Source of the DNA: an uncultured cyanobacterium | GTDB taxonomy: Bacteria; Cyanobacteriota; Cyanobacteriia; Cyanobacteriales; Nostocaceae | NCBI GenBank assembly: GCA_963706595.1 | Contig: OY970166.1 | Span: 4,672,001 to 4,736,000, forward strand | Length of the DNA stretch: 64,000 nucleotides | Direction of reading: 5' to 3' | Position numbers and translations under genes: made by a program | Shown here: positions 1 to 64,000 of the stretch, piece by piece | How positions within the stretch are numbered: the first letter of the stretch is position 1 | How the letters are laid out: each line of letters starts with the position of its first letter | Notes under the pieces: generated by a model | The model's database searches: none | What the model was told of the DNA's origin: nothing | What the model saw: only the letters and a program-made list of their open reading frames with translations

Positions 1-402
1 CCGCAAAGCCTCTGCTATGGCTACAGACTTTCTCTTATCTCTTTTCCACAACTGGGAAAAAAATGAATTCTGATTTTTACTTTCATTCGCCCATCCCAGT
101 CCGACTAATTCACCTACAGAAATCGGGAAACTGCGGTCAAAGATGAAATTTTGGGGCATATAACCCAATCGATGACGCAAATTTCCCAATTTGGTAATTG
201 GGCGACCAAAAATTTCAATCTTACCAGCACTGTGAGGAATTAAATTTAAAATTGCCTTTACCAAAGTACTTTTACCAGCACCATTGGGACCAACAATAGC
301 TGTATCTGTTCCTGGTAGCAATTCAAAGGCTACATCTCGCACAGCTAAATAACTGCCTTGATATACATTTAATCCTTCGACTTTTAAAATGGGAGATGTC
401 AT
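1..402 (-). CDS. znuC: Metal (Zn/Mn) ABC transporter ATP-binding subunit, partial (runs off window start)
   Basis: Manual translation from ATG at 402 gives MTSPILKVEGLNVYQGSYLAVRDVAFELLPGTDTAIVGPNGAGKST (Walker A). Lies directly downstream of the metal-binding lipoprotein gene. Confidence 0.8.
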   Translation of the reverse strand, partial: MTSPILKVEGLNVYQGSYLAVRDVAFELLPGTDTAIVGPNGAGKSTLVKAILNLIPHSAGKIEIFGRPITKLGNLRHRLGYMPQNFIFDRSFPISVGELVGLGWANESKNQNSFFSQLWKRDKRKSVAIAEALR

Positions 403-488
403 GAGTCCTGGATTATGGGTAATTAATTATTAATTGATCATGACATCAAGACAAACGATCATCAGGTATCGCTGTCTTGGTCATTCAA

Positions 489-1517
489 TTATTTACACCC
501 AGCCTCCAGAGTTTGCAAGTTAGTTTTCATTGCCTGAAAGTAATACTGTGGATTTCTGTCATCAGAAGTTTCTAAAGGGTCTAAGTTACGCACAGTTAGA
601 TTCAAATCTTGGGCAAGACTGGTTAATAATTTATTATCTACCCCTGCTTCACTAAATAAAGCTTTAGCGTTATACTTTTTCACAGCCTTGACAGCTTTCT
701 GCACATCTGCTGGCGAAAGTTGGTCTTCAGGAAGTTGCACCACCGCCACTTGTTTGAGATTATAACGTTGAGCTAAATATGGAAAAGCATCATGGAAGGT
801 GATAAAGGTGCAGTTAGGAGTTTTCTGCAAAGTTTGCTGAAATTCTTGATCTAAATTGTTTAATTCTTGAATATAAGCCGCAGCATTAGCTTCATAAGTA
901 GCTTTGTTAGCAGGATCAGCCGCAATTAATCCATCCCGAATATTTGTTACCTGCTGTTTTGCTAATACTGGATCTAACCAAACGTGAGGATTTCCCTCAG
1001 CATGATCATGGCTATGTCCGTGGCTATGTCCATGTTCTGTTACTGTTTCATCAACCGGGGAAATTTCATCTAAGGTTTTAATCCCTTTACTGGCATCAAT
1101 TTGAACCAAGTTAGGATTTTCGGCATTTTTTACAGTATTGTCGAGAAATTCCTCTATTCCCAAACCATTCTTTACTAAAATACTGGCTGTAGAAATCGCT
1201 TTAACATTATCCGGTGTTGATTGGTAATCATGCACCTCCGTAGTTGGTGGCACGAGAATTGATACATCTGCTGCATCTCCAGCTACAGCCTTAGTAAACA
1301 AATAAGTTGGCAAAATTGTGGCTACAACTTTAACTTTTTCCGAGGTGGCTGGAATCGCTGCTGTTTCTTGTGCTGGGGATGTCTGTTCTGAAGTTTCTCC
1401 GACATCTGGATTTGATTGGTTACAGCCAACAGCAGCTGACAACGTGAATATAGCCATTAAAAGCAGAGGTATCCTGCTTTTTTGGTCTTTTTTAGGTTCT
1501 AAGCGAGTCCAAAACAT
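489..1517 (-). CDS. znuA: Metal ABC transporter substrate-binding lipoprotein, ZnuA/cluster A-I
   Basis: Lipobox AVGC, EVHDY motif, His-rich loop HGHSHGHSHDH, NPHVWLDP and TFHDAFPY. Confidence 0.88.
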   Translation of the reverse strand: MFWTRLEPKKDQKSRIPLLLMAIFTLSAAVGCNQSNPDVGETSEQTSPAQETAAIPATSEKVKVVATILPTYLFTKAVAGDAADVSILVPPTTEVHDYQSTPDNVKAISTASILVKNGLGIEEFLDNTVKNAENPNLVQIDASKGIKTLDEISPVDETVTEHGHSHGHSHDHAEGNPHVWLDPVLAKQQVTNIRDGLIAADPANKATYEANAAAYIQELNNLDQEFQQTLQKTPNCTFITFHDAFPYLAQRYNLKQVAVVQLPEDQLSPADVQKAVKAVKKYNAKALFSEAGVDNKLLTSLAQDLNLTVRNLDPLETSDDRNPQYYFQAMKTNLQTLEAGCK

Positions 1518-1592
1518 GGTTTTCCCCTCTTAATTAATGATTACTTTACTTTTTGGCAATTTTCTATTGAAAATCAAATTAGTCCTACATTA

Positions 1593-1611
1593 TAGAATAA
1601 GTCTCATTCTC
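1593..1611. promoter_or_regulatory. Candidate Fur-family (Zur/Fur) operator between divergent znuA and porin genes
   Basis: Imperfect palindrome AGAATAAG-T-CTCATTCT. The minus strand GAGAATGAGACTTATTCTA matches the 19-bp Fur box at 13/19 positions. Confidence 0.45.
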
Positions 1612-1843
1612 ACACAATATAGCCAAAAAAATTTCGTAATAAAAAACACAAACTGAATACTGCTTTCACAAGATACTGCGGTTGAAAATTTATCTAGTCA
1701 GCAGGGAAGATAACTTTTTGACTTGTAGTGTTAGGCAAATCCTTAAACTCCTGTTAATATTTGGAATATACATTTTTAAAGAAGGTATTGTCGAAAACGC
1801 CCGGTGTGTGTGCAATCAACCATCAATAAGTGTGAGGAAGGAA

Positions 1844-3403
1844 ATGCGAGAATTCTGGAAATATCTACTTGTTAGTCCGGTATTTGGCGGTACTTTGCTA
1901 TGTTTTAGCACTGCTGTCTATGCAGGGGAAATACCCACCACATCAGCAATAAATAGTCCAGAGATTAAAACTGAGAACCTCACAACAGGTCAGGTAATGG
2001 CGCAAATTACCTCAGTTTCTCAGTTATCCGATGTGCAACCTACTGATTGGGCTTTTCAAGCATTGCAATCTTTGGTAGAACGTTACGGTTGTATTGCAGG
2101 TTATCCAAATAGCACTTATCGCGGTAATCGGGCGTTGACTCGATATGAATTCGCGGCTGGTTTGAATGCTTGTCTGGATCGGGTGAATGAACTAATCGCT
2201 ACCGCTACTAGCGATATGGTGACACAACAAGATTTAGGCACATTACAAAGACTGCAAGAAGAATTTTCCGCAGAACTCGCAACACTACGGGGTCGCGTGG
2301 ATTCACTAGAAGCACGGACATCGGAATTGGAAGCGAATCAGTTTTCCACTACAACCAAACTGCAAGGGGAAGTCGTCGCAGTTATTAGTGATGTTGCTAG
2401 AGGTGACGTTATAGCCGGGAATACCACCCTGGGAGCGCGGACACGGATTCAATTTGTCACCAGTTTTACAGGGAGAGATACCCTGTTTACGAGAATCCAA
2501 AGTAATAATATTGTCAACCCTAGAATTGGGACAGAAGAGGGTAAATTTGCCTTTGCGGGTGAGGATGGGACTAACAATGCGGCAATAGATGCACTGTTTT
2601 ACAAATTTCCCCTGGGTGCAAACACACAGGTAATTGCGATCGCCAATAATGGTGCAGCAGATGACCTCACTAGTACAGTAAATATATTTGATGGTGATGG
2701 TAGTAGTGGGGCTTTGACTACCTTTGGGACGCGTAACCCAATTTACAACCAGATCGGTGGTGCGGGGTTGGGAATTACCCAGGAATTCGGTGATAAATTA
2801 GCACTCAGCTTAGGATATTTAACTGGCACAGCCAGTGACCCCTCACCTGGGAGTGGTTTGTTTGATGGTGCTTACGGTGCTTTGGCACAATTAACATTCA
2901 GACCAAGCGATCGCATTGCGGTAGGTTTAACTTACATTAATTCCTACAAACAGCCACTAATCAGTGGTAGCAATAACGCAACCTCAAATTTTAATGGGGA
3001 TGCCTTCTCCAGCGATTCCTACGGTATCCAAGCATCTCTTGGCATCAGTGAAAAATTGGTCTTAGGCGGTTGGGCAGGATACACCAACAGCCGCGCCTTG
3101 ACAGGCGTTCAAGGCGAGGCTGACATTTGGAATTATGCCGTTACCCTGGGTTTTCCTGACTTGGGTAAAAAGGGTAACTTAGCTGGGATTATTGCTGGTG
3201 TAGAACCTAGAGTCACAAGTTCCACCATCACAGGTGTCGATAGAGATAGAGATACTTCCTATCACCTTGAGGCTTTCTACCAGTACAGGCTGACTGACAA
3301 TATTACTGTTACCCCTGCTGTTATCTGGTTGACATCTCCGGATCATAACAGTGACAACCGTGATGTTGTGATTGGTGCGCTCAGAACTAGATTTAGTTTC
3401 TAG
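1844..3403 (+). CDS. Cyanobacterial outer-membrane porin (SLH domain + OprB-like barrel)
   Basis: SLH motif SDVQPTDWAFQALQSLVERYGC, coiled coil, C-terminal F. ATG at 1844 follows GAGGAAGG, so it is preferred over the ORF-track start 1682. Confidence 0.9.
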   Translation: MREFWKYLLVSPVFGGTLLCFSTAVYAGEIPTTSAINSPEIKTENLTTGQVMAQITSVSQLSDVQPTDWAFQALQSLVERYGCIAGYPNSTYRGNRALTRYEFAAGLNACLDRVNELIATATSDMVTQQDLGTLQRLQEEFSAELATLRGRVDSLEARTSELEANQFSTTTKLQGEVVAVISDVARGDVIAGNTTLGARTRIQFVTSFTGRDTLFTRIQSNNIVNPRIGTEEGKFAFAGEDGTNNAAIDALFYKFPLGANTQVIAIANNGAADDLTSTVNIFDGDGSSGALTTFGTRNPIYNQIGGAGLGITQEFGDKLALSLGYLTGTASDPSPGSGLFDGAYGALAQLTFRPSDRIAVGLTYINSYKQPLISGSNNATSNFNGDAFSSDSYGIQASLGISEKLVLGGWAGYTNSRALTGVQGEADIWNYAVTLGFPDLGKKGNLAGIIAGVEPRVTSSTITGVDRDRDTSYHLEAFYQYRLTDNITVTPAVIWLTSPDHNSDNRDVVIGALRTRFSF

Positions 3404-3436
3404 ATAAGTAGCTCAAACTTAAAAAACGTAATACCC

Positions 3437-3469
3437 AGATCCCCGACTTCTTTGAGAAGTCGGGGATCT
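3437..3469. terminator. Perfect 15-bp inverted repeat (terminator or REP-like dispersed palindrome) after the porin gene
   Basis: AGATCCCCGACTTCT-ttg-AGAAGTCGGGGATCT. Confidence 0.65.
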
Positions 3470-3508
3470 ATAATCTTCAAGGTTTTATGTTTAGTTTTTA
3501 GATGAAAC

Positions 3509-3613
3509 AAAAAAGACCAGCATTGCACAGACTGGCCTAAAATATGTTTTTCCGCGTTGTCTTCTCATAGAGTTAAAACCAAATTGCGCGTTCCCAAAAT
3601 CAACGGGCAACCT
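3509..3613 (-). ncRNA. nsrR1: Probable small RNA, NsrR1-like (nitrogen-stress-repressed RNA)
   Basis: About 105-nt minus-strand unit GGTTGCCCGTTG...GAGAAGACAACGC... ending in a GGCCAG/CTGGTC hairpin plus U-run. It is preceded by a -10-like TATTGT and an NtcA-like site. The NsrR1 identity is from memory, not from a search. Confidence 0.55.
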
Positions 3614-3627
3614 TTCTTAACAATATT

Positions 3628-3641
3628 GTAACAGTCAACAC
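3628..3641. promoter_or_regulatory. NtcA-like box overlapping the sRNA promoter (repressor position)
   Basis: GTA-ACAGTCAA-CAC, one mismatch from GTA-N8-TAC, centred about 21 nt upstream of the inferred start. Confidence 0.5.
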
Positions 3642-3779
3642 AGTTTTTTTATAAAAATAAATCAAAAAAAGATATCCCCGTAGGAAACCAGCCTCTATCT
3701 TTGAGAATAAATTTTAACTACCGTGAGGTATAGCCCGGAGGCTGAGGAAAAGTTTTGACTTCCGAATCACCAATGAATT

Positions 3780-3906
3780 AGGAATTACGCAAAAACTCTC
3801 TTAAATCCTCTTTCCTCGGTGTACTCTGTGCCTCTGTGGTATGCGCTACGCGTTAGCGGAGCTTTCGCGTTAGCGATACGTTTTCCCATAAATTTGCGTA
3901 AGTCCT
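3780..3906. mobile_element. MITE-like element with 14-bp terminal inverted repeats and nested short repeats
   Basis: AGGAATTACGCAAA ... TTTGCGTAAGTCCT (1 mismatch); internal CGCGTTAGCG occurs twice. Confidence 0.65.
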
Positions 3907-3927
3907 GTAAATCAGGAATAAAAAACT

Positions 3928-4000
3928 AACCTCACCCCCAGCCCCTCTCCTTAGCAAGGAGAGGGGAGACTTTGACACAAATTCTTAGGCGGAGTGAGGT
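3928..4000. repeat. Dispersed hairpin repeat CCCCTCTCCTT-NNN-AAGGAGAGGGG
   Basis: Near-identical copy at about 14583-14622. Confidence 0.7.
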
Positions 4001-4031
4001 AAAAACCCAGATGTGAATCTGATTTAAATTC

Positions 4032-4155
4032 CTAATGACTAATGACTAATGACTAATGACTAATGACTAATGACTAATGACTAATGACTAATGACTAATG
4101 ACTAATGACTAATGACTAATGACTAATGACTAATGACTAATGACTAATGACTAAT
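4032..4155. repeat. STRR heptamer array (CTAATGA)x~17
   Basis: Perfect tandem heptamers; the array supplies the last codons and stop of the rqcH-like gene. Confidence 0.95.
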
Positions 4156-5864
4156 TGCGGCTGTCCCCAGAGGATGCGCTCTTGCTTGTAAATGGCAATA
4201 CCTGGCTTGGCTCCTTTGGGTTTGTAAACGTGCTTGGGCTGAGTATAAACGACTGGTACTTGCTCACTCTGACGCGCACGACTGTAGTAGGCGGCGAGAT
4301 TAGCTACAAATTGTAAATCTGCTGCTTCTGGAACTGTACCCGGTTCTAAACGCAGTAACAGATGACTTCCCGGAATTTCTTGAGCGTGGAACCACAAATC
4401 ATAATCTCCAGCTACGCGAAAGCTCAATTGATCATTTTGGCGATTGTTCCGACCGATTAAGACTTCAAAATTGTTAGGGGTGCGGTAACGATGAAAGTTT
4501 GTAGCGGCTGTTTCGCTGGTACTGCGGCTGCGATATCCGGGATCTTCTAAATATTTTTGTCCAATTAACTCGTCGCGGATTTCTTCTAAAGCCTGTAAAT
4601 CTGCTGCTGTTTGGTAGTTTTCTATCTGCGTTATCGCAGCTTCTACTTGTTCTAAATAGCTAATATCTGATTGTACATCCAAAAGTAACGGTTCCACAGC
4701 CGCACGAGCGCGTTTGAGTTTTTGGTGCTGTTTATAAAGGCGTTGGGCATTTTGAACGGCGTTTTTATCTGGTTGGAGAGCGATCGCAATGGGCTGATCT
4801 GTCTCAAAATCAGGTAGGATAATTTCTTTCATCCCTGGTTGCCATTTTTGCAGGTTAGACATCAACAAATCAGCTTTGGCTCGGTATTCATCCGCTTGAT
4901 CTGATTGCCGCAAGCGTTCCGAAAAAGTTTGTCCTTTATTGCGTAATTTTACTAAAACATTATGTAATTTCTGGTTTAATTGATGCCGTAACTGAGCAAA
5001 TACTTGCTGATTTGATTGGTCAGTGTAGTACCTATTCAGTAAGGTTTGGATGTCTTTTTCTGGTGCAACTGCGCCCCAACCCATGACGGTATAACCATTT
5101 GCTGTCCAAGCTGGTTGAAATTTACTTAACTCCAATGCTTGTAGCCATTCTTGCCAACGGGTAAATAGTCTTTGCCAGTCTTCAGCTTTGAGCTGATCGG
5201 TGGTTGTGTCTGGGGCTAAATCTGCTGCAATTACCATAGATTCTACCAGTGCCGAACTCAAGCCGCTATAACTTTTTAATAACTGACGCTTGATTGCTCC
5301 TGGGACTAAGCTTACCCGTTCTTGCCAGCGTTCTGGGGTTTCACTCAAACTGGGAACAGGTCCAGTTAATTTTGGTGGGGTTTCATAAGACTGTCCGGTT
5401 TGGATGGGACGGACGCTAGACTGATGCTGACCAACTTGATGGGCAGCTGTAATAATCATTTTGCTGGCATCGGTGAGGATAGCGTTACTATATTTGCCCA
5501 TCACTTCCACGTATATGTGGTATAATGCCTCTTCTCCAGGACGACGGGCAAATTGCAAGTCCACAACCCGCTCCCAAGGGGCGATCGCTTGAATGTCCAC
5601 CAAGGCCAAACCACCCAATTGGTGTACTAATTGCTGGCTGAAGGTGAAGGTATCTGGTAATCGTGGTGGTGGTTCACCTACACAAATCCGCGCCGCTTGG
5701 GGATGCCAAGAAATCTCTAGCCAATCCCTTTGTTTAAGGGTGCGTAATGCTACCGCAATAGTATAGCGATCGCGCTGATAAACTTGTTCTAATCGAGATG
5801 GCAGCCAGTGAGCGCGTAGTTCGCTACAAGAAGCTGTGAGAGTAGTATAGTCAACTGGTTGCAC
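4137..5864 (-). CDS. rqcH: NFACT/Rqc2 family ribosome quality control protein (FbpA-like)
   Basis: EVMGKYSNAIL, AVQNAQRLYKQHQKLKRA, GRNNRQND, WFHAQEIPGSH and YKPKGAKPG motifs. Confidence 0.88.
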   Translation of the reverse strand: MQPVDYTTLTASCSELRAHWLPSRLEQVYQRDRYTIAVALRTLKQRDWLEISWHPQAARICVGEPPPRLPDTFTFSQQLVHQLGGLALVDIQAIAPWERVVDLQFARRPGEEALYHIYVEVMGKYSNAILTDASKMIITAAHQVGQHQSSVRPIQTGQSYETPPKLTGPVPSLSETPERWQERVSLVPGAIKRQLLKSYSGLSSALVESMVIAADLAPDTTTDQLKAEDWQRLFTRWQEWLQALELSKFQPAWTANGYTVMGWGAVAPEKDIQTLLNRYYTDQSNQQVFAQLRHQLNQKLHNVLVKLRNKGQTFSERLRQSDQADEYRAKADLLMSNLQKWQPGMKEIILPDFETDQPIAIALQPDKNAVQNAQRLYKQHQKLKRARAAVEPLLLDVQSDISYLEQVEAAITQIENYQTAADLQALEEIRDELIGQKYLEDPGYRSRSTSETAATNFHRYRTPNNFEVLIGRNNRQNDQLSFRVAGDYDLWFHAQEIPGSHLLLRLEPGTVPEAADLQFVANLAAYYSRARQSEQVPVVYTQPKHVYKPKGAKPGIAIYKQERILWGQPQLVISH

Positions 5865-5936
5865 AAGAGTTAATTTTACGTATTACTGACCAATAGTTCT
5901 TTAATAGTACAAGCCCTCTGATTTATCAGTGGAATC

Positions 5937-5974
5937 AATCCAAAATCCAAAATCCAAAATCCAAAATCTAAAAT
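5937..5974. repeat. STRR (AATCCAA)n
   Basis: About 5 tandem heptamers at the spsB stop. Confidence 0.85.
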
Positions 5975-7239
5975 TGTTTGGCTAATGCTGGTTCTTTTAC
6001 CGATTGCTGCAAAATTTGGGTGTAAAGTTCACCTAGCTGAGTGGCGACACCATCCCAACTAAACTTACTTTCTACGCGTTTTCTGCCAGCTTGACCTAAT
6101 TCTTCTCCCCATTGTGGATTTAATAAAATGCGGTCAATCGCAGCTGCAAAGGCGGCTACATCTTGGGGTGGAGCTAACAAACCTGTGACTTCGGGAACTA
6201 CAGTAAATTGAAGTCCACCAACATCACTGGCGACGACAGGTGTACCACAGGACATGGCTTCAATGGCCACGAGTCCAAAGGGTTCATAGTGACTGGGAAC
6301 GACGCAAACATCAGCCGCAGCGTAATAAGTGGGCAGTATTTCCTGACTGAGGCGACCGGGGAGGATGGTAAATTCACTCATACCTAATTCGTTGATGATA
6401 TTCTGGATGCGATCGCGTTCAATACCGTCACTATTACCGGGGGTGCTACCACCACCAATAATTAATTTTAGGTTGCGATCGCCACGTAACTGAGATTCGT
6501 TGACGGCGCGGACTAAAGTTTCTATGCCTTTGCGTGGATCAAAACGTCCTACATACAATACAAGTTTAGTTTCTGGAGCAATTCCTAATTCTAACCTAGC
6601 TGCTTGGCGCTCAACAGAACCAAATCGGCGAATATCTGTACCGCAGGGAATAATCTCAATATTACCTTGAGTAGAAACAAGCGATCGCATATGTTGCTGT
6701 TCCTGGGGACTTGTGGCAACAATGCATTCTGCCGTTTCCAATACCTCTTTTTCCACTGCTAATCGCTGACTAGCAATCAGAGGAATTGTTTCTATTGTAT
6801 TATACTTAACCGCTCCTAAAGAATGGTAGGTATGAACCTGCTGAGTACCTTGAATTTTTTTCAGTTGCATCCCTATCCAGCTAGAGTGCCAGTAGTTTGT
6901 GTGAACTAACTGATACGTGATCTGATTCTCTGCTTGGAATTGGAGGAAATTAGCCAAAAATTCCGGCATATAGTCCAAAAGTTGATCTCGTGGCACAAAT
7001 TCTACAGGGCCTGCTGCTAGACGAATATTGCGACAATTTTGGCTAATTTGAACAATTGTCTCTTGCTCTATACTCACTTTGCGGGTAAACGTATCAACTT
7101 GCCATCCTAGCTGTGCTAGTGCTTCACCCACATTACGCACATAAACATTTTGTCCACCAGCTTCTTCCTTACCAATTTCAATCGCCGGATCTCCATGAAC
7201 AGAAATTAAGGCAATACGTTTGTCGGTAGTAGCGTTCAT
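5968..7239 (-). CDS. spsB: GT4 glycosyltransferase, minimal sucrose-phosphate synthase (SpsB-like)
   Basis: ALISVHGDP...EEAGGQNVYV, HTNYWHS, GRFDPRKG and YEPFGLVAIEAM motifs. Confidence 0.7.
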   Translation of the reverse strand: MNATTDKRIALISVHGDPAIEIGKEEAGGQNVYVRNVGEALAQLGWQVDTFTRKVSIEQETIVQISQNCRNIRLAAGPVEFVPRDQLLDYMPEFLANFLQFQAENQITYQLVHTNYWHSSWIGMQLKKIQGTQQVHTYHSLGAVKYNTIETIPLIASQRLAVEKEVLETAECIVATSPQEQQHMRSLVSTQGNIEIIPCGTDIRRFGSVERQAARLELGIAPETKLVLYVGRFDPRKGIETLVRAVNESQLRGDRNLKLIIGGGSTPGNSDGIERDRIQNIINELGMSEFTILPGRLSQEILPTYYAAADVCVVPSHYEPFGLVAIEAMSCGTPVVASDVGGLQFTVVPEVTGLLAPPQDVAAFAAAIDRILLNPQWGEELGQAGRKRVESKFSWDGVATQLGELYTQILQQSVKEPALAKQF

Positions 7240-7475
7240 AGTTTGTGTGTTGCTAATTCTAGGAATATATCGTCAAAGTTTCGCCGCGCAAACTTAACTA
7301 AACTATGGAGGAACTTTGAGTAAAATTTATTTTAATTTAATTATGTCAAACATTTTCATCTGCTAGCTTCCCGGTCTATAGTTATTTACACAGTAATTTT
7401 CTGGAACTTCTTTATACATAAATAACTATATTTATATCTAATGCTTTTGATAGATAAACTTCGATTTCACGGTCA

Positions 7476-7513
7476 TAAAAACAACCCACCCCAAAGACTG
7501 GCTCGGAGGTGGT
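7476..7513 (-). terminator. Rho-independent terminator-like hairpin on the minus strand
   Basis: Minus strand reads CCACCTC-loop-GGGGTGG-GTTGTTTTT. Confidence 0.5.
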
Positions 7514-7665
7514 AACTAAGATATGGCGATAATAACTGTGAAAAATTAACCAAAACTGGCGATCGCACTGACAACATTGGCAAAATCACCATTTCAACAA
7601 GGTACTATGGGGAAGTGACACACTCCACACACTGACCTGAGTACAACAGGTACAGTGTGGGCTTC

Positions 7666-8859
7666 TCAACCAATCCGGCTATTGCTTAGGAGGCGTTGAG
7701 CTTTAAGAACCGCGTGACCGTCGGCTCTATTCTTTATATTGATTGCTGCATTGTGGTCACGGTCAAGACTGCATCCACAATTAAGGCAGTCATGCCAGCG
7801 TTCGTGCAGCTTTTTAGGAACTTTCACCCCACAACTAGAACAATCTTGTGATGTACCTGATGGATTCACTGCGATTACCAATAACCCAGCATTTACGGCT
7901 TTGGTTGTCAATATGGACAGGAAGCTTGACCATCCAGCGTCATGTACAGATTTGGCTAGCATGGAAAGAGAAAGACCTTTAACGTTTAAATCTTCATGAA
8001 CTACAACGTCATATTTTTTCAGGAGATTGTTCGCTATTTTCAAGTGAAAGTCTTTACGTTTATCAGCTACTTTTTTGTGCTGCTTGGCGACTTGCTGAAT
8101 AGCTTTTTTACGCCGATTACTTCCTTTTTTCCGGCGTGAGATCCGTTTTTGAATGACCCGTAATCGCTTTTGAGATTTACGGTAATGCTGAGGGATCGGG
8201 ACAACATTACCCTCGGAAGTTGTCAAAAAGTCTTTTAAACCCAGGTCGATACCAGTTATAGAATCTGGATTGAAATCAGGTTTAATTGTGGGAACTGTCG
8301 CATCTTCAAGGCTTAAACTCAAATAATAACCATCAGCTTTTTTTGTTACTGATGCGGTTTTAATTTTAAATCCGTCAGGTATTGGGCGGTGCAAAATCAC
8401 CTTGACCATACCAAACATCGGCAAAGTGATCAGACTGCCTTGTAAACACCCATCTTTTATCTGTGGATATGTAAACGTGCGGTAACGTTCACGAGATTTA
8501 AAGCGAGGTCGCCCACTTCGTTTTCCATTGCTATCACCTTTTAAAAAACGGTCAAATGTCACCTTCACTCGTTTAACTATGTCCTGTAATACCTGCGAGT
8601 AAATTTCGCCGTACCAAGGATGAGTTTTTTTAAGCTGTGGTAGCGTTTTCTTTTGTGAATAATAGTCTGGGTTATCCCTTAATTCTGGTATATGGCAGAC
8701 CAGAGGACAAGCGTTAATCGGTGAACGATTGCGCTCATACCAATCAAATCTATCAGCCAACAGATAGTTGTACTGTGAACACAGCATAGCCAACCATCTG
8801 TCTATTTCAATGGCTTGCTTTGTTGTTGGTCGTAGCTTATATTGGTACGCTGTCCTCAC
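7666..8859 (-). CDS. tnpB: TnpB RNA-guided endonuclease
   Basis: N-terminal YQYKLRPT, RuvC-I GIDLGL, Ruv[11 protein letters not shown], zinc finger CSSC/CLNC, Ruv[14 protein letters not shown]. Confidence 0.95.
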
Positions 8860-8920
8860 TTATCTACCCTCAACTATAAGACTATGATACGATAACAGTG
8901 ACAACAACGGGTAGACAATT

Positions 8921-9124
8921 ATGAAAACTACTAGATTAAATGTCAGAATGTCTGAGCGCAGATTGAACAAACTTCGCTCTTATGCTGTAACGAAAGATAA
9001 AACAGTCACGCAGATAGTAGAAGACTGGGTTGACAGATTACCAAATACACTTGTGTTGAGCGAAGTGGAAACAGAGATCGTTAAAAATAATGCTGACCCC
9101 CTTCCTGTCAATCCTCCGGATTGA
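8921..9124 (+). CDS. Small ribbon-helix-helix (CopG/Arc-like) DNA-binding protein inside the IS
   Basis: Alternating beta strand TRLNVRM followed by two helices (ERRLNKLRSYAVTKDKTVTQIVEDWVDRLP). Confidence 0.7.
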   Translation: MKTTRLNVRMSERRLNKLRSYAVTKDKTVTQIVEDWVDRLPNTLVLSEVETEIVKNNADPLPVNPPD

Positions 9125-9263
9125 ATTGGGCGGAGGTCGCGTTATTTTTAATCGCCTTATATCTCACCACTAAACGGAATACCGTTTTAGTGGGAGGCTT
9201 ACGGCGAAATAGCTAAAACCTAAAAACCGCAATTTTTAAGTTTTAATTCCTATCCCCATAGAC

Positions 9264-9761
9264 TTAATTCGTAGTTTGTGCAGCTAGCATCTGCTTGAGC
9301 TTTTCTAATTCAGAAGCCCAACGTGGATCGGGACGAATAGTATCTGAGTCAGCACTTGTGCTGGTTTCCCGGACACCACCGCCACCGCCACGGCGAGACT
9401 TCTTAGCGCTTTTCTCACGACGAGCGCCTTCTTTTTGGATAGTTGGCGCGGGATGACTAGGAGTACTAGTAGCTGCTTTAATGGGCTGCTCGTCACCTTC
9501 CTCACCTTTTGTCCGAGGTAATGCTTTTTCTAGCTTAATGGGAGTCTCTTTAAACAATTGACCACTATACTTTTCAATAATTTGATCAGCTTGTTCGTCA
9601 TTGTTGACTGTGAGAAACCCGAAACCACGGCATTTACCCGTTTTCCGGTCTTTAATTAGTTTTGTAGTCACAGCATCGCCTTCTTCGGCAAAAACTGCTT
9701 GTAGATCCTGACGATCTATTTCTTCTTTTGGCAAATTGCCTATATATAGGCGAACGGACAT
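9264..9761 (-). CDS. RRM RNA-binding protein, Rbp3/RbpG-like
   Basis: RNP2 LYIGNL, RNP1 RGFGFLTV, C-terminal PDPRWA..L.KLK. Confidence 0.85.
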   Translation of the reverse strand: MSVRLYIGNLPKEEIDRQDLQAVFAEEGDAVTTKLIKDRKTGKCRGFGFLTVNNDEQADQIIEKYSGQLFKETPIKLEKALPRTKGEEGDEQPIKAATSTPSHPAPTIQKEGARREKSAKKSRRGGGGGVRETSTSADSDTIRPDPRWASELEKLKQMLAAQTTN

Positions 9762-10377
9762 GGACTATACCTCCAGAGTTGAACGAACATGGCAAGGCAA
9801 GAAAACAATCACTTGGCTTTGGCTATTAAATAGATGCTATTGACCAAGACTGCCGTAAACCAAATTTTTTACTCCAAACTGTCAATCTATACAATACAGT
9901 TTTTCGTTGGGATCAAGCTTGTTTAATACAAAAGCGTAGACAACGCTCGGCTAATACCACCTTAATTCTAAGAATCGTAAATTTATAAGCCTTGGCTTGC
10001 TAAAGTAAATATCTTCTTTGATAACCTTGCCCGCAGAATTAAATACCATTCCTTACATTACCACGGTATTATCTACGTAGCTAGTTCAGAGCATACATTT
10101 CCAACGATAGCATTAATATATCGTAGCATAAAATACATTTTTTCTCCAGAAAAATTATCAGAAACAAGCACCAGCTATTATCTGGTGAATTTGTTGCTGT
10201 ATAAGGACGATAAAAAGGATATATTTGCACGAATTAGCCAATTTTAGATAACCAAGCTATATTGCTCAGTTAATTCGATTGTGAGGGATTACGTAAATAA
10301 ATGTAACGTTCATTCATAAAATTTGCAACTTTTATTTACATTCCCAATGGTGAAAGAAGAGGGCAGGGTGCAGGGAA

Positions 10378-10402
10378 GTAGGGGCGTATTGTAATACGCC
10401 CC
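10378..10402. repeat. GTAG-type REP-like palindrome
   Basis: GTA-GGGGCGTATT-gt-AATACGCCCC. Confidence 0.55.
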
Positions 10403-10424
10403 GGCTGAGGAACGCCTAGCGGTG

Positions 10425-12710
10425 CTAGCCTGTGAGAAAGATGTATGTACCCCAAGCCTGTGCAGCAACGGCCACAACGGTAGACCATAAGGGATGAGGG
10501 CTATAAATGGTTTTACCACTTTGAGTTTGTACGGTGTGAATATCAATCCAAGGTGTTGCTCCCCGGCGAAACCAGCCTGTGACTATAATTTGCCGACCAA
10601 TTAAATCTTGAGGATTAACTGACTGTCCTAAAGAAATGTGGTGTAATTTCACTAGGCCTGTGCTGGATTGTAAAATTAAGTCTTGTCCCAAGCAATTACC
10701 AGCACCTCGGCGACCTAATAGCTTACCCACAAGCCGCACACTCATACTATCAATCGGAATAGCAGATGGGTGAGCTAAGAGGTTGGGCAGGCTTTGCTCA
10801 TTTTGGACACGATTCGTTTTGATATCTGGAAAAAACGCATTCATTCGGAACACCATACCGATGCTGAAGCCAATCAGTAGGCAACCTGTGACAAAAGTCC
10901 AATCTTCGTATATCCACGTTAAGTTTATCCACTTAAGAGTGAAAGCAGTTTGCCATATCAGCCAGATCAGACCCGCTAATACAAAACCAAAAAGAATGCC
11001 CAAAAAGGGAGCGATTTGTAAGAAGAAGGACTGACGCTTTACCTGAAAAGTTGGTTGGACTTCGGCTACGCTCAGTCCAGGGCTAGTGAGATGTAGTTCC
11101 GGATCTATGTGCCAATGGCGGGCAATTTGACTTAGACGTTGGATGCGATCGCCTATTAACGGATGGCTATTATTAATCGTAAACCAGCGCCGATATGGAT
11201 GAACAGTATCCCACATTAATATAGATTCAAAAGGCATTCGACCAGCAATACTACCCAAAGAAATACTCTGCTCATAACCCACTGGGAGTAAGAAATTTAA
11301 ACTTGACAAATGCCAACTGGTTTGTTCGGATTTTTGGATATCAACAGAAATGCCGATAGCAATTTTGAGTAAAGCGCGAGTCAAAGCATTGGGATTGCCA
11401 GTAATTTCCGCCGCCAGGCGATCGCTATAGTAAAGCCGCAACCGCGACAACCATAAACTCACACCAGTCAACAAACACCAAACTCCATAAATCACACCAG
11501 CCAAAATGGTTATTGGTTTATACCAAATCCCCTCTGATTTGCTGTTTCCCCAAGTTGATATTTGCTGATATAGCCGATGAATTGGTAGTGACAGCAGCAA
11601 CACCAAAGACATCACCACAAAATCCCAGTGGGCAATATGTCCTAACTGTGTTGCATAGATAGTCGCAATTTCATCATCTGCCAATTGCTCTAATAGTCCC
11701 TGACTGACCACAATCCTGGCGTTGCGGGACAGATTCCCATAAGTCAGCGCCATTGGTGCAGCTATGGGCAGAATTCGCAGTTTAGGTGATTGCCAGCGAC
11801 GCTGTTGGCAGTAACGTTGTAGTACTCTTACTGTTTCGCGACTACGGCTATGTAAGACATCTTTGGACAATTCTCGCTGTCCATAAAAGTCTGCTAATAG
11901 CCAATCTAGCAACCAGGGTGATAGTCCAATGAGGATGAATAAAGCTATCAATAAAAATGAGGTGGGATTGCGGTAGAGGAACTGTAATGGCTCCAAATAT
12001 GGTAGTTTGACTAAAGCAAAGTTAATCAACCCCGTTAGTAAATTGACTATTTCTCGCAGTAAGTAAAACAAAGCCACAAATGTACCAACTGCTAGAAATC
12101 GCAAGGGAATTAACTTCGGCTTACGCAGTGGTTGCCATACCTTGGCACGTTTTCCTTGTCGCCAATAAATACTGGATGGTGGCGTTTGTGTATAGCTGGT
12201 AGAACCGAAAAAAATGTTTGTGTTGCTAGCAGGTGCTTCGGCAATGGTTGTGTTTTGGTACTCAACTGATGGTATAGCCGTATTCCGCAAGCTACCTGAT
12301 TTGACGGCAGATGAATTGCGATCGCTTGTATTTTCTGCTACTGTATCTTTTGGTTTGCGTTTTGACGCAGCAGAGTTTTGAGCATTTTCCAAAAGTCCCA
12401 ATCCAGTCGCCGAATTCGTGGAAACTTTGCTACTTTTTTTGCGTTTTGTCAAGTGTGTGAGCGCCAGTTCAGCCCATTCTTTCACTTGTGTATTTTGGCT
12501 TTCAGTGAGAGTATGACACAGGGCTGTGGCCTTGCTGATTTGCCCAATCCGGGCGTAAGCCATCACTAAACCAACCCGTGCCTGTAAGTTAGCCGTAGCA
12601 TCTTCTTGAATACTAGCAACAGGTGTCAGTTTAGCGATCGCAACTTGGTAATTTTCTTGTTTGAGGGCGACTAAACCGGCCTCCAAAGACAGTTCGGCAT
12701 CTGAATGCAT
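10425..12710 (-). CDS. Membrane M48/HtpX-family peptidase-like protein with N-terminal TPR
   Basis: GLLEQLADDEIATIYATQLGHIAHWD (HEXXH degenerate), SDRLAAEITGNP..LTRALLKI and SHPLIGDRI. Start taken at ATG 12710. Confidence 0.75.
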   Translation of the reverse strand: MHSDAELSLEAGLVALKQENYQVAIAKLTPVASIQEDATANLQARVGLVMAYARIGQISKATALCHTLTESQNTQVKEWAELALTHLTKRKKSSKVSTNSATGLGLLENAQNSAASKRKPKDTVAENTSDRNSSAVKSGSLRNTAIPSVEYQNTTIAEAPASNTNIFFGSTSYTQTPPSSIYWRQGKRAKVWQPLRKPKLIPLRFLAVGTFVALFYLLREIVNLLTGLINFALVKLPYLEPLQFLYRNPTSFLLIALFILIGLSPWLLDWLLADFYGQRELSKDVLHSRSRETVRVLQRYCQQRRWQSPKLRILPIAAPMALTYGNLSRNARIVVSQGLLEQLADDEIATIYATQLGHIAHWDFVVMSLVLLLSLPIHRLYQQISTWGNSKSEGIWYKPITILAGVIYGVWCLLTGVSLWLSRLRLYYSDRLAAEITGNPNALTRALLKIAIGISVDIQKSEQTSWHLSSLNFLLPVGYEQSISLGSIAGRMPFESILMWDTVHPYRRWFTINNSHPLIGDRIQRLSQIARHWHIDPELHLTSPGLSVAEVQPTFQVKRQSFFLQIAPFLGILFGFVLAGLIWLIWQTAFTLKWINLTWIYEDWTFVTGCLLIGFSIGMVFRMNAFFPDIKTNRVQNEQSLPNLLAHPSAIPIDSMSVRLVGKLLGRRGAGNCLGQDLILQSSTGLVKLHHISLGQSVNPQDLIGRQIIVTGWFRRGATPWIDIHTVQTQSGKTIYSPHPLWSTVVAVAAQAWGTYIFLTG

Positions 12711-12814
12711 AGAAATTTTGGCACTCCAATGTCTACTTGATCCACGGTGGTACACAAGCGCGAATCTTGAATGCCGTGGACATTAATTGCACCCGGTTAG
12801 TCCCATCAAGTGAA

Positions 12815-14443
12815 TTATTCTTCCACTGATTGTTGACCAGAATACACCGGGGCGATCGCGCTTAACTTCAACTCTGGATGATCTCCCTGTAACTGTTGGC
12901 AATTCCATTCATTGCGGAACAGCAAAACTGGCCGTCCCAAATTATCTTTGACAGTAGTGGTGTTGAAAATCCGTCCCACTTTATTCAAAGCTTCCCATCC
13001 ACCTTCCACCCAACGGGCGACGCTGTAAGGAAGTAACTCTAAAATGGTTTCTACACCATACTCGTTCTGCAAACGAAACTGCACCACTTCAAATTGCAGC
13101 TGACCCACCGCGGCCATAATCGGGTCACGTTTGGCTTCATCCGATGAATACATAATTTGCACTGCACCCTCTTCGCGCAATTCCGAAATACCTTTTTGAA
13201 ATTGCTTAAACTTTGAGGGGTTGGGATTTCTCAGAGATGCAAACAGTTCTGGCGAAAAATAGGGGATTCCTTCATATTCGAGCTTTTGACCTGTATAAAT
13301 AGTGTCACCAATTGCAAAAACACCCGGATTGTTTAAACCAATGACATCGCCAGGATAAGCTGTATCAATCGATTCCCTCTCCTGGGCAAAAAGTTTTTGC
13401 GGGCGAGACAGGCGAACGAGTTTGCCTGTGCGCGCATGATTCACTGTCATATCTTTTTCAAACTTTCCTGTACAAACCCGGATAAATGCCACGCGATCGC
13501 GGTGCTTAGGGTCCATATTTGCTTGCAGCTTGAAGACAAACCCAGTAAAGTCGGGATAAGTGGGGGGAATTTCGCCCACGCTGCTGTTATGCGCGCCTGG
13601 TTTGAGGGCATACTTGAGAAAGTACTTAAGGAATAACTCTACCCCAAAGTTCGTCATTGCGCTACCAAAAAAGACTGGAGTCATTTTCCCTTGATGTACT
13701 AAGTCCAAATCCAGTTCTGGGCCGACTCCTTCTAAAAGTTCTAAGTCATCTTTAAGTTGCTGATAAAGCTCATCTTCTAGCAGTTCCGCAATTTTGGCAT
13801 CACCTAAATCTACGGTCGTCTCGCGGGCTTCCCGGCTACCGTGGGCGCTGCGTTCAAATAAATGAATTTTTTGCTCGTGGCGGTCAAATACACCTTTAAA
13901 GCGATCGCCCATCCCAATCGGCCAGTTGACTGCATAGGTTTGTAAACCTAATTCCTGCTCAATTTCATCCAGCAGTTCCAGGGCTTCCCTTCCTGGACGG
14001 TCGAGTTTATTTACAAATGTAAAGATGGGTAAACCTTTTAACTTACAGACTTCAAATAACTTCCGCGTTTGAGGTTCCAAACCTTTAGCCACGTCAATCA
14101 GCATCACCGCATTATCTGCGGCTGCTAGAGTGCGATAAGTATCTTCACTAAAATCTTGGTGTCCGGGTGTATCAAGTAAATTGATTTGACAATTTTGGTA
14201 GGCAAACTGTAACACAGTCGAGGTAATGGAAATTCCCCGTTGTTGTTCCATTGCCATCCAGTCTGAGGTAGCCTTACGCTGCGCCCTCCGGGCTTTAACA
14301 GCACCAGCTTCGTGAATAGCACCCCCGTATAACAGGAGTTTTTCTGTGAGGGTAGTTTTACCTGCGTCGGGGTGAGAAATAATCGCAAAATTGCGCCGCA
14401 GTTCCACTGCTTTATCTAGTTCCGTCTGAATTTCAGTTGACAT
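12815..14443 (-). CDS. prfC: Peptide chain release factor 3
   Basis: [34 protein letters not shown] and [14 protein letters not shown]. Confidence 0.97.
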
Positions 14444-14582
14444 AAACTGTATTTTTTTCCTTGTTGCTTAATTTATTTTAATTTTTTATCTTGAAAAAGA
14501 ATGGGCGATGCCTACGGCTGCAAGCTACGCACTACCAAGATTAGTTAGAAAAGCCACCACCGGGTGAAACAGTGCTGAAAAG

Positions 14583-14766
14583 AACCTCACCCCCAGCCCC
14601 TCTCCTTGGTAAGGAGAGGGGAGAGTTTGATACCTGACTTTTCACGGGATCTGGAAAACCTCTCTCCAAACCTCTCCCCTACAAGGGCAGAGGCTTTGAA
14701 TTTTCCCCCTTCCCTGCCTTCGGCACGCTGCGCGAACGTAGGGAAGGGGGCTAGGGGGTTAGGTTT
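14583..14766. repeat. Cluster of nested dispersed hairpin repeats
   Basis: CCCCTCTCCTT/AAGGAGAGGGG and CCCCCTTCCCT...AGGGAAGGGGG hairpins, the latter with a nested GCCTTCGGCACGCTGCGCGAAC unit. Confidence 0.65.
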
Positions 14767-14817
14767 CGCTTTGGTTTTTCCACATAAGGTGAAGAGTGAG
14801 AGTTTGATACAGGTTAT

Positions 14818-15741
14818 TTAATTGACATTTGTTACTGGTGTAACTCCCGCCAAATCTAAGATTGGTGCAATTAAATCTTCCCGTTTTACAGCCATGATAT
14901 GGACACCCTGGCATAATTGGCGGGCAGTTTGCACTTGTTCGGCGGCAATTTTCATTCCTTCTTCCAGGGGATCTTTTGCTTTGGCTAATCGCTCAATAAT
15001 ATGCGGGGGAATATTTACACCTGGAACACACCGATTAATAAACTGGGCATTTTTTGCCGATTTCAACAAAAATATTCCTGCCAAAATTGGTTTCTCATAA
15101 TTAACGGCTACGGTGTCCATAAACTTTTCTAGCCGTTCAAAATCTGTAATCATCTGGCTTTGGAAAAATTGCGCTCCGGCTTCAATTTTGCGTTCAAATC
15201 GCTTTTGTAAACCTGACCAACTGGGAGACTGGGGATCTACAGCCGCACCAGCAAATAACTCAGTCGCCCCATCGGTCAGAGGCTTTTCATTGTCATCAAC
15301 GCCCTGATTTAGCTTCCGAATTAGTTGCAGCAGGCGCACAGATTCTAAATCAAACACGGCTTTAGCATGGGGATGATCGCCAACTTTCACCGGATCACCA
15401 GTTAAAGCTAAAATGTTGCGGATACCCAACGCATGAGCGCCCATTAAATCAGCTTGTAAACCAATTCTATTGCGATCGCGGCAAGCCATCTGACAAATCG
15501 GCTCAATGCCATTCTGTAACAAAATCACTGAGGCTACTAAAGAAGACATCCGCAATACGGCGCGGCTACCATCGGTAATATTGACAGCATGAACCCTTCC
15601 CTTAAGGGTCGCCGCCATTGAAATCATGAGTGTGACATCTACCCCTTTTGGGGGTGCTACCTCGGCGGTCACTAAAAATTCGCCTGCTTGCGCGGCGCGA
15701 CGAAAGGAATTTAAAACTGTGGGATTTTGGGTATCCTGCAT
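14818..15741 (-). CDS. metF: Methylenetetrahydrofolate reductase
   Basis: AEVAPPKG, CRDRNRIGLQADL, LALTGDP and KIEAGAQFFQSQ. Confidence 0.92.
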   Translation of the reverse strand: MQDTQNPTVLNSFRRAAQAGEFLVTAEVAPPKGVDVTLMISMAATLKGRVHAVNITDGSRAVLRMSSLVASVILLQNGIEPICQMACRDRNRIGLQADLMGAHALGIRNILALTGDPVKVGDHPHAKAVFDLESVRLLQLIRKLNQGVDDNEKPLTDGATELFAGAAVDPQSPSWSGLQKRFERKIEAGAQFFQSQMITDFERLEKFMDTVAVNYEKPILAGIFLLKSAKNAQFINRCVPGVNIPPHIIERLAKAKDPLEEGMKIAAEQVQTARQLCQGVHIMAVKREDLIAPILDLAGVTPVTNVN

Positions 15742-15800
15742 AACATTAATTTTTCTGTTTCCTTAAAGGCTATAACGAATTATGCCTAAAAGCGAAACCC

Positions 15801-16811
15801 TTAAAGAGGTAGAGTATAGCCCAAAGCAGTTTTTACCTGTGTGAGAGTTTGATTAGCGATCGCCTCAGCTTTTTGCCGTCCTTCCCGCAAAACCGAGTCT
15901 AGATAAGCTTTATCTGCCATCACCGCCTGATATTTTTCCTGTATAGGCGTTAAAGCATTAATTGTTGTTTCTGTCAACAAAGGTTTAAATTGTCCCCAAC
16001 CCATATCTTGACATTCTGCGGCGACCTCTTCCTTCTTCTTTCCAGACAGCAGCATATACAGACTTAACAAGTTGTTACACTCTGGACGCTCTGGATCATC
16101 GAAAGTCAAACCCCGAACCTGATCAGTTTTACAACGCTTAATCTTATATTGAATCTGCTCTGGTGGGTCTAGTAAATTAATCCGGCTTAAATCCGAAGGA
16201 TCAGACTTTGACATTTTGCGCGTACCATCAGCCAAACTCATCACCCTAGCCCCTTCCTTGCGAATTAAAGGCTCTGGTAACTTAATCACAGGCTGGTCAG
16301 GTTTACCAAATTGGTGATTAAATCTGTTAACAATATCTCTTGTCAATTCCAAATGTTGTTTTTGGTCTTCACCTACTGGCACTTTATCAGCTTGATACAG
16401 CAAAATATCAGCAGCCATCAGCACAGGATAGTCCAACAAGCCGACATTGACATTTTCACCCTGTTTAATCGCCTTTTCCTTAAACTGAATCATGTCTTGC
16501 AACCAGTTTAAAGGTGTAATGCAATTAAACAACCAAGTCAGTTCGCTGTGGGCAGAGACGTGAGATTGCACAAAAATAGTGGAATGACTTAAATCCAGAC
16601 CACAAGCCAGATAAAGCGCCACCAGGGTATAGGTATCAGACGCTAACAGTTTGGGGTCGTGTGGCACTGTAATGGCGTGCAAATCAGCCACGAACAGGTA
16701 ATTATCGTATTCGCTCTGACCTTCTACCCAGTTGCGAATGGCTCCCAAGTAGTTACCCAGATGGTAATTACCCGTTGGTTGAACTCCAGAAAGAATACGC
16801 TGCTTGCCCAT
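15801..16811 (-). CDS. trpS: Tryptophan--tRNA ligase
   Basis: SGVQPTGNYHLGNYLG, VPVGEDQKQH and KMSKS. Confidence 0.97.
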   Translation of the reverse strand: MGKQRILSGVQPTGNYHLGNYLGAIRNWVEGQSEYDNYLFVADLHAITVPHDPKLLASDTYTLVALYLACGLDLSHSTIFVQSHVSAHSELTWLFNCITPLNWLQDMIQFKEKAIKQGENVNVGLLDYPVLMAADILLYQADKVPVGEDQKQHLELTRDIVNRFNHQFGKPDQPVIKLPEPLIRKEGARVMSLADGTRKMSKSDPSDLSRINLLDPPEQIQYKIKRCKTDQVRGLTFDDPERPECNNLLSLYMLLSGKKKEEVAAECQDMGWGQFKPLLTETTINALTPIQEKYQAVMADKAYLDSVLREGRQKAEAIANQTLTQVKTALGYTLPL

Positions 16812-16918
16812 AAATTTCAACTTAATTTATCTCAAATCCGCTCTCTGTCAAGTGGCGGTTACAAAACTCATTCAATTTTGACACTTTCCTGAATAAATTT
16901 ATAAATATAACAAAAAAT

Positions 16919-16946
16919 GTAGGGACAATTCATGAATTATTCCTAC
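16919..16946. repeat. GTAG-type REP-like palindrome
   Basis: GTAGGGACAATTCATGAATTATTCCTAC. Confidence 0.55.
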
Positions 16947-16985
16947 AAATGTTCTGAAAGACGCATATTTAAATTCAGCCGATGT

Positions 16986-17261
16986 CTATTGAGGTCGAAT
17001 CAGGCTAACGCTTTTGGTTGCACTATCCCAGACTATCCAGGCACAAGAATTATCTACATCTTCTGCATGATTGGTAACTTTAAAATACACCTTATCCTGT
17101 CCTTTGGGTTCAACAGCAAAGTCGGCATTTTGGGCATAAACCACTTTAAAACCTTTGTCTCGCAAGCAATACATCGCCCAAGCTTTCAATGATTGCTTGT
17201 ATGGTTCATGGGGAATTGGTGGTTTAGTGATGGTGTCTTCTATGACTTGAAATATTTCCAT
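16986..17261 (-). CDS. Small hypothetical protein
   Basis: 91-aa ATG-started ORF with plausible composition, co-oriented with trpS. Confidence 0.65.
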   Translation of the reverse strand: MEIFQVIEDTITKPPIPHEPYKQSLKAWAMYCLRDKGFKVVYAQNADFAVEPKGQDKVYFKVTNHAEDVDNSCAWIVWDSATKSVSLIRPQ

Positions 17262-17486
17262 TGGTTTTGAGTTTGTAGATATATATATATGTATTTTGTT
17301 GTATCACGCTCCAGAGTCAGAAAAGCAAACAGCGAATCATGAAGCTAAATAACTTCTGGAGACAATAACAAGCGAAACACGGCAGAGAACGTGTTAAATT
17401 TAATTTGCCCATTCAGTTGGAATCACTTAGATTATAAAAATCTAGATTATCTGTTGGGAATATTAGCCTAATTCACTGTTAAGGTA

Positions 17487-19406
17487 ATGAACTCTATACA
17501 AAAACCTTGCTTAACTATTCCTGATTTCCTTGAACATTGGCAAAAAACACAACCAGATGCGATCGCAATTATCGCCCCCCAACGTCAACCCCTAACTTAC
17601 CAGCAACTTCACGCCCAAACCCTGATAGTTGCCCAAGCTTTAGCACAACTCAATATTCATCCTAACGAACCGGTAGCCGTTGCCCTTCCCAACAGTCCAG
17701 AAATGGCTGTGATGTTCCTCTCCGTTGCTTCCTATGCCACCTGCGCCCCCCTCAACCCCAACTATCGAGAAACAGAGTATGAATTTTATCTGAGTGACCT
17801 GCAACCAAAAGCGCTGATTATGCAATCTGGGGTAGCTGACGCAGCCCGCAAAGTCGCGGAAATGCAAAAAATACCAATTATTGAGTTATCACCTAATTTA
17901 GAGGCATCAGCAGGTATCTTTTCCCTGAACTTTACCCCTGCATCTACCGCCCAAATTGACCCCGCCACCCCCGATAATATCGCCCTGATTTTGCATACTT
18001 CCGGCACTACCTCCCGCCCAAAAATCGTTCCTCTCAGCCATCACAATCTTTGTACTTCTGCCAGCAACATTAGCCAAACACTACAATTAACAGCCCATGA
18101 CTGCTGTCTCAACGTCATGCCTTTATTTCATATTCATGGGTTGATAGGCTGTTTGCTCTCCACCATCAGCACCGGGGCAAGTATAATTTGTACTCCGGGG
18201 TTTCAATCACCCAACTTTCTCGACTGGTTACAACAACTGCAACCAACTTGGTATTCTGCTGTACCGACAATGCAGCAGCTAATTTTGGAAAGAGCAAAAT
18301 CTACTTCTGACCTCTCCCACAACTTAAGGCTAATTCGTTCCTCCTCCGCTTCCCTTCCCCCACAAGTAATTCAAGAATTGGAAGCCACCTTCAAAGTGCC
18401 TGTGATTGAGGCTTATGGCATGACAGAAGCCTCCCATCAAATGACCAGTAACCCCCTACCGCCTTTAGTGCGTAAACCCGGTTCAGTTGGTTTACCAGCA
18501 GGGCCTGAAGTTGCCATCATGGATGAAGCTGGTAATTTTCTTGCCGTTGGAGAGGTTGGAGAAATAGTCATTCGTGGTGCAAATGTGACACAAGGATATG
18601 GGAATAATCCTGAAGCTAACACCAAAGCATTTACACAGGGGTGGTTTCGCACAGGAGACCAGGGGATGTTTGATGAGGATGGCTATCTGACGATTAAAGG
18701 ACGAATCAAAGAATTAATCAATCGTGGTGGAGAAAAAATAGCCCCTCGTGAAATTGATGAAGTGTTACTGGAACATCCAAACATTGCCCAAGCTGTAGCT
18801 TTTGCTGTTCCTCATTCTCTGTTAGGAGAAGAAGTTGGAGTAGCCGTAGTTCTCAAACAGGGCAAAACTGTTACCGAGGAAGAAGTACAAACATTTATTG
18901 CCAAGTCTCTAGCAGATTTTAAAGTTCCCCGTCGGGTTGTTTTTTTAGATGCAATTCCCAAAGGTGCTACTGGCAAGTTACAACGGATTGGATTAGCTGA
19001 AAAATTAGGGATCACCTTTGCCGAACCAGCAACAGAACTTTTAAGTTTTATCCCTCCTAGAACATCTTTAGAAATAGTCATCGCCAACATTTGGGCAACG
19101 TTTCTCAAACGGGAGAAAATCGGGATAGAAGATAATTTCTATGCCTTGGGAGGACAATCTTTAGAAGCGGTGGAAATTACAGGTGAAATAGAAGAACTTT
19201 TTGCTATTAAACTACCCTTATTAGCAATCTCTAAAGCTCCTACGGTTGCTAAACTGGCAGAATTAATAATACAAAAATCCTCACAGGCAAAACTCCTAGA
19301 AATAATGGCTCAACAAATTCTCGATGTGGCGGATATGCAAGAAGAAGAAATTGAACAAATGTTAGCTGAACACAACGCTTGTGCTGGGGTAGAAGGAGAA
19401 TCATGA
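17487..19406 (+). CDS. NRPS loading protein: oxalate-CoA-ligase-like adenylating enzyme fused to a carrier (PCP/ACP) domain
   Basis: LHTSGTTSRPK, PLFHIHGL, WYSAVPTM, IRSSSASL, EAYGMTEASHQMTSNPLPP and IPKGATGKLQR. C-terminal carrier DNFYALGGQSL and an acidic docking tail. Confidence 0.85.
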   Translation: MNSIQKPCLTIPDFLEHWQKTQPDAIAIIAPQRQPLTYQQLHAQTLIVAQALAQLNIHPNEPVAVALPNSPEMAVMFLSVASYATCAPLNPNYRETEYEFYLSDLQPKALIMQSGVADAARKVAEMQKIPIIELSPNLEASAGIFSLNFTPASTAQIDPATPDNIALILHTSGTTSRPKIVPLSHHNLCTSASNISQTLQLTAHDCCLNVMPLFHIHGLIGCLLSTISTGASIICTPGFQSPNFLDWLQQLQPTWYSAVPTMQQLILERAKSTSDLSHNLRLIRSSSASLPPQVIQELEATFKVPVIEAYGMTEASHQMTSNPLPPLVRKPGSVGLPAGPEVAIMDEAGNFLAVGEVGEIVIRGANVTQGYGNNPEANTKAFTQGWFRTGDQGMFDEDGYLTIKGRIKELINRGGEKIAPREIDEVLLEHPNIAQAVAFAVPHSLLGEEVGVAVVLKQGKTVTEEEVQTFIAKSLADFKVPRRVVFLDAIPKGATGKLQRIGLAEKLGITFAEPATELLSFIPPRTSLEIVIANIWATFLKREKIGIEDNFYALGGQSLEAVEITGEIEELFAIKLPLLAISKAPTVAKLAELIIQKSSQAKLLEIMAQQILDVADMQEEEIEQMLAEHNACAGVEGES

Positions 19407-21808
19407 GTCAATTTGAACAGCAACCATTAAATTTATCAAGTCACAAGCGGGCTTTATTAAAAAAGCTACAACAGCAGCAAGGAATAAAGGGAGTATCAAC
19501 ACAGAAAATTCCCCAAAGGACGACAGAGGGAGAACTTCCACTTTCTTATTCTCAAGAGTGGATGTGGTTACTGGAACAACTGACTCCTACTGTTTACAAC
19601 AATCCCCTGACTCTGAAATTAACTGGTCAACTCAATTACAAAAGCTTAGAAAGAGCCTTGAATGAAATTGTAGTTCGCCATGAAGCGCTGAGAACAAAAT
19701 CTTATTTATCAGCAGGAATAACAAAACAATTTATTGCGCCTCCCTCAGATTATATTCTCTCAATTGTTGATGTATCGTCAGCATCAGAAGCTAGAGAACA
19801 GCTAATAGCAGAAACTAAACGCCCTTTTCAATTGGAAAAAGACTTGCCTTGGCGTGCAGTTTTATTCCGCATCAGCGAAATTGAACATTGGTTTCATCTC
19901 ACCTTACATCACATCGTTGATGACGATCAATCTGATGTACTTTGGGTTAAGGAACTGACTGTTTTATATGAAGCATTTTCAGAAAATCGTCCATCACCTC
20001 TATCTGAATTACCCATTCAATACGCAGATTTTGCGCTTTGGCAGCGAGAGCAATTACAAGGAGAAAATTACCAAAAACTTCTAAATTACTGGCAAAATCA
20101 ACTAGGAGATTTACCCCCTGCTCTCAATTTACCATTTAAGCAACAACCAGACTTAAAAACATTAGCAGGTGATCAAGAACAGATCAGACTTTCCCCAGAA
20201 TTAACCAGTTCCTTAAAATACCTGAGTCAGCAAGCACAGGTGACTTTTTTCACGCTACTTTTGACTACTTTAAAAATCTTGCTTTATCGCTATACAGGGC
20301 AAAGTGATTTAATAGTTGGTACTCCTACTTCTTGGCGACAAAAACCGGAAACTCAGAGTTTAATCGGGGTTTTCATGAATAACTTAGTATTACGCAGTAA
20401 GCTATCAGGAGATATTAGTTTTCTGACATTCTTAAGACAAGTACAAGATACGGTTTTAGAAGCCCAAGAGCATAGTAACTTCCCCTATCTAGAACTGGTT
20501 ACTCAGTTGGAGAATGGTGGCGTTGATAAAGGAAACTCTCTATTTGAGGTAATGCTGGATTTTCAAGGTCAGTCATTACCAGTAAGGGAGGTTTCTGGTT
20601 TAACTTGGGAATCCCTGGAAATTAATCCTAAAACTGCAAAAGTTCCTCTTGCTTTACACCTGGAAGAAGACAATGGAGAATTGAAAGGCTTTTTTGGATA
20701 TAGCACTGGTTTATTTGATTGAGATACTATTATTCGTGCTGTTGGACATTTTGAAACCTTATTAGAAGGGATTGTTGCTAATCCTGATCAACTTATTTCT
20801 AAGTTACCTTTGTTAACAACTTCTGAGCAACAACAAATTTTAGTTGAGTGGAATCAGACTGAGACAGAATACCCACAAGATAAGTGTATTCATCAATTAT
20901 TTGAGGAACAGGTTGAGAAAATGCCAGATGCGATTGCAGTTGTGTTTGAAGATCAACAACTAACTTATCAACAGTTGAATGAAAAAGCTAATCAACTAGC
21001 ACATTACTTACAAGAAATTGGAGTCAAACCAGAGGTTTTAGTAGGGATTTGTATAGAACGTTCTCTGGAGATGATAGTAGGATTATTAGGGATTCTCAAA
21101 GCGGGAGGAGCTTATGTTCCTCTTGATCCTAATTCTCCCCATGAGCGAATGGAGTATCTATTTGCCGATGCTCAATTTAGTTTATTGATCACAAAAAAAA
21201 GAGCATCATTAAATTTCCCAAAATCCTATCCTTTGATAATTGATATAGATGAGTGTTCAGACGTATTACAACATCAGAGTAAATCTAATTGTCAAAGTGG
21301 TGTAACAGCTAGAAATTTAGGATATGTCATTTATACATCTGGTTCAACTGGACAGCCAAAAGGTGTATTAGTTGAACATAGAAGTGTAGCCAACTTTTTG
21401 TATTTTCGTAACAACGAAATTTTTAAACCAGATGAGTTAAAAGCAGGAACAGTCACAGCTTCTATTTACTTTGATGCTAGTGTTGCTCAAATTTTCTCTC
21501 CCCTAATCATAGGTGGTAAAATCGTTATCATTCCCGAAATAGGCCAATTATTTAAATGGATAGAGCAGGAAAGAATTACTTGTTTAACCATAGTCCCTTC
21601 ATTATTAGAGCAATTACTCCAAAGCTCTTCCCTACCTGATTCTATTCAGGTTATTGGATTAGGTGGAGAAGCAGTAACTGAAACTTTGCTAAAAGAATTA
21701 GTCCAGCATCCCAACGTTAAAAAAATTATTAATTTATATGGTCCAACAGAAGCCACAATTGGTAGCTGTAGTAGTATCATATATGAGCAAATAAATCATT
21801 CAGTGTGA
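19403..21808 (+). pseudogene. NRPS condensation domain + N-terminal half of an adenylation domain (A1-A5), with an in-frame TGA at 20720-20722
   Basis: ATG 19403 overlaps the upstream stop (ATGA). C-domain motifs LSYSQE and HHIVDDD. ORFs 19379..20722 and 20810..21808 share one frame across a single TGA. A3 YTSGSTGQPKG and A5 NLYGPTE are present, then a stop. Confidence 0.8.
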
Positions 21809-21817
21809 GACTTATCT

Positions 21818-22678
21818 ATGTATTCAAATAATCAAAACATTACATCTAATAACTTATCTAAAAATCATTGGAAAAAAGCTCCCCAATGGTTTGATTTGCT
21901 TAGTTCACCCTTACGTCCAAGTCCTGAAGATATAGATTTTCTGAAACTACAAGTTTTACCTAAACTACAAATAGACTCTGCTGAAACAAAAAAAGTTGTT
22001 TTATTAGGAGTAACACCAGAAATTGCCACTTTACCTTGGTCTGAAAAGACTGAAATTTTAGCTATTGACAGTTCTGATATGATGATTAATACAGTTTGGC
22101 CTCGAGAACAGGTTTCTAGAGGAAAAGCTATTAATGGAAATTGGCAACAACTGCCTTTAGCAGATAATTCCTGTAACCTGGTTTTAGGAGACGGTTGTTT
22201 TACTTTACTTGATTATCCTCATGGCTATAAAACAGTTTTACAAGAAATTCTCAGAGTCCTTAAAACTAACGGATTATGTGTAATGAGATTTTTCTTGCGC
22301 CCAGAGAAAGCTGAGGATTTGCCAACTATATTTGCACAATTACAGAATAAATCTGTTGGTAATTTTCAGGTTTTTAAGTGGCGTTTAGCAATGGCTTTAC
22401 AAAAAAATATTCAGTCAGGAGTTCCAGTCAGAGAAATTTGGCAGGTATGGAATCAAGAAGTTCCTTTCCCAGAAAAACTTATGCAAGAATTGGCATGGTC
22501 GAGCGAATTGCTAGAAACTATAAATATCTATAAAGATTCACCATCTGTTTACACATTTCCCACATTAGCAGAAGTTAGACAGTTGTGTAATTCTGACTTT
22601 ATCGAAGAGTCCTGTTATTTTCCTAGCTATGAGTTGGGAGAACGTTGTCCCACTTTAGTATTTCGCGCTCTCAAGTAA
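21818..22678 (+). CDS. Class I SAM-dependent methyltransferase (atypical motif I)
   Basis: VVLLGVTPE, ILAIDSSDMM, GNWQQLPLADNSCNLVLGDG and EILRVLKTNG. Confidence 0.75.
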   Translation: MYSNNQNITSNNLSKNHWKKAPQWFDLLSSPLRPSPEDIDFLKLQVLPKLQIDSAETKKVVLLGVTPEIATLPWSEKTEILAIDSSDMMINTVWPREQVSRGKAINGNWQQLPLADNSCNLVLGDGCFTLLDYPHGYKTVLQEILRVLKTNGLCVMRFFLRPEKAEDLPTIFAQLQNKSVGNFQVFKWRLAMALQKNIQSGVPVREIWQVWNQEVPFPEKLMQELAWSSELLETINIYKDSPSVYTFPTLAEVRQLCNSDFIEESCYFPSYELGERCPTLVFRALK

Positions 22679-22736
22679 AATTTTTCTGAACCAATATTGT
22701 ATTAAAACGAAGTCACTTTATAGGAGGATGAATTGA

Positions 22737-24305
22737 ATGTTGGATTGCATCGTTATTGGAGGGGGTCCAGGAGGCTTAGTTACTACTAAAGAGCTACTTG
22801 AACAAGGCATAGATAAAGTAGTTTGCTTGGAAAAAACAGAGGAAATAGGCGGTGTTTACATTAATCATGCTTATGATAATTTAATTTTGACTTCTTCTTG
22901 TACATATAGTATGTTTTCAGATTTCTGGATGGGAGATGGAAAACAGCACGAATTCTGGACTAAAAAAGAAGTTGTTGAATATTGGAAAAATTACGCTAAA
23001 CATTTTGGAGTTATAGATAAAATTCGTTTCAACTCTGAAGTTTTATCAATAACTCCACAAGACACAGGAGGATGGCAAGTTGAACTGAAATCACAAGAAA
23101 TTTTACACTCAAAACGAGTAGCATTAGCAATTGGCAATAATAATATCCCTAGTTATCCAGATTGGAAAGAATCATTAACCCAGGTTGAGTTTTTTCATTC
23201 CCAACAATATCGCAATGCTAACGGATTTGTAGATAAAAATGTATTAGTAGTTGGAGGCGGAGAGTCAGGAGCAGATATAGCACTAGAAACATCTAAAGTC
23301 GCCAAAACTTGCTGGAATAGTCTACGGAATTCCGCCGGATGGATTATTCCCAGAAAAAGAGGTGCTTATGCTGCTGACATTGCTACCCATCGAGGGTTAT
23401 ATGGTTTACCAAGGGAATATGGATATACATTTAGTAATCTTCTTATTCAAAATGAATTGAATTACAATGATCCGGTTCATGACACTGTTGTGAAGCTGAA
23501 TCAGAAAATAAAGTCTAAAAACGGAATTTGGGGAATATATGGAACTAAAAACTTGTCATTACCTCAAGCAATTGTTGATCATGGTTGTCAAGTTGTAGGC
23601 GAAATTTCCCAAGTAGAAGATGGAGGTAAAACTTTAATCACTGCGGATGGTGAAATTCTGGAAAATGTAGATGCAGTGGTATTTTGTACAGGTTACAAAA
23701 ACTCTATTTCCTTTCTACCAGATGAGTTTAAAAAAACCGATCCTCGATATCTGTATAAACATATGTTTCATCCAGAATTGCGGGATAAAATTGTTTGGAT
23801 TGGTTGGGCGCGTCCAGGTTATGGTAGCCAATTTCCGATTATGGAAATGCAAGCTAGGTTGTTTGCGTTAATTTGTGCCGATCAAAAAGAACTACCATCT
23901 TTGGAAACTATGAAAGAGGTTGCATTTGTAGATAGAGAAAATTTTTTAAAGCAGTTTGAACATAATGCTGTTCGCATAAGAAGTTTGGTTGATTACCATA
24001 TCTATATGGATGATCTTGCAGATGTAATTGGATGTAAACCGCCATTATGGAAATACTTCTTTTTGCATCCTCGTCTATGGCTACGGATAGTATATGGAGC
24101 AACTCAAGCTACTCAATTTCGTCTCCAAGGACCTGGACAGAAGGAAACTTTAGCTCAAGAGTTTATTAGGAAATTACCTGTAAGTCCCTTCAATCATGTG
24201 GTCAAAGCTGGTTTAATAGGTCGTTTAATTTATGCTTTGAACGCTATAGTTAAACCTATTTCATCTTTACGCTTACGGAAGCTAAAACATAAAACTTTAT
24301 CTTGA
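22737..24305 (+). CDS. Flavin-containing monooxygenase (class B, FMO-like)
   Basis: FAD motif GGGPGG, FMO motif FHSQQYR, NADPH motif GGGESG and FCTGY. RBS AGGAGG upstream. Confidence 0.88.
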   Translation: MLDCIVIGGGPGGLVTTKELLEQGIDKVVCLEKTEEIGGVYINHAYDNLILTSSCTYSMFSDFWMGDGKQHEFWTKKEVVEYWKNYAKHFGVIDKIRFNSEVLSITPQDTGGWQVELKSQEILHSKRVALAIGNNNIPSYPDWKESLTQVEFFHSQQYRNANGFVDKNVLVVGGGESGADIALETSKVAKTCWNSLRNSAGWIIPRKRGAYAADIATHRGLYGLPREYGYTFSNLLIQNELNYNDPVHDTVVKLNQKIKSKNGIWGIYGTKNLSLPQAIVDHGCQVVGEISQVEDGGKTLITADGEILENVDAVVFCTGYKNSISFLPDEFKKTDPRYLYKHMFHPELRDKIVWIGWARPGYGSQFPIMEMQARLFALICADQKELPSLETMKEVAFVDRENFLKQFEHNAVRIRSLVDYHIYMDDLADVIGCKPPLWKYFFLHPRLWLRIVYGATQATQFRLQGPGQKETLAQEFIRKLPVSPFNHVVKAGLIGRLIYALNAIVKPISSLRLRKLKHKTLS

Positions 24306-24346
24306 TAATCAAAGTACATAATCAAAGTACGAGTCTTACAAAAACA

Positions 24347-25189
24347 ATGGGAATATCTATTGGTAAACCGATCTTTAATACACAAGTCTATATTCTTGAT
24401 CAAAACTTAAATCTTCTTCCTGTAGGTATTCCCGGAGAGTTACACATCGGAGGAATTGGTCTATCTAGAGGCTATTTGAGGCGCGATGAACTAAGTGAAA
24501 ATAAGTTTATCCCCAATCCTTTTGGTGAGGGAAAGCTATATAAAACTGGAGATTTAGCTCGTTATCTTCTTAACGGAGAAATTGAATTTCTCGGTCGTCT
24601 AGATGATCAAGTCAAAATACGGGGTTTCCGTATTGAATTAGGAGAAATTAAAAATTCTTTATCTCAGCATGATCAAATCCGAGAAACCTTAGTTATTGCC
24701 TACGAAGATTTAGTTGAAAAGCGATTAGTTGCTTATTTTGTTAGCCGTGCTGATGACGCTATTTCTAATCAAGACTTACGAGAGTTTCTAGGGCAAAAAT
24801 TACCCTCTTACATGATTCCGTCTGCTTTTCTACAAATAGAGAAGTTTCCCTTAACTACCAGTGGCAAAATCGACCGTCGCGCTTTACCAAAACCGAGTTT
24901 TGAGCAGATTAATACAGAGTTTGTTCCCCCTCGCACTGAGATAGAAGTCAAAATTGCCGAGATTTGGTCACAAGTTTTGGGGATAGATACTATCGGCGTT
25001 GATGATAATTTTTTTGCCGTAGGAGGACATTCACTTTTAGCAACTCAGGTAATTTCCCGCCTGTTCCAAGTGTTTGGTGTCAAACTTTCTTTTATCAGTT
25101 TTTTCTCTACACCTACTATAGCGGGATTAAGTCAGGAAATAGAGAAGTTGCGCGGGGTTAGTGATGATTATGAAGAGGGAGAAATCTGA
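24347..25189 (+). CDS. C-terminal half of the adenylation domain (A6-A10) + PCP + SLiM docking tail
   Basis: SIGKPIFNT, GELHIGG..LSRGY, LYKTGDL, GRLDDQVKIRGFRIELGEI, SGKIDR, GGHSLLA and terminal DDYEEGEI. First ATG is at 24347. Confidence 0.8.
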   Translation: MGISIGKPIFNTQVYILDQNLNLLPVGIPGELHIGGIGLSRGYLRRDELSENKFIPNPFGEGKLYKTGDLARYLLNGEIEFLGRLDDQVKIRGFRIELGEIKNSLSQHDQIRETLVIAYEDLVEKRLVAYFVSRADDAISNQDLREFLGQKLPSYMIPSAFLQIEKFPLTTSGKIDRRALPKPSFEQINTEFVPPRTEIEVKIAEIWSQVLGIDTIGVDDNFFAVGGHSLLATQVISRLFQVFGVKLSFISFFSTPTIAGLSQEIEKLRGVSDDYEEGEI

Positions 25190-25569
25190 ATTATATTCAA
25201 ATTTTACACAAAAACCTCACTATAAGTATCGCTGATTTCCTTGGGCATTGGCAAAAAACACAACCAGATGCGATCGCAATTATAATTCATCGAGAAGAAT
25301 TTGTTGCCCCTACTCATACAACAGAAATTAAATTAGCTCAAATTTGGGAAGAAATATTGAAAATAAAGAACATAGGAATTGATGATAATTTTTTGGACTT
25401 AGGAGGAAATTCTTTACTGGCAACACAAATTATCTTTCGTCTCCGCCCAACCTTTTAGGTAGAAATTTCTCTAAAGAGTTTTTTCAAAACACCTAATATA
25501 GCGGGATTAAGCCAGGAAATAGACAATTTACGCGAGTTTAGTGATAATTATGAGGAGGGGGAAATATGA
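25186..25569 (+). pseudogene. Decayed stand-alone carrier-protein gene (chimera of the loading-gene N-terminus and a PCP with SLiM tail)
   Basis: One frame: (L)NYIQILHKNLTISIADFLGHWQKTQPDAIAII...IDDNFLDLGGNSLLATQ...F*VEI...SDNYEEGEI*. CTG replaces the start and there is a TAG at 25456-25458. Confidence 0.75.
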
Positions 25570-28500
25570 ATTCTATTCAAGTATTATTGGAAGAATTGCA
25601 AGCTGAAAATATTCAGTTGTGGGTTGAGGAAGATCGTCTGCGCTATCGTTGTCCAAATAATGCCCTCACCCCAGAGTTAAGAGAACAGTTATCTGCTCAT
25701 AAATCGGAAATAATTGCTTTTTTGCGACAACAGGAACGAGTGGAAACTATCCCCATTGCTGAGGATGATTTTCTCCCTTTATCCTTCGCCCAGCAACGTT
25801 TGTGGTTTCTCGATCAACTTGAACCAAATCTTGCGGTTTATAATACCCCTCTAGCTTTACGTTTGCAGGGGAATCTTGATATTTCTGCTTTAGAAAAAAG
25901 CCTGGAAAAGATTGTTGAGCGTCATAGTGTTTTGCGTACTAATTTTCCCACGATAGACGGAAAACCTTATCAAAATATAGTATCGGAATTAAGGCTATCC
26001 GTTCCTGTGGTTGATATGCAACATCTTGATTCTGCTACAGCAGAGGCGGAACTTCAAGATATTCTTGTTCAATTCATCAACGAACCTTTTGATTTAGCAG
26101 AAGGAAAGGTAATCAGAAGTCAGATATTTCATATCTCTGCTTCAGAATATATTTTAGTCACTGTTGTACATCATATCGCTTTTGATGCTTGGTCATCAAG
26201 GATTTGGTGGCAGGAGTTAATGAATTTTTATCAGGCTTTTGCTTTCAATGAACCGATATCTTTACCAGAGTTATCGATTCAATATAAAGATTTTGCGGTG
26301 TGGCAAAAATCACGTTTGCAAGGAGATTTTTTAGACCAGGAAGTTAATTACTGGCGAGAAAAACTAGCGGATGCGCCTCAAAATTTGGATCTGCTTACTG
26401 ACAACCCCCGCCCACCTGTACAGACTCACACAGGCGATCGCCAACATTTTCACCTTTCTAGTTCTCAAGTGGTAGCACTCAAACAATTAGGACTGGGTAA
26501 GGGGGCGACTTTGTATATGACTTTACTAACGGCTTTTGCCATCCTGCTGCATCGCTATAGTGGCCAAGAAGATTTTCTGATTGGTTCACCCATTGCTAAC
26601 CGCAACTATACAGAAATTGAAAACTTGATTGGCTTTTTTGTCAATACCCTGGCTTTGCGGATTAATTTAGCTAAAGACATTACTTTCCTGGAACTGCTGC
26701 AACAAGTTCGAGATACTACCCTAGAAGCTTATAGCCATCAAGATATTCCCTTTGAAAAGCTGGTTGAGGAATTGCAACCACAGCGCGATCGCTCCCGTCA
26801 TCCGCTATTTCAAGTCATGTTTGCCCTGCAAAATGTGCAAAGAGCAACCGTGAATTTACCTGACATTAATGTTAGTTCTTTCCCAGTTAGTACCAATACG
26901 AGTAAGTTTGATATCACTGTCATTCTGGAAGAAACCAAGGAAGGATTAAAAGGCTTTTTTGAGTATAGCAATGATTTATTTAATCGAGATACTATTATTC
27001 GTGCTGTTGAACATTTCCAAACATTACTAGAAGGGATTGTTGCTCATCCCGATCAACTTATTTCCCAGTTACCGCTATTCACAAATTCTGAGCAAAAACA
27101 AATTTTAGTTGAGTGGAATCAGACTAAGACAGAATACCCACAGGATAAGTGTATTCATCAATTATTTGAGGAACAGGTCGAGAAAACGCCAGATGCGATC
27201 GCAGTGGTGTTTGAAGATGAACAACTAACTTATCAACAGTTGAATGAAAAAGCTAATCAACTTGCTCATTACCTAAAAGGTTTAGGGGTTGGTACTGATG
27301 TTTTAGTAGGGTTATATGTAGAAAGGTCTGTTGATATTATGGTTGGTATATTAGGCATTCTCAAAGCTGGTGGTGCTTATGTCCCCCTTGACCCCAAATA
27401 TCCATCGGAACGTTTGGCATTAATGATACAGGAGGCTCAAGTTGAGGTTATATTAACACAACAACACCTAATAAATTCACTGCTAAAAACAGAGGCAAAA
27501 ATCATCTGTTTAGATACAGATTGGCAAGTAATATCATCTTCCCATTCTCCTCAATCTTCCCCCAGTCCTCAATCCCCTAATGATCTAGCTTACGTAATTT
27601 ATACATCTGGTTCAACTGGTAAACCCAAAGGCGTTGCTATGCCGCATCGTCCTTTGGTGAACTTAATTACTTGGCAATTACAAACATCCACCATTGAACC
27701 CCAAAGCAGAACACTGCAATACACACCCATTAGTTTTGATGTCTCCTTTCAAGAAATCTTTTCCACCCTGACCACAGGTGGCACATTGGTCTTAATCACC
27801 GATGAGACACGACGCAATCCCAGCAGTTTATTGCAACTTCTTCAGCAACAGCACATCAATCGTTTATTCTTACCCTTTGTTGCCCTACAACAATTAGCTG
27901 AGGTGGTACAGCTAGAAGGTATACTCCTCAGTAGTTTGCAGGAAGTGATTACTGCCGGCGAACAGTTACGGATTACGGAGGCAATCGCACATCTGTTCAC
28001 CCATTTACCCCACTGCACACTACACAACCATTATGGGCCGTCAGAAACTCATGTTGTAACTGCCTATACCTTGACAGGTTCAGCCCAAGATTGGGCGATG
28101 TTACCACCGATTGGTCATCCCATAGCCAATACTCAAATTTATCTCTTAGATGCTTACGGACAACCAGTACCAATTGGGGTAGCAGGGGAATTATATATTG
28201 GGGGTGCTGGTATGGCTAGAGGTTATCTCCATCGTCCTGAACTAACTGCTAAGAAATTTGTTTCCCATCCCTTGAGCCATGAATCAACCGCAAAACTCTA
28301 TCGCACTGGTGATTTAGCACGTTATCTTCCTGATGGAAATGTAGAATTTCTCGGTCGTCTAGATGATCAAGTCAAAATACGGGGTTTCCGTATTGAACTT
28401 GGAGAAGTGGAAGCTGTTCTCAATCAACATCCTCATGTCTTCAATACAGTGGCGATCGCCCGTGAAGACATTCCCGGAGATAAACGCCTCATAGCTTATA

Positions 28501-29822
28501 TTATCCTTGAACCCCAAGCAACACCCTCTCAGAGCGAATTGCGGGAATTTCTGAGACAGAAGCTACCAGATTACATGATTCCCTCTGTTTTCGTATTTTT
28601 AGACAAGTTTCCCCTGACTCCCAATGGTAAAATCAACCGTCGCGCTCTGCCCAAGCCTGAATTAACTCTGCAAGAACGAGAGGAAACTTTTATCGCGCCA
28701 CGTAATGAATTAGAAGAGAAACTGGCAGTAATTTGGCAAGAAATTTTAAAGATTGAGCCAATTGGTATTCACGATAACTTCTTTGAACTAGGAGGTCATT
28801 CCCTACTCACAGTCAGTCTGGTAACTAAAATCGAGACGACGCTGGGGAAAAAACTGCCAATTACAGCTCTATTTGAGTTAACAACCATTGCTCAGTTAGC
28901 CAATTATCTTAAAAATGAAGATATTTTAGACAACCCTCCCGCTCATCCCACTATTTACGATTACCAACTTTCTGGAGAGCAAGAAAAACAGCTTTTAGCC
29001 ATTATCGTTGGTCGTCAAGGTGAACGACCTCACCCGCACTCATTCATGGTGAAAATCCACTCAAAAGGTGATCAGGAAAAACCGTTTTTTTACTGCGCTA
29101 ATAGTTATAAAGAAGCTCTACCTTTAGCCAATTGTTTAGAATATTCTTTTTATTTACTCGAATCAGGTTATACTGTCTTTGGTAGTGATTATGCTTACGG
29201 CATTAAGGCTTTAGCGGCGCGCCATGTGGAAGATATTTTAAGAGTCCAGCCTCACGGATTTTATTCCATTGGTGGTTATTCTTATGGAACACTGGTAGCT
29301 TACGAAATTAGTCAGCAACTGCAAGCACGAGGAAAAACCGTAGATTTATTAGTGATTTTTGATCGTCCAGGTACTCATTTTCTTTACGTACTTTATCAAT
29401 ACTTCTACAAGCTACCGTCTCATATTAGTTGGATTTTGTCTACTCTCCAGCAGTCTCACCCCAGAAAACGTTTGCAAGATTTGCAACAAAAAGGATTAAG
29501 GATTTTGCGGAGGTTGGGATTAAATCAGATACCACAGCAAGCAACAACAGAAATACAACTATCAGAACAGAGCCTATCTTCCCCAATGCTGAACACATCT
29601 CCTTATCAATTTGCGCCCTATGAAGGTCGTGTAGTCTTGTTGTGTGCAGAGGAAAGAAAAACGCCACTGTGGTTATTTCCCCACAATGGGTGGAGTCAGA
29701 AAATCCTACCCAATTTGGAGGTATACAAAGTACCTGGGACGCACCACAACATGATTAAATCTCCCCATGTCGAAGTTTTGGCAAAACAACTGAAAACGTG
29801 TTTACAACGCATCGCATTTTAG
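25566..29822 (+). CDS. Terminal NRPS: TubC-N-type docking domain-C-A(Pro)-PCP-TE
   Basis: N-terminal IQLWVEEDRLRYRCP, HHIAFDAWS, complete A1-A10 with by-eye specificity code DVQFIAHVVK (proline), GGHSLL, TE GYSYG and a C-terminal His motif PGTHHNM. Confidence 0.92.
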   Translation: MNSIQVLLEELQAENIQLWVEEDRLRYRCPNNALTPELREQLSAHKSEIIAFLRQQERVETIPIAEDDFLPLSFAQQRLWFLDQLEPNLAVYNTPLALRLQGNLDISALEKSLEKIVERHSVLRTNFPTIDGKPYQNIVSELRLSVPVVDMQHLDSATAEAELQDILVQFINEPFDLAEGKVIRSQIFHISASEYILVTVVHHIAFDAWSSRIWWQELMNFYQAFAFNEPISLPELSIQYKDFAVWQKSRLQGDFLDQEVNYWREKLADAPQNLDLLTDNPRPPVQTHTGDRQHFHLSSSQVVALKQLGLGKGATLYMTLLTAFAILLHRYSGQEDFLIGSPIANRNYTEIENLIGFFVNTLALRINLAKDITFLELLQQVRDTTLEAYSHQDIPFEKLVEELQPQRDRSRHPLFQVMFALQNVQRATVNLPDINVSSFPVSTNTSKFDITVILEETKEGLKGFFEYSNDLFNRDTIIRAVEHFQTLLEGIVAHPDQLISQLPLFTNSEQKQILVEWNQTKTEYPQDKCIHQLFEEQVEKTPDAIAVVFEDEQLTYQQLNEKANQLAHYLKGLGVGTDVLVGLYVERSVDIMVGILGILKAGGAYVPLDPKYPSERLALMIQEAQVEVILTQQHLINSLLKTEAKIICLDTDWQVISSSHSPQSSPSPQSPNDLAYVIYTSGSTGKPKGVAMPHRPLVNLITWQLQTSTIEPQSRTLQYTPISFDVSFQEIFSTLTTGGTLVLITDETRRNPSSLLQLLQQQHINRLFLPFVALQQLAEVVQLEGILLSSLQEVITAGEQLRITEAIAHLFTHLPHCTLHNHYGPSETHVVTAYTLTGSAQDWAMLPPIGHPIANTQIYLLDAYGQPVPIGVAGELYIGGAGMARGYLHRPELTAKKFVSHPLSHESTAKLYRTGDLARYLPDGNVEFLGRLDDQVKIRGFRIELGEVEAVLNQHPHVFNTVAIAREDIPGDKRLIAYIILEPQATPSQSELREFLRQKLPDYMIPSVFVFLDKFPLTPNGKINRRALPKPELTLQEREETFIAPRNELEEKLAVIWQEILKIEPIGIHDNFFELGGHSLLTVSLVTKIETTLGKKLPITALFELTTIAQLANYLKNEDILDNPPAHPTIYDYQLSGEQEKQLLAIIVGRQGERPHPHSFMVKIHSKGDQEKPFFYCANSYKEALPLANCLEYSFYLLESGYTVFGSDYAYGIKALAARHVEDILRVQPHGFYSIGGYSYGTLVAYEISQQLQARGKTVDLLVIFDRPGTHFLYVLYQYFYKLPSHISWILSTLQQSHPRKRLQDLQQKGLRILRRLGLNQIPQQATTEIQLSEQSLSSPMLNTSPYQFAPYEGRVVLLCAEERKTPLWLFPHNGWSQKILPNLEVYKVPGTHHNMIKSPHVEVLAKQLKTCLQRIAF

Positions 29823-29879
29823 TTTGGTAGAAAGGATTGCCCGCCCTTGTGTACCTCACCCAAATGAAATGTGCTGTAA

Positions 29880-32800
29880 CTATTCCTCATCCAGTTGCAT
29901 TTGATGGCGATTTGGTTTGAATAAACTGGCTGTGGTTGTTTTCATCACAATATACAAAATTGGCACGACAAACAAACTCAGAAAAGTAGCGATTAACATC
30001 CCGCCAAATACCGTAGTTCCCAAAGACAGACGACTTCCCGCACCAGCACCTGTGGCAATAGTTAAGGGGAAAATACCCAGAAGCGTAGAAAAGGCTGTCA
30101 TCAAAATCGGGCGTAAACGTCCTTGTGCAGCCTCTACAGCCGCCTTAGTAATGGAAAGCCCTTCATCCCGCAGTTGATTGGCAAATTCCACAATCAAAAT
30201 CGCATTCTTACTCGCCAAACCAATCAACATGACTAGACCGATTTGACAGTAAACATCATTAGCAAAACCTCGCATTGATTGAGCTACAAGTGCGCCAAAA
30301 ATTGCTAAAGGCACTGATAAGAGAATAATTAAGGGGTCTATGTAGTTCTCATACTGAGCAGCTAGCACTAAAAAGACGAAGACAATTCCTAAACCAAAGA
30401 TAATCGGGGCTAAACCGCCAGATTCTATTTCTTCTAATGCGGTTCCTGACCACTCATAACCAAAACTAGGTGGTAAAATTTCTTCTGCTAGGTTTTCCAT
30501 TGCTTGAATAGCCTTACCAGAACTAGAACCGGGAGCCGCAGAACCATTAATTTCAATTGAACGAAATAGATTATAGTGATTAATTGTTTGCGCCCCGACA
30601 ACAGAAGTCGTTGTAATTAAGTTTCTCAAAGGAATCATTTGATTGGTTTGAGAACGAATATGTAGTTGACCGATATCTTTGGGGTTAGAGCGAAACTGTT
30701 GATCGGCTTGGATATAAACTCGATAATTACGCTGCTGGAGATTGAAATCGTTAACGTATTGAGAACCCAATGCAGTTTGCAGAGTCCGGAAGATATCATC
30801 GATGGAAACTTGCAGTGCTTTGGCTCGATTGCGGTCTACTTCTACCAGCAATTGTGGTGTTTCGGCGGCAAAAGTGCTAAATACAGCTTGTAATCCTGGT
30901 GTTTGGTTGGCGCGACCCAGCAATTGACCCATTGATTGGACTAAACTATCTAAGCCACTACTACCTCTACGGTCTTGTAGTTGAAAATTGAAGCCGCCAA
31001 AGTTACCTAATCCTTGAATGGGTGGTGGATTTACAGGAAAGACTCTGGCTTCTGAGATAGCAAATAATTGCCCTTGTAATTTACCAATGATTGCCTGTAC
31101 TGTTTGGTCTGGTCGTGAGCGTTCTCCCCAAGGTTTTAAAGTTGTAAAGATAATGCCGTTATTTGCAGTGTTACCACTAAAACTAAAGCCGCCAATAGCG
31201 AAGGTTCCCACGACTTCAGGAATTTCTAAGATTTGTTTTTCTACCTGGGCAATGACATCACTGGTATATTGCAGGGAAACTCCTTGTGGCCCTTGGAGCA
31301 GCGTAATAAAATAGCCTTCGTCTTCGTCTGGGAGAAAGGCTGTAGGTACTGTGATATACAGCCAAGCTGTCATTCCCAAGGAGACGATGAATAATCCAAT
31401 AATAATGTTTTTGAAGCGGATGAGAAAGTGGAGCGATCGCTCATAACTTCTTTGTACCGAGTCGAGTACCTGATTAACTCGATCAAAAAACCGCCCCAGC
31501 CAACCTGAAGCTTTCTGTCCTGGACGTAGCAGCAAGGCACACAAAGAAGGTGTCAGGGTCAAGGCCAGAAACGTAGAAATCACAATAGAAAAGGCGATAG
31601 TCAGGGCAAATTGCCGATAAAGTGCGCCTGTAGTTCCCGGAAAAAACGCCACGGGGATAAATACCGCCATCAACACCAAGGAAGTAGCAATAACTGCACC
31701 AAAAAGTTCAGCCATTGACTCACTGGCGGCTCGGCGAGGACTCATGCCTTTATCCTGGATAAAACGGCTGATTTGCTCAACCACCACAATCGCGTCGTCT
31801 ACCACCATCCCAGATGCTAAGGTTAGACCAAATAAAGTCAAACTATTAATGGAAAAGCCAAAAATTCTGGCAAAAATAAATGTCCCAATCAGAGACAAAG
31901 GAACAGTCAAGGCGGGAATTAAAGTAGTTCGCCAGTCTTGCAAGAAGACAAAAATCACAATCACAACCAGTATAATTGCTGCAATTAGAGTCTTGACTAC
32001 TTCTGTCATTGATTCTTCGACAAAGCGGGTGGTGTCAAAGGCTACCTGATACTGTATTCCTGGCGGAAAATTAGGAGCCAGTCGCGCCATTTCTTCCCTA
32101 ACTCCCCGCGCCACATCTAAGGCGTTACTCCCAGGAAGCTGATAAATACCTAAACCGACAGCATCTTTGGCGCGATATCGCAAAAATGAGTTGTAATTTT
32201 CGGCTCCTAGTTCGGCTCTCCCAACATCTTTCAGCTTGATTAAAGTGCCATCATCGTTAGTTCTCAGGACAATTTCGGCAAATTCTGATGGTTCTACTAA
32301 TCTACTAGCCGCACGGACATCAATTTGATATCTTTGTCCTTCTGGAGCAGGTTCTTGACCAATGCTACCTGCACCGACTTGTAAGTTTTGTTCCGATAGG
32401 GCATTGGCTACATCCTCAGTCGTTAGCCCCCGACTAGCAAGGCGATTCGGATCTAACCATATACGCATGGCATAACGACGTTCGCCAAAGATGGTAACAT
32501 TACCAACACCTTTGACTCTTTTTAAGGCATCTCCTAAGTAAAGGTCGGCATAGTTGCTTAAAAATATATTGTCGTACTCATCATTTTCAGCAAATAGACC
32601 AATTGCTAAGAGTATGTTATTAGATTGCTTTGAGACCCTCACACCCGTGCGTTGTACGGATTCTGGGAGTTGCGGTTGGGCAATGGAAACCCGGTTCTGC
32701 ACATCCACAGCCGCAATATCAGGATTTCGGGATGAATCGAAGGTGGCTGTAATATTTGTGGAGCCATCGTTACTACTACTGGAAGTAATGTAGCGGATAC

Positions 32801-33023
32801 CTTGAATACCGTTGATTTGCCTTTCTAAGATGTTCGTCACACCGCTTTCTACGTCCTCAGCACTAGCTCCGCTAAAGTTGGCGGTGACGTTGATTTGAGT
32901 GGGAGCAATATCTGGGAAACGGGCGATGGGCAGTGTGGGTAAACAAATCAATCCCAATAACAGCACAATCAATGCACAAACTGTGGAAAAGACTGGCCGT
33001 TTGATAAAGAAATCAATAAACAT
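29880..33023 (-). CDS. RND efflux pump permease (AcrB/HAE1 family)
   Basis: FFIKRPVF, GMVVDDAIVVVE, GLASKNAILIVEFA and RLRPILMT. Confidence 0.95.
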   Translation of the reverse strand: MFIDFFIKRPVFSTVCALIVLLLGLICLPTLPIARFPDIAPTQINVTANFSGASAEDVESGVTNILERQINGIQGIRYITSSSSNDGSTNITATFDSSRNPDIAAVDVQNRVSIAQPQLPESVQRTGVRVSKQSNNILLAIGLFAENDEYDNIFLSNYADLYLGDALKRVKGVGNVTIFGERRYAMRIWLDPNRLASRGLTTEDVANALSEQNLQVGAGSIGQEPAPEGQRYQIDVRAASRLVEPSEFAEIVLRTNDDGTLIKLKDVGRAELGAENYNSFLRYRAKDAVGLGIYQLPGSNALDVARGVREEMARLAPNFPPGIQYQVAFDTTRFVEESMTEVVKTLIAAIILVVIVIFVFLQDWRTTLIPALTVPLSLIGTFIFARIFGFSINSLTLFGLTLASGMVVDDAIVVVEQISRFIQDKGMSPRRAASESMAELFGAVIATSLVLMAVFIPVAFFPGTTGALYRQFALTIAFSIVISTFLALTLTPSLCALLLRPGQKASGWLGRFFDRVNQVLDSVQRSYERSLHFLIRFKNIIIGLFIVSLGMTAWLYITVPTAFLPDEDEGYFITLLQGPQGVSLQYTSDVIAQVEKQILEIPEVVGTFAIGGFSFSGNTANNGIIFTTLKPWGERSRPDQTVQAIIGKLQGQLFAISEARVFPVNPPPIQGLGNFGGFNFQLQDRRGSSGLDSLVQSMGQLLGRANQTPGLQAVFSTFAAETPQLLVEVDRNRAKALQVSIDDIFRTLQTALGSQYVNDFNLQQRNYRVYIQADQQFRSNPKDIGQLHIRSQTNQMIPLRNLITTTSVVGAQTINHYNLFRSIEINGSAAPGSSSGKAIQAMENLAEEILPPSFGYEWSGTALEEIESGGLAPIIFGLGIVFVFLVLAAQYENYIDPLIILLSVPLAIFGALVAQSMRGFANDVYCQIGLVMLIGLASKNAILIVEFANQLRDEGLSITKAAVEAAQGRLRPILMTAFSTLLGIFPLTIATGAGAGSRLSLGTTVFGGMLIATFLSLFVVPILYIVMKTTTASLFKPNRHQMQLDEE

Positions 33024-33350
33024 AGATTTGAGAATTGGGTAAATAGAAATTGGTGGTTAGGAATTAGTCAACCCATTTTGGATTTATGAATAAAATCGAA
33101 CCACCTTCGCGCAGCGTATGCCCCCAGGGCTTTAGTCGCCAATATCGCCAAGGGAAGAGGTAAAAGGAAAGGTTTACAACTGATTTGGGATTGCTATAAT
33201 TAACCAATTTTGGGTTTTAATTTGAGGTTTTTCTATCTATTGACGAAATTGAGCATCTTAATCAGATTTGTATTTTATTTACTGGCAAAGTGCTGTGATG
33301 TCTAAGATTTCAATTTCTGATTCTAAATATTATGCAATTATGAATTAGAA

Positions 33351-34892
33351 TTAGGGTTTCTCGTTACTCTTTCCTTCTGGTGCAGGCATAATCGGCGCAC
33401 CATTGGTTAAGTTAAGAATGCCAGAAATAACGATTTTTTCTCCAGCTTCTAGTCCTTCTAGAACTTGATAATTATTTCCTTCAATGTCTCCCAATTTCAC
33501 GGGTTTTTGTTGAGCTACTAAGTTTGGCATTCCTGGTTTTGATTCTGCCGGCGCTTGGGCTACAAATACAAATGTCTGTCCACCCATGCGAGATATTGCT
33601 TCTGTGGGAATTAATATTCCTGGGCGTTCATCCCAGATGACTCTGGCTTGCACGTTGAGGCGATTTAGTATTTGGTTTCTGGTATTGGCAAAGGTGGCTT
33701 TAGCTAAAATATTCTGCGTACTCACACTGATATTAGGCGAAATAAAACTTACTTTACCTGTGACGGCGGGTTTGCCTTCAGCATCTAGTACTTGTACGGG
33801 TAAGCCTACACGCAATCTTTCGGCTTCATTGAAAGGAATAGCTAAATTCAATTCCAAGGAGTCATTTTTATTCAGTGTGGTGAGTTCGTCTCCTTCGCTG
33901 ACAAAATCTCCTGCCTTTGCCGGGATATCACCGAGAATACCAGTCAGAGGCGCGACAATGTTTGTGAATTGCTGTTGGACTTCGGCTACCTGGACTTGGG
34001 CGGCGGCTTCCATGACTTCAGAACGGGCTTGGGCAATTTCTTCTGGGCGAGGGCCGTTCTCTAGTTGTCTGAGGTTTTGCTTTTCTAGTTCCACAGCCGC
34101 AGCTAGTTCATCAATATCAGAGCTTCGGCTTTTGCGGAGTTGGTCAAGCCGTCTTTGAGCTTCTTCTAGCCTCGCTTTAGCGCTTCTTTGTTCTCCGAGA
34201 AATCCTTCTAGTTGGTCTTGGGAAACAGCTCCGTCTGTTCTTAATTGTTGGTATCGTTTACCTCTTGACTGTGCCAATTCTAAGTCCGATTTGGCGACTT
34301 CAATTTGAGCTTCAGCCTGAGCTATTTCTTCGGGACGCGCTCCTCCTTGGGCGTTTTTCAGGCGAGTTTCGGCTTGAACTAATCTGGCTTTACCCTGAGC
34401 AATTTCTTCAGAACGTGTACCTGCTTTGAGTTCTGCTAGTCGGGCTTGGCTACGGTTTAATGATGCTTTTGCTTGTCGTAGGCGGGCTTGGGTGTCGGCA
34501 CTTTGCAGGCGAATTATAACTTGTCCTTTCTGGACGCGATCGCCTGCTTTAAATAAAATTTCACTGATGCGCCCGTCAATTTCTGGCTTGATTGCTACTG
34601 AGCCAGGAGCGTCTAAAAAGCCACCAATCACTGAACTGTCTTCGATGGTTCCAGTTTCTACGGTGGCTAATTTTACAGGAATTCCCATTGGTTGACCAGC
34701 CGCAGCTGTATCACCAGGTGCATTCCCCGCCAAGCTATTTTGCCACCAGCGCCAGCCAAAGCCACCACCGGCAATTAACACCACGATGCCTAAAATCAAT
34801 GGCCAACGTTGCTTTTGACTGGGTTTAAATGTTTGCTCTTGCTGTTCAATTTCAGCAGAATTTTGAGGTTCAGGTGGTTCAGAATTGGGCAT
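33351..34892 (-). CDS. RND efflux periplasmic adaptor (membrane fusion protein)
   Basis: N-terminal TM segment, lipoyl-like halves, long coiled coil with repeated G.RPEEIAQA; upstream of the RND permease. Confidence 0.9.
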   Translation of the reverse strand: MPNSEPPEPQNSAEIEQQEQTFKPSQKQRWPLILGIVVLIAGGGFGWRWWQNSLAGNAPGDTAAAGQPMGIPVKLATVETGTIEDSSVIGGFLDAPGSVAIKPEIDGRISEILFKAGDRVQKGQVIIRLQSADTQARLRQAKASLNRSQARLAELKAGTRSEEIAQGKARLVQAETRLKNAQGGARPEEIAQAEAQIEVAKSDLELAQSRGKRYQQLRTDGAVSQDQLEGFLGEQRSAKARLEEAQRRLDQLRKSRSSDIDELAAAVELEKQNLRQLENGPRPEEIAQARSEVMEAAAQVQVAEVQQQFTNIVAPLTGILGDIPAKAGDFVSEGDELTTLNKNDSLELNLAIPFNEAERLRVGLPVQVLDAEGKPAVTGKVSFISPNISVSTQNILAKATFANTRNQILNRLNVQARVIWDERPGILIPTEAISRMGGQTFVFVAQAPAESKPGMPNLVAQQKPVKLGDIEGNNYQVLEGLEAGEKIVISGILNLTNGAPIMPAPEGKSNEKP

Positions 34893-35413
34893 ATTTATGT
34901 TCTCATGTTATGGATAGACTCGGAATTTGGTAATCTACTCTTGATTGACAAACCTTATGTCAGGTTGTTTGAGCAAGTTGGTTGCTATATCTAAAATTTG
35001 TAAAATCTAGTGATTAGTTTCTAGACTGTGGTTGATTTCCGCAAATAAATAAAGAATAACACCATTCTGACACCCAAATGTAAGCACTTGCTTGCATTAT
35101 ATACATAAGGTGATAAAATGTGTAGTAGTGAGCAGGATTTGATCGCGATCGCCAAAAAATGTACAACTAAATTTCAGTTAATCAAATTTACCAATAAAAC
35201 TATAAGTTTTTTTTATTTAAATTAACTATCTATAGGGGAAAATGGATAAAACGATTATTTTGATTGTAAATACCATTGTAGGGGTTGAGCAATGCTAAAA
35301 CCCCTACGAAATATCTGTTTTTTGACAACACATATTTAATGTTAATTGTCAATGCGTAACTTCTAAAGTATTTATTCTCGGTAAAATTTGCGCCAGATAA
35401 CTTGAGCCTAGAT

Positions 35414-36517
35414 TCATAAATAGCTTGATAAAACTTCGACAGTAGCAAGTCCTGTTTTTTCCCAACTGAATTGATTTGCTCTATTTATACCTTGGCTGGA
35501 AAGGTGCGATCGCACTTGCAGATCCTCCGCTATAATTTGCATAGCCTCAGTAATTTCTCCGATGTTGTAGGGATTGATTAAAATCGCTGCTTCTCCAGCC
35601 ACTTCCGGGAGAGACGAAAGGTTAGAGGTAATTACTGGAGTCCCGCAAGCCATTGCTTCGAGAACGGGAAACCCGAAGCCTTCCCACAGACTCGGAAAAA
35701 CCAGTGCGATCGCACCATTAATAATCTTTGGTAATTCGTTATAAGATACATAATTGAGAAACTTTACTTGCTCAGTGATTCCCAGTTCTGCAACCTGCGT
35801 TTCTAAACCTGGAGTGTAACGCGCATCAATGGGACCTGCTAACCACAGTTCATATTCACCCTTATTTGGTAGCGCCGCAAAAGCCGCTATGAGTCGGTGT
35901 AAATTCTTATAAGGATCTTGTCGTCCCAGGTAAAGAAAATAACGCTGACTTCCTCCCCATTTTGCTTTCATCGGGCGAAAATGTTCGCCATCATAAGCCA
36001 GAGGAATGGGCGTAATTTTGCTGGCGGGAATTTGGTAAAAATCGATCATATCCTGCGCTGTGGCTTGGGAATTGCAGATTATGTGTTGCGCTTGTTTGAG
36101 GACTTGGGGAATGTAGTAACGATGGTAAGGTGTTAACGGCGAGAAGCGTTTGGGAAAGCGCAACGGTATTAAGTCATGAGACATGACCACAAAACGACAG
36201 TTACTATTAAGGGGTGCTTCCGGTAACGGCGAAAATAACAACCTAGATTTTAGGTTTTTATAGATTTGTGGTAATTGGAACTGTGTCCACAATAAGCGGC
36301 GCAAATGCCCTTTTGTACCTTGAGCCGGAGTCAGATTATTGGGGACTGGATAGCAGTGGAATTTTGAACATTTCTGTGCTGTTAATAAAGTCGGCTCAAG
36401 AGATTTTAAATAAGGAGCAATATTTTTAGCATAGTTAGTTATACCTGTTGCTTGAGGTAATAGAATGGATAAGTTGATAATTAATTGATTAGCGCCAGAA
36501 TGATCAGATAATTTCAT
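35414..36517 (-). CDS. GT4 glycosyltransferase (WbpY/mannosyl- or rhamnosyltransferase-like)
   Basis: [17 protein letters not shown] and [23 protein letters not shown]. Confidence 0.88.
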
Positions 36518-36776
36518 TAAATAATAGTTTGATCAGCCTTGAATTTTTCTATTACCGTTCTTTATTATGAAAATAATTTTACTCTTTCTCTACCTTTGTT
36601 GATGAAAATTATCAATATATAGCCGTAGTCATATCGGTTAGAAGAATTCTCATAGCTCAAAGCCTGGCAAAGACTGGGTTTATACTCAGCAGTTTGTGAT
36701 TCAACTACAAAAACTACCCGATTTGCTTTTGATTTTATGAAGGTGGAATCAACTCCAAACTTTAATATTCAAATCT

Positions 36777-37748
36777 TTAACCTACGCCATCCCTCAATTT
36801 TTTGAGGTCATAATCCACCATTAATTCGACCATTTGCTCAAAAGTATGTTGAGGTTGCCAACCTAACTCAGTTTTAATTTTATCAATGGAACCAACTAAC
36901 TGCACTGGTTCATCAGGACGGTAAAATGCGGGGTCAACTGCCACATAATCTTGCCAATTTAGACCAACATAATTGAAAGCACACTCAACGAGTTCTTTGA
37001 CTGAATGAGTTTCACCACTGGCAATAATATAATCTTCGGGTTGCTCTTGTTGTAACATCAGCCACATAGCATAAACAGCATCTTTGGCATAGCACCAATC
37101 ACGACGAGCATCTAAATTACCTAATTTTAATTCATTTGCCAAACCGAGTTTAATTTCGGCTGCGGCGTGGGTGATTTTACGAAATACAAATTCCGTCCCA
37201 CGTCGGGGCGATTCATGAGTGTAAGTAATACCACAGCAGCAGTAGAGGTCATATTTTTGTCGGTAGTTAACAGTCATCCAATGGGCGTAAGCTTTAGCAA
37301 CACCGTAGGGGTTACGGGGACGAAAAGCGGTGCGTTCGGTTTGGGGCGATTCGTCTGGTTGACCAAAAACTTCACTACTGGAAGCTTGATAGAATCTTGC
37401 ATCGGATTTGCAGCGACGGATTGATTCTAAGAGACGGGAAACACCCAGGGCTGTGTATTCTGCGGTGAGAGAGGGTTGAGTCCAAGAGAGGGGGACGTAG
37501 CTTTGAGAGGCGAGGTTATAGATTTCATCCGGTTGTGAGTCTGTAATTACGTCCATTAAGGAACATTGATCGAGGAGATCACCGGATAGGATTTTCACAT
37601 CGCCGGAGAGGTGGCTAATACGTTCTAAGTTGCTGGTGCTGGAACGGCGGACTAGTCCGAATACTTCGTATCCTTTGTTAAGGAGGATTTCGGCGAGATA
37701 GGAACCGTCTTGTCCGGTTAGTCCAGTAATGAGGGCTTTTTTAGTCAC
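36777..37748 (-). CDS. gmd: GDP-mannose 4,6-dehydratase
   Basis: ALITGLTGQDGSYLAE, YQASSSE, PYGVAK and HESPRRG. GTG start at 37748. Confidence 0.93.
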   Translation of the reverse strand: MTKKALITGLTGQDGSYLAEILLNKGYEVFGLVRRSSTSNLERISHLSGDVKILSGDLLDQCSLMDVITDSQPDEIYNLASQSYVPLSWTQPSLTAEYTALGVSRLLESIRRCKSDARFYQASSSEVFGQPDESPQTERTAFRPRNPYGVAKAYAHWMTVNYRQKYDLYCCCGITYTHESPRRGTEFVFRKITHAAAEIKLGLANELKLGNLDARRDWCYAKDAVYAMWLMLQQEQPEDYIIASGETHSVKELVECAFNYVGLNWQDYVAVDPAFYRPDEPVQLVGSIDKIKTELGWQPQHTFEQMVELMVDYDLKKLRDGVG

Positions 37749-37877
37749 AGTGATAATTGTGCTGTTAAACAACTAAATTTAAACGAATTGTAGATGCGAT
37801 CGCCTGCTAACCGCCAATATAAAATCAGACAAAGGCGAGTTTGTAGTTATTGGACTTTTGACGAACGCGTAGCGCTG

Positions 37878-38732
37878 CTAGTTTCTCTGATTTAGACATC
37901 GCCTCAAATACATTAACACCCCCTGCATTTTTCCTAGTGATACTTGCGGTTTGATGACGATTAAAACAAGAGCGTACAGAATTAGTCTAGTTAATCTGAT
38001 TATTTGTATAGACAGATTTGTATATTTTTCTAATGTGATTAAATAGCTGTATGTACTATATTTAATTTTGAGAAAAATATTTCTATTCGTAATTGACGAT
38101 GGTTGATGAATTACACTAAAATTATTGGTTACAGCAATTAAATTTCCTTGATTCGCATAGCGTTGACAAAAATCAAAATCTTCATAATAGAGAAAGTAAA
38201 CCGGGTCAAACAAAGGAGGTTCCGAAAAATTTCGTAAATTAATCATTAAACTACAACCAGAAACCCAGTCACAAATCACATAGGGTTGATCTGTGTCTGT
38301 TAACAAGTTTTCATCAATAATTGCACCCATGCTAGGAAGAAAGCGACCACCTGCAAACCAAACTTCACCTTGAGGTGTATAAATAATAGTACCAAGAATT
38401 GATAACTCTGAATAAGAATCAAAAAAAGTATTAACTTCTGCTAAACAATTTTTTGACAAATAAGCATCAGGATTAATTATCCAAATAATTGCTTGCTGAT
38501 CTTCATTGAAAATATATTCAATCCCTAAGTTGCAAGCATTACCAAAGCCTATATTCCCTTCAGCATGAATAATCTGCACAGATTGACCTTGAATTTGATT
38601 AATATCAGAATCTTCAGGAGAATTATTGATGATTAAGACATTGTAAGCAATATTTTGGTCTGTTGGAAATGAATTGATTAATTTAGTTAACAGATTCGTA
38701 GAATAATAGTTAACTGTTAAAAAGTAAATCAT
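37878..38732 (-). CDS. GT2 glycosyltransferase (rhamnosyltransferase-like)
   Basis: NIGFGNACNLG, INPDA, WVSGCSL and FLYYEDFDFC. Confidence 0.85.
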   Translation of the reverse strand: MIYFLTVNYYSTNLLTKLINSFPTDQNIAYNVLIINNSPEDSDINQIQGQSVQIIHAEGNIGFGNACNLGIEYIFNEDQQAIIWIINPDAYLSKNCLAEVNTFFDSYSELSILGTIIYTPQGEVWFAGGRFLPSMGAIIDENLLTDTDQPYVICDWVSGCSLMINLRNFSEPPLFDPVYFLYYEDFDFCQRYANQGNLIAVTNNFSVIHQPSSITNRNIFLKIKYSTYSYLITLEKYTNLSIQIIRLTRLILYALVLIVIKPQVSLGKMQGVLMYLRRCLNQRN

Positions 38733-39805
38733 GTCAGTTCAATTTGACAATCATCACCTATCAAAAAACGTAAAGCTTTAGGAAGACGAGGAGCAACAGT
38801 CAATTGTGCGCGTTGTCCAATCACACTATCAATAATACGCTGATTAATTCCCACAATTTTTGCACCTTCTAAAACTACGCTGTGTTCTAAATCGGTATCA
38901 ATGAGCTTTGTATGATTCGCAATGCTAGTGTAAGGACCAATGAAGCAGTTTTCTAAATAACAATCATTGCCAATCACAACTGGACCGCGAATTGTACAAT
39001 TAATAATTTGGGAATTAGTACCAATTTCCACTCGCCCAATAATCTGACTATTACTATCAACTTCGCCTAAATTTGACGTTTTCAAACAAGTATCAAGAAT
39101 CAACCGATTAGCTTCTAGTAAATCATCTTTTTTACCAGTGTCTAGCCACCAACCATCAAGTTTACAAGCTACAACTTGTTTTTGCTGGTTGATTAAACAT
39201 TGAATAGCATCGGTAATTTCTAACTCCCCTCTTTTTGAAGGTTGGATACAAGAAATGGCATCATGAATAATCGGGGAAAAGAAATAAACCCCTACTAATG
39301 CTAAATTTGATGGGGGAACTTTGGGTTTTTCAATTAATTCTAATACTCGCCCTGTTTCGTCTACCTTAGCAACACCAAAAGCGCTAGGATTCACAACTTC
39401 ACGTAGTAGAATTAAGGCATCTGGTTGTTGTTCAGTAAATTCTTGGAGAAAATAACTTAAGTCACCTTGTTGAATTAGATTATCACCCAAGTACATAACA
39501 AAGGGCGAATCTGCTAAAAAGGAACGGGCGACTGTCACCGCATGAGCTAATCCGGCTGGCTCGTCTTGTGTAATATAGGTGATGTTAGCGCCAAAAACTT
39601 TGCCATCTCCGGTTTTACTTTGGACTTCTGCTCCGGTTTCGGGGCTAATAATAATCCCAATATCGGTAATTCCAGCCGCAACCATCTCTTCAATTCCATA
39701 CCACAAAATTGGTTTATTGGCAACGGGGACGAGTTGTTTTGCGCCTGTATAAGTGAGTGGGCGTAGACGTGTACCTTTACCGCCGGATAGAATCAGTGCT
39801 TTCAT
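38729..39805 (-). CDS. rfbA: Glucose-1-phosphate thymidylyltransferase (long form)
   Basis: MKALILSGGKGTRLRPLT...KQLVPVANKP; start set to ATG 39805. Confidence 0.93.
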   Translation of the reverse strand: MKALILSGGKGTRLRPLTYTGAKQLVPVANKPILWYGIEEMVAAGITDIGIIISPETGAEVQSKTGDGKVFGANITYITQDEPAGLAHAVTVARSFLADSPFVMYLGDNLIQQGDLSYFLQEFTEQQPDALILLREVVNPSAFGVAKVDETGRVLELIEKPKVPPSNLALVGVYFFSPIIHDAISCIQPSKRGELEITDAIQCLINQQKQVVACKLDGWWLDTGKKDDLLEANRLILDTCLKTSNLGEVDSNSQIIGRVEIGTNSQIINCTIRGPVVIGNDCYLENCFIGPYTSIANHTKLIDTDLEHSVVLEGAKIVGINQRIIDSVIGQRAQLTVAPRLPKALRFLIGDDCQIELT

Positions 39806-39807
39806 AA

Positions 39808-40692
39808 TTATGATTTGGAGAGCCAGTTTTTGAGCATTAGCCTCAGTCTTTGTCGCCAATGGGGGGGGTAAGTTCCTAGAACTTTTGATATTTTCCCACA
39901 AGCTAGGACAGGATAAGCAGGGCGACGGGCTAAGGTGGGATATTCGGCGGTGGTGATGGGGATAACTTTGGGTGGTGTGAGGGGAAAACCAAGTTGTTGG
40001 GCTTCTTCAAAAATCGCCACTGCAAAGTCGTACCAGCTAATCACGCCACTATTGGTATAGTGGTAAATGCCAGCTATTTCTGGTGTTAACTGGGGTATAA
40101 TGTGGGCGATCGCATCAGCAATATCTTGCGCCCAAGTGGGACTACCAATTTGATCTGTAACTACACCAATTTCTGAGCGTTCTTTACCTAGTCGCAGCAT
40201 GGTTTTGACAAAGTTACCTTTTCCATAGGTTCCGTAAACCCAAGCTGTGCGAAGAATAATATGATGGGAATGAGTTTGCTCAATTGCTATTTCTCCGGCT
40301 CGTTTGGTTTTACCGTAAATACCTAACGGGTTAGTTGCATCAGTTTCTTGGTATGGGTGGGTTTGCTGTCCATCAAATACGTAATCTGTGGAAAAGTGAA
40401 TGAGGAAACAGCCGAGTTTTTGGCTTTCTTCAGCGATAATTTGCGGGGCTGTAGTATTAATGGCGGTAGCTAGTTCGGGTTCGGTTTCGGCTTTGTCTAC
40501 AGCAGTATAAGCAGCAGCATTAATGATTATTTGTGGTTGGATGTCTCTGATGATTTGACGCAGGTTATGGGGTTGAGTCAGGTCAATTTTAGGGCGCGCC
40601 AGTGGGATAATTTTATGTTTGGGCGAAAGGATTTTTTCGAGTTCTTGTCCTACTTGACCGTTACTACCCAGTAGTAAGATTGATTCATTCAT
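39808..40692 (-). CDS. rfbD: dTDP-4-dehydrorhamnose reductase
   Basis: GSNGQVG, AAYTAVDKAE, STDYVFDG and YGKTK. Confidence 0.95.
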   Translation of the reverse strand: MNESILLLGSNGQVGQELEKILSPKHKIIPLARPKIDLTQPHNLRQIIRDIQPQIIINAAAYTAVDKAETEPELATAINTTAPQIIAEESQKLGCFLIHFSTDYVFDGQQTHPYQETDATNPLGIYGKTKRAGEIAIEQTHSHHIILRTAWVYGTYGKGNFVKTMLRLGKERSEIGVVTDQIGSPTWAQDIADAIAHIIPQLTPEIAGIYHYTNSGVISWYDFAVAIFEEAQQLGFPLTPPKVIPITTAEYPTLARRPAYPVLACGKISKVLGTYPPHWRQRLRLMLKNWLSKS

Positions 40693-41230
40693 ATACTTCT
40701 GCGGTTCTAAATGCTTGACCGTTGTTATCTTTATCTGATAAGATTGGCGGTTGTTTGATAGGCCAATTTATCGCTAAATCTGGATCATTCCAGAGAATGG
40801 TGCGATCGCCTTGAGGAGCATAATAATCTGTCGTTTTGTAAATAACTTCGGCTACTTCTGACAGCACGAGAAAACCGTGAGCAAAGCCTGGTGGTATCCA
40901 TAATTGGCGTTTATTTTCGGCGCTGAGTTCATAACCTACCCATTGTCCAAAGGTGGGCGAACTTTTTCTAATATCTACGGCTACGTCAAAGATTGTACCA
41001 ACAACAGCACGAACGAGTTTACCTTGGGGTTGGATAATTTGGTAGTGTAGTCCGCGTAAAACGTTTTGCTGAGAAGCCGAGTGGTTATCTTGAACGAAGT
41101 TGACGGTGATACCCAGTTTGTCTGTGAATTTTTGCTGGTTGTAAGATTCCAAGAAAAAACCGCGCTCATCTTGAAAAACTTGAGGATAAATGATTGATAT
41201 AGCGGGTATTTTTGTTGATATAATTTCCAT
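40685..41230 (-). CDS. rfbC: dTDP-4-dehydrorhamnose 3,5-epimerase
   Basis: DERGFFLE, QDNHS, LRGLHYQ and PPGFAHGF. Confidence 0.95.
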   Translation of the reverse strand: MEIISTKIPAISIIYPQVFQDERGFFLESYNQQKFTDKLGITVNFVQDNHSASQQNVLRGLHYQIIQPQGKLVRAVVGTIFDVAVDIRKSSPTFGQWVGYELSAENKRQLWIPPGFAHGFLVLSEVAEVIYKTTDYYAPQGDRTILWNDPDLAINWPIKQPPILSDKDNNGQAFRTAEVYE

Positions 41231-41268
41231 TGTTTCTTTTTAGTCAAAATATTTTTTATTGTTTTTTC

Positions 41269-42364
41269 TCATCTTTTAAATAATAACTTTGTTTTTGGGA
41301 TTTGCACATATTTAAGTTTTAAACAAGGTTTTTCTATTAAATAATAACTCAATAAGGCGGGTATGATAGTAAGCAGCATACTCAAAATAAAGTATATAGT
41401 AAATCCAGCTTTATTCAGACCATAAAATGCTAAACTTTGCTGAATAGGAAATGCATATATGTACATACCATAAGATAAATCTCCATATTTATCAAAATTA
41501 TTAAAATTAAAAGGTAACTCAAATGCTAACCAAAATAAAATATAAGGAAGAGTAAAAGGTGCAATTAAAGAATAAAAATTATTCTGAATTCCGATAATTA
41601 TTAATATAATTGAAAAGAAAAAAATTCTTTTATTTATAAGAATATTTTTTCGGTATACAAAATATATACACCCAGCCAAAAAATAGATTAAAAATTTTAG
41701 TAAATTTATATCTGCAAAATACGGTATAATTTTACTCGCTGTTCCGGGAATAACCGAATCTAAAATGAAAATTAACCAAAGAAAAAGAAATAGATTAAGT
41801 ATAAGATTTTTATAATTTGTTAAAATTCCTAGTACTCCTAGTATTGCTATTAGTAAGTAGCATTTTAATTCGTAAGTTAATGTCCATAATGAACCATTAA
41901 AAATTTTCGGAAAAGGAACATCACTGAGAATATTAGCAATGCCAAACTGTCTTATATCTAAGAAAAAGTTAGTTTTTAAGTAGTTCCAAGGGTTATCAGT
42001 AGTACTTTGAAAGTAACCAGTCATAGTACCTATTCTCAGACCAATAAATAATAGGTGCAAAAATTAATACGGTTACGACCAAGCAAATCCAAAATCCTGG
42101 AAAGATACGTAAAAATCTGTGCCACAAAAAACGCCATATTGAAGAAGATGTAGTATAGCTCCGGGTAATCAGAAAGCCGCTTAAAATAAAAAAGCTTTCA
42201 ACTGCAAGACTACCATAGCTCTCTTTGTTACTTCCCAATAGACTCTCTGAACCAAAACCACCTAGAGGATAGCAATGAGAGAATATGACTAAATTTGCCA
42301 GAAAAAATCTTAAGAAAGTCAAACTGTTCTTTCTAGGGTTAAAAGCATCATTTAAATACGTCAT
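41269..42364 (-). pseudogene. Acyltransferase-3 (OafA-like O-acetyltransferase), frameshifted near 42031
   Basis: The N-half (NSLTFLRF, FFILSGFLI, RFLRIFPG) and C-half (NGSLWTLTYE, GDLSYGMYIYAFP, SYYLIEKP) are in overlapping frames. Removing one base near 42031 joins them. Confidence 0.8.
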
Positions 42365-42513
42365 AACAACTCCTAATATATTAAAGATTTATGTAACAAA
42401 TGAAAAAACCCAATTTAAACGAAAATCTATGTGATTTCTTAACCAGTTTAGATTCAAATAACGAGACTATTGTTGTGAATAAGAGATTTATTCTTGATAA
42501 CTACTAAAATAAT

Positions 42514-45500
42514 TCATAATACGCTCACTCTATCCTCCATTACTTGCTTAAAAAATTCTAGATAAGTATCAGCTACTGTATCAGCAGCAAAGAGATTATT
42601 AAACACATAGGTAGTATTTCTTTTATGCAGGTTTAATAATTCTTCATTATTCATGTAAAGCAACATTGCCGCAATCAGTTGATCTTGATTAACTTCTCCT
42701 GAAGACTGAAGCGGTACAATTATTCCAGCATCTTTACCATGCAAAGAAATCATTTCTGCAATTGAACCTTTATCTGTGGCAATTGTGGGTTTACCGCAAG
42801 CCAAATATTCTATAATTGTTGATGGCAAGGATTCCGAAATAAAACGTGTTGGCAGTAATCCTACATCACAAAATGCCATGATTTCTGTAGGATATTGTAC
42901 TTCTTTTCTGAATTCTATCTCGGCAATATCTTGGTAGCTTAATTGCAAATCTTGAGCATAATCGCTGTATCCTATGAGGATCAGCTTTGCAGTTTTATGC
43001 TCACGTTTCTCTGGTGGTAATTGATTAATAAAGATAATTGATTTAATCGCCTCTTCCCAACCTTTCTCAGGAATAGCGCGGGAACAGAGACAGAAAATAA
43101 AATCTCCTGTTTGACGATGAACTATAGATGAGGATGGAATGTGAAGATCATCTTTACTCAAACCGTTAAATAGTTGCTTAATGTGTTTTGGTAGGGCAAT
43201 ATTCCGATTTTCAAAACATTTAATGTTGCGCTCGGTAGAATAGCAGATACCTGACGCAGACTGCATTAAAGGACGAATCAATTGTTTAAACTCAACATCC
43301 CAACTTGGATTTGCTAAAAGTCCCTCATAGCATCCATGCATTCGGATAAACCACGGAAGTTCTAGTTCTTGATTTAATTTATAAACAAAGCGATCTGCCC
43401 ACCAAACATGAGATAAAATAACATCAATCTGGTGCAGGCGTATCAAATCGCGGACTACCTGCAAACGTAATTCGCCTTCAGAAATTTGACTCAGATTGTT
43501 GAATGGTTGTTCTTGGCAATTTGACCAAGAGTTTGGCTCTAAAGAACCCTCAAGGAAGACTACATTTTTATCTACTAAACCGATAATGTCATAGCTATAT
43601 AAGTCAGGTCTGGCGTTACAGAGAAAAACTCGGTTGTTCTTGGCAAATTCATTAGCCAAGCGGATACCTGCAATTTGCCCACCACCAACTTCAGCATCAC
43701 CAATCACAACTAATATGTTCAGTCCAGTTGGTAGGGGAGAATATTTATGATGCAAGTTTTTTTGAATACGTTCTATGTTGGGTTGAAGATTTTCATTACT
43801 AGTAAATTTAGGTCTAGATACTCCTTTGCGAATTGCTAAATCATAATACTCATATATTGTTCTTCCCAAGCTTTCGGAGATCCGATTCAAAGATATTTTG
43901 GTTGTCTCATATATTTCTGCTTTAACTTCCAGGATTTCTTGTATACCTTTTTCCTGTGATTCTATTTTATTAGTGACAGTCTCTAAATGCCGACGGTGAA
44001 AATTCAGTGTCTCTGAGACAAATGCTATTTTTCCTTGATTTAATAAGCTGATATAAAAAAACCAATCACCTGTGAACCGAAATGAAGCCAGTTTTGCGGT
44101 AAAACTAGAAGACTTGGGTCTGCGAAACACAACGGCGCTAGCATTGGGAATGGTATTTTTTAAGCTGAGAATATCTTGGATTTCTGTGATTCCTTCATTA
44201 AAATATGATGTTTGCCATTTTTCGAGAGAAATATCGTTGGTGTAGAACAGATAATTTGGTGCGAACAATTGATTATGCTCACCCACAGGTGCTGACTGAG
44301 AGTAAGCCAGTACAATATCTGGATCAAAGAAAGTAGATACTAATTTTTCCAGAAATTTTGACTCACAATAATCATCAGCTTCAGCAATCCAAATTAAATC
44401 GCCACTACAAGCTTCTAGACCTTTGATCCACTGCTTAAATGGACTACCACTATTTTCTGTATTTTCAATAAACTTGAAATCAATATGCGATCTTTCAGCT
44501 ATTTTTCTGGCTTTCTCCAGACTGTCGTCTTGGGAAGCATCATCTAAAAAAATTATTTCATCTGGCTTGAGAGTTTGGCTTAAAATTGTTTGCAGCCGTT
44601 GCTCTATATATTTACTATAATTATAGTTCGGAACGATTACTGAAATTTTAAATTTCTGTGATGGGCAGTAATTAAAGTCACTTTTGAAGATGTTAACAAT
44701 TTGCTCAGAAAAACAATTCCACGTCAGAGATTTCTCAATTAAATTCTTGGCGTTTAATGATATTTTTTTTCGCCGTTCTTGATCGGAAATAAGAGCCAGA
44801 ATTTCTTGCACCATTGCATCGACGTTGAGATATTCGACAGATACTCCACACTCGTTAGGATAAATTTCTGTCGCACCACCGCCCCCTTCAAAGGCTATGA
44901 CTGGTAAACCACAACTCATAGCTTCTAGATTCACCAGTGGGAAGGGATCTTCTCTTGATGTCAATAAAAATATATCCGCGCCAGCAAAATAATTTGATGT
45001 ATCATTTCTTGGTCCTGCGATAATAATCTGCTTTTCCATACCCATAACTTTTGTGTCATGAAGTAACCAATTACGGAAGATATCATCGTAGGATTTACCA
45101 ATCCAGATAAACCAAATGTTAGTAACATTACCCGAATTTAGCACTCGTTTTGCCACCTGAACAAATATATCGCTTCCTTTACGCATATCAACTGTGCCAC
45201 AGCCTAAAATGATTAAGGCATCATTTGGTAAGCTAAACTCTTGCCTGAGTTTTTGTCTAGCATTTTCAGTATCAATGTGGGCAAAGTTTTTGGCGGGTGC
45301 AGCATAAACTGTTGAAAATAGCTGTTGATCTACGCCATAATATTTCGCAAGTGAAGATTTGACAAACTCAGAAACAACAATAGTTTTTCGGGAATGTTTG
45401 ATAATCTTTTCAAAACTTGGTTTGCCTTCTAAGTATGTTTCAATAGATGTTGGCAATTCGTGTAACCAAGCCAAAACAGGAATTTTGTTTTCATCACAAG

Positions 45501-47103
45501 CTTTATTGATGTGGGAGATGGCGGCTGTGTTACATATCGCAACGCTGCTGTGAGAGAATTGACGGAAACTAGAGAGAACATCTTGCAAAATCTGGTCTTT
45601 GTAAAGATTAGATTTTGCCAGTTTGCTTAAGTTTAAAGTGGGAGCATATTTAGCAAATTCTTCTTCCATTTCTTCGCCACGGTCTAGAAGCACCCAGCAA
45701 TCAAAATCCGGTTGATTTACTAATTCTTTCAACAGCATTAGTAAGCAAATTGGCGCGCCTGTGCGGGTGGCATCATGAGAGATTAATAATACTTTAAAGT
45801 GTTTAGAACCTTGAGGTTTATGTTTAGTTAGCTGTTGCCAAGGTAGTTCTAAAAAGTCGAATTTCGTTTGGTTTTGAGGTGGCGAAGATAAGAGGACTTC
45901 TAAAAAGCCATATTTACGCACTTTGGCTATTGCATAACCAATACCTCTGGTTTTTAAGATGGTTGATAAAAATTTTACTTTGATAATTAATTGCTTAAAA
46001 AAAAACTTGCTATTTTGTGACGGATTATCTTTATCTAGACCAAATAATCCTTTGATTTTAAACCATAGCTGTCGCATTTTCCAAAATTTGCTGGTTTCCA
46101 TTGCGGCGATAGTGATCTGCGATCGCTCAAATTCCGCCTGAGTTTGTTGTAGTTGAGACTGCGATCGCTCAAATTCCGCCTGAGTTTGTTGTAGTTGAGA
46201 CTGCGATCGCTCTAGTTCAGTCTGAGTCTGTTGTAGTTGAGACTGCGATCGCTCTAGTTCAGTCTGAGTCTGTTGTAGTTGAGACTGCGATCGCTCTAGT
46301 TCAGTCTGAGTCTCTTGCAGTTGCAATTGCGATCGCTGCGATGTTTCCAAAACTTTCTCATAATTCGTTTTGATTTCAAAATATTGTTCTTCCATAGTGC
46401 AAGGATTTGCCCTGATAATAAACTGTAATGTATCGGCATCTTTATCTTCTTGAATTTTTTTAATAGTATCTACATGAAATTCATCTCTATTATTTTGAGG
46501 TATCAAATCGCTCTTTATAAAACAATCTAATTTTGTACAATCTACAATTTTTGCTAAATAGCCAGTTTTTTCAAATAATTCTTTAACTGTTTTTCTCGTA
46601 AAAAACCTGAGATGAGTATTATCTAAAATACCCAAATCTGTATAATCAAATCGACCTTTGAGCAAAGATAAGCGAATTGCAGCATGAGCTATGTTCGGAA
46701 TAGAAGCAATTACATAGCCATCTTTTTTTAATATCTGCTTAGTTTCTAGCAAAACTTTGCTAGGGTTTCGCAGATGTTCTAAAACATCTCCAAATATTGC
46801 TATGTCGAACTCCTGAGCAGGTAATATTTTTAGAATAGAAACAAAATCTAAATCGGCAACTATTACCTCTTCACAGTGCTGTTGGGCAGCTTGGGCTGCA
46901 TCTGAGTTGATCTCAACTCCAGTAACAATACATCCTTTTTTCTTAAGTAACTGAGCTAAGTATCCAGTAGCGCACCCAAAATCTACTACGCGCTGATTAT
47001 TTTCTACTAGCTCAACTATTTTACTTAAACTATTGTTTTTATCTAGTGCTTCCTCTGTCAAGTATTCGGATGAGGGATAATCTTTTGACCAATCTTTATC
47101 CAT
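42514..47103 (-). CDS. Multidomain methyltransferase-coiled coil-GT4-GT2-GT4 polysaccharide synthase
   Basis: MT motifs DFGCATG, DVLEHL and THLRFFT; 14-aa repeats; GT4 SHDATRTGAP...SREDPFPLVNLEAM; GT2 VIVPNYN...DDASQD...AEADD; second GT4 GGGQIAG...ESLPSTIIEY. Confidence 0.88.
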   Translation of the reverse strand: MDKDWSKDYPSSEYLTEEALDKNNSLSKIVELVENNQRVVDFGCATGYLAQLLKKKGCIVTGVEINSDAAQAAQQHCEEVIVADLDFVSILKILPAQEFDIAIFGDVLEHLRNPSKVLLETKQILKKDGYVIASIPNIAHAAIRLSLLKGRFDYTDLGILDNTHLRFFTRKTVKELFEKTGYLAKIVDCTKLDCFIKSDLIPQNNRDEFHVDTIKKIQEDKDADTLQFIIRANPCTMEEQYFEIKTNYEKVLETSQRSQLQLQETQTELERSQSQLQQTQTELERSQSQLQQTQTELERSQSQLQQTQAEFERSQSQLQQTQAEFERSQITIAAMETSKFWKMRQLWFKIKGLFGLDKDNPSQNSKFFFKQLIIKVKFLSTILKTRGIGYAIAKVRKYGFLEVLLSSPPQNQTKFDFLELPWQQLTKHKPQGSKHFKVLLISHDATRTGAPICLLMLLKELVNQPDFDCWVLLDRGEEMEEEFAKYAPTLNLSKLAKSNLYKDQILQDVLSSFRQFSHSSVAICNTAAISHINKACDENKIPVLAWLHELPTSIETYLEGKPSFEKIIKHSRKTIVVSEFVKSSLAKYYGVDQQLFSTVYAAPAKNFAHIDTENARQKLRQEFSLPNDALIILGCGTVDMRKGSDIFVQVAKRVLNSGNVTNIWFIWIGKSYDDIFRNWLLHDTKVMGMEKQIIIAGPRNDTSNYFAGADIFLLTSREDPFPLVNLEAMSCGLPVIAFEGGGGATEIYPNECGVSVEYLNVDAMVQEILALISDQERRKKISLNAKNLIEKSLTWNCFSEQIVNIFKSDFNYCPSQKFKISVIVPNYNYSKYIEQRLQTILSQTLKPDEIIFLDDASQDDSLEKARKIAERSHIDFKFIENTENSGSPFKQWIKGLEACSGDLIWIAEADDYCESKFLEKLVSTFFDPDIVLAYSQSAPVGEHNQLFAPNYLFYTNDISLEKWQTSYFNEGITEIQDILSLKNTIPNASAVVFRRPKSSSFTAKLASFRFTGDWFFYISLLNQGKIAFVSETLNFHRRHLETVTNKIESQEKGIQEILEVKAEIYETTKISLNRISESLGRTIYEYYDLAIRKGVSRPKFTSNENLQPNIERIQKNLHHKYSPLPTGLNILVVIGDAEVGGGQIAGIRLANEFAKNNRVFLCNARPDLYSYDIIGLVDKNVVFLEGSLEPNSWSNCQEQPFNNLSQISEGELRLQVVRDLIRLHQIDVILSHVWWADRFVYKLNQELELPWFIRMHGCYEGLLANPSWDVEFKQLIRPLMQSASGICYSTERNIKCFENRNIALPKHIKQLFNGLSKDDLHIPSSSIVHRQTGDFIFCLCSRAIPEKGWEEAIKSIIFINQLPPEKREHKTAKLILIGYSDYAQDLQLSYQDIAEIEFRKEVQYPTEIMAFCDVGLLPTRFISESLPSTIIEYLACGKPTIATDKGSIAEMISLHGKDAGIIVPLQSSGEVNQDQLIAAMLLYMNNEELLNLHKRNTTYVFNNLFAADTVADTYLEFFKQVMEDRVSVL
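46119..46336. repeat. 42-bp coding tandem repeat, each unit containing HIP1
   Basis: GCGATCGC at 46119, 46161, 46203, 46245, 46287 and 46329; encodes ERSQSQLQQTQ(TEL/AEF). Confidence 0.95.
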
Positions 47104-47137
47104 ATTTATATATAGTTATAGAACTTTAATAAAGAAA

Positions 47138-48490
47138 TTATACTGAGATTTCTATTGTTGGTAAAACTGTTTTTTTTACATTGACCCTAATTGGCTGGTC
47201 AACTAAAGCATAAATATTTTTTCCTGTATTCGGAGGTAAAACTTGAAAGATAATTGCATTATCAATCCAATCGAAAGTAACATCTTCATAATTTTGCGAC
47301 CCCGCCACTGTCAAACTATAAGAGTTCGGTCTTAAAGGTAACTTAAAAACAAATTTAATTTCTAATTGCTCTCCTGATGCTAGACTATCTATCTGAATAT
47401 TTTCTTCAAAAGTGTTACTACCAATTATTTCGTTGCCATTTTTATCACAAATATAAAATCCAACAATGCAACTCGCAAGTGGTTCATAAGTTTTTAAATT
47501 AACAATTAATGTAACTTCTTCGTTGAATTCAAAAATAGGGCTTTCTCCGGGATTATCACCCAAGTGATTCAGAAGCTTTATTTGTTCAAATTTAGCCTTA
47601 CTGCTACCTCTACGTGTTGACTTACCAAAAGTTTTATTGGTAGATAAATTATCAGTAATTGCAGATGTAGTTATGGGTTTGTCTAAAGCCGTAGCCTCGC
47701 TATTTTGCTCCTTAATTGGAGTCTGTATTTCTAATGGTTCCCTTAAACCTAATTCCAAATCCGTAACTAATTTAAGATATTCAATTATGACTGCATTCGG
47801 CAAACCAGAAGCACGTAACTTGCCATCATGAATCATGACTGCGGAATTACACAAATTTTTGATTGCTCCGGAATCGTGAGAGACAAATAAAGTTGTTACC
47901 CCAGAATCCATTAAATCTCGCATCCGCCGCATACATCGATGCTGAAACACAACATCACCAACAGCCAATGCTTCATCCACAATTAAAATTTCTGGATTGA
48001 CATTTACTGCTACAGCAAATGCTAAACGAACAAACATACCGCTTGAGTATGTTTTAACAGGTTGCTCGATAAAGTCTCCTATATCTGCAAATCCGGCAAT
48101 TTCATCAAACTTTTCGGCAATTTCTTGTTGAGTTAACCCCAATAAGCGCCCATTAAAAAATACATTTTGTCGCCCTGTAAACTCTGGGTTAAAACCACTT
48201 CCTAGTTCTAATAAAGCAGAGACTCGACCTTTGACTTGTACTTCACCGCTTGTGGGGGTTAAGGTTCCAGCGATGATTTGCAAGAGCGTACTTTTACCAG
48301 AGCCATTGCGCCCAATAATTCCTACTGTTTGTCCTTTGGGAATTTCTAAATTAATATCGCGTAATGCCCAAAATTCATCAGAAATACTTTTACCGGGTAA
48401 TAAAATTTCTTTTAAACGGTCTACTGGACGAGCATAGCGCTTAAAGCACTTCGATACATTTTTGAGAGAAATTGCAATTTCTTCTCCCAT
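47138..48490 (-). CDS. wzt: Polysaccharide ABC exporter ATPase with C-terminal carbohydrate-binding domain
   Basis: GRNGSGKST, YSSGMFVRLAF and DEALAVGD, plus a ~200-aa C-terminal extension. Confidence 0.92.
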   Translation of the reverse strand: MGEEIAISLKNVSKCFKRYARPVDRLKEILLPGKSISDEFWALRDINLEIPKGQTVGIIGRNGSGKSTLLQIIAGTLTPTSGEVQVKGRVSALLELGSGFNPEFTGRQNVFFNGRLLGLTQQEIAEKFDEIAGFADIGDFIEQPVKTYSSGMFVRLAFAVAVNVNPEILIVDEALAVGDVVFQHRCMRRMRDLMDSGVTTLFVSHDSGAIKNLCNSAVMIHDGKLRASGLPNAVIIEYLKLVTDLELGLREPLEIQTPIKEQNSEATALDKPITTSAITDNLSTNKTFGKSTRRGSSKAKFEQIKLLNHLGDNPGESPIFEFNEEVTLIVNLKTYEPLASCIVGFYICDKNGNEIIGSNTFEENIQIDSLASGEQLEIKFVFKLPLRPNSYSLTVAGSQNYEDVTFDWIDNAIIFQVLPPNTGKNIYALVDQPIRVNVKKTVLPTIEISV

Positions 48491-48556
48491 ATTTTCAATC
48501 TCACTCCTCTAAACTCACACACAATTAGCAAAGTTAATATTTTATAGTATAGTCAT

Positions 48557-49402
48557 TTACAACACATCAGCAAAAGCCGGACGTAACCGCTTGTAGACTG
48601 CAAAGCCAAGGCAAAATATAACTAGTGCGATCGCACTCGCAACTCCCCATTCTCCCCAATGCTTCACCTCCCCTACTAAAATTAAATCACGATAAACCTC
48701 CGCGATCGCAGTCAACGGATTTAACCAAAATACCCAATTTCGCCATGCTTCGGGAATTGCTGAGGCAGGATAAATAATTGGTGTTAAATACATCCAAATA
48801 TTTAAAGTTACTCCCAGTGTCTGCGGAACATCACGTAAAAAAACCGTTAATCCCGCCGCCAAATAACCCAAACCAGCTGTTAATAATAATTGTGTTAACC
48901 AGACTAAGGGTAACAGTGCCAACGTAGGATGTAAAGTATGCGCTTGTACTGCCACAAATAAAATCAACGCCATTAAACCGAAAGAACTTTCAATGAACGT
49001 CGATAAAATTGGCACCAAGGGTAACAAAGCCAGGGGAAATACCACCTTCTTAACTAAATTCGGCTGGCCTACCACCGAACTAGCAGATTGCATTAGTCCA
49101 CCTGAAAAAGCAATCCAAGGGAGCAAACCAGCAAATAACCACAATCCAAAAGTGAAATTATTTTCTGGCAAACTTGTGAGAGTGAGCTTTACCCTTAAAA
49201 CAATGGAAAACACATAAGTATAAATCAGTAATTGTGAAAGCTGATTTACCAAAGGCCACAAATTTCCCAAAACAGAACCCTTATACCGCGCCTCTAAATC
49301 TCGCCGCACTAAAGTTCTCAATAAATCAAACTTAGCCCACAATTGCTGGTTTATTGGCAGTATTCGCCTCAGCTTTCCTACCTTACTTACAGCATTTTGC
49401 AT
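48557..49402 (-). CDS. wzm: Polysaccharide ABC exporter permease
   Basis: RDLEARYKGSVLG..W, LVKKVVFP, YLTPIIYP and LNPL; ATG at 49402. Confidence 0.92.
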   Translation of the reverse strand: MQNAVSKVGKLRRILPINQQLWAKFDLLRTLVRRDLEARYKGSVLGNLWPLVNQLSQLLIYTYVFSIVLRVKLTLTSLPENNFTFGLWLFAGLLPWIAFSGGLMQSASSVVGQPNLVKKVVFPLALLPLVPILSTFIESSFGLMALILFVAVQAHTLHPTLALLPLVWLTQLLLTAGLGYLAAGLTVFLRDVPQTLGVTLNIWMYLTPIIYPASAIPEAWRNWVFWLNPLTAIAEVYRDLILVGEVKHWGEWGVASAIALVIFCLGFAVYKRLRPAFADVL

Positions 49403-49626
49403 TATCCGTACCAATGCCTGTTTCCTCGCTCACTACTCACACTCACACTTAATTATCATCAATTAATCACAATATTATATGAAGATTTCTTCAATTTTTA
49501 TACGTGTATAAATAATAGCTATAACAAAGGATTGAGAAAATTAATAAACTATACACACATATACCTTTACTACAAAAAATACCTTCATCCAGATGATTTT
49601 GTTTGGATGAAGGTATTTTTTCTGAC

Positions 49627-50301
49627 TTAAGTTAAAGTATCTGGGTCAACTCCTAAAGAACGCAAATGTTCCGCCAGTCGTTCCGCCCGTTGATGTTCCT
49701 GTTCAGCCCGTTGTCTTTCTTGTTCCACCAATTCTGCCAGTTCTGTGGGTATCAGTAATTTAGCCCCAGTATCTAAGCGATAAAACCTTAACAGTTCCTC
49801 TTCAACTTCCAGGCGCAATCCTAAAGGCTGAGATAAACTGTCAGTAATCGGGTGATAAATTTCATTCTGTAAACGATATCCCTGCAATTTTTCGTTAACC
49901 CATTCGCCTTTGGGGTCAAATAACCAGTATTCTAAAATACCTAATTGTTCATATAAGATTTTTTTTTGCTCTTGATCCTGCTTTTGAGTGCCTTTACTTG
50001 TCATCTCAAATACCACTTGCGGCACTTGACCTTCTTCCCAGACTTTATAGTTATCTCTACCCCCAGGCTGCACATCAAAAATTACCATTACATCTGGTGC
50101 AACTCTTAATCGAGGAAAACCCTGAGCATAATATAGAAATTGATTTGCTAGTACCGTTGCCTGTCTACCTGCTAAGTATTGTTTCAGAACTTCCAATGTA
50201 GTTAAAATGGCATAGAGATGTAGATATGTTTCTGCCACAGGTTCTCCATCAGCACTGGGATATTCAATGTTTGTATCTACTAAATTTATGGCGGTAGTCA
50301 T
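49627..50301 (-). CDS. Uma2 (DUF820) family endonuclease-like protein
   Basis: VAPDVMV, VVFEMTSKGT, YEQLGILEYWLFDP and the C-terminal ERQRAEQ..RAERLA tail. Confidence 0.88.
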   Translation of the reverse strand: MTTAINLVDTNIEYPSADGEPVAETYLHLYAILTTLEVLKQYLAGRQATVLANQFLYYAQGFPRLRVAPDVMVIFDVQPGGRDNYKVWEEGQVPQVVFEMTSKGTQKQDQEQKKILYEQLGILEYWLFDPKGEWVNEKLQGYRLQNEIYHPITDSLSQPLGLRLEVEEELLRFYRLDTGAKLLIPTELAELVEQERQRAEQEHQRAERLAEHLRSLGVDPDTLT

Positions 50302-50459
50302 AGTTGTTACCTAATCAAGGAAACTATCTTGGTTAACTCCTAGAGTCAGCAAATGTTGCGCTCATTGTTGCCCTTGTACTCAATTATCGCGGAAATCTAT
50401 CACCGAAGGGACACTGATTCGGCTAAACTGAGACTTGGTTTATTGCATTGTGACTAGGC

Positions 50460-50651
50460 ATGGAAATCGGACAAAAGGTTAAAGTTTTTCGTCTGCGCGA
50501 TCGCGTATCTGCTGCTATTGCGAAAAAACTCGGACAAATAGGCATTATCCAAGGCTACAAAGTCACGGATGGTCGTGGAATCGGTGTAGTGGTACTGTTT
50601 GACGACAATTCTTCCACTTGGTTTTTTGAAGATGAAATCAAACTTGTGTAA
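50460..50651 (+). CDS. petP: Cytochrome b6f subunit PetP
   Basis: MEIGQKVKVFRLRDRV...YKVTDGRGIGVVVLFDDNSSTWFFEDEI. Confidence 0.85.
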   Translation: MEIGQKVKVFRLRDRVSAAIAKKLGQIGIIQGYKVTDGRGIGVVVLFDDNSSTWFFEDEIKLV

Positions 50652-50739
50652 TGGATAGAACTCAACGCGGAAGCTAAGAGTATTTGCCTAGTGCTAAGTT
50701 GGAGTGGAAAAGATTGGCGGTGAATATAGGAATCAAGTC

Positions 50740-51840
50740 ATGTCCCTGATATTGACATTTTTGGGCAAAGGCGGTGTAGCGCGGACTAAAATTGCGATCG
50801 CCGCCGCCAAGTTATTGGCAAGCCAAGGCAAGCGTGTACTTCTAGCAGGTTTGGCAGAACCAGTTTTACCCATTTTACTGGATCAGTCCCTGACTCCTGA
50901 TCCCCAGGAAATTGCTCCCAATTTACAGGTTGTGCAGTTTCAATCATCTGTGTTGCTAGAACGCAACTGGGAAGAAGTGAAAAAACTGGAGGCGCAATAC
51001 CTCCGCACGCCCATCTTCAAAGATGTTTATGGTCAAGAACTGGTAGTCTTACCAGGGATGGACAGCGCCCTGGCCTTGAATGCGATCCGCGAATATGATG
51101 CCAGTGGCAAATATGACGCGATTATCTACGATGGCACAGGTGATTCCTTGACCCTGCGAATGTTGGGGATGCCAGAATCTCTGAGTTGGTATATACGGCG
51201 ATTTCAGCAATTATTTGTCAACTCTGATTTGGGAAAGACTATTGCGGAATCGCCTTTAATTCAGCCGCTAATTAGCAGCTTTTTTAATGTCAACTGGACA
51301 GCAGATAATTTTTCTCTACCAACCAACCAAGTGAATGGTTTTTTAGATAAAGGAAAAGCCGCCCTTGCAGATCCTCATCGCGTTGCGGCCTTCTTGGTGA
51401 GTACACCAGACCCCCTAGAAGTGGCTAGTTCCCGCTATTTGTGGGGTAGCGCTCAACAAATCGGTTTAACCGTTGGTGGTGTAATTCTGGTATCACCTGA
51501 GCCAAACGTCAACCTGTCAGAAGAATTTACACCTCTGAGTGTGAGCGTTGTTCCCGATGTTCCCACAGGCGAATGGCAACCTTTGATAGATGCTCTACCC
51601 AACTTTGTAGAACAAGCACTACAGGCTCCTAAACCCATAGAAGTTGACATCCACAATCGTCAAGTCCGCTTATTCTTGCCAGGATTTGACAAAAAGCAAG
51701 TCAAACTTACCCAATATGGTCCCGAAGTCACAATAGATGCCGGAGATCATCGGCGTAATCTGTTCTTACCCCCAGCACTAACTGGCAGACAGGTGACTGG
51801 AGCCAAATTTCAGAATAATTATTTGATAATTTCTTTTTAA
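50740..51840 (+). CDS. ArsA/Get3-family (Get3d-like) protein with C-terminal alpha-crystallin-like domain
   Basis: TFLGKGGVARTK (degenerate Walker A), LPGMDSALAL and LFLPGFDKKQVKLTQYGPE; ATG at 50740. Confidence 0.85.
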   Translation: MSLILTFLGKGGVARTKIAIAAAKLLASQGKRVLLAGLAEPVLPILLDQSLTPDPQEIAPNLQVVQFQSSVLLERNWEEVKKLEAQYLRTPIFKDVYGQELVVLPGMDSALALNAIREYDASGKYDAIIYDGTGDSLTLRMLGMPESLSWYIRRFQQLFVNSDLGKTIAESPLIQPLISSFFNVNWTADNFSLPTNQVNGFLDKGKAALADPHRVAAFLVSTPDPLEVASSRYLWGSAQQIGLTVGGVILVSPEPNVNLSEEFTPLSVSVVPDVPTGEWQPLIDALPNFVEQALQAPKPIEVDIHNRQVRLFLPGFDKKQVKLTQYGPEVTIDAGDHRRNLFLPPALTGRQVTGAKFQNNYLIISF

Positions 51841-51936
51841 TTACTGGGTACTGGGAAGAGGCAGAGGGGTAGGGGGCAGTGGGGAAGTTTTTGGGCTAGT
51901 GCCACAATCTTTTTTCCTCATCTCCTTCTATTCCTC

Positions 51937-51975
51937 ACTCCCTATTCCCCACTCCCTACTCCCTACTCCCTACTC
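51937..51975. repeat. STRR (ACTCCCT)n
   Basis: About 5 tandem heptamers before chlG. Confidence 0.75.
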
Positions 51976-51983
51976 ATAGTTTT

Positions 51984-53024
51984 ATGTCCGAATCAACCCC
52001 AATTAACCCTAATTCTCAGCCAGCAGAGGCTATAGATTCAGTGACACCCAAAGAGGAAATTACAGCCGTTGCCGATCGCAGCTCCAAGGCTCGGCAGTTA
52101 TTAGGCATGAAAGGCGCAGCACCAGGAGAAAAATCTATCTGGAAAATCCGCCTGCAACTGATGAAACCTATCACCTGGATTCCCTTGATTTGGGGTGTAG
52201 TCTGTGGTGCGGCTTCTTCGGGTAACTATACTTGGACACTAGAAAATGTCTTGATGTCGGCAGCTTGTATGTTGCTTTCTGGACCTTTACTCGCAGGTTA
52301 TACGCAAACCTTAAATGAATATTATGACCGTGAAATTGATGCGGTGAATGAACCCTACCGCCCCATTCCCTCTGGTGCAATTCCCTTACCTCAAGTCATT
52401 ACCCAAATTTGGGTATTGTTAATTTCCGGAAATCTTCTGGCTGTTGCACTTGATGTTTGGGCTGGTAATGAATATCCGACGATTACAACTATAGCTATAC
52501 TGGGTTCGTTTATTGCTTACATTTATTCTGCGCCCCCATTAAAGTTGAAACAAAACGGTTGGTTAGGCGGTTATGCCCTGGGTGCAAGCTATATGGCTTT
52601 TCCTTGGTGTACTGGTCATGCGCTGTTTGGCGAACTGAATTGGAAAATTGTTGTAATCACTGTGGTTTATAGCTTGGCTGGTTTGGGTATTGCCATTGTG
52701 AATGATTTTAAGAGTGTGGAAGGCGATCGCCAGTTCGGATTAAAATCATTACCTGTAATGTTTGGTGTCACCAGAGCCGCTTGGGTTTGTGCCGTGATGA
52801 TTGATGTCTTTCAAGCTGTGATTGCAGTTTATCTGATCACTATTCACGAAAACTTGTATGCCGCAATTTTGCTGCTATTAATCATCCCGCAAATCACCTT
52901 CCAGGATATGTATTTCCTGCGTGACCCCCTGAAAAATGATGTCAAATACCAAGCCAGCGCTCAACCGTTCCTAGTTTTGGGAATGCTTGTAGCTGGTATA
53001 GCCCTGGGTCATGCTGGCGTTTAA
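51984..53024 (+). CDS. chlG: Chlorophyll synthase
   Basis: RQLLGMKGA, KPITWIPLIWG, DREIDAVNEPYRPIPSG and NDFKSVEGDR. Confidence 0.97.
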   Translation: MSESTPINPNSQPAEAIDSVTPKEEITAVADRSSKARQLLGMKGAAPGEKSIWKIRLQLMKPITWIPLIWGVVCGAASSGNYTWTLENVLMSAACMLLSGPLLAGYTQTLNEYYDREIDAVNEPYRPIPSGAIPLPQVITQIWVLLISGNLLAVALDVWAGNEYPTITTIAILGSFIAYIYSAPPLKLKQNGWLGGYALGASYMAFPWCTGHALFGELNWKIVVITVVYSLAGLGIAIVNDFKSVEGDRQFGLKSLPVMFGVTRAAWVCAVMIDVFQAVIAVYLITIHENLYAAILLLLIIPQITFQDMYFLRDPLKNDVKYQASAQPFLVLGMLVAGIALGHAGV

Positions 53025-53097
53025 TGGTAATTGGTAATTGGTAATTGGTAATTGGTAATTGGTAATTGGTAATTGGTCATTAGTCATTAGTCATTGG
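53025..53097. repeat. STRR (GGTAATT)n grading into (GTCATTA)n
   Basis: Tandem heptamers after chlG. Confidence 0.9.
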
Positions 53098-53255
53098 GAA
53101 GTTACCGTCTTCCCCCCTCCGCACCCTGCACCCTGCCCCCCTGCCTCTTTCCCCCCTGCACCCTACACCAAATTTATACCTCTGTAGTCAGAAGTAAAGA
53201 ATGAGGAGTTAGGAGTTAAAATACTTCTAACTCTTAATTTTTATCAGGACTTACC

Positions 53256-53543
53256 GTGTTAGAGTTGACAAATTTTCTAATTGGGGGAATTCAACCCTTA
53301 TTAGTCCCTATTTGCTTTGTCGTTGCTTGGACTGTAATTATTCTCGTTGCTTCGAGTCTTTGGACAGCAGTTCGAGATGGTGTCACCACAGCCAAACAAA
53401 TGCATCAAATTCCCTGTGCTAACTGCCAATTTTTTACCGACAATTACCGATTGAAATGCACTGTACATCCATCTACAGCCAGTACAGAAGAGGCTATTGA
53501 TTGTTGTGACTATCAACCAAAGACCAATCCTATGCTCTACTAG
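53256..53543 (+). CDS. Small cyanobacterial membrane protein with Cys-rich tail
   Basis: One TM segment followed by HQIPCANCQFFT...LKCTVHP...CCDY. Confidence 0.7.
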   Translation: MLELTNFLIGGIQPLLVPICFVVAWTVIILVASSLWTAVRDGVTTAKQMHQIPCANCQFFTDNYRLKCTVHPSTASTEEAIDCCDYQPKTNPMLY

Positions 53544-53580
53544 AAAGGGGACTTGAAAACTTAAAATCAAAAATCGACTG

Positions 53581-53946
53581 ATGCTAGTTCAAAAGCTTAA
53601 CGACTGTCAAGAATTTATTGCTGGAGATAACACCATTCTACGGGAACTACTACATCCCGATAAACAGCCCCTGGCATTACGCTATAGTTTGGCTCACGCA
53701 ACTTTACCAGTGGGGAAAACCTCTCAACCCCACTCACTGACTACCTCAGAAGTTTATTACATTCTCAGTGGACAGGGAGAAATGCATATTGACGATGAAA
53801 CTCAGATAGTTGAACCAGGAGACGCAGTGTATATTCCCCCCAATACACGGCAATTTATTCGCAATTCTGGTAGCGAACCTTTGGTATTTATCTGTATGGT
53901 TGATCCAGCATGGCGTAAAGAAGATGAAACAGTTTACTCACTTTGA
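53581..53946 (+). CDS. Cupin domain protein
   Basis: PHSLTTSEVYYILSGQG and PGDAVYIPPN. Confidence 0.85.
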   Translation: MLVQKLNDCQEFIAGDNTILRELLHPDKQPLALRYSLAHATLPVGKTSQPHSLTTSEVYYILSGQGEMHIDDETQIVEPGDAVYIPPNTRQFIRNSGSEPLVFICMVDPAWRKEDETVYSL

Positions 53947-54029
53947 ATTCTGCTAGATATTTCTCAGTATCTAAGGCAAGTGATAATTACTGAACACATT
54001 AGAATCAAGTAAAAACACAGTTGCTTTAT

Positions 54030-54836
54030 TTAAAGATTTAAATATTTGAGAAATGGCGTAAATACTGGCACTATTTCCGGACTACTGACAACTAGGGTGG
54101 GAAAAGAGCGATCGCTATAATCTTCCCCTGATGACAAAGGAAATGGCTGCTCCTTCAGAGATGTCCAAATACCTCCAGCCGCCTGAACAATCACCCAAGC
54201 CCCGGCGATGTCCCAAACCTTTGGTGTGGCTTCAATTCCGCCTAGTGTTGCGCCAGTCGCAACTGTGAGAAAATTATAGCTAGCCACACCCAGCATCCGA
54301 ATTTTGCAGGGAAAGTCTGTTTGAATCACAGAAGTGCTGCGGGAGCAGAGGTTAAAAAAGTGATTTTTACTGACAGCATCATTACTGCTATGGATGGGGT
54401 GGTGGTTGAGAAATGCGCCGGAGGGTGTTGTTAAACCAGAGTCACCCGCCCAGAAACCGTGCAAAGCTTGACTCAGTGGTGGAACGTAAACATAACCAAA
54501 AATAGGCGTGCCTTTATACAGCAATCCCATCGAAATTGACCAGATGGGAAGACCTCTAGTAAAGTTGGTAGTGCCATCGAGAGGGTCGATTACCCAGCAC
54601 CACTCTGTACCCGGAAATACTTTGTCGCTTTCTTCGCTCAAAATGCCATAACCAGAAAAACGAGCAGCTATTGCATCACAAATTTCCTGATCTGCCCATT
54701 TATCGGCTCGTGTGACTAAACTACCGTCAGCTTTTTGCGAAGCCTGCACTTTGCCAAAATCTTGCATCAGTTGCTTTCCCACTCTGGTAGTGGTGGTTTC
54801 GGCAAAGTCGAGAATTGTTGTCCAAAAATCATTCAT
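54030..54836 (-). CDS. Inositol monophosphatase family protein
   Basis: LSEE, WVIDPLDGTTNF and WDIAG. Confidence 0.9.
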   Translation of the reverse strand: MNDFWTTILDFAETTTTRVGKQLMQDFGKVQASQKADGSLVTRADKWADQEICDAIAARFSGYGILSEESDKVFPGTEWCWVIDPLDGTTNFTRGLPIWSISMGLLYKGTPIFGYVYVPPLSQALHGFWAGDSGLTTPSGAFLNHHPIHSSNDAVSKNHFFNLCSRSTSVIQTDFPCKIRMLGVASYNFLTVATGATLGGIEATPKVWDIAGAWVIVQAAGGIWTSLKEQPFPLSSGEDYSDRSFPTLVVSSPEIVPVFTPFLKYLNL

Positions 54837-54875
54837 GAATTAATTCTCTCGCAAAGATGCTTCTGAGCCAAGAAA

Positions 54876-56309
54876 TTAGTCTAAATCACTTTCGAGAACA
54901 GATGCGATCGCTTGTTTCGCACTAGTTTGAAATTCTTTGACATTGACTCGATTCAGGAACCAAATCGACACTACCATCCCCACCGCTTCTAGAAAGAATA
55001 CCATTCCATAAGCTAGTTCTAAACTCGGCAGAAAATTACGACCAATATCCAATATCGTACCGCCTATAACTACGGCAATTCCCCTAGAGACAGACTGAGC
55101 TAATCCCCAAGCCCCAATAAAAGTACCTGCGGCTTCAGCTGCTGTCAAATCCAACATTAAACTAACGGCTGCGGTAGTTAAAAAACCAGTAGCTAAACCA
55201 AACAAGAACAAACTTGATTTCAAAAAAGCTACATTCGCTGTAAATCCTGATAGACCCAGTAATACCGCACAAATTGCCACTAATACACAGCCTAAGCGTG
55301 CAGTTCTGCGTTTACCCAAACGCGGCACAATTAAAAAACCTGTGACACCATAGGCTATCAAGATACCAAAACCATAAAAAATATTCAATCTGGTGCTTTC
55401 TGCCAAAGGCATACCAAACACCTGACCAGCGTAAGGTTCTAAAACAGGGTCTTGAATAAATAAGCTGATAGTCATGACCAGCAAAAATGCGAAAAATAAA
55501 CCTGTTTGACGACTAGCTGTCAAAATTTTCCAAGCTCTACCCACGCTAACGCTGTCGTCTCGATTCTCAGTGTTAGAACGGCGGGAATATTGGGAATATT
55601 TTTTTTCTACGCCGAATGTAGCGATGATCGCCAGCCCAAAGACAATAGCCGGAACGATGAAAAATAATCTGTTAACAGCTGACTGTAAACTTTCTAAAGG
55701 TGCTTCTGAGGTTAATTGACTGAGCAAACTGGAACTAATGATTGCTCCCACAATAATCCCCACCATCAGCATTGACCAGACAATACCAACGATTTTAGAA
55801 CGGTTATCTTCTTGGGAGATATCCACTAATAAAGCCGCAAAAGCAGTACCACTGGCACAAATTGCTAAACCATATATGGCAAAAATTAAAGATAGCAATG
55901 CTGTCCAGCCAATAGTTTGGGTTGTCCATACCCAGGCATCTGTGCTGCTAGCTGCTGCATTTAATTGCCATAGCACTTGTATTGCTAAAAATGAAGCGAT
56001 CGCAAATACTGCTGCTCCCACCCAAACGTAAGCCGTACGATTGTAACCCCATAGAGGTTTGAGGTCTGACATTTGACCAAACCAAATGCGAGCCGGGGAA
56101 ACGAATGCAGGTAGAGCTAGTACTAGGGACACCAATATTGCTGGAATTGCTATTTCTTGAATCATGACTCGATTGAGTACACCCAGAATCAAGATAGACA
56201 TCATGCTCAGTCCCATCTGAAACAAGCCCAACCGGAACATAGTAATCAGGTTAACCCTTGGCACACTTAAGGATTTTGTTTCAGTATCAAATATATCACC
56301 GCTTGCCAT
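54876..56309 (-). CDS. PucC/BCD-family MFS protein
   Basis: RLGLFQMGL, LNRVMI, QDPVLEPYAG.VFGM and AGTFIGAWG. Confidence 0.88.
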   Translation of the reverse strand: MASGDIFDTETKSLSVPRVNLITMFRLGLFQMGLSMMSILILGVLNRVMIQEIAIPAILVSLVLALPAFVSPARIWFGQMSDLKPLWGYNRTAYVWVGAAVFAIASFLAIQVLWQLNAAASSTDAWVWTTQTIGWTALLSLIFAIYGLAICASGTAFAALLVDISQEDNRSKIVGIVWSMLMVGIIVGAIISSSLLSQLTSEAPLESLQSAVNRLFFIVPAIVFGLAIIATFGVEKKYSQYSRRSNTENRDDSVSVGRAWKILTASRQTGLFFAFLLVMTISLFIQDPVLEPYAGQVFGMPLAESTRLNIFYGFGILIAYGVTGFLIVPRLGKRRTARLGCVLVAICAVLLGLSGFTANVAFLKSSLFLFGLATGFLTTAAVSLMLDLTAAEAAGTFIGAWGLAQSVSRGIAVVIGGTILDIGRNFLPSLELAYGMVFFLEAVGMVVSIWFLNRVNVKEFQTSAKQAIASVLESDLD

Positions 56310-56429
56310 AGCTACTTCTTCGTATGATTTACAGAATCTAGACTCTCTTTAATTAAATCCTGTCCTCACTTTTATTTGTAACGATAAACTATAAAGGTAA
56401 AGAAATGTAAATAAAATACATATTGCCAC

Positions 56430-57380
56430 GTGGAAAATATCACATTAGGACAAAATGGCCCCAGTGTTACACCCCTTTGTATTGGAACTTGGGCTTGGGG
56501 TGACAAACTCTTTTGGAATTATGGCGATGGCTATGGACCAGAACAGTTAGAGGCAGCTTTTACAGCAGCATTAGAGGCTGGGATAAATTTCTTTGATACT
56601 GCGGAAATTTATGGTTTGGGACTGTCAGAAGAATTATTAGGGCAATTCATGCAAAAAGCCCAACAACCTGTGCAAGTGGCGACGAAATTTGGCCCTTTGC
56701 CTTGGAGATTTACAGGTCAATCTGTTTCGGATGCGTTAACAGACAGTCTCAAACGCCTACAAGTAGAACGAGTGGAACTGTATCAAGTGCATTGGCCGTT
56801 TGCTTTCTTTTTAAGTCAAGAAACTTTGATGAATACCCTAGCAGATGAAGTGAAGCGGGGTAGAATCGGCTCAGTCGGCGTGAGTAATTATTCAGCCACT
56901 CAAATGCGAGAGGCGCAGCAAATTTTAGCCGCGCGTGGAGTACCTTTAGCTGTAAACCAAGTCCGCTACTCGTTGCTAGCGCGTCAAATTGAAAGCAACG
57001 GGATTTTAGCCACGGCTCGTGAATTGGGTGTAACTCTATTGGCATATAGTCCCTTAGCTCAGGGATTACTCACTGGTAAATATACACAAGATAGTAATCA
57101 AACTCCCGGTGGTGCGAGGAAGATAGACCCGCGATTTAGTAAAGAAGGGTTACAAAAAATTGCCCCTGTAATTTCTTTACTCAACAGTTTGGGAGAAAAA
57201 TATGACCGTACTCCTGCCCAAGTAGCCCTCAATTGGTTAATAGCACAAGGAAATGTGATTCCTATTGCTGGGGTCAAAACTGCCCAACACGTAAAACAAA
57301 ATGCTGGCGCTTTGGGCTGGAGCTTAAACACCGATGAAATCGCGCAACTCGAACAAATCAGTCGTGATTGGCTGAATTAA
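56430..57380 (+). CDS. Aldo/keto reductase
   Basis: GTWAWG, FDTAEIYG, LYQVHWP, GVSNY and AYSPLAQGLLTGKY. Confidence 0.92.
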   Translation: MENITLGQNGPSVTPLCIGTWAWGDKLFWNYGDGYGPEQLEAAFTAALEAGINFFDTAEIYGLGLSEELLGQFMQKAQQPVQVATKFGPLPWRFTGQSVSDALTDSLKRLQVERVELYQVHWPFAFFLSQETLMNTLADEVKRGRIGSVGVSNYSATQMREAQQILAARGVPLAVNQVRYSLLARQIESNGILATARELGVTLLAYSPLAQGLLTGKYTQDSNQTPGGARKIDPRFSKEGLQKIAPVISLLNSLGEKYDRTPAQVALNWLIAQGNVIPIAGVKTAQHVKQNAGALGWSLNTDEIAQLEQISRDWLN

Positions 57381-57413
57381 CAGCTATTAGTCATAAGTCT
57401 TTAGTAGCTAGGC

Positions 57414-57461
57414 ATGACTAATGACTAATGACTAATGACTAATGACTAATGACTAATGACT
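57414..57461. repeat. STRR (ATGACTA)x~7
   Basis: Perfect tandem heptamers between convergent genes. Confidence 0.9.
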
Positions 57462-57468
57462 CAGAAGC

Positions 57469-58971
57469 TTATTCTCTACCAGCATTTGAAGATGACACAG
57501 AAGCGTCTCGGCGATTACTGGTATTTGTCCGTAGCTTGGGCTTGGGACTACTTCCATTGTTGTCTGGTTTGTTCCAGGAACGATTTCTATCGTTTGAAGC
57601 TTCACCACCACGACGCTTGGCTAACTTCGGCTTGGAGGAAGGCTCATCATCTTGAGGATCTACGCCTGATTGTAACCAAGCGGGGCGAGTTTGATCATAA
57701 GCAATTTGTAATGCAGCTGCGGCGATCGCATGAGCATCATATTCTTCAATCAATTCGCTAACTATGGGCAAGAATGAAGCTAAACGTTCGCCAGTCAAGG
57801 CTTCTTTGACTTGTTCTTGCAATTTTTTGATATGTCGTGCTTCAATCTGCGCCCGTGTGGGAATCGTCAGCAATTGCCAATTTTGGCGGTTATGGCGCTC
57901 AAATGCCTGCTGCTTACGGCGTTCAAAAGGTTGTACCAAGGAAATTGCTGTACCTTCTTTCCCCGCCCGACCAGTCCGCCCAATGCGGTGAACATAGGTT
58001 TCGGCGCTATCTGGCAAGTCGAAGTTAATTACATGGGACAGTAGATCGACATCTAACCCCCGTGCCGCAATATCAGTTGCTACCACCCAGCGCACTTGAC
58101 GATTACGGAATCGGGTCAATAATCGCTCCCGCGCCTGTTGGGACAAGTCACCGTGGTATTCGTCCACACTATGACCGGCTCCTTGTAGGAGATTGGTGAG
58201 TTCTGCTGCTGTCCGTCTGGTACGCACAAAGATTAAAGCTGTTTCTGGATCTTCCATTTCCAGAATCGGCTGCAATGCCTTGGCTTTTGTCCAATGACGG
58301 GGGATCAGATAAGCTACTTGATTGATTTTGTTGGGTGAAGCCTTGGGCTGCTCAACGGTGACTGTGGCCGGGTTTCGCAAGAATTTATTGACAATCATGC
58401 GAATCGATGGTGGCATTGTCGCCGAGAATAAAGCTGTTTGGCGCTCTTTGGGGGCTTGAGACAGGATTTTGATCACGTCATCAATAAAGCCCATGCTCAA
58501 CATTTCATCAGCTTCATCCAAGACAAACCACTTGACTTGATCGAGCTTTAAACAGCCCCGATCTAGTAAGTCGATCATTCGTCCTGGTGTACCCACAACC
58601 ATGTGAACACCACGTTTGAGCTGCATCATTTGGCGTTCAATGGATTGACCACCATAAATTGCCAGAATCCGCAATCCTTCGTCGCCCACAAATTGGGTGA
58701 TGGCATCGTGAACTTGAATTGCTAACTCACGGGTTGGCGCTAGTACCAGCGCTTGTACAGCTTTGTGATTCACATCCATCTGCTCTAAGATTGGCAGAGA
58801 AAATGCTGCGGTTTTGCCTGTTCCGGTTTGGGATTGACCCACGACATCCCGACCTGCTAGCAATTGGGGAATGGCTTGAGTTTGAATATTAGTAGGTGTG
58901 GTAAAGCCGATGTTTTCTAGTTGCTCAACACGCTTTTGTGAAATACCTAGTTCTTGGAAAGAAAGAGTCAT
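57469..58971 (-). CDS. crhR: DEAD-box RNA helicase CrhR/CrhB
   Basis: QTGTGKT, PTRELA, DEAD, SAT and HRIGRTGRAG; downstream of rimO. Confidence 0.9.
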   Translation of the reverse strand: MTLSFQELGISQKRVEQLENIGFTTPTNIQTQAIPQLLAGRDVVGQSQTGTGKTAAFSLPILEQMDVNHKAVQALVLAPTRELAIQVHDAITQFVGDEGLRILAIYGGQSIERQMMQLKRGVHMVVGTPGRMIDLLDRGCLKLDQVKWFVLDEADEMLSMGFIDDVIKILSQAPKERQTALFSATMPPSIRMIVNKFLRNPATVTVEQPKASPNKINQVAYLIPRHWTKAKALQPILEMEDPETALIFVRTRRTAAELTNLLQGAGHSVDEYHGDLSQQARERLLTRFRNRQVRWVVATDIAARGLDVDLLSHVINFDLPDSAETYVHRIGRTGRAGKEGTAISLVQPFERRKQQAFERHNRQNWQLLTIPTRAQIEARHIKKLQEQVKEALTGERLASFLPIVSELIEEYDAHAIAAAALQIAYDQTRPAWLQSGVDPQDDEPSSKPKLAKRRGGEASNDRNRSWNKPDNNGSSPKPKLRTNTSNRRDASVSSSNAGRE

Positions 58972-59196
58972 TAATTCTCCTAGATTTTGTTGTTTGGTTC
59001 GGAATTTTTAAATCTGACAGCAGTTGTATTGAGTAGTCAGATTTAAAGCAAGTTTGTGAAACCCTCATTTAACAGAGGGTGCTACGCGGTCAGCGTTAGC
59101 GTGGAATGAGCGTCAGCGATGCCCAAAGGGCTTGACGTGACTTCTCTTGTGTCCAAGACGCTGCGTTCTTGCAGTGCTGGACTCACCCTGCGGCCT

Positions 59197-60525
59197 CTAC
59201 TTTTGGTAACTATTAACAACTTGACCGTAGAGGTCATAAGTATCAGCGCTATGGATCGCTACTGGCACGATGGTTCCTAATTTTGCTTCCCCATCGATAT
59301 ATATCTGACCATCGACTTCTGGGGAAAACCTACCTGAGCGACCTATGAGCTTTCCAGTTTCAGGGTGTTCTTGCTCAATCAGGACTTCAACTATTTTGCC
59401 GATTTCCTGTTGATTTTTTTTACCCGCAATCGGCTCTTGAAGCGCCATTAATCTATGCCAGCGCTCATCCATCACGGATTGGGGTAACTGATTGGCTAGC
59501 TTATAAGCGGGCGTTCCTTCTTCCGGTGAAAAGGTGAATACACCAACATGGTCAAATTCGTGTTTCTGAACGAATTCTAGTAGATGCTCAAAATGCTCTG
59601 CGGTTTCTCCGGGGAAACCAACTATAAATGTTGTCCTGAGTACCGCATTTGGTAGGGCTGCTTTGATGCGTTCAATAATCCCATCATTTACCCGTCCTTG
59701 CCAGGGACGATTCATTGAGCGAAGAATATCTGGATGAGAATGTTGAAGGGGCAAATCTAGATATGGTAAGACGTTGTGGGTTTCTTGGATTGCCTCTATG
59801 ACATCTGGGGTTAACCCGGTGGGGTATGCATAATGCATTCTAATCCACGGTACATCTACTTTACCCAAAGCGCGAAGTAATTCGGCTAACTTTGGCTTTC
59901 CATAGATATCTAACCCGTAATTGGTGGTGATTTGGGAAATTAAGATAATTTCCTGCACCCCTTGGCTAGCTAACTGCTCCGCTTCAGCAACTATAGATTC
60001 AATAGTACGCGATCGCTGGTTCCCTCTGAGATAAGGAATAATACAAAATGCACAACGATAATCACATCCTTCGGCTACCCGCAGATAGGCAACGCCTTCG
60101 GTTGTAGTGCGATAACGCGGTGTAGTTTCGTCGGCAATGTAGGTGGGTTCTAGACTAACCTCTTTTACCTGCTCGCCTTTTTCTACACGCTCAATTACAT
60201 TAACAATTTTGTGATAATCACCAGTGCCTACCAGTGCCACTGCTTCGGGCAACTCTTCTAATAATTGTTCTTGAAAGTGCTGCGCCATACAGCCAGTGAT
60301 CACGACTTTCTTGTTAGCTTCTGCCAGTTCTACTAAAGTTCTGACAGATTCCTGTCTTGCTGCTTCTATAAAACTACAAGTATTAACTATAACGTAATCG
60401 GCTAACTCTTCATTTGTATCTATACCATAGCCTGCTTCTGCAAGCAGCCCCAGCATGTGTTCTGTATCAATTCTATTTTTTTCGCAGCCCAGGTGCGAAA
60501 TTGCAATCGTTGGCTTTTCACCCAT
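59197..60525 (-). CDS. rimO: Ribosomal protein S12 methylthiotransferase
   Basis: HLGCEKN, NTCSFI, radical-[11 protein letters not shown] and SPEVDG in the TRAM domain. Confidence 0.95.
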
Positions 60526-60799
60526 ATTTTGAAAACATTTTCGGTTTTTTGTAATCAGATCCTCAAGCAGCGATGATTTCGCTGATTGTGATACACACCT
60601 TTACACAGTCAAGGGCTAGAATAACAGGTTTTAACTGCCAGCTACTACCTGTCTGTATATGACATGGATAGTTTCCGGCCATGTTATAATATTTGTACTA
60701 TTTAGTCTATTTCCCTGGGTAAAGTGAGTGTCTTTGAGTACAATTGACACCTGTGTTTTTTAACAATTTTCTGTTGGTATTTTTAGTTACCGCAGCGTG

Positions 60800-61043
60800 T
60801 TTGTTGTTAATTTACCCGTCGGGAAGCCGCCCAAAGGGCTTGTTTTGAGAAGTCGCTTACCCTCAAGGAAACCACGCTCTCTGGGTAGATTTTTTCGACC
60901 CAGGAGTACGAGACCACGCCTAATAAAGCAGTTGTGATGCTACCCTCATGATCAGGCTTTGCCCACGACTACGCGCGGACGAGGTGCCTAAACCAGTGGA
61001 AGCTGCCTCGCGTCTTGTGAGTGGCAAACTCTTCTTCTAGCCT
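60800..61043 (-). ncRNA. Candidate structured RNA or long 5' leader of rimO-crhR
   Basis: GC-rich multi-hairpin block in an AT-rich intergenic region, downstream of an extended -10 (TGTTAAGAT, minus strand 61058-61050). Confidence 0.35.
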
Positions 61044-61203
61044 AGTTTTATCTTAACATATCTTAGGGGAGGTTTTACGATAATTTCCATCCTAGGGAAG
61101 AGGTTGTAAGACAACCAAACTTAAAACACATTTGACTAGTTAGTTAAAAGTCAAGAGGAGCCAGCGCCATCAGCAGCTTCCCTGACTTGAGGTGACCAGA
61201 AGA

Positions 61204-61246
61204 GGCAGGGGAGCAGGGAGCAGGGAGCAGGGAGCAAGGAGCAAGG
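61204..61246. repeat. STRR (AGCAGGG)n within a degenerate repeat cluster
   Basis: Tandem heptamers; partly complementary CCCCTGC-type units at about 61395-61419. Confidence 0.8.
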
Positions 61247-61515
61247 TAGAAGGATTTTTAATTCCCCAGCCAACAGGGATACAAGCCCCTGCATTGATGT
61301 ATGCCAAACATCAAAATAGTTATTTCCAGACGCGCAAGTGCGAGAAATAATGCGTCCTTTTCCCAAGCCCCTGTATTTAGGCATAGGGTTCTCCCCCCTG
61401 CACCCCGCCCCCTGCCCCTTGTCCTCTTGCTTGACTGGCGTTCAATAGTCAATAGTCAAACACATTCTAGACTCTCGACTGATGGACACTAGACCCCGCA
61501 AAGCGGATGAAAGAC

Positions 61516-62368
61516 GTGGATTTATATCAGCTATTTAAAACTCGAACACCGATTATTGGCGTGGTTCGATCTACTTCCACTGCCCACCTCGCCCCGTTGG
61601 GGAGGTAATCTCAAAGCGGTAATTCACCGTGCCGAACAAGAAGCCGCAGCCTTAGCCAGTGGTGGGGTGGATGGCATTATTGTGGAAAACTTTTTTGATG
61701 CGCCGTTTGCCAAAAACCAAGTTGATCCAGCAGTTGTGAGTGCTATGACTGTGGTCGTCCAACGAATCCAAAATTTGGTGCCACTGCCCATAGGCTTAAA
61801 TGTTTTGCGGAACGATGGCAAAAGTGCAATGGCGATCGCCAGCTGCACACAAGCACAATTTATTCGGGTCAATGTATTGACAGGGGTGATGGCAACTGAC
61901 CAAGGATTAATTGAAGGAGAAGCTCATCAATTACTTCGTTATCGGCGAGAATTGGGCTGCGATGTCAAAATTATCGCTGATGTGCTGGTGAAGCACGCCC
62001 GTCCCTTGGGTTCTCCAAATCTCACAGTTGCTGTGAAAGACACAATTGAGCGAGGTTTAGCAGATGCCATAATTTTGTCTGGCTGGGCTACCGGTAGCCC
62101 TCCTAACCAAGAAGACCTGGAACTAGCTTGTGGTGCGGCAAATGGGACTCCAGTTTTCATTGGTAGTGGAGCCAATTGGGAAAATATTGGTACACTGATG
62201 CAGGCGGCAAATGGTGTAATTGTTTCCAGTTCTCTCAAGCGCCACGGTCGAATTGAGCAACCAATTGACCCAATTCGCGTCAGTCAATTTGTAGAAGCCG
62301 CCCATAGTCTTTGGAATTCTCCCGGTGAGATTCAGTCTATTTCTAGGCCTATGAAAATACATTCTTAG
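61516..62368 (+). CDS. btpA: Photosystem I biogenesis protein BtpA, apparent +1 frameshift at 61568
   Basis: GTG 61516 gives MDLYQLFKTRTPIIGVV, then C[G]AT-CTA-CTT-CCA. Deleting the G restores HLLPLPTSPRWGG in frame with the rest (ENFFDAPF, GLNVLRND, ADVLVKH). Confidence 0.88.
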
Positions 62369-62404
62369 GAGACGGTTGACGGTTGACTGGGGAAAGAATT
62401 TTCT

Positions 62405-62457
62405 TAATGACCAATGACCAATGACCAATGACCAATGACCAATGACCAATGACTAAT
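62405..62457. repeat. STRR (CCAATGA)n
   Basis: About 7 tandem heptamers. Confidence 0.9.
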
Positions 62458-62465
62458 AGCAGTTT

Positions 62466-63464
62466 ATGATTCGCCGCCGTTCTACTCCTTGGATTCACAA
62501 ATGGTCGCGTTTATTGATTGGGGCGATCGCTGGACTTGGTGCCTTGACTACAGGTTATATCGCCATAGAAAAGTTAACAGGAGGCAGTGCCGCCTGTGTG
62601 GCCGAAGCTGGTGCCAAAAGCTGTAATGATGTACTTTCCAGTCCTTGGGCAACCATACCAATTTTTGGCGGACAGCCCTTAGCTTTATTCGGGTTTCTGG
62701 CTTATGCCGGTATGCTGATTTTGGCTGTTGTGCCTTTAGCATGGAAACCGGATGCTAAAAATAGCCTGAAACAACTGGAAAACTTGACTTGGTGGTTGCT
62801 GCTGGTAGGCGCGATCGCAATGTCGGTTTTCAGTGGCTATTTAATGTACTTGCTGGCATTCCAAATCCAAGCCGTCTGTTATTACTGTATTGCTTCGGCT
62901 TTGTTCTCCGTCAGTCTTTTAGTTTTGACGATTATCGGTCGTTCTTGGGAGGATATAGGGCAAATCTTTTTTACCGCTATTATTGTGGGGATGGTAACGC
63001 TGATTGGTACTTTAGGTATCTATGCTGGCGTGAATTCATCAGGTGTGACATCAGATTCAACTTCTGGTGAATCTCAACGAATTAGCTTTACTCCCAAAGA
63101 ACAACCCAATCCGGCTTTTGGTTGGGAAATCACCACTACCTCTGGTGAGGCAGAAATTGAACTAGCGCGCCATCTAGCAACCGTAGATGCTAAGGAATAT
63201 GTTGCCTATTGGTGTCCTCACTGCCATGAACAAAAACTACTATTCGGCAAGGAAGCTTACCAAATTCTTCAAGAAAATCAGATTCCGGTAGAGTGTGCTG
63301 CTGATAGCCCTAAAGGTCAACCAGAAGTATGTAAGGCAGCGAACATCACAGGCTTCCCTAGTTGGATTATTAATGGTCAAATCTATAGTGGAGTTCAAAA
63401 CCTCGAACAACTGGGAAAGATTTCTGGTTATACAGGTGCCAGAAACTTTAAGTATTTCCGATAG
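62466..63464 (+). CDS. VKOR-thioredoxin fusion disulfide-bond formation protein
   Basis: SCNDVLSSPWA, VKOR CYYC, Trx WCPHC and GFPSWII. Confidence 0.92.
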   Translation: MIRRRSTPWIHKWSRLLIGAIAGLGALTTGYIAIEKLTGGSAACVAEAGAKSCNDVLSSPWATIPIFGGQPLALFGFLAYAGMLILAVVPLAWKPDAKNSLKQLENLTWWLLLVGAIAMSVFSGYLMYLLAFQIQAVCYYCIASALFSVSLLVLTIIGRSWEDIGQIFFTAIIVGMVTLIGTLGIYAGVNSSGVTSDSTSGESQRISFTPKEQPNPAFGWEITTTSGEAEIELARHLATVDAKEYVAYWCPHCHEQKLLFGKEAYQILQENQIPVECAADSPKGQPEVCKAANITGFPSWIINGQIYSGVQNLEQLGKISGYTGARNFKYFR

Positions 63465-63617
63465 TTAGTGGCAATAAGTCTTTTTTTTCATCAAAACTCG
63501 GATTAAATATAGTCAACTGGTTGAATGCGGCTACATTCTTTCCCAGTTGACTTTTTTTTGACTATAAATCCGAAAAAAAGATTTGTGAATTTGAAGCTAT
63601 TAAAAGTACGACGGTTT

Positions 63618-63702
63618 ATATAGCAACCGCCAAGGAGGTTAGGACATTGTTGATTGCTGAAAGCCTTGAGCTAACTTGGTTTCTACTCAGCACTTTGCTA
63701 TA
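63618..63702. mobile_element. MITE-like remnant with TATAGCA...TGCTATA ends
   Basis: Short terminal inverted repeats; a degenerate relative lies at about 36617-36697 (GGTTAG..GCT.AAAGCC..TACTCAGCA). Confidence 0.45.
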
Positions 63703-63724
63703 CATGAAGAAATATAAATTGTTC

Positions 63725-63822
63725 GTAGGGTGTGTTATGCCGTAGGCTAACGCACCTTGAATTGTTGACACAAAAAGCCGAAGTTTTGACGGTGCGTTGC
63801 GCTGTGCGACAACACCGACTAC
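63725..63822. repeat. Paired GTAG-type REP-like inverted repeats
   Basis: GTAGGGTGTGTTATGCCGTAGGCTAACGCACC ... GGTGCGTTGCGCTGTGCGACAACACCGACTAC. Confidence 0.55.
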
Positions 63823-64000
63823 ATTAAAAGTTCTTAATATAGCTTGAAATATTAGTGCCGACTTACTTGTATCTATACTTAACTTGTTCTCATAGGCAAC
63901 AAAGCTCTAGTAAAGCATGGCGTAAATTGAAATATTATTCCCAACAGTTCAGGAGTCACAAATTTAAACCCTAATCGCAGTTCTTAACTTTTAATTAACT

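Follow-up and report, generated by a model that had tools for sequence, protein, structure and literature searches.

Adenylation (A) domains that are divided between proteins or that host tailoring functions are among the closest described counterparts of the locus studied here. In the available text of PMC11342130, the split A domain of corallorazine biosynthesis (Crz1/Crz2) was active only with both proteins mixed, and its authors call this functional split A domain the first. It is also the only one we found in print in the main texts; the supplements of PMC11342130 and PMC8341866 may list more split sites. Interrupted A domains (families 1-7), as the available part of PMC8341866 describes them, are single polypeptides with breaks at a2-a3, a6-a7 or a8-a9.

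The window, the whole 64,000-nucleotide stretch of cyanobacterial DNA analyzed, holds an NRPS cluster that shares traits with both systems. Its first A domain (A1) lies on two genes with an associated methyltransferase (MT), as in Crz1/Crz2, and tailoring functions lie within the A coding span, as in interrupted A domains. Set against the available text of both papers, the window breaks at a5/a6 inside the core, whereas Crz breaks after a8, its adjacent gene carrying no more than a9-a10. The window's MT belongs to a different family and has a gene to itself, whereas in Crz the MT is fused to the first part. One to three genes stand between the halves at the split-A loci compared here, whereas the Crz halves occupy adjacent genes, and the window's tailoring functions are free-standing genes rather than parts of one polypeptide. 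No M domain is embedded in the window's A polypeptide at a2-a3, a6-a7 or a8-a9, and none of 11 longer MT-family proteins scanned carries the MT inside an A domain. A fused A-MT-A ancestor was dropped as a candidate, none being found among the best 150 MT matches, an absence compatible with such an ancestor. As the a5/a6 split cuts the large core domain, reassembly would be harder than for the corallorazine split in the hinge region. The cluster comprises the following features.

17487..19406, plus strand: loading module, oxalate-CoA-ligase-like adenylating domain and PCP (Ser in LGGQSL); Pfam AMP-binding, AMP-binding_C, PP-binding
19403..20722, plus strand: C1 domain with the variant motif HHIVDDD, cut short at 20720-20722 by a TGA in frame; ORF and domain calls
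20723..21808, plus strand: end of C1 and N-half of A1 (through a5, with the substrate pocket; code DAATGGLIG, K from the C-half); alignment, motifs
21818..22678, plus strand: stand-alone protein of class I SAM-methyltransferase fold, uncharacterized family, motif I LLGVTPE; weak Pfam Methyltransf_11, AF2 model
22737..24305, plus strand: Bmp5-type single-component flavin-dependent halogenase (FMO fold), conserved Lys271; homology to P0173
24347..25189, plus strand: C-half of A1 (a6-a10, catalytic Lys) and PCP (VGGHSL), own Met start; alignment, motifs
about 25190-25569, plus strand: dead PCP relic, no ATG start, internal stop; sequence comparison
25566..29822, plus strand: termination module, TubC_N docking domain-C-A(Pro)-PCP-TE; Pfam, Pro code, motifs HHIAFDA, LGGHSL, GYSYG

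The sequence-only reading of this DNA had described a plus-strand NRPS run flanked by the trpS region and a convergent RND gene, which ORF and domain calls bear out. Both ATGA overlaps that it reported, at 19403-19406 and 25566-25569, were found, the second overlapping the stop of the relic frame. The gene order that it gave holds for the ligase-PCP, MT, FMO-like, A(C)-PCP, dead PCP and C-A-PCP-TE genes, but its C-A(N-half) gene is not one ORF (TGA 20720-20722). The cluster is an island, being absent from the same site in all three congeners examined. In all three of these regions the RND gene directly adjoins a 91-aa gene, without the cluster in between; because congeners carry the pump beside this gene without the cluster, the pump lies outside the cluster. 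A dedicated exporter role was ruled out for it, as the pump adjoins the empty site. Among cyanobacteria, the island is patchily distributed. These genes do co-occur elsewhere, whereas a lack of co-occurrence would, by its own terms, have refuted the earlier reading, and the recurrence of the architecture in other genera takes it beyond chance occurrence. Paper searches that took in described cyanobacterial NRPS families (aeruginosin/spumigin, anabaenopeptin, microginin and others) returned no cluster of matching architecture. Scans for promoters (26 observed against 33.2 expected) and terminators (13 against 10.5) were at chance. Seven sequencing runs matched, all with small shares; none is listed as RNA.

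Sequence comparison indicates that A1 is naturally split between a5 and a6 and that this split is conserved. The core motifs are divided over two genes, a3-a5 in the frame at 20723-21808 and a6-a10 at 24347-25189. The N-half proper (20810-21808) ends at a natural stop shortly after YGPTE, and the same short tail occurs at loci L006, L088, L094, L099, L141 and L147/L154. In the alignment, the C-halves of the window, L006, L072, L088, L094 and L099 start at a Met that precedes IGKPI by 4-5 residues; a Met-started C-half is present in L147 too. The split was also found in the DNA of five other genomes or contigs (twice in genome G582), and a true stop after a5 together with a Met-started C-half was seen in L006, L088 (genome G042), L094, G484 (L099) and contig C4 of G582. 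Between the halves lie MT and halogenase, halogenase and MT, halogenase, chorismate lyase and MT, dehydrogenase and MT, or an unrelated, oppositely oriented MT-like gene, depending on the locus. As these genes differ, neither a single accident nor faulty assembly accounts for the split, and its conservation elsewhere led us to reject both misassembly and recent decay as its cause. In the N-half search, the best 7 of 36 matches were proteins of 775-811 aa consisting of C-A(N) only, and in the tree the window's A clade (support 88) has 12 rows, each of which ends after a5. Rows labeled as split outside this clade were left uncounted; they appear to be incomplete records, most being named partial or lying at a contig edge. 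A boundary of natural recombination of the A specificity subdomain has been reported at a5/a6.

The two halves cover A1 in a complementary manner with intact motifs, and both are under purifying selection. For the N-half, all 10 pairs gave dN/dS of 0.11-0.29; for the C-half, 8 of 10 pairs gave 0.09-0.25 and the other 2 were saturated. Nine of the ten positions of the pocket code lie on the C-A(N) protein, whereas a6-a10, the catalytic Lys and the carrier all lie on the A(C)-PCP protein; the halves are predicted to associate in trans. Taken as a whole, we modestly favor a model in which the a5/a6-split halves reassemble into one active enzyme and an intact cluster yields oxalyl-X-Pro, X probably being a brominated, methylated aromatic residue, while this copy is likely inactive. 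It is quite unlikely that the halves form no single enzyme. In that case the N-half would persist as a scaffold, for substrate binding or for docking, that serves C1 and the tailoring enzymes, and the C-half PCP would be either bypassed or charged in trans by a different A domain. Such a scaffold would suit a core domain cut in two, the intact C-A(N) and MT on G582 contig C25 with no adjoining C-half, and a C-half that recombines independently of the N-half (L094 vs G484, dS 1.57 against 0.20). However, every aligned copy keeps the P-loop of a3 and a5 on one half and a6-a10, including the catalytic Lys, on the other; the halves complement each other but for a few loop residues, and the window's cluster contains no spare stand-alone A gene. 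G582 carries two N-halves and one orphan C-half-PCP-TE. The L075 intact relative, folded from its single sequence, had a pLDDT of 33, too low for use, and complex predictions of the MT with both A halves scored 0.00 in both runs, which speaks neither way.

Beyond reassembly, a broader proposal is that the locus represents an undescribed class of two-subunit adenylation enzymes, in which an a1-a5 selecting half and a generic a6-a10-PCP half assemble in trans, the specificity halves being swappable or shared. Here the enzyme would feed an oxalyl-loading NRPS with a PBDE-type brominase, giving oxalyl-bromoaryl-Pro peptides. We regard this proposal as speculative and somewhat unlikely. If it is true, NRPS engineers would have a natural cut point to work with, and brominated peptides could be reached by a new route. 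A core-internal split kept across several cyanobacterial families would show that specificity and catalytic halves can be separate subunits, and it bears on NRPS specificity swapping.

The oxalyl starter proposed in the sequence-only reading gains support from the structural relatives of the ligase, from kept pocket residues and from a neighboring gene in homologous clusters. The best PDB matches are oxalyl-CoA synthetases (E 4e-130 to 4e-122), with malonyl-CoA synthetase at 5e-66. In the available text of PMC8905533, Ser289, His319 and Lys500 contact oxalate in AAE3; all three are kept in the ligase when aligned to 5ie0, its best structural relatives being AtAAE3 and LsOCS. These two are, in that text, free CoA ligases, whereas the window's ligase is a PCP-fused NRPS loading module, and three pocket-shaping positions differ from AAE3 (Val215 to Ile, Cys288 to Ser, Ala313 to Gly). 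An ICL/PEP-mutase-family gene adjoins the ligase in two homologous clusters (G484, L075); no homologue of it was found in the genome of the window (G000). The ligase likely adenylates oxalate and loads it onto its own PCP, as its pocket residues suggest. At E<=1e-100, the oxalate ligase was not found in any of the five other genomes searched, four of which carry split-A genes.

The flavoenzyme had been read as an N- or S-oxygenase, an assignment that gained no support, as the enzyme groups with Bmp5-type phenol brominases. It is identical at 345 of 522 positions (66%, full length) to P0173, the "flavin-dependent halogenase" of Hormoscilla spongeliae SP4 (PBDE cluster). As far as the available texts of PMC6520454 and PMC10306068 go, it shares with Bmp5 and hs_Bmp5 this full-length identity, the FMO fold and a conserved lysine; unlike them, it sits in an NRPS cluster with no adjoining P450 or chorismate lyase. 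Of 91 homologues, hs_Bmp5 among them, 99% carry Lys271; ancestral animal FMOs have V or L at this site. The pairing of Lys271 with Bmp5 K277 is by position alone (catalytic lysine: Bmp5 Lys277, AetF Lys258), and AetF is absent from the PDB sequence matches of the halogenase. On these relationships, we take bromination to be more probable than N/S-oxygenation. In the alternative reading, an ordinary class B monooxygenase would oxygenate X at N or S (giving, for example, an S-methyl-cysteine sulfoxide or an N-methoxy group), which would agree with the FMO-like Pfam match, with ancestral animal FMOs being the best solved relatives and with the Ala-type sister group of the A clade, which fits a small or β-substituted alanine. 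This is very unlikely, given the 66% identity to a PBDE-cluster halogenase, the family lysine missing from ancestral animal FMOs, and relatives that adjoin P450, chorismate lyase and other phenol-tailoring genes.

Homologues of the halogenase often adjoin P450 or chorismate lyase genes. The PBDE (bmp) cluster combines bmp5 with bmp6 (chorismate lyase) and bmp7 (P450), whereas the window's cluster is without bmp6/bmp7-type genes, and the chorismate lyase of G000 is unlinked to it. Halogenases of split-A clusters fall in two separate subclades, a third lineage adjoins the intact relative in L075, and the window's enzyme lies outside the hs_Bmp5 subclade, in a sister subclade. Because split-A genomes G042 and G582 are without a detected halogenase, bromination is not the defining trait of the module. 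These two genomes would also fit a bromophenol/bromoanisole cassette (bmp5-bmp6-like plus methylation) of halogenase and MT that was inserted at a5/a6 and acts on free 4-hydroxybenzoate, leaving the peptide unhalogenated. So would the chorismate lyase gene inside the split in L094, with an apparent relic in G484, the chorismate lyase elsewhere in G000, and the halogenase-MT pair without NRPS in fetched locus L036. We consider the cassette unlikely, however: halogenases of two subclades were recruited into one gap, with the third lineage beside the intact L075 relative; the halogenase was kept while chorismate lyase was lost; and the N-half is followed by this MT family in 7 of 8 split loci seen. 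The Bmp5-type enzyme, identified by family membership, likely brominates a phenol ring, before or on the assembly line.

The AF2 model of the MT (pLDDT 89) resembles class I methyltransferases best (Z 19.1, rmsd 3.0, 181 aligned), with no stand-out match or specific function in fold and atlas searches. The protein is likely to act as a methylating enzyme, either ahead of the assembly line or on it. A metagenome scan with the MT sequence alone gave no match and one with the MT alignment gave four loci, while neither MT nor halogenase matched plasmids.

The pocket of the last A domain, with positions placed by GrsA numbering, reads DVQFIAHVVK in the alignment. This fits DVQFIAHVXK, listed for proline in a published code table, in agreement with the proline assigned earlier. 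By standard NRPS logic, C1 would join oxalyl to X, C2 would add Pro and TE would release the product; the small starter-X-Pro metabolite first proposed is supported. The variant motif of C1 (HHIVDDD) weighs against the model. The Gly/Ala-rich pocket of A1 and the phenol halogenase point to a tyrosine-like X, to which we give a little less than an even chance; this identity is weakened because the A1 clade is sister to Ala-code domains (DLFNNALTYK), not aromatic-code ones. Our best guess for the product is oxalyl-(brominated, methylated aromatic amino acid)-Pro. In this cluster, NRPS chemistry is combined with a PBDE-type brominase and with a module that loads oxalate, a pairing not found in the literature searched. 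It points to an uncharacterized metabolite, probably halogenated, of cyanobacteria from marine, brackish and fresh waters.

The copy in the window probably makes nothing. Its uninterrupted C-A(N) relative P0283 (88% identical, 801 aa) has Arg in place of the TGA, and four of the six members of the P0283 cluster are 801 aa long. The stop codon in C1 is private to this copy, which is probably inactive because of it. None of 24 congener genes tested was broken in G000, so its assembly does not look error-prone. Work on the cluster is best started from an intact homologue, since this copy is probably dead. The dead PCP noted in the sequence-only reading is confirmed by the missing ATG and the internal stop; the relic joins 79 nt copied from the 5′ end of the ligase gene (89% identical) to a copy of PCP1 (71%). 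The contig of a roughly 91%-identical relative skips 25122 to 25508.

The plus-strand run at window positions 17487-29822 encodes an NRPS line in which the adenylation (A) domain of the first extension module, A1, is divided between two genes.

Gene order of the NRPS cluster (17487-29822, plus strand)
ligase-PCP
condensation domain (C1)
A1, N-terminal part (N-half)
class I methyltransferase (MT)
FMO-fold flavoprotein
A1, C-terminal part (C-half), with PCP
dead relic
docking-C-A-PCP-TE

Both ATGA overlaps claimed in a sequence-only reading of this DNA are present. Alignment gave a pocket code of DVQFIAHVVK for the last A domain, at positions that we take to follow GrsA numbering. This code agrees with the Pro code in a published table (PMC2866473, available in part), as that reading had proposed. 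The relic joins 79 nt copied from the start of the ligase to a copy of the early PCP (PCP1); it lacks an ATG, carries an internal stop and is absent from the contig of a ~91%-identical relative. The central cluster genes are AT-rich, with a GC3 of 0.24-0.29 versus 0.34-0.43 in the flanking genes.

The first part of A1 ends 16-27 residues past the start of YGPTE (core motif a5), and the second is encoded separately, from a Met 4-5 residues ahead of IG(K/R)PI. Since these motifs are only 25-29 residues apart in whole A domains, little or nothing is lost at the split. The aligned halves retain the P-loop, a5, a6-a10 and the catalytic Lys, and would assemble into one active enzyme. Judged from these sequences, the A1 split is natural and conserved.

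Arrangement of the A1 halves in each locus, all seen in DNA
Window and L006 (Crocosphaera): MT and halogenase between the halves
L072: MT tail, halogenase and C-half; N-half beyond the contig
G484: halogenase and MT between the halves
L094: halogenase (frameshifted), chorismate lyase and MT between the halves
G042: zinc dehydrogenase and MT between the halves
G582, contig C4: unrelated MT-like gene on the opposite strand between the halves
G582, contig C25: C-A(N-half) and MT, no C-half adjoining

Several of these genomes showed further variation. G582 (99%-complete, 330 contigs) has two unlinked N-halves, on C4 (L154:11090-13938) and C25 (L141:6248-9456); only one orphan A(C-half)-PCP-TE was found there, which both may share. 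In G042, the same module sits in a different cluster that reaches the contig end (L088:11173-20000, contig C138), ordered PTPS/QueD-like gene, A-PCP-deaminase-methyltransferase starter, C-A(N-half), zinc dehydrogenase, MT and A(C-half). G484 carries an apparent chorismate lyase relic between halogenase and MT (L099:3590-10915) and, ahead of the split-A module, an extra module with a formyltransferase domain between C and A. The A code of this extra module resembles what we take to be a Lys code.

The best 7 of 36 protein matches to the N-half were C-A(N-half)-only proteins of 775-811 aa, one from Planktothricoides, their ends being seen in DNA only where identical to the split-A loci. In a FastTree phylogeny built on a3-a5, the window's clade (support 88) has 12 rows, among them three pairs with identical or almost identical sequences, and every row ends after a5. 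A wider clade (support 95), whose sister consists of Ala-code domains, adds whole relatives (L075 from Cyanobium, P0294 and the P0300 group). Crude NG86 estimates of dN/dS were 0.11-0.29 for the N-half (10/10 pairs), 0.09-0.25 for the C-half (8/10 pairs, the other two saturated) and 0.35-0.51 for MT. Between L094 and G484, dS was 1.57 for the C-half and 0.20 for the N-half; the C-half was therefore probably replaced by recombination, keeping its own start. The specificity subdomain is reported to have a recombination boundary in the a5/a6 region (PMC9205934, in part).

The corallorazine pair Crz1/Crz2, which its authors call the first case of a functional A domain divided between two genes, breaks after a8 (PMC11342130, excerpts), whereas A1 breaks between a5 and a6. 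Catalogued interrupted A domains, in the accessible text of PMC8341866, each consist of one chain with the interruption at a2-a3, a6-a7 or a8-a9, unlike the two-gene A1 with its a5/a6 gap. By analogy, the split module would work like corallorazine's, yet it falls outside that type and outside the interrupted-A families. The available parts of bioRxiv 10.64898/2026.08.03.742642 and PMC7966384 held nothing specific to this comparison. No a5/a6-split A domain, Bmp5 in an NRPS or oxalyl-loading NRPS appeared in the literature searched, as far as its texts were available; most subscription journals and MIBiG lay outside the search, and prior publication is possible.

The flavoprotein had been read as an N- or S-oxygenase. 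It groups instead with Bmp5-type halogenases, and by sequence it is one: 345 of 522 positions are identical to P0173, deposited as a flavin-dependent halogenase of Hormoscilla spongeliae SP4. In a Hormoscilla locus (L018), a homologue is accompanied by two P450s and by a further copy, matching the published layout of the hs_bmp PBDE cluster (PMC6520454, in part). Lys271 occurs in 99% of 91 homologues, with V or L in ancestral animal FMOs. By position it would correspond to a lysine that those FMOs lack and that AetF shares with Bmp5 (K277); in AetF this residue, K258, is reported as essential for catalysis (PMC10306068, excerpts). The halogenase tree places the enzymes of the window and Crocosphaera together (support 98), the L094 protein with named Moorena proteins in a second group towards hs_Bmp5, and L075 with L036 in a third; recruitment to the split-A module therefore probably occurred more than once. 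No Bmp5-type halogenase was found in G042 or G582, both with split A.

Bmp5-type halogenases with the conserved lysine, mostly annotated just as monooxygenases, were also seen in many marine Flavobacteriaceae (Bacteroidota loci L027-L070) and in cyanobacteria, where they often adjoin P450, chorismate lyase or O-methyltransferase genes. The congener G003 has a bmp-like locus (L080:14283-19506), with a halogenase, then P450-like genes and no NRPS in the stretch examined.

In the window and four relatives, the A1 pocket reads DAATGGLIGK; the variants DAPTGGLIGK, DAATGGFIGK, DAATGGLICK and DAPSAGMICK also occur, and an Arg immediately past a3 is conserved in the split clade. The window's code had no match in the literature searched. 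The pocket walls carry small residues, which suggests that residue X has a bulky side chain, and a phenol halogenase suggests a tyrosine-like residue; the Ala-type sister clade argues for caution with the latter. The fold of MT is class I, its motif I is non-canonical, and no structural match was specific. Of 8 split loci, 7 have MT after the N-half, and it is also found elsewhere. Fusions of its family include a Mur-ligase-type protein (P0323), a Gfo/Idh/MocA oxidoreductase (P0351) and an NRPS N-terminus (P0462).

The nearest solved relatives of the ligase are oxalyl-CoA synthetases (E 4e-130 to 4e-122; malonyl-CoA synthetase, 5e-66). An ICL/PEP-mutase-family gene directly follows the ligase in G484 and L075; an oxalate-releasing enzyme, oxaloacetate acetylhydrolase, belongs to this family. 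The window's genome, G000, lacks a homologue of the ICL/PEP-mutase-family gene but has a second, free ligase (50% identity). Equivalents of the AAE3 oxalate contacts Ser289, His319 and Lys500 (PMC8905533, in part) are kept in the window ligase. The starter, already suspected to be oxalyl, is probably so. Searches of G431, G441, G042, G582 and G442 turned up no such ligase; the oxalyl starter therefore marks a single branch, and the split module recurs in different lines.

An in-frame TGA at 20720-20722 terminates C1 and cuts off its end; for the A1 N-half, the sole start left is a TTG, and no ribosome-binding site is obvious. Both domains of the proposed C-A(N-half) protein are present, but not as one ORF; the 88%-identical P0283 (801 aa) is uninterrupted, with Arg at this codon, and 801 aa is the length of four of the six proteins in its cluster, one named from Aphanizomenon. 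Sequencing error is not the first guess because none of 24 congener genes tested was broken in G000. The window copy is probably broken, and this member of the NRPS family is most likely dead.

The cluster is an island in G000. A 91-aa gene directly adjoins the RND gene, with no cluster between, in all three congener regions examined (G002, G003 and G006), and a single metagenome contig connects both cluster flanks. No MT-family member was found among 388 further genomes from the same taxonomic family, and 4 of 400 others from the order had one. The NRPS family is real and patchily distributed.

An ~80-nt dispersed repeat lies at 16907-16994, with 5-22 matching places per genome, flanking-gene matches counted in, in 11/11 genus genomes searched. 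A polysaccharide locus with low-GC patches (35414-49414) holds glycosyltransferases, nucleotide-sugar enzymes, a Wzm/Wzt-type ABC transporter and a 1529-aa methyltransferase-glycosyltransferase fusion. Away from the window, a further Pro-like A domain with adjoining adenylating genes lies at G000:C1 ~5270700-5275900.

Follow-up and report, generated by a model that had tools for sequence, protein, structure and literature searches.

To our knowledge, each adenylation (A) domain of a nonribosomal peptide synthetase (NRPS) has been regarded as one folded unit, with no natural seam other than the hinge between A-core and A-sub. The sole published functional split A domain that we found is that of Crz1/Crz2 from corallorazine, for which Crz1.2 and Crz2 mixed 1:1 are reported to regain adenylation (PMC11342130). 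A second group of related systems consists of the interrupted A domains, whose families 1-7 (Lundy, Mori, Garneau-Tsodikova 2020) carry a tailoring methyltransferase in a loop of the coding sequence for the A domain. Each of these is one polypeptide chain, with the interruption at a2-a3, a6-a7 or a8-a9; neither a5-a6 nor split appears as a term in the accessible portion of that text (PMC8341866). Central loops of the A-core also tolerate whole domains, as described for the PLP domain embedded in JamL (PMC3870968) and for MtaG-type monooxygenases inserted at A4-A5 (PMC8097286), both in frame and in one chain.

We analyzed a stretch of 64,000 nt (the window) of contig OY970166.1 from an uncultured cyanobacterium of the Nostocaceae. 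A methyltransferase (MT) gene likewise occupies a loop position in the coding sequence of the A domain, but the break falls at A5-A6 and the tailoring domain is not in frame within one polypeptide: stops follow the N-terminal half (A_N) and the insert at all loci of the family described below, which makes two chains where the Lundy families, JamL and MtaG have one. As in corallorazine, one A domain is thus carried by two ORFs. The Crz cut, however, lies after A8 and leaves only A9-A10 (the small subdomain) to the second gene, whereas the present cut lies within the A-core and leaves A6-A10. In addition, Crz has an MT fused to chain 1 and adjacent genes (PMC11342130), whereas here the MT is a separate gene from a different MT family, and the halves are separated by one to three genes or, in one genome, unlinked. 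Folding is presumably more difficult with a cut within the A-core than with the Crz cut, which lies at the hinge. Our search of the literature, mostly main texts of open-access papers, returned no report of an A domain divided between two genes at A5/A6 or of this cluster. We consider it quite likely that one NRPS A domain is encoded here as two chains that would assemble in trans, and that it represents a small, old and patchily distributed cyanobacterial family.

Anatomy of the divided adenylation domain

All features described here lie on the forward strand. Motifs were placed on the ORF translations with general A-domain motif patterns. The C-A linker and A_N occupy positions 20723-21808, with A1 at 20960, A2 at 21095, A3 at 21320, A4 at 21470 and A5 (NLYGPTE) at 21731-21751; the stop, TGA at 21806-21808, follows 18 residues past A5. 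The C-terminal half (A_C), at 24347-25189, opens its reading frame with MGISIGKPIFNT at 24347, at the IG.PI.N strand, and contains A6 (24434), A7 (24539), A8 (24593), A9 (24800), A10 (24860) and a peptidyl carrier protein (PCP) with its serine (GGHSL, 25022). The Pfam AMP-binding profile matches A_N over profile positions 1-330 and A_C over 342-384, with zero overlap. Each element of the A-domain core (the P-loop, the A4 Asp, the A7 Asp and the A10 Lys; A1-A10) occurs once across the two halves and is kept in homologues. A first-pass annotation made from the sequence had described this stop, the resumption at 24347 and the single occurrence of every core motif, and these observations are borne out by the ORFs, the motif positions and Pfam. 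It had also set the beginning of the feature at 20810, the TTG from which the ORF of A_N runs. This needs correction: the natural start is 19403, and A_N is the tail of a C-A_N protein whose condensation (C) domain (19403-20722; Pfam match; motif HHIVDDD) is severed from it by a premature TGA at 20720-20722.

Nine of the ten pocket residues lie on A_N, giving the code DAATGGLIG+K. The closest solved relative of the pocket region is the Ala-type A domain of McyA (PDB 8jbr; E 5e-33), which has the same short form near the pocket but is continuous. Read off the McyA alignment, with the customary pocket numbering, the McyA pocket is DLFNNALTYK and the window pocket DAATGGLIGK, a replacement of bulky residues by small ones. 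A_C ends in an acidic tail that is probably a docking peptide, and the downstream gene opens with a TubC_N docking domain (Pfam), with which this tail may pair.

The gap of 2538 nt, a multiple of three, contains two genes. The first, at 21818-22678, matches Methyltransf_11 and belongs to an uncharacterized family with a class I SAM-dependent methyltransferase fold (Pfam and structure model). Its predicted structure (pLDDT 93) resembles class I MTs, with just 11-17% identity; D84 is nearly invariant in 114 sequences, and the first loop reads LGVTPE versus GxGxG. Fold and profile searches gave no assignment of the MT substrate. The second gene, at 22737-24305, encodes an FMO-like flavin monooxygenase (PF00743, E 1e-61; best PDB match ancestral FMO5). 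Read-through of the stop from A_N into the MT was considered and rejected, since the frame is not maintained and the other loci have TAA where the window has TGA.

Distribution of the cut and selection on the halves

The identical cut was found in four other genomes (G042, G235, G367 and G195), each from another cyanobacterial family, and in the metagenome locus L034. The gap contains MT-FMO, FMO-MT, FMO-chorismate-lyase-like-MT or dehydrogenase-MT, and G042, G235, G367 and L034 share the cut with four different inserts. The first-pass annotation had asked whether both the split and the MT-FMO insert are conserved: the split is, and the insert is not, its genes and their order varying by locus. 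Different genes in different orders would be found because the gap, once the split exists, is ordinary intergenic DNA within an operon. The MT nevertheless adjoins one half in all six loci, after A_N in the window genome (G000), G367 and G195 and before A_C in G042, G235 and L034. An FMO is present in the gap of four of the five loci with linked halves, and stand-alone copies occur in L022 and L023.

In G195, C-A_N and the MT lie on one contig and an intact A_C-PCP-TE protein of 539 aa on another, amid unrelated genes. Compared with 95 other C-halves, this one matches the split C-half of G042 best (75%, 281 bits against 243); the pairing of the two G195 halves is inferred from similarity in an assembly of 330 contigs with no linked C-half. 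Met plus two or three residues precede IG[KR]PI.N in all six C-halves, and those of G235 and L034 have been homogenized with in-cluster modules (86% and 82%), yet they retain the same start site. The best 11 of 84 matches to the N-half profile (198-242 bits) terminate 11-22 aa past YGPTE, and the best continuous match scores 140. Unsplit relatives have merely a loop of 20-34 aa at the position of the cut.

The family is sparse in the genomes searched. In three family searches the N-half profile matched only the center genome (1/52, 1/89 and 1/20), and at class level it matched 3/401, two of the three being continuous A domains. The MT profile had no match in 388 other genomes of the window's family; at phylum level it matched 3/401, all three known from other searches. 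A search of genome contigs with a single MT as query returned one distant unrelated locus (L024) only. Among ten metagenome MT loci, L034 alone has an NRPS context; L036 begins inside the MT, and the other eight (33-42% identical) present no NRPS motifs on the MT strand.

dN/dS was 0.06-0.27 for A_C (11/15 pairs unsaturated) and 0.18-0.53 for the pocket region (12/15 pairs unsaturated), with 0.23 at dS 0.23 for the closest pair; two cautions apply to these values, as dS is mostly close to 1 or higher and, for A_C, a low dN/dS can also result from gene conversion with working modules. The C-half, for which this measure had been proposed at the outset, thus lies below 1, as does the pocket region of the N-half. 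A tree was built of 24 rows (17 protein matches of the split-containing branch, G235 and six outgroup rows; omitted were L034, identical to P0136 there, and the remaining outgroup rows including P0192). On this tree the split halves require two changes, and a single clade is not rejected (p-AU 0.108).

Proposed assembly in trans and competing explanations

Chain 1 (C-A_N) carries the C domain together with the P-loop (A3), A4, A5 and the pocket for the side chain. On chain 2 (A_C-PCP), which begins at the IG.PI.N strand, are A6-A10, among them the A7 Asp, the hinge of A8 and the A10 Lys, as well as the carrier. The cut lies in a variable surface loop behind the A5 strand. Both chains would fold into a single active site and jointly load the PCP with an amino acid, for which we propose a bulky one because the pocket residues are small (DAATGGLIGK). 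The constant MT, with the FMO or another oxidoreductase, may then modify the loaded residue. The predicted A_N/A_C complex has an ipSAE of 0.92 versus 0.02 for the best control, with runs agreeing on at least 90% of contacts and a partner pLDDT of at least 84; the ipSAE mark was attained by 116/157 solved complexes versus 2/215 mismatched pairs. The halves are therefore predicted to associate in the multimer model that the first-pass annotation had suggested; such a result was to be anticipated, because the halves resemble intact A domains of solved structure, and the model shows that the halves still fit, nothing more. Of the two readings offered there, a two-chain A domain with nested tailoring genes gains support from the presence of a fixed cut with shuffled inserts in five families, the unlinked C-half of G195 and purifying selection, while its function in trans is something that we infer.

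Alternatively, the halves could serve as scaffolds: the C domain and the PCP would be used, with a different A domain loading the PCP in trans, and the split A domain would have ceased to adenylate. The stability of C domains and PCPs often depends on the adjoining A fold, and gene conversion could maintain the A_C motifs without selection on them. The pocket region, however, has no paralog for conversion and evolves under purifying selection (dN/dS 0.23 for the closest pair), the same or nearly the same pocket code is found in at least eight sequences, and A3, A4, A5, A7, A8 and the A10 Lys are retained in homologues. Moreover, the starter is the sole free-standing A domain of the window cluster. 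Scaffolding appears unlikely to us.

Another possibility is that the ancestor was an A domain interrupted in frame (A5-MT-A6) that broke on both sides, leaving the MT as an obligatory third subunit bridging the halves. The JamL A domain, with its embedded decarboxylase, offers a parallel (PMC3870968), and the MT lies beside one half in 6/6 loci, in frame with that half in 3/6. Yet three of six is close to the two expected by chance, and the predicted complex of the halves was obtained with no MT present. Unsplit relatives possess only the short loop at the cut, this MT family is absent from G1410 and G1239, and, more weakly, the MT lies inside an NRPS A domain in none of the 12 longer MT-bearing proteins among the matches listed. 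We regard such an ancestor as quite unlikely.

The remaining explanations are very improbable. The first-pass annotation had also envisaged that a tailoring cassette landed in a loop and inactivated the module, or that the region was misassembled, and decay is indeed visible in the window cluster. The cut, however, is old and constant across five families while the inserts differ, the frames are intact and dN/dS is below 1; as origins of the split, both are refuted by the conserved loci. Logan contigs (~91-93% identical) from three runs of three studies span the A_N-MT junction (X2 record 10, X3 record 18 and X6 record 26), and X2 record 11 continues from the MT through the FMO to A_C; in a fourth run, X1, the MT and most of the FMO are without cover. 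Junctions bridged in three independent runs exclude a misassembly, and the split stands. Covalent rejoining of the halves by DNA excision, RNA splicing, ribosomal bypass or a split intein is hardly credible: it would accord with a window gap divisible by three, but the gap modulo 3 is 0, 1, 2, 1 and 2 over five loci, direct repeats at the junctions reach 6-10 nt at most and are no longer than in shuffles, the gap ORFs include neither recombinase nor reverse transcriptase, the termini (tail of 11-22 aa, head of 3-4 aa) are too short for intein halves, and the G195 halves are unlinked.

Returning to two chains that assemble in trans, a cut within the A-core that survives in five families suggests that the core can be assembled from two chains sharing an active site. 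We lean slightly towards a natural heterodimeric adenylation enzyme in which the specificity half and the catalytic/carrier half are independent genes that can become unlinked in the genome, such that a free A_C-PCP could pair with any compatible C-A_N. If so, the family would offer a natural cut just behind the specificity pocket, at which NRPS specificity could be exchanged in the form of a separate protein. Its modules would also be of a type that domain-based genome mining takes for a pair of pseudogenes, in clusters that annotation would call broken. The split family points to undescribed peptides with a bulky modified residue.

Lesions and neighboring genes in the window

Upstream of C-A_N, a starter gene at 17487-19406 encodes an adenylating enzyme similar to oxalate-CoA ligases with a carrier domain (639 aa; PP-binding). 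In the PDB it is closest to oxalyl-CoA synthetase and oxalate-CoA ligases (E 8e-130 to 9e-122), and its substrate would be oxalate. An ICL/PEP-mutase-family gene adjoins the starter of G235; used as a query, it had no match in the window's genome. Apart from the starter, no free-standing A domain is present in the window cluster. The terminal module (25566-29822) is docking-C-A-PCP-TE by Pfam with a continuous A domain, whose pocket DVQFIAHVVK, read by eye from the translation, we take to be predictive of Pro. The window product would then be oxalyl-X-Pro. Promoter and terminator scans gave counts near chance (20 against 24.4 and 10 against 6.3).

The in-frame TGA at 20720-20722 separates the C domain from A_N in the window, whereas the 88%-identical relative P0138 is a single C-A_N protein of 801 aa, and 6/6 members of the P0138 cluster read through this position. 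The window module is probably broken by this TGA, unless that base is a sequencing error. Decay was observed in two of the six loci: the window (nonsense codon and remnant) and L034 (frameshifted FMO and broken upstream genes). The remnant of the window, at 25186-25569, is a degraded A-PCP in which CTG replaces the start, the interior is gone and TAG at 25456-25458 lies within the PCP. Its first ~30 codons resemble the starter gene (88.6% DNA identity between 25205-25283 and 17495-17572), and it is bypassed in run X2 (joint 25122 to 25508). The first-pass annotation had taken the intact frame, PCP serine and docking tail of the C-half as a sign of retained or very recent function; those features stand, but the conclusion is weakened by the TGA and the remnant, both of which had been overlooked. 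Finally, the spacer before the C-half contains a 13-nt tandem duplication (24305-24317 and 24318-24330), one copy of which is absent in run X2.

An adenylation domain divided between two genes

The first-pass annotation had placed a split between motifs A5 and A6 of an NRPS adenylation domain, and both motif positions and Pfam coverage bear this out. In the window translation, the N-terminal half (A_N) ends at a stop at 21808, 18 residues past NLYGPTE; the C-terminal half (A_C) starts at 24347, reading MGISIGKPIFNT, and contains A6–A10, a carrier domain (PCP) that retains its serine, and an acidic tail. Motifs A1–A5 were allotted to A_N and A6–A10 to A_C by their sequence patterns, and positions 1–330 and 342–384 of the Pfam AMP-binding profile fall in A_N and A_C, respectively. 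The 2538-nt gap is filled by a methyltransferase-fold gene of Methyltransf_11 type (MT; 21818–22678) and an FMO-like gene (22737–24305). A_N is the C-terminal end of a protein beginning at 19403 that also carries a condensation domain (C-A_N), a point absent from the earlier annotation. Misassembly of the split region is excluded: the A_N–MT junction is bridged by contigs about 91–93% identical, drawn from three runs (X2, X3 and X6), each of a different study. The MT–FMO junction is bridged in X2 and X3 and the FMO–A_C junction in X2; a fourth run was compared and had no cover over MT.

A conserved cut and a variable gap

Matches to MT were found in 5 of the 401 genomes of the order (the window's genome included), which belong to five different families. 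In all four other genomes MT adjoins a C-A_N gene ending 11–22 aa after A5. The split is conserved in genomes G042, G235 and G367 and in a metagenome locus, L034; the MT–FMO insert itself is variable. The gene orders are C-A_N, scyllo-inosose-dehydrogenase-like gene, MT, A_C-PCP (G042); C-A_N, FMO, MT, A_C-PCP (G235); C-A_N, MT, FMO, A_C-PCP-C-A-PCP-TE (G367); and C-A_N, FMO, chorismate-lyase-like gene, MT, A_C-PCP (L034). In the remaining genome, G195, C-A_N and MT have no adjoining C-half, and a separate contig carries, between unrelated genes, an intact A_C-PCP-TE of 539 aa that begins MSSIIGRPISNTQ. Among 95 other C-halves its best match is the split C-half of G042 (75%; 281 vs 243 bits), and the same holds in the reverse direction. 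All six C-halves start with Met and 2–3 residues followed by IG[KR]PI.N. The cut site is fixed while the content and order of the gap vary.

When proteins of 257–2000 aa were searched with the A_N pocket region, 84 matches were obtained. Every one of the top 11 (198–242 bits) ends 11–22 aa past YGPTE: the window's own protein, four ending like the counted loci, and six additional ones, known as protein sequences, with source names including Moorena and Planktothricoides. The other 73 comprise 70 continuous proteins, two short-ending ones (P0168 and P0192) and one without the motif. The loop at the cut site spans about 20–34 aa in the nearest continuous relatives vs 17–21 in most other matches. 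In a 24-row tree the 13 split halves require two changes, and a single clade is not rejected (p-AU 0.108). The MT profile had no match in 388 other genomes of the window's family, and in three other families the N-half profile matched the centre genome only. The family is rare, and this distribution suggests that it was transferred horizontally or lost repeatedly.

Two genomes of another order encode an unsplit relative of the A domain in single-module C-A-PCP-TE genes (L069:6877-11088 and L070:7111-11256), without an MT family member. MT, a predicted methyltransferase, has a class I fold by structure model comparison and no close solved relative. Outside cyanobacteria, its family occurs in fusions with phenylacetate-CoA-ligase-like, Mur-ligase and Gfo/Idh/MocA proteins; MurC is the fusion partner of a continuous A-domain relative. 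These fusions are P0001–P0012 and P0199. The first genes of the G042 cluster (L021:4342-7942) encode a member of the 6-pyruvoyl-tetrahydropterin-synthase family and an A-PCP-deaminase-methyltransferase fusion, and its nested scyllo-inosose-dehydrogenase-like gene scores above the NCBIfam cut-off. In the first NRPS gene of L034 (2-3307) a deletion of the A core leaves the C domain running almost straight into A10-PCP. The stretch after it (3308-9221) contains an adenylating gene with an in-frame stop and then a TauD-PCP fusion; the nested FMO is frameshifted. A 70%-identical FMO occurs without any NRPS at L022:9283-19957, beside two P450-like genes, a chorismate-lyase-like gene and an ABC transporter; its pairing with the chorismate-lyase-like gene is seen again inside the L034 gap.

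Probable function in trans and its alternatives

Neither half of an A domain adenylates alone. Nine of the ten pocket residues lie on the first chain, together with the P-loop, A4 and A5; A6–A10 and the carrier lie on the second. In a two-chain structure model the halves scored an ipSAE of 0.92 (best control, 0.02). Of 157 solved complexes, 116 attain this mark, as do 2 of 215 mismatched pairs. At least 90% of contacts agreed between runs, and partner pLDDT was at least 84. The complex modelling proposed earlier gave a fit. Because the two parts of a split gene resemble intact domains of solved structure, they score well in such a test, and the model shows only that the surfaces still match.

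In the pocket region dN/dS ranged from 0.18 to 0.53 over 12 of 15 pairs, the other 3 being saturated. It was 0.33–0.48 in MT (15 of 15) and, over the initial 190 codons of A_C, 0.06–0.27 in 11 of 15 pairs, with 4 saturated. These values are rough because most dS are near or above 1. The least saturated pair gave a pocket dN/dS of 0.23 at a dS of 0.23. The C-halves of G235 and L034 share 86% and 82% identity, respectively, with intact modules in the same cluster. This is indicative of gene conversion, yet the converted C-halves still start at the cut site. The suggested test on the C-half thus returned values below 1 that saturation and likely conversion weaken as evidence.

We consider that the split family probably adenylates in trans. 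A scaffold-only role for the halves appears unlikely, and it is likewise unlikely that MT is an obligatory subunit inherited from a fused ancestor; no fused A-MT-A was present among the 12 longer MT matches listed, a weak argument against it. Covalent rejoining was rejected: the gap modulo 3 is 0, 1, 2, 1 and 2 at five loci, the longest junction repeats are no longer than those in shuffled sequence, and the halves can be unlinked. A tailoring cassette that inactivated the module, the alternative raised initially, was rejected as the origin of the split, the cut being conserved across loci.

Crz1/Crz2 of corallorazine make up a functional A domain encoded by two adjacent genes (PMC11342130), which resembles the proposed mode here but is cut after A8. 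In published accounts an interrupted A domain is one chain whose insert lies at a2-a3, a6-a7 or a8-a9 (PMC8341866; PMC11355689) or A4-A5 (PMC8097286), and the JamL A domain contains a PLP domain (PMC3870968); unlike these, the window halves are not in frame on one chain. No report of a two-gene A domain cut at A5/A6 was found in a search of largely open-access main texts. We conclude that this is a real, conserved two-chain adenylation domain with a cut inside its core, apparently undescribed.

Predicted product and state of the cluster

The pocket code is DAATGGLIGK, and at least seven relatives have an identical or near-identical code. Where the closest solved pocket region (McyA 8jbr) has bulky residues, small ones occur here, suggesting that the substrate is large. 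The starter adenylating gene (17487–19406) matches oxalate-CoA ligases, an ICL/PEP-mutase-family gene adjoins the starter in G235, and the last module (docking-C-A-PCP-TE; 25566–29822) has what we take to be a Pro-type code; from these, the product is predicted to be oxalyl-X-Pro, in which X would be methylated and might also be oxidised. Starters and tailoring genes differ between loci, leaving C-A_N, MT and A_C as the constant core. The G235 ICL/PEP-mutase gene could supply oxalate. By eye, a formyltransferase-like stretch follows the first C domain in G235 (L031:4591-12810). Elsewhere in the window's genome are another oxalate-CoA-ligase-like gene, sharing 50% identity with the starter (G000:C1:721316-722764), and an additional NRPS locus whose A domains are continuous (G000:C1 5260413-5280402).

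An in-frame TGA (20720–20722) severs the C domain from A_N. An 88%-identical protein, P0138, is a single 801-aa chain with the same end point after A5, and the position is read through in all six members of its cluster, one of them carrying the source name Aphanizomenon. A degraded A-PCP remnant, missing from run X2, lies downstream of A_C (25186–25569). Given the TGA and the remnant, decay of the cluster is probable in this strain, although position 20720 may carry a one-base sequencing error.

A 41-nt sequence directly after the cluster (29838–29879) has three more genomic copies (90–95% identity). An AcrB/HlyD-type efflux pair (29880–34892, minus strand) lies tail to tail with the cluster, and an IS605-type TnpB/Cas12f-like gene is found at 7666–8859 (minus strand).
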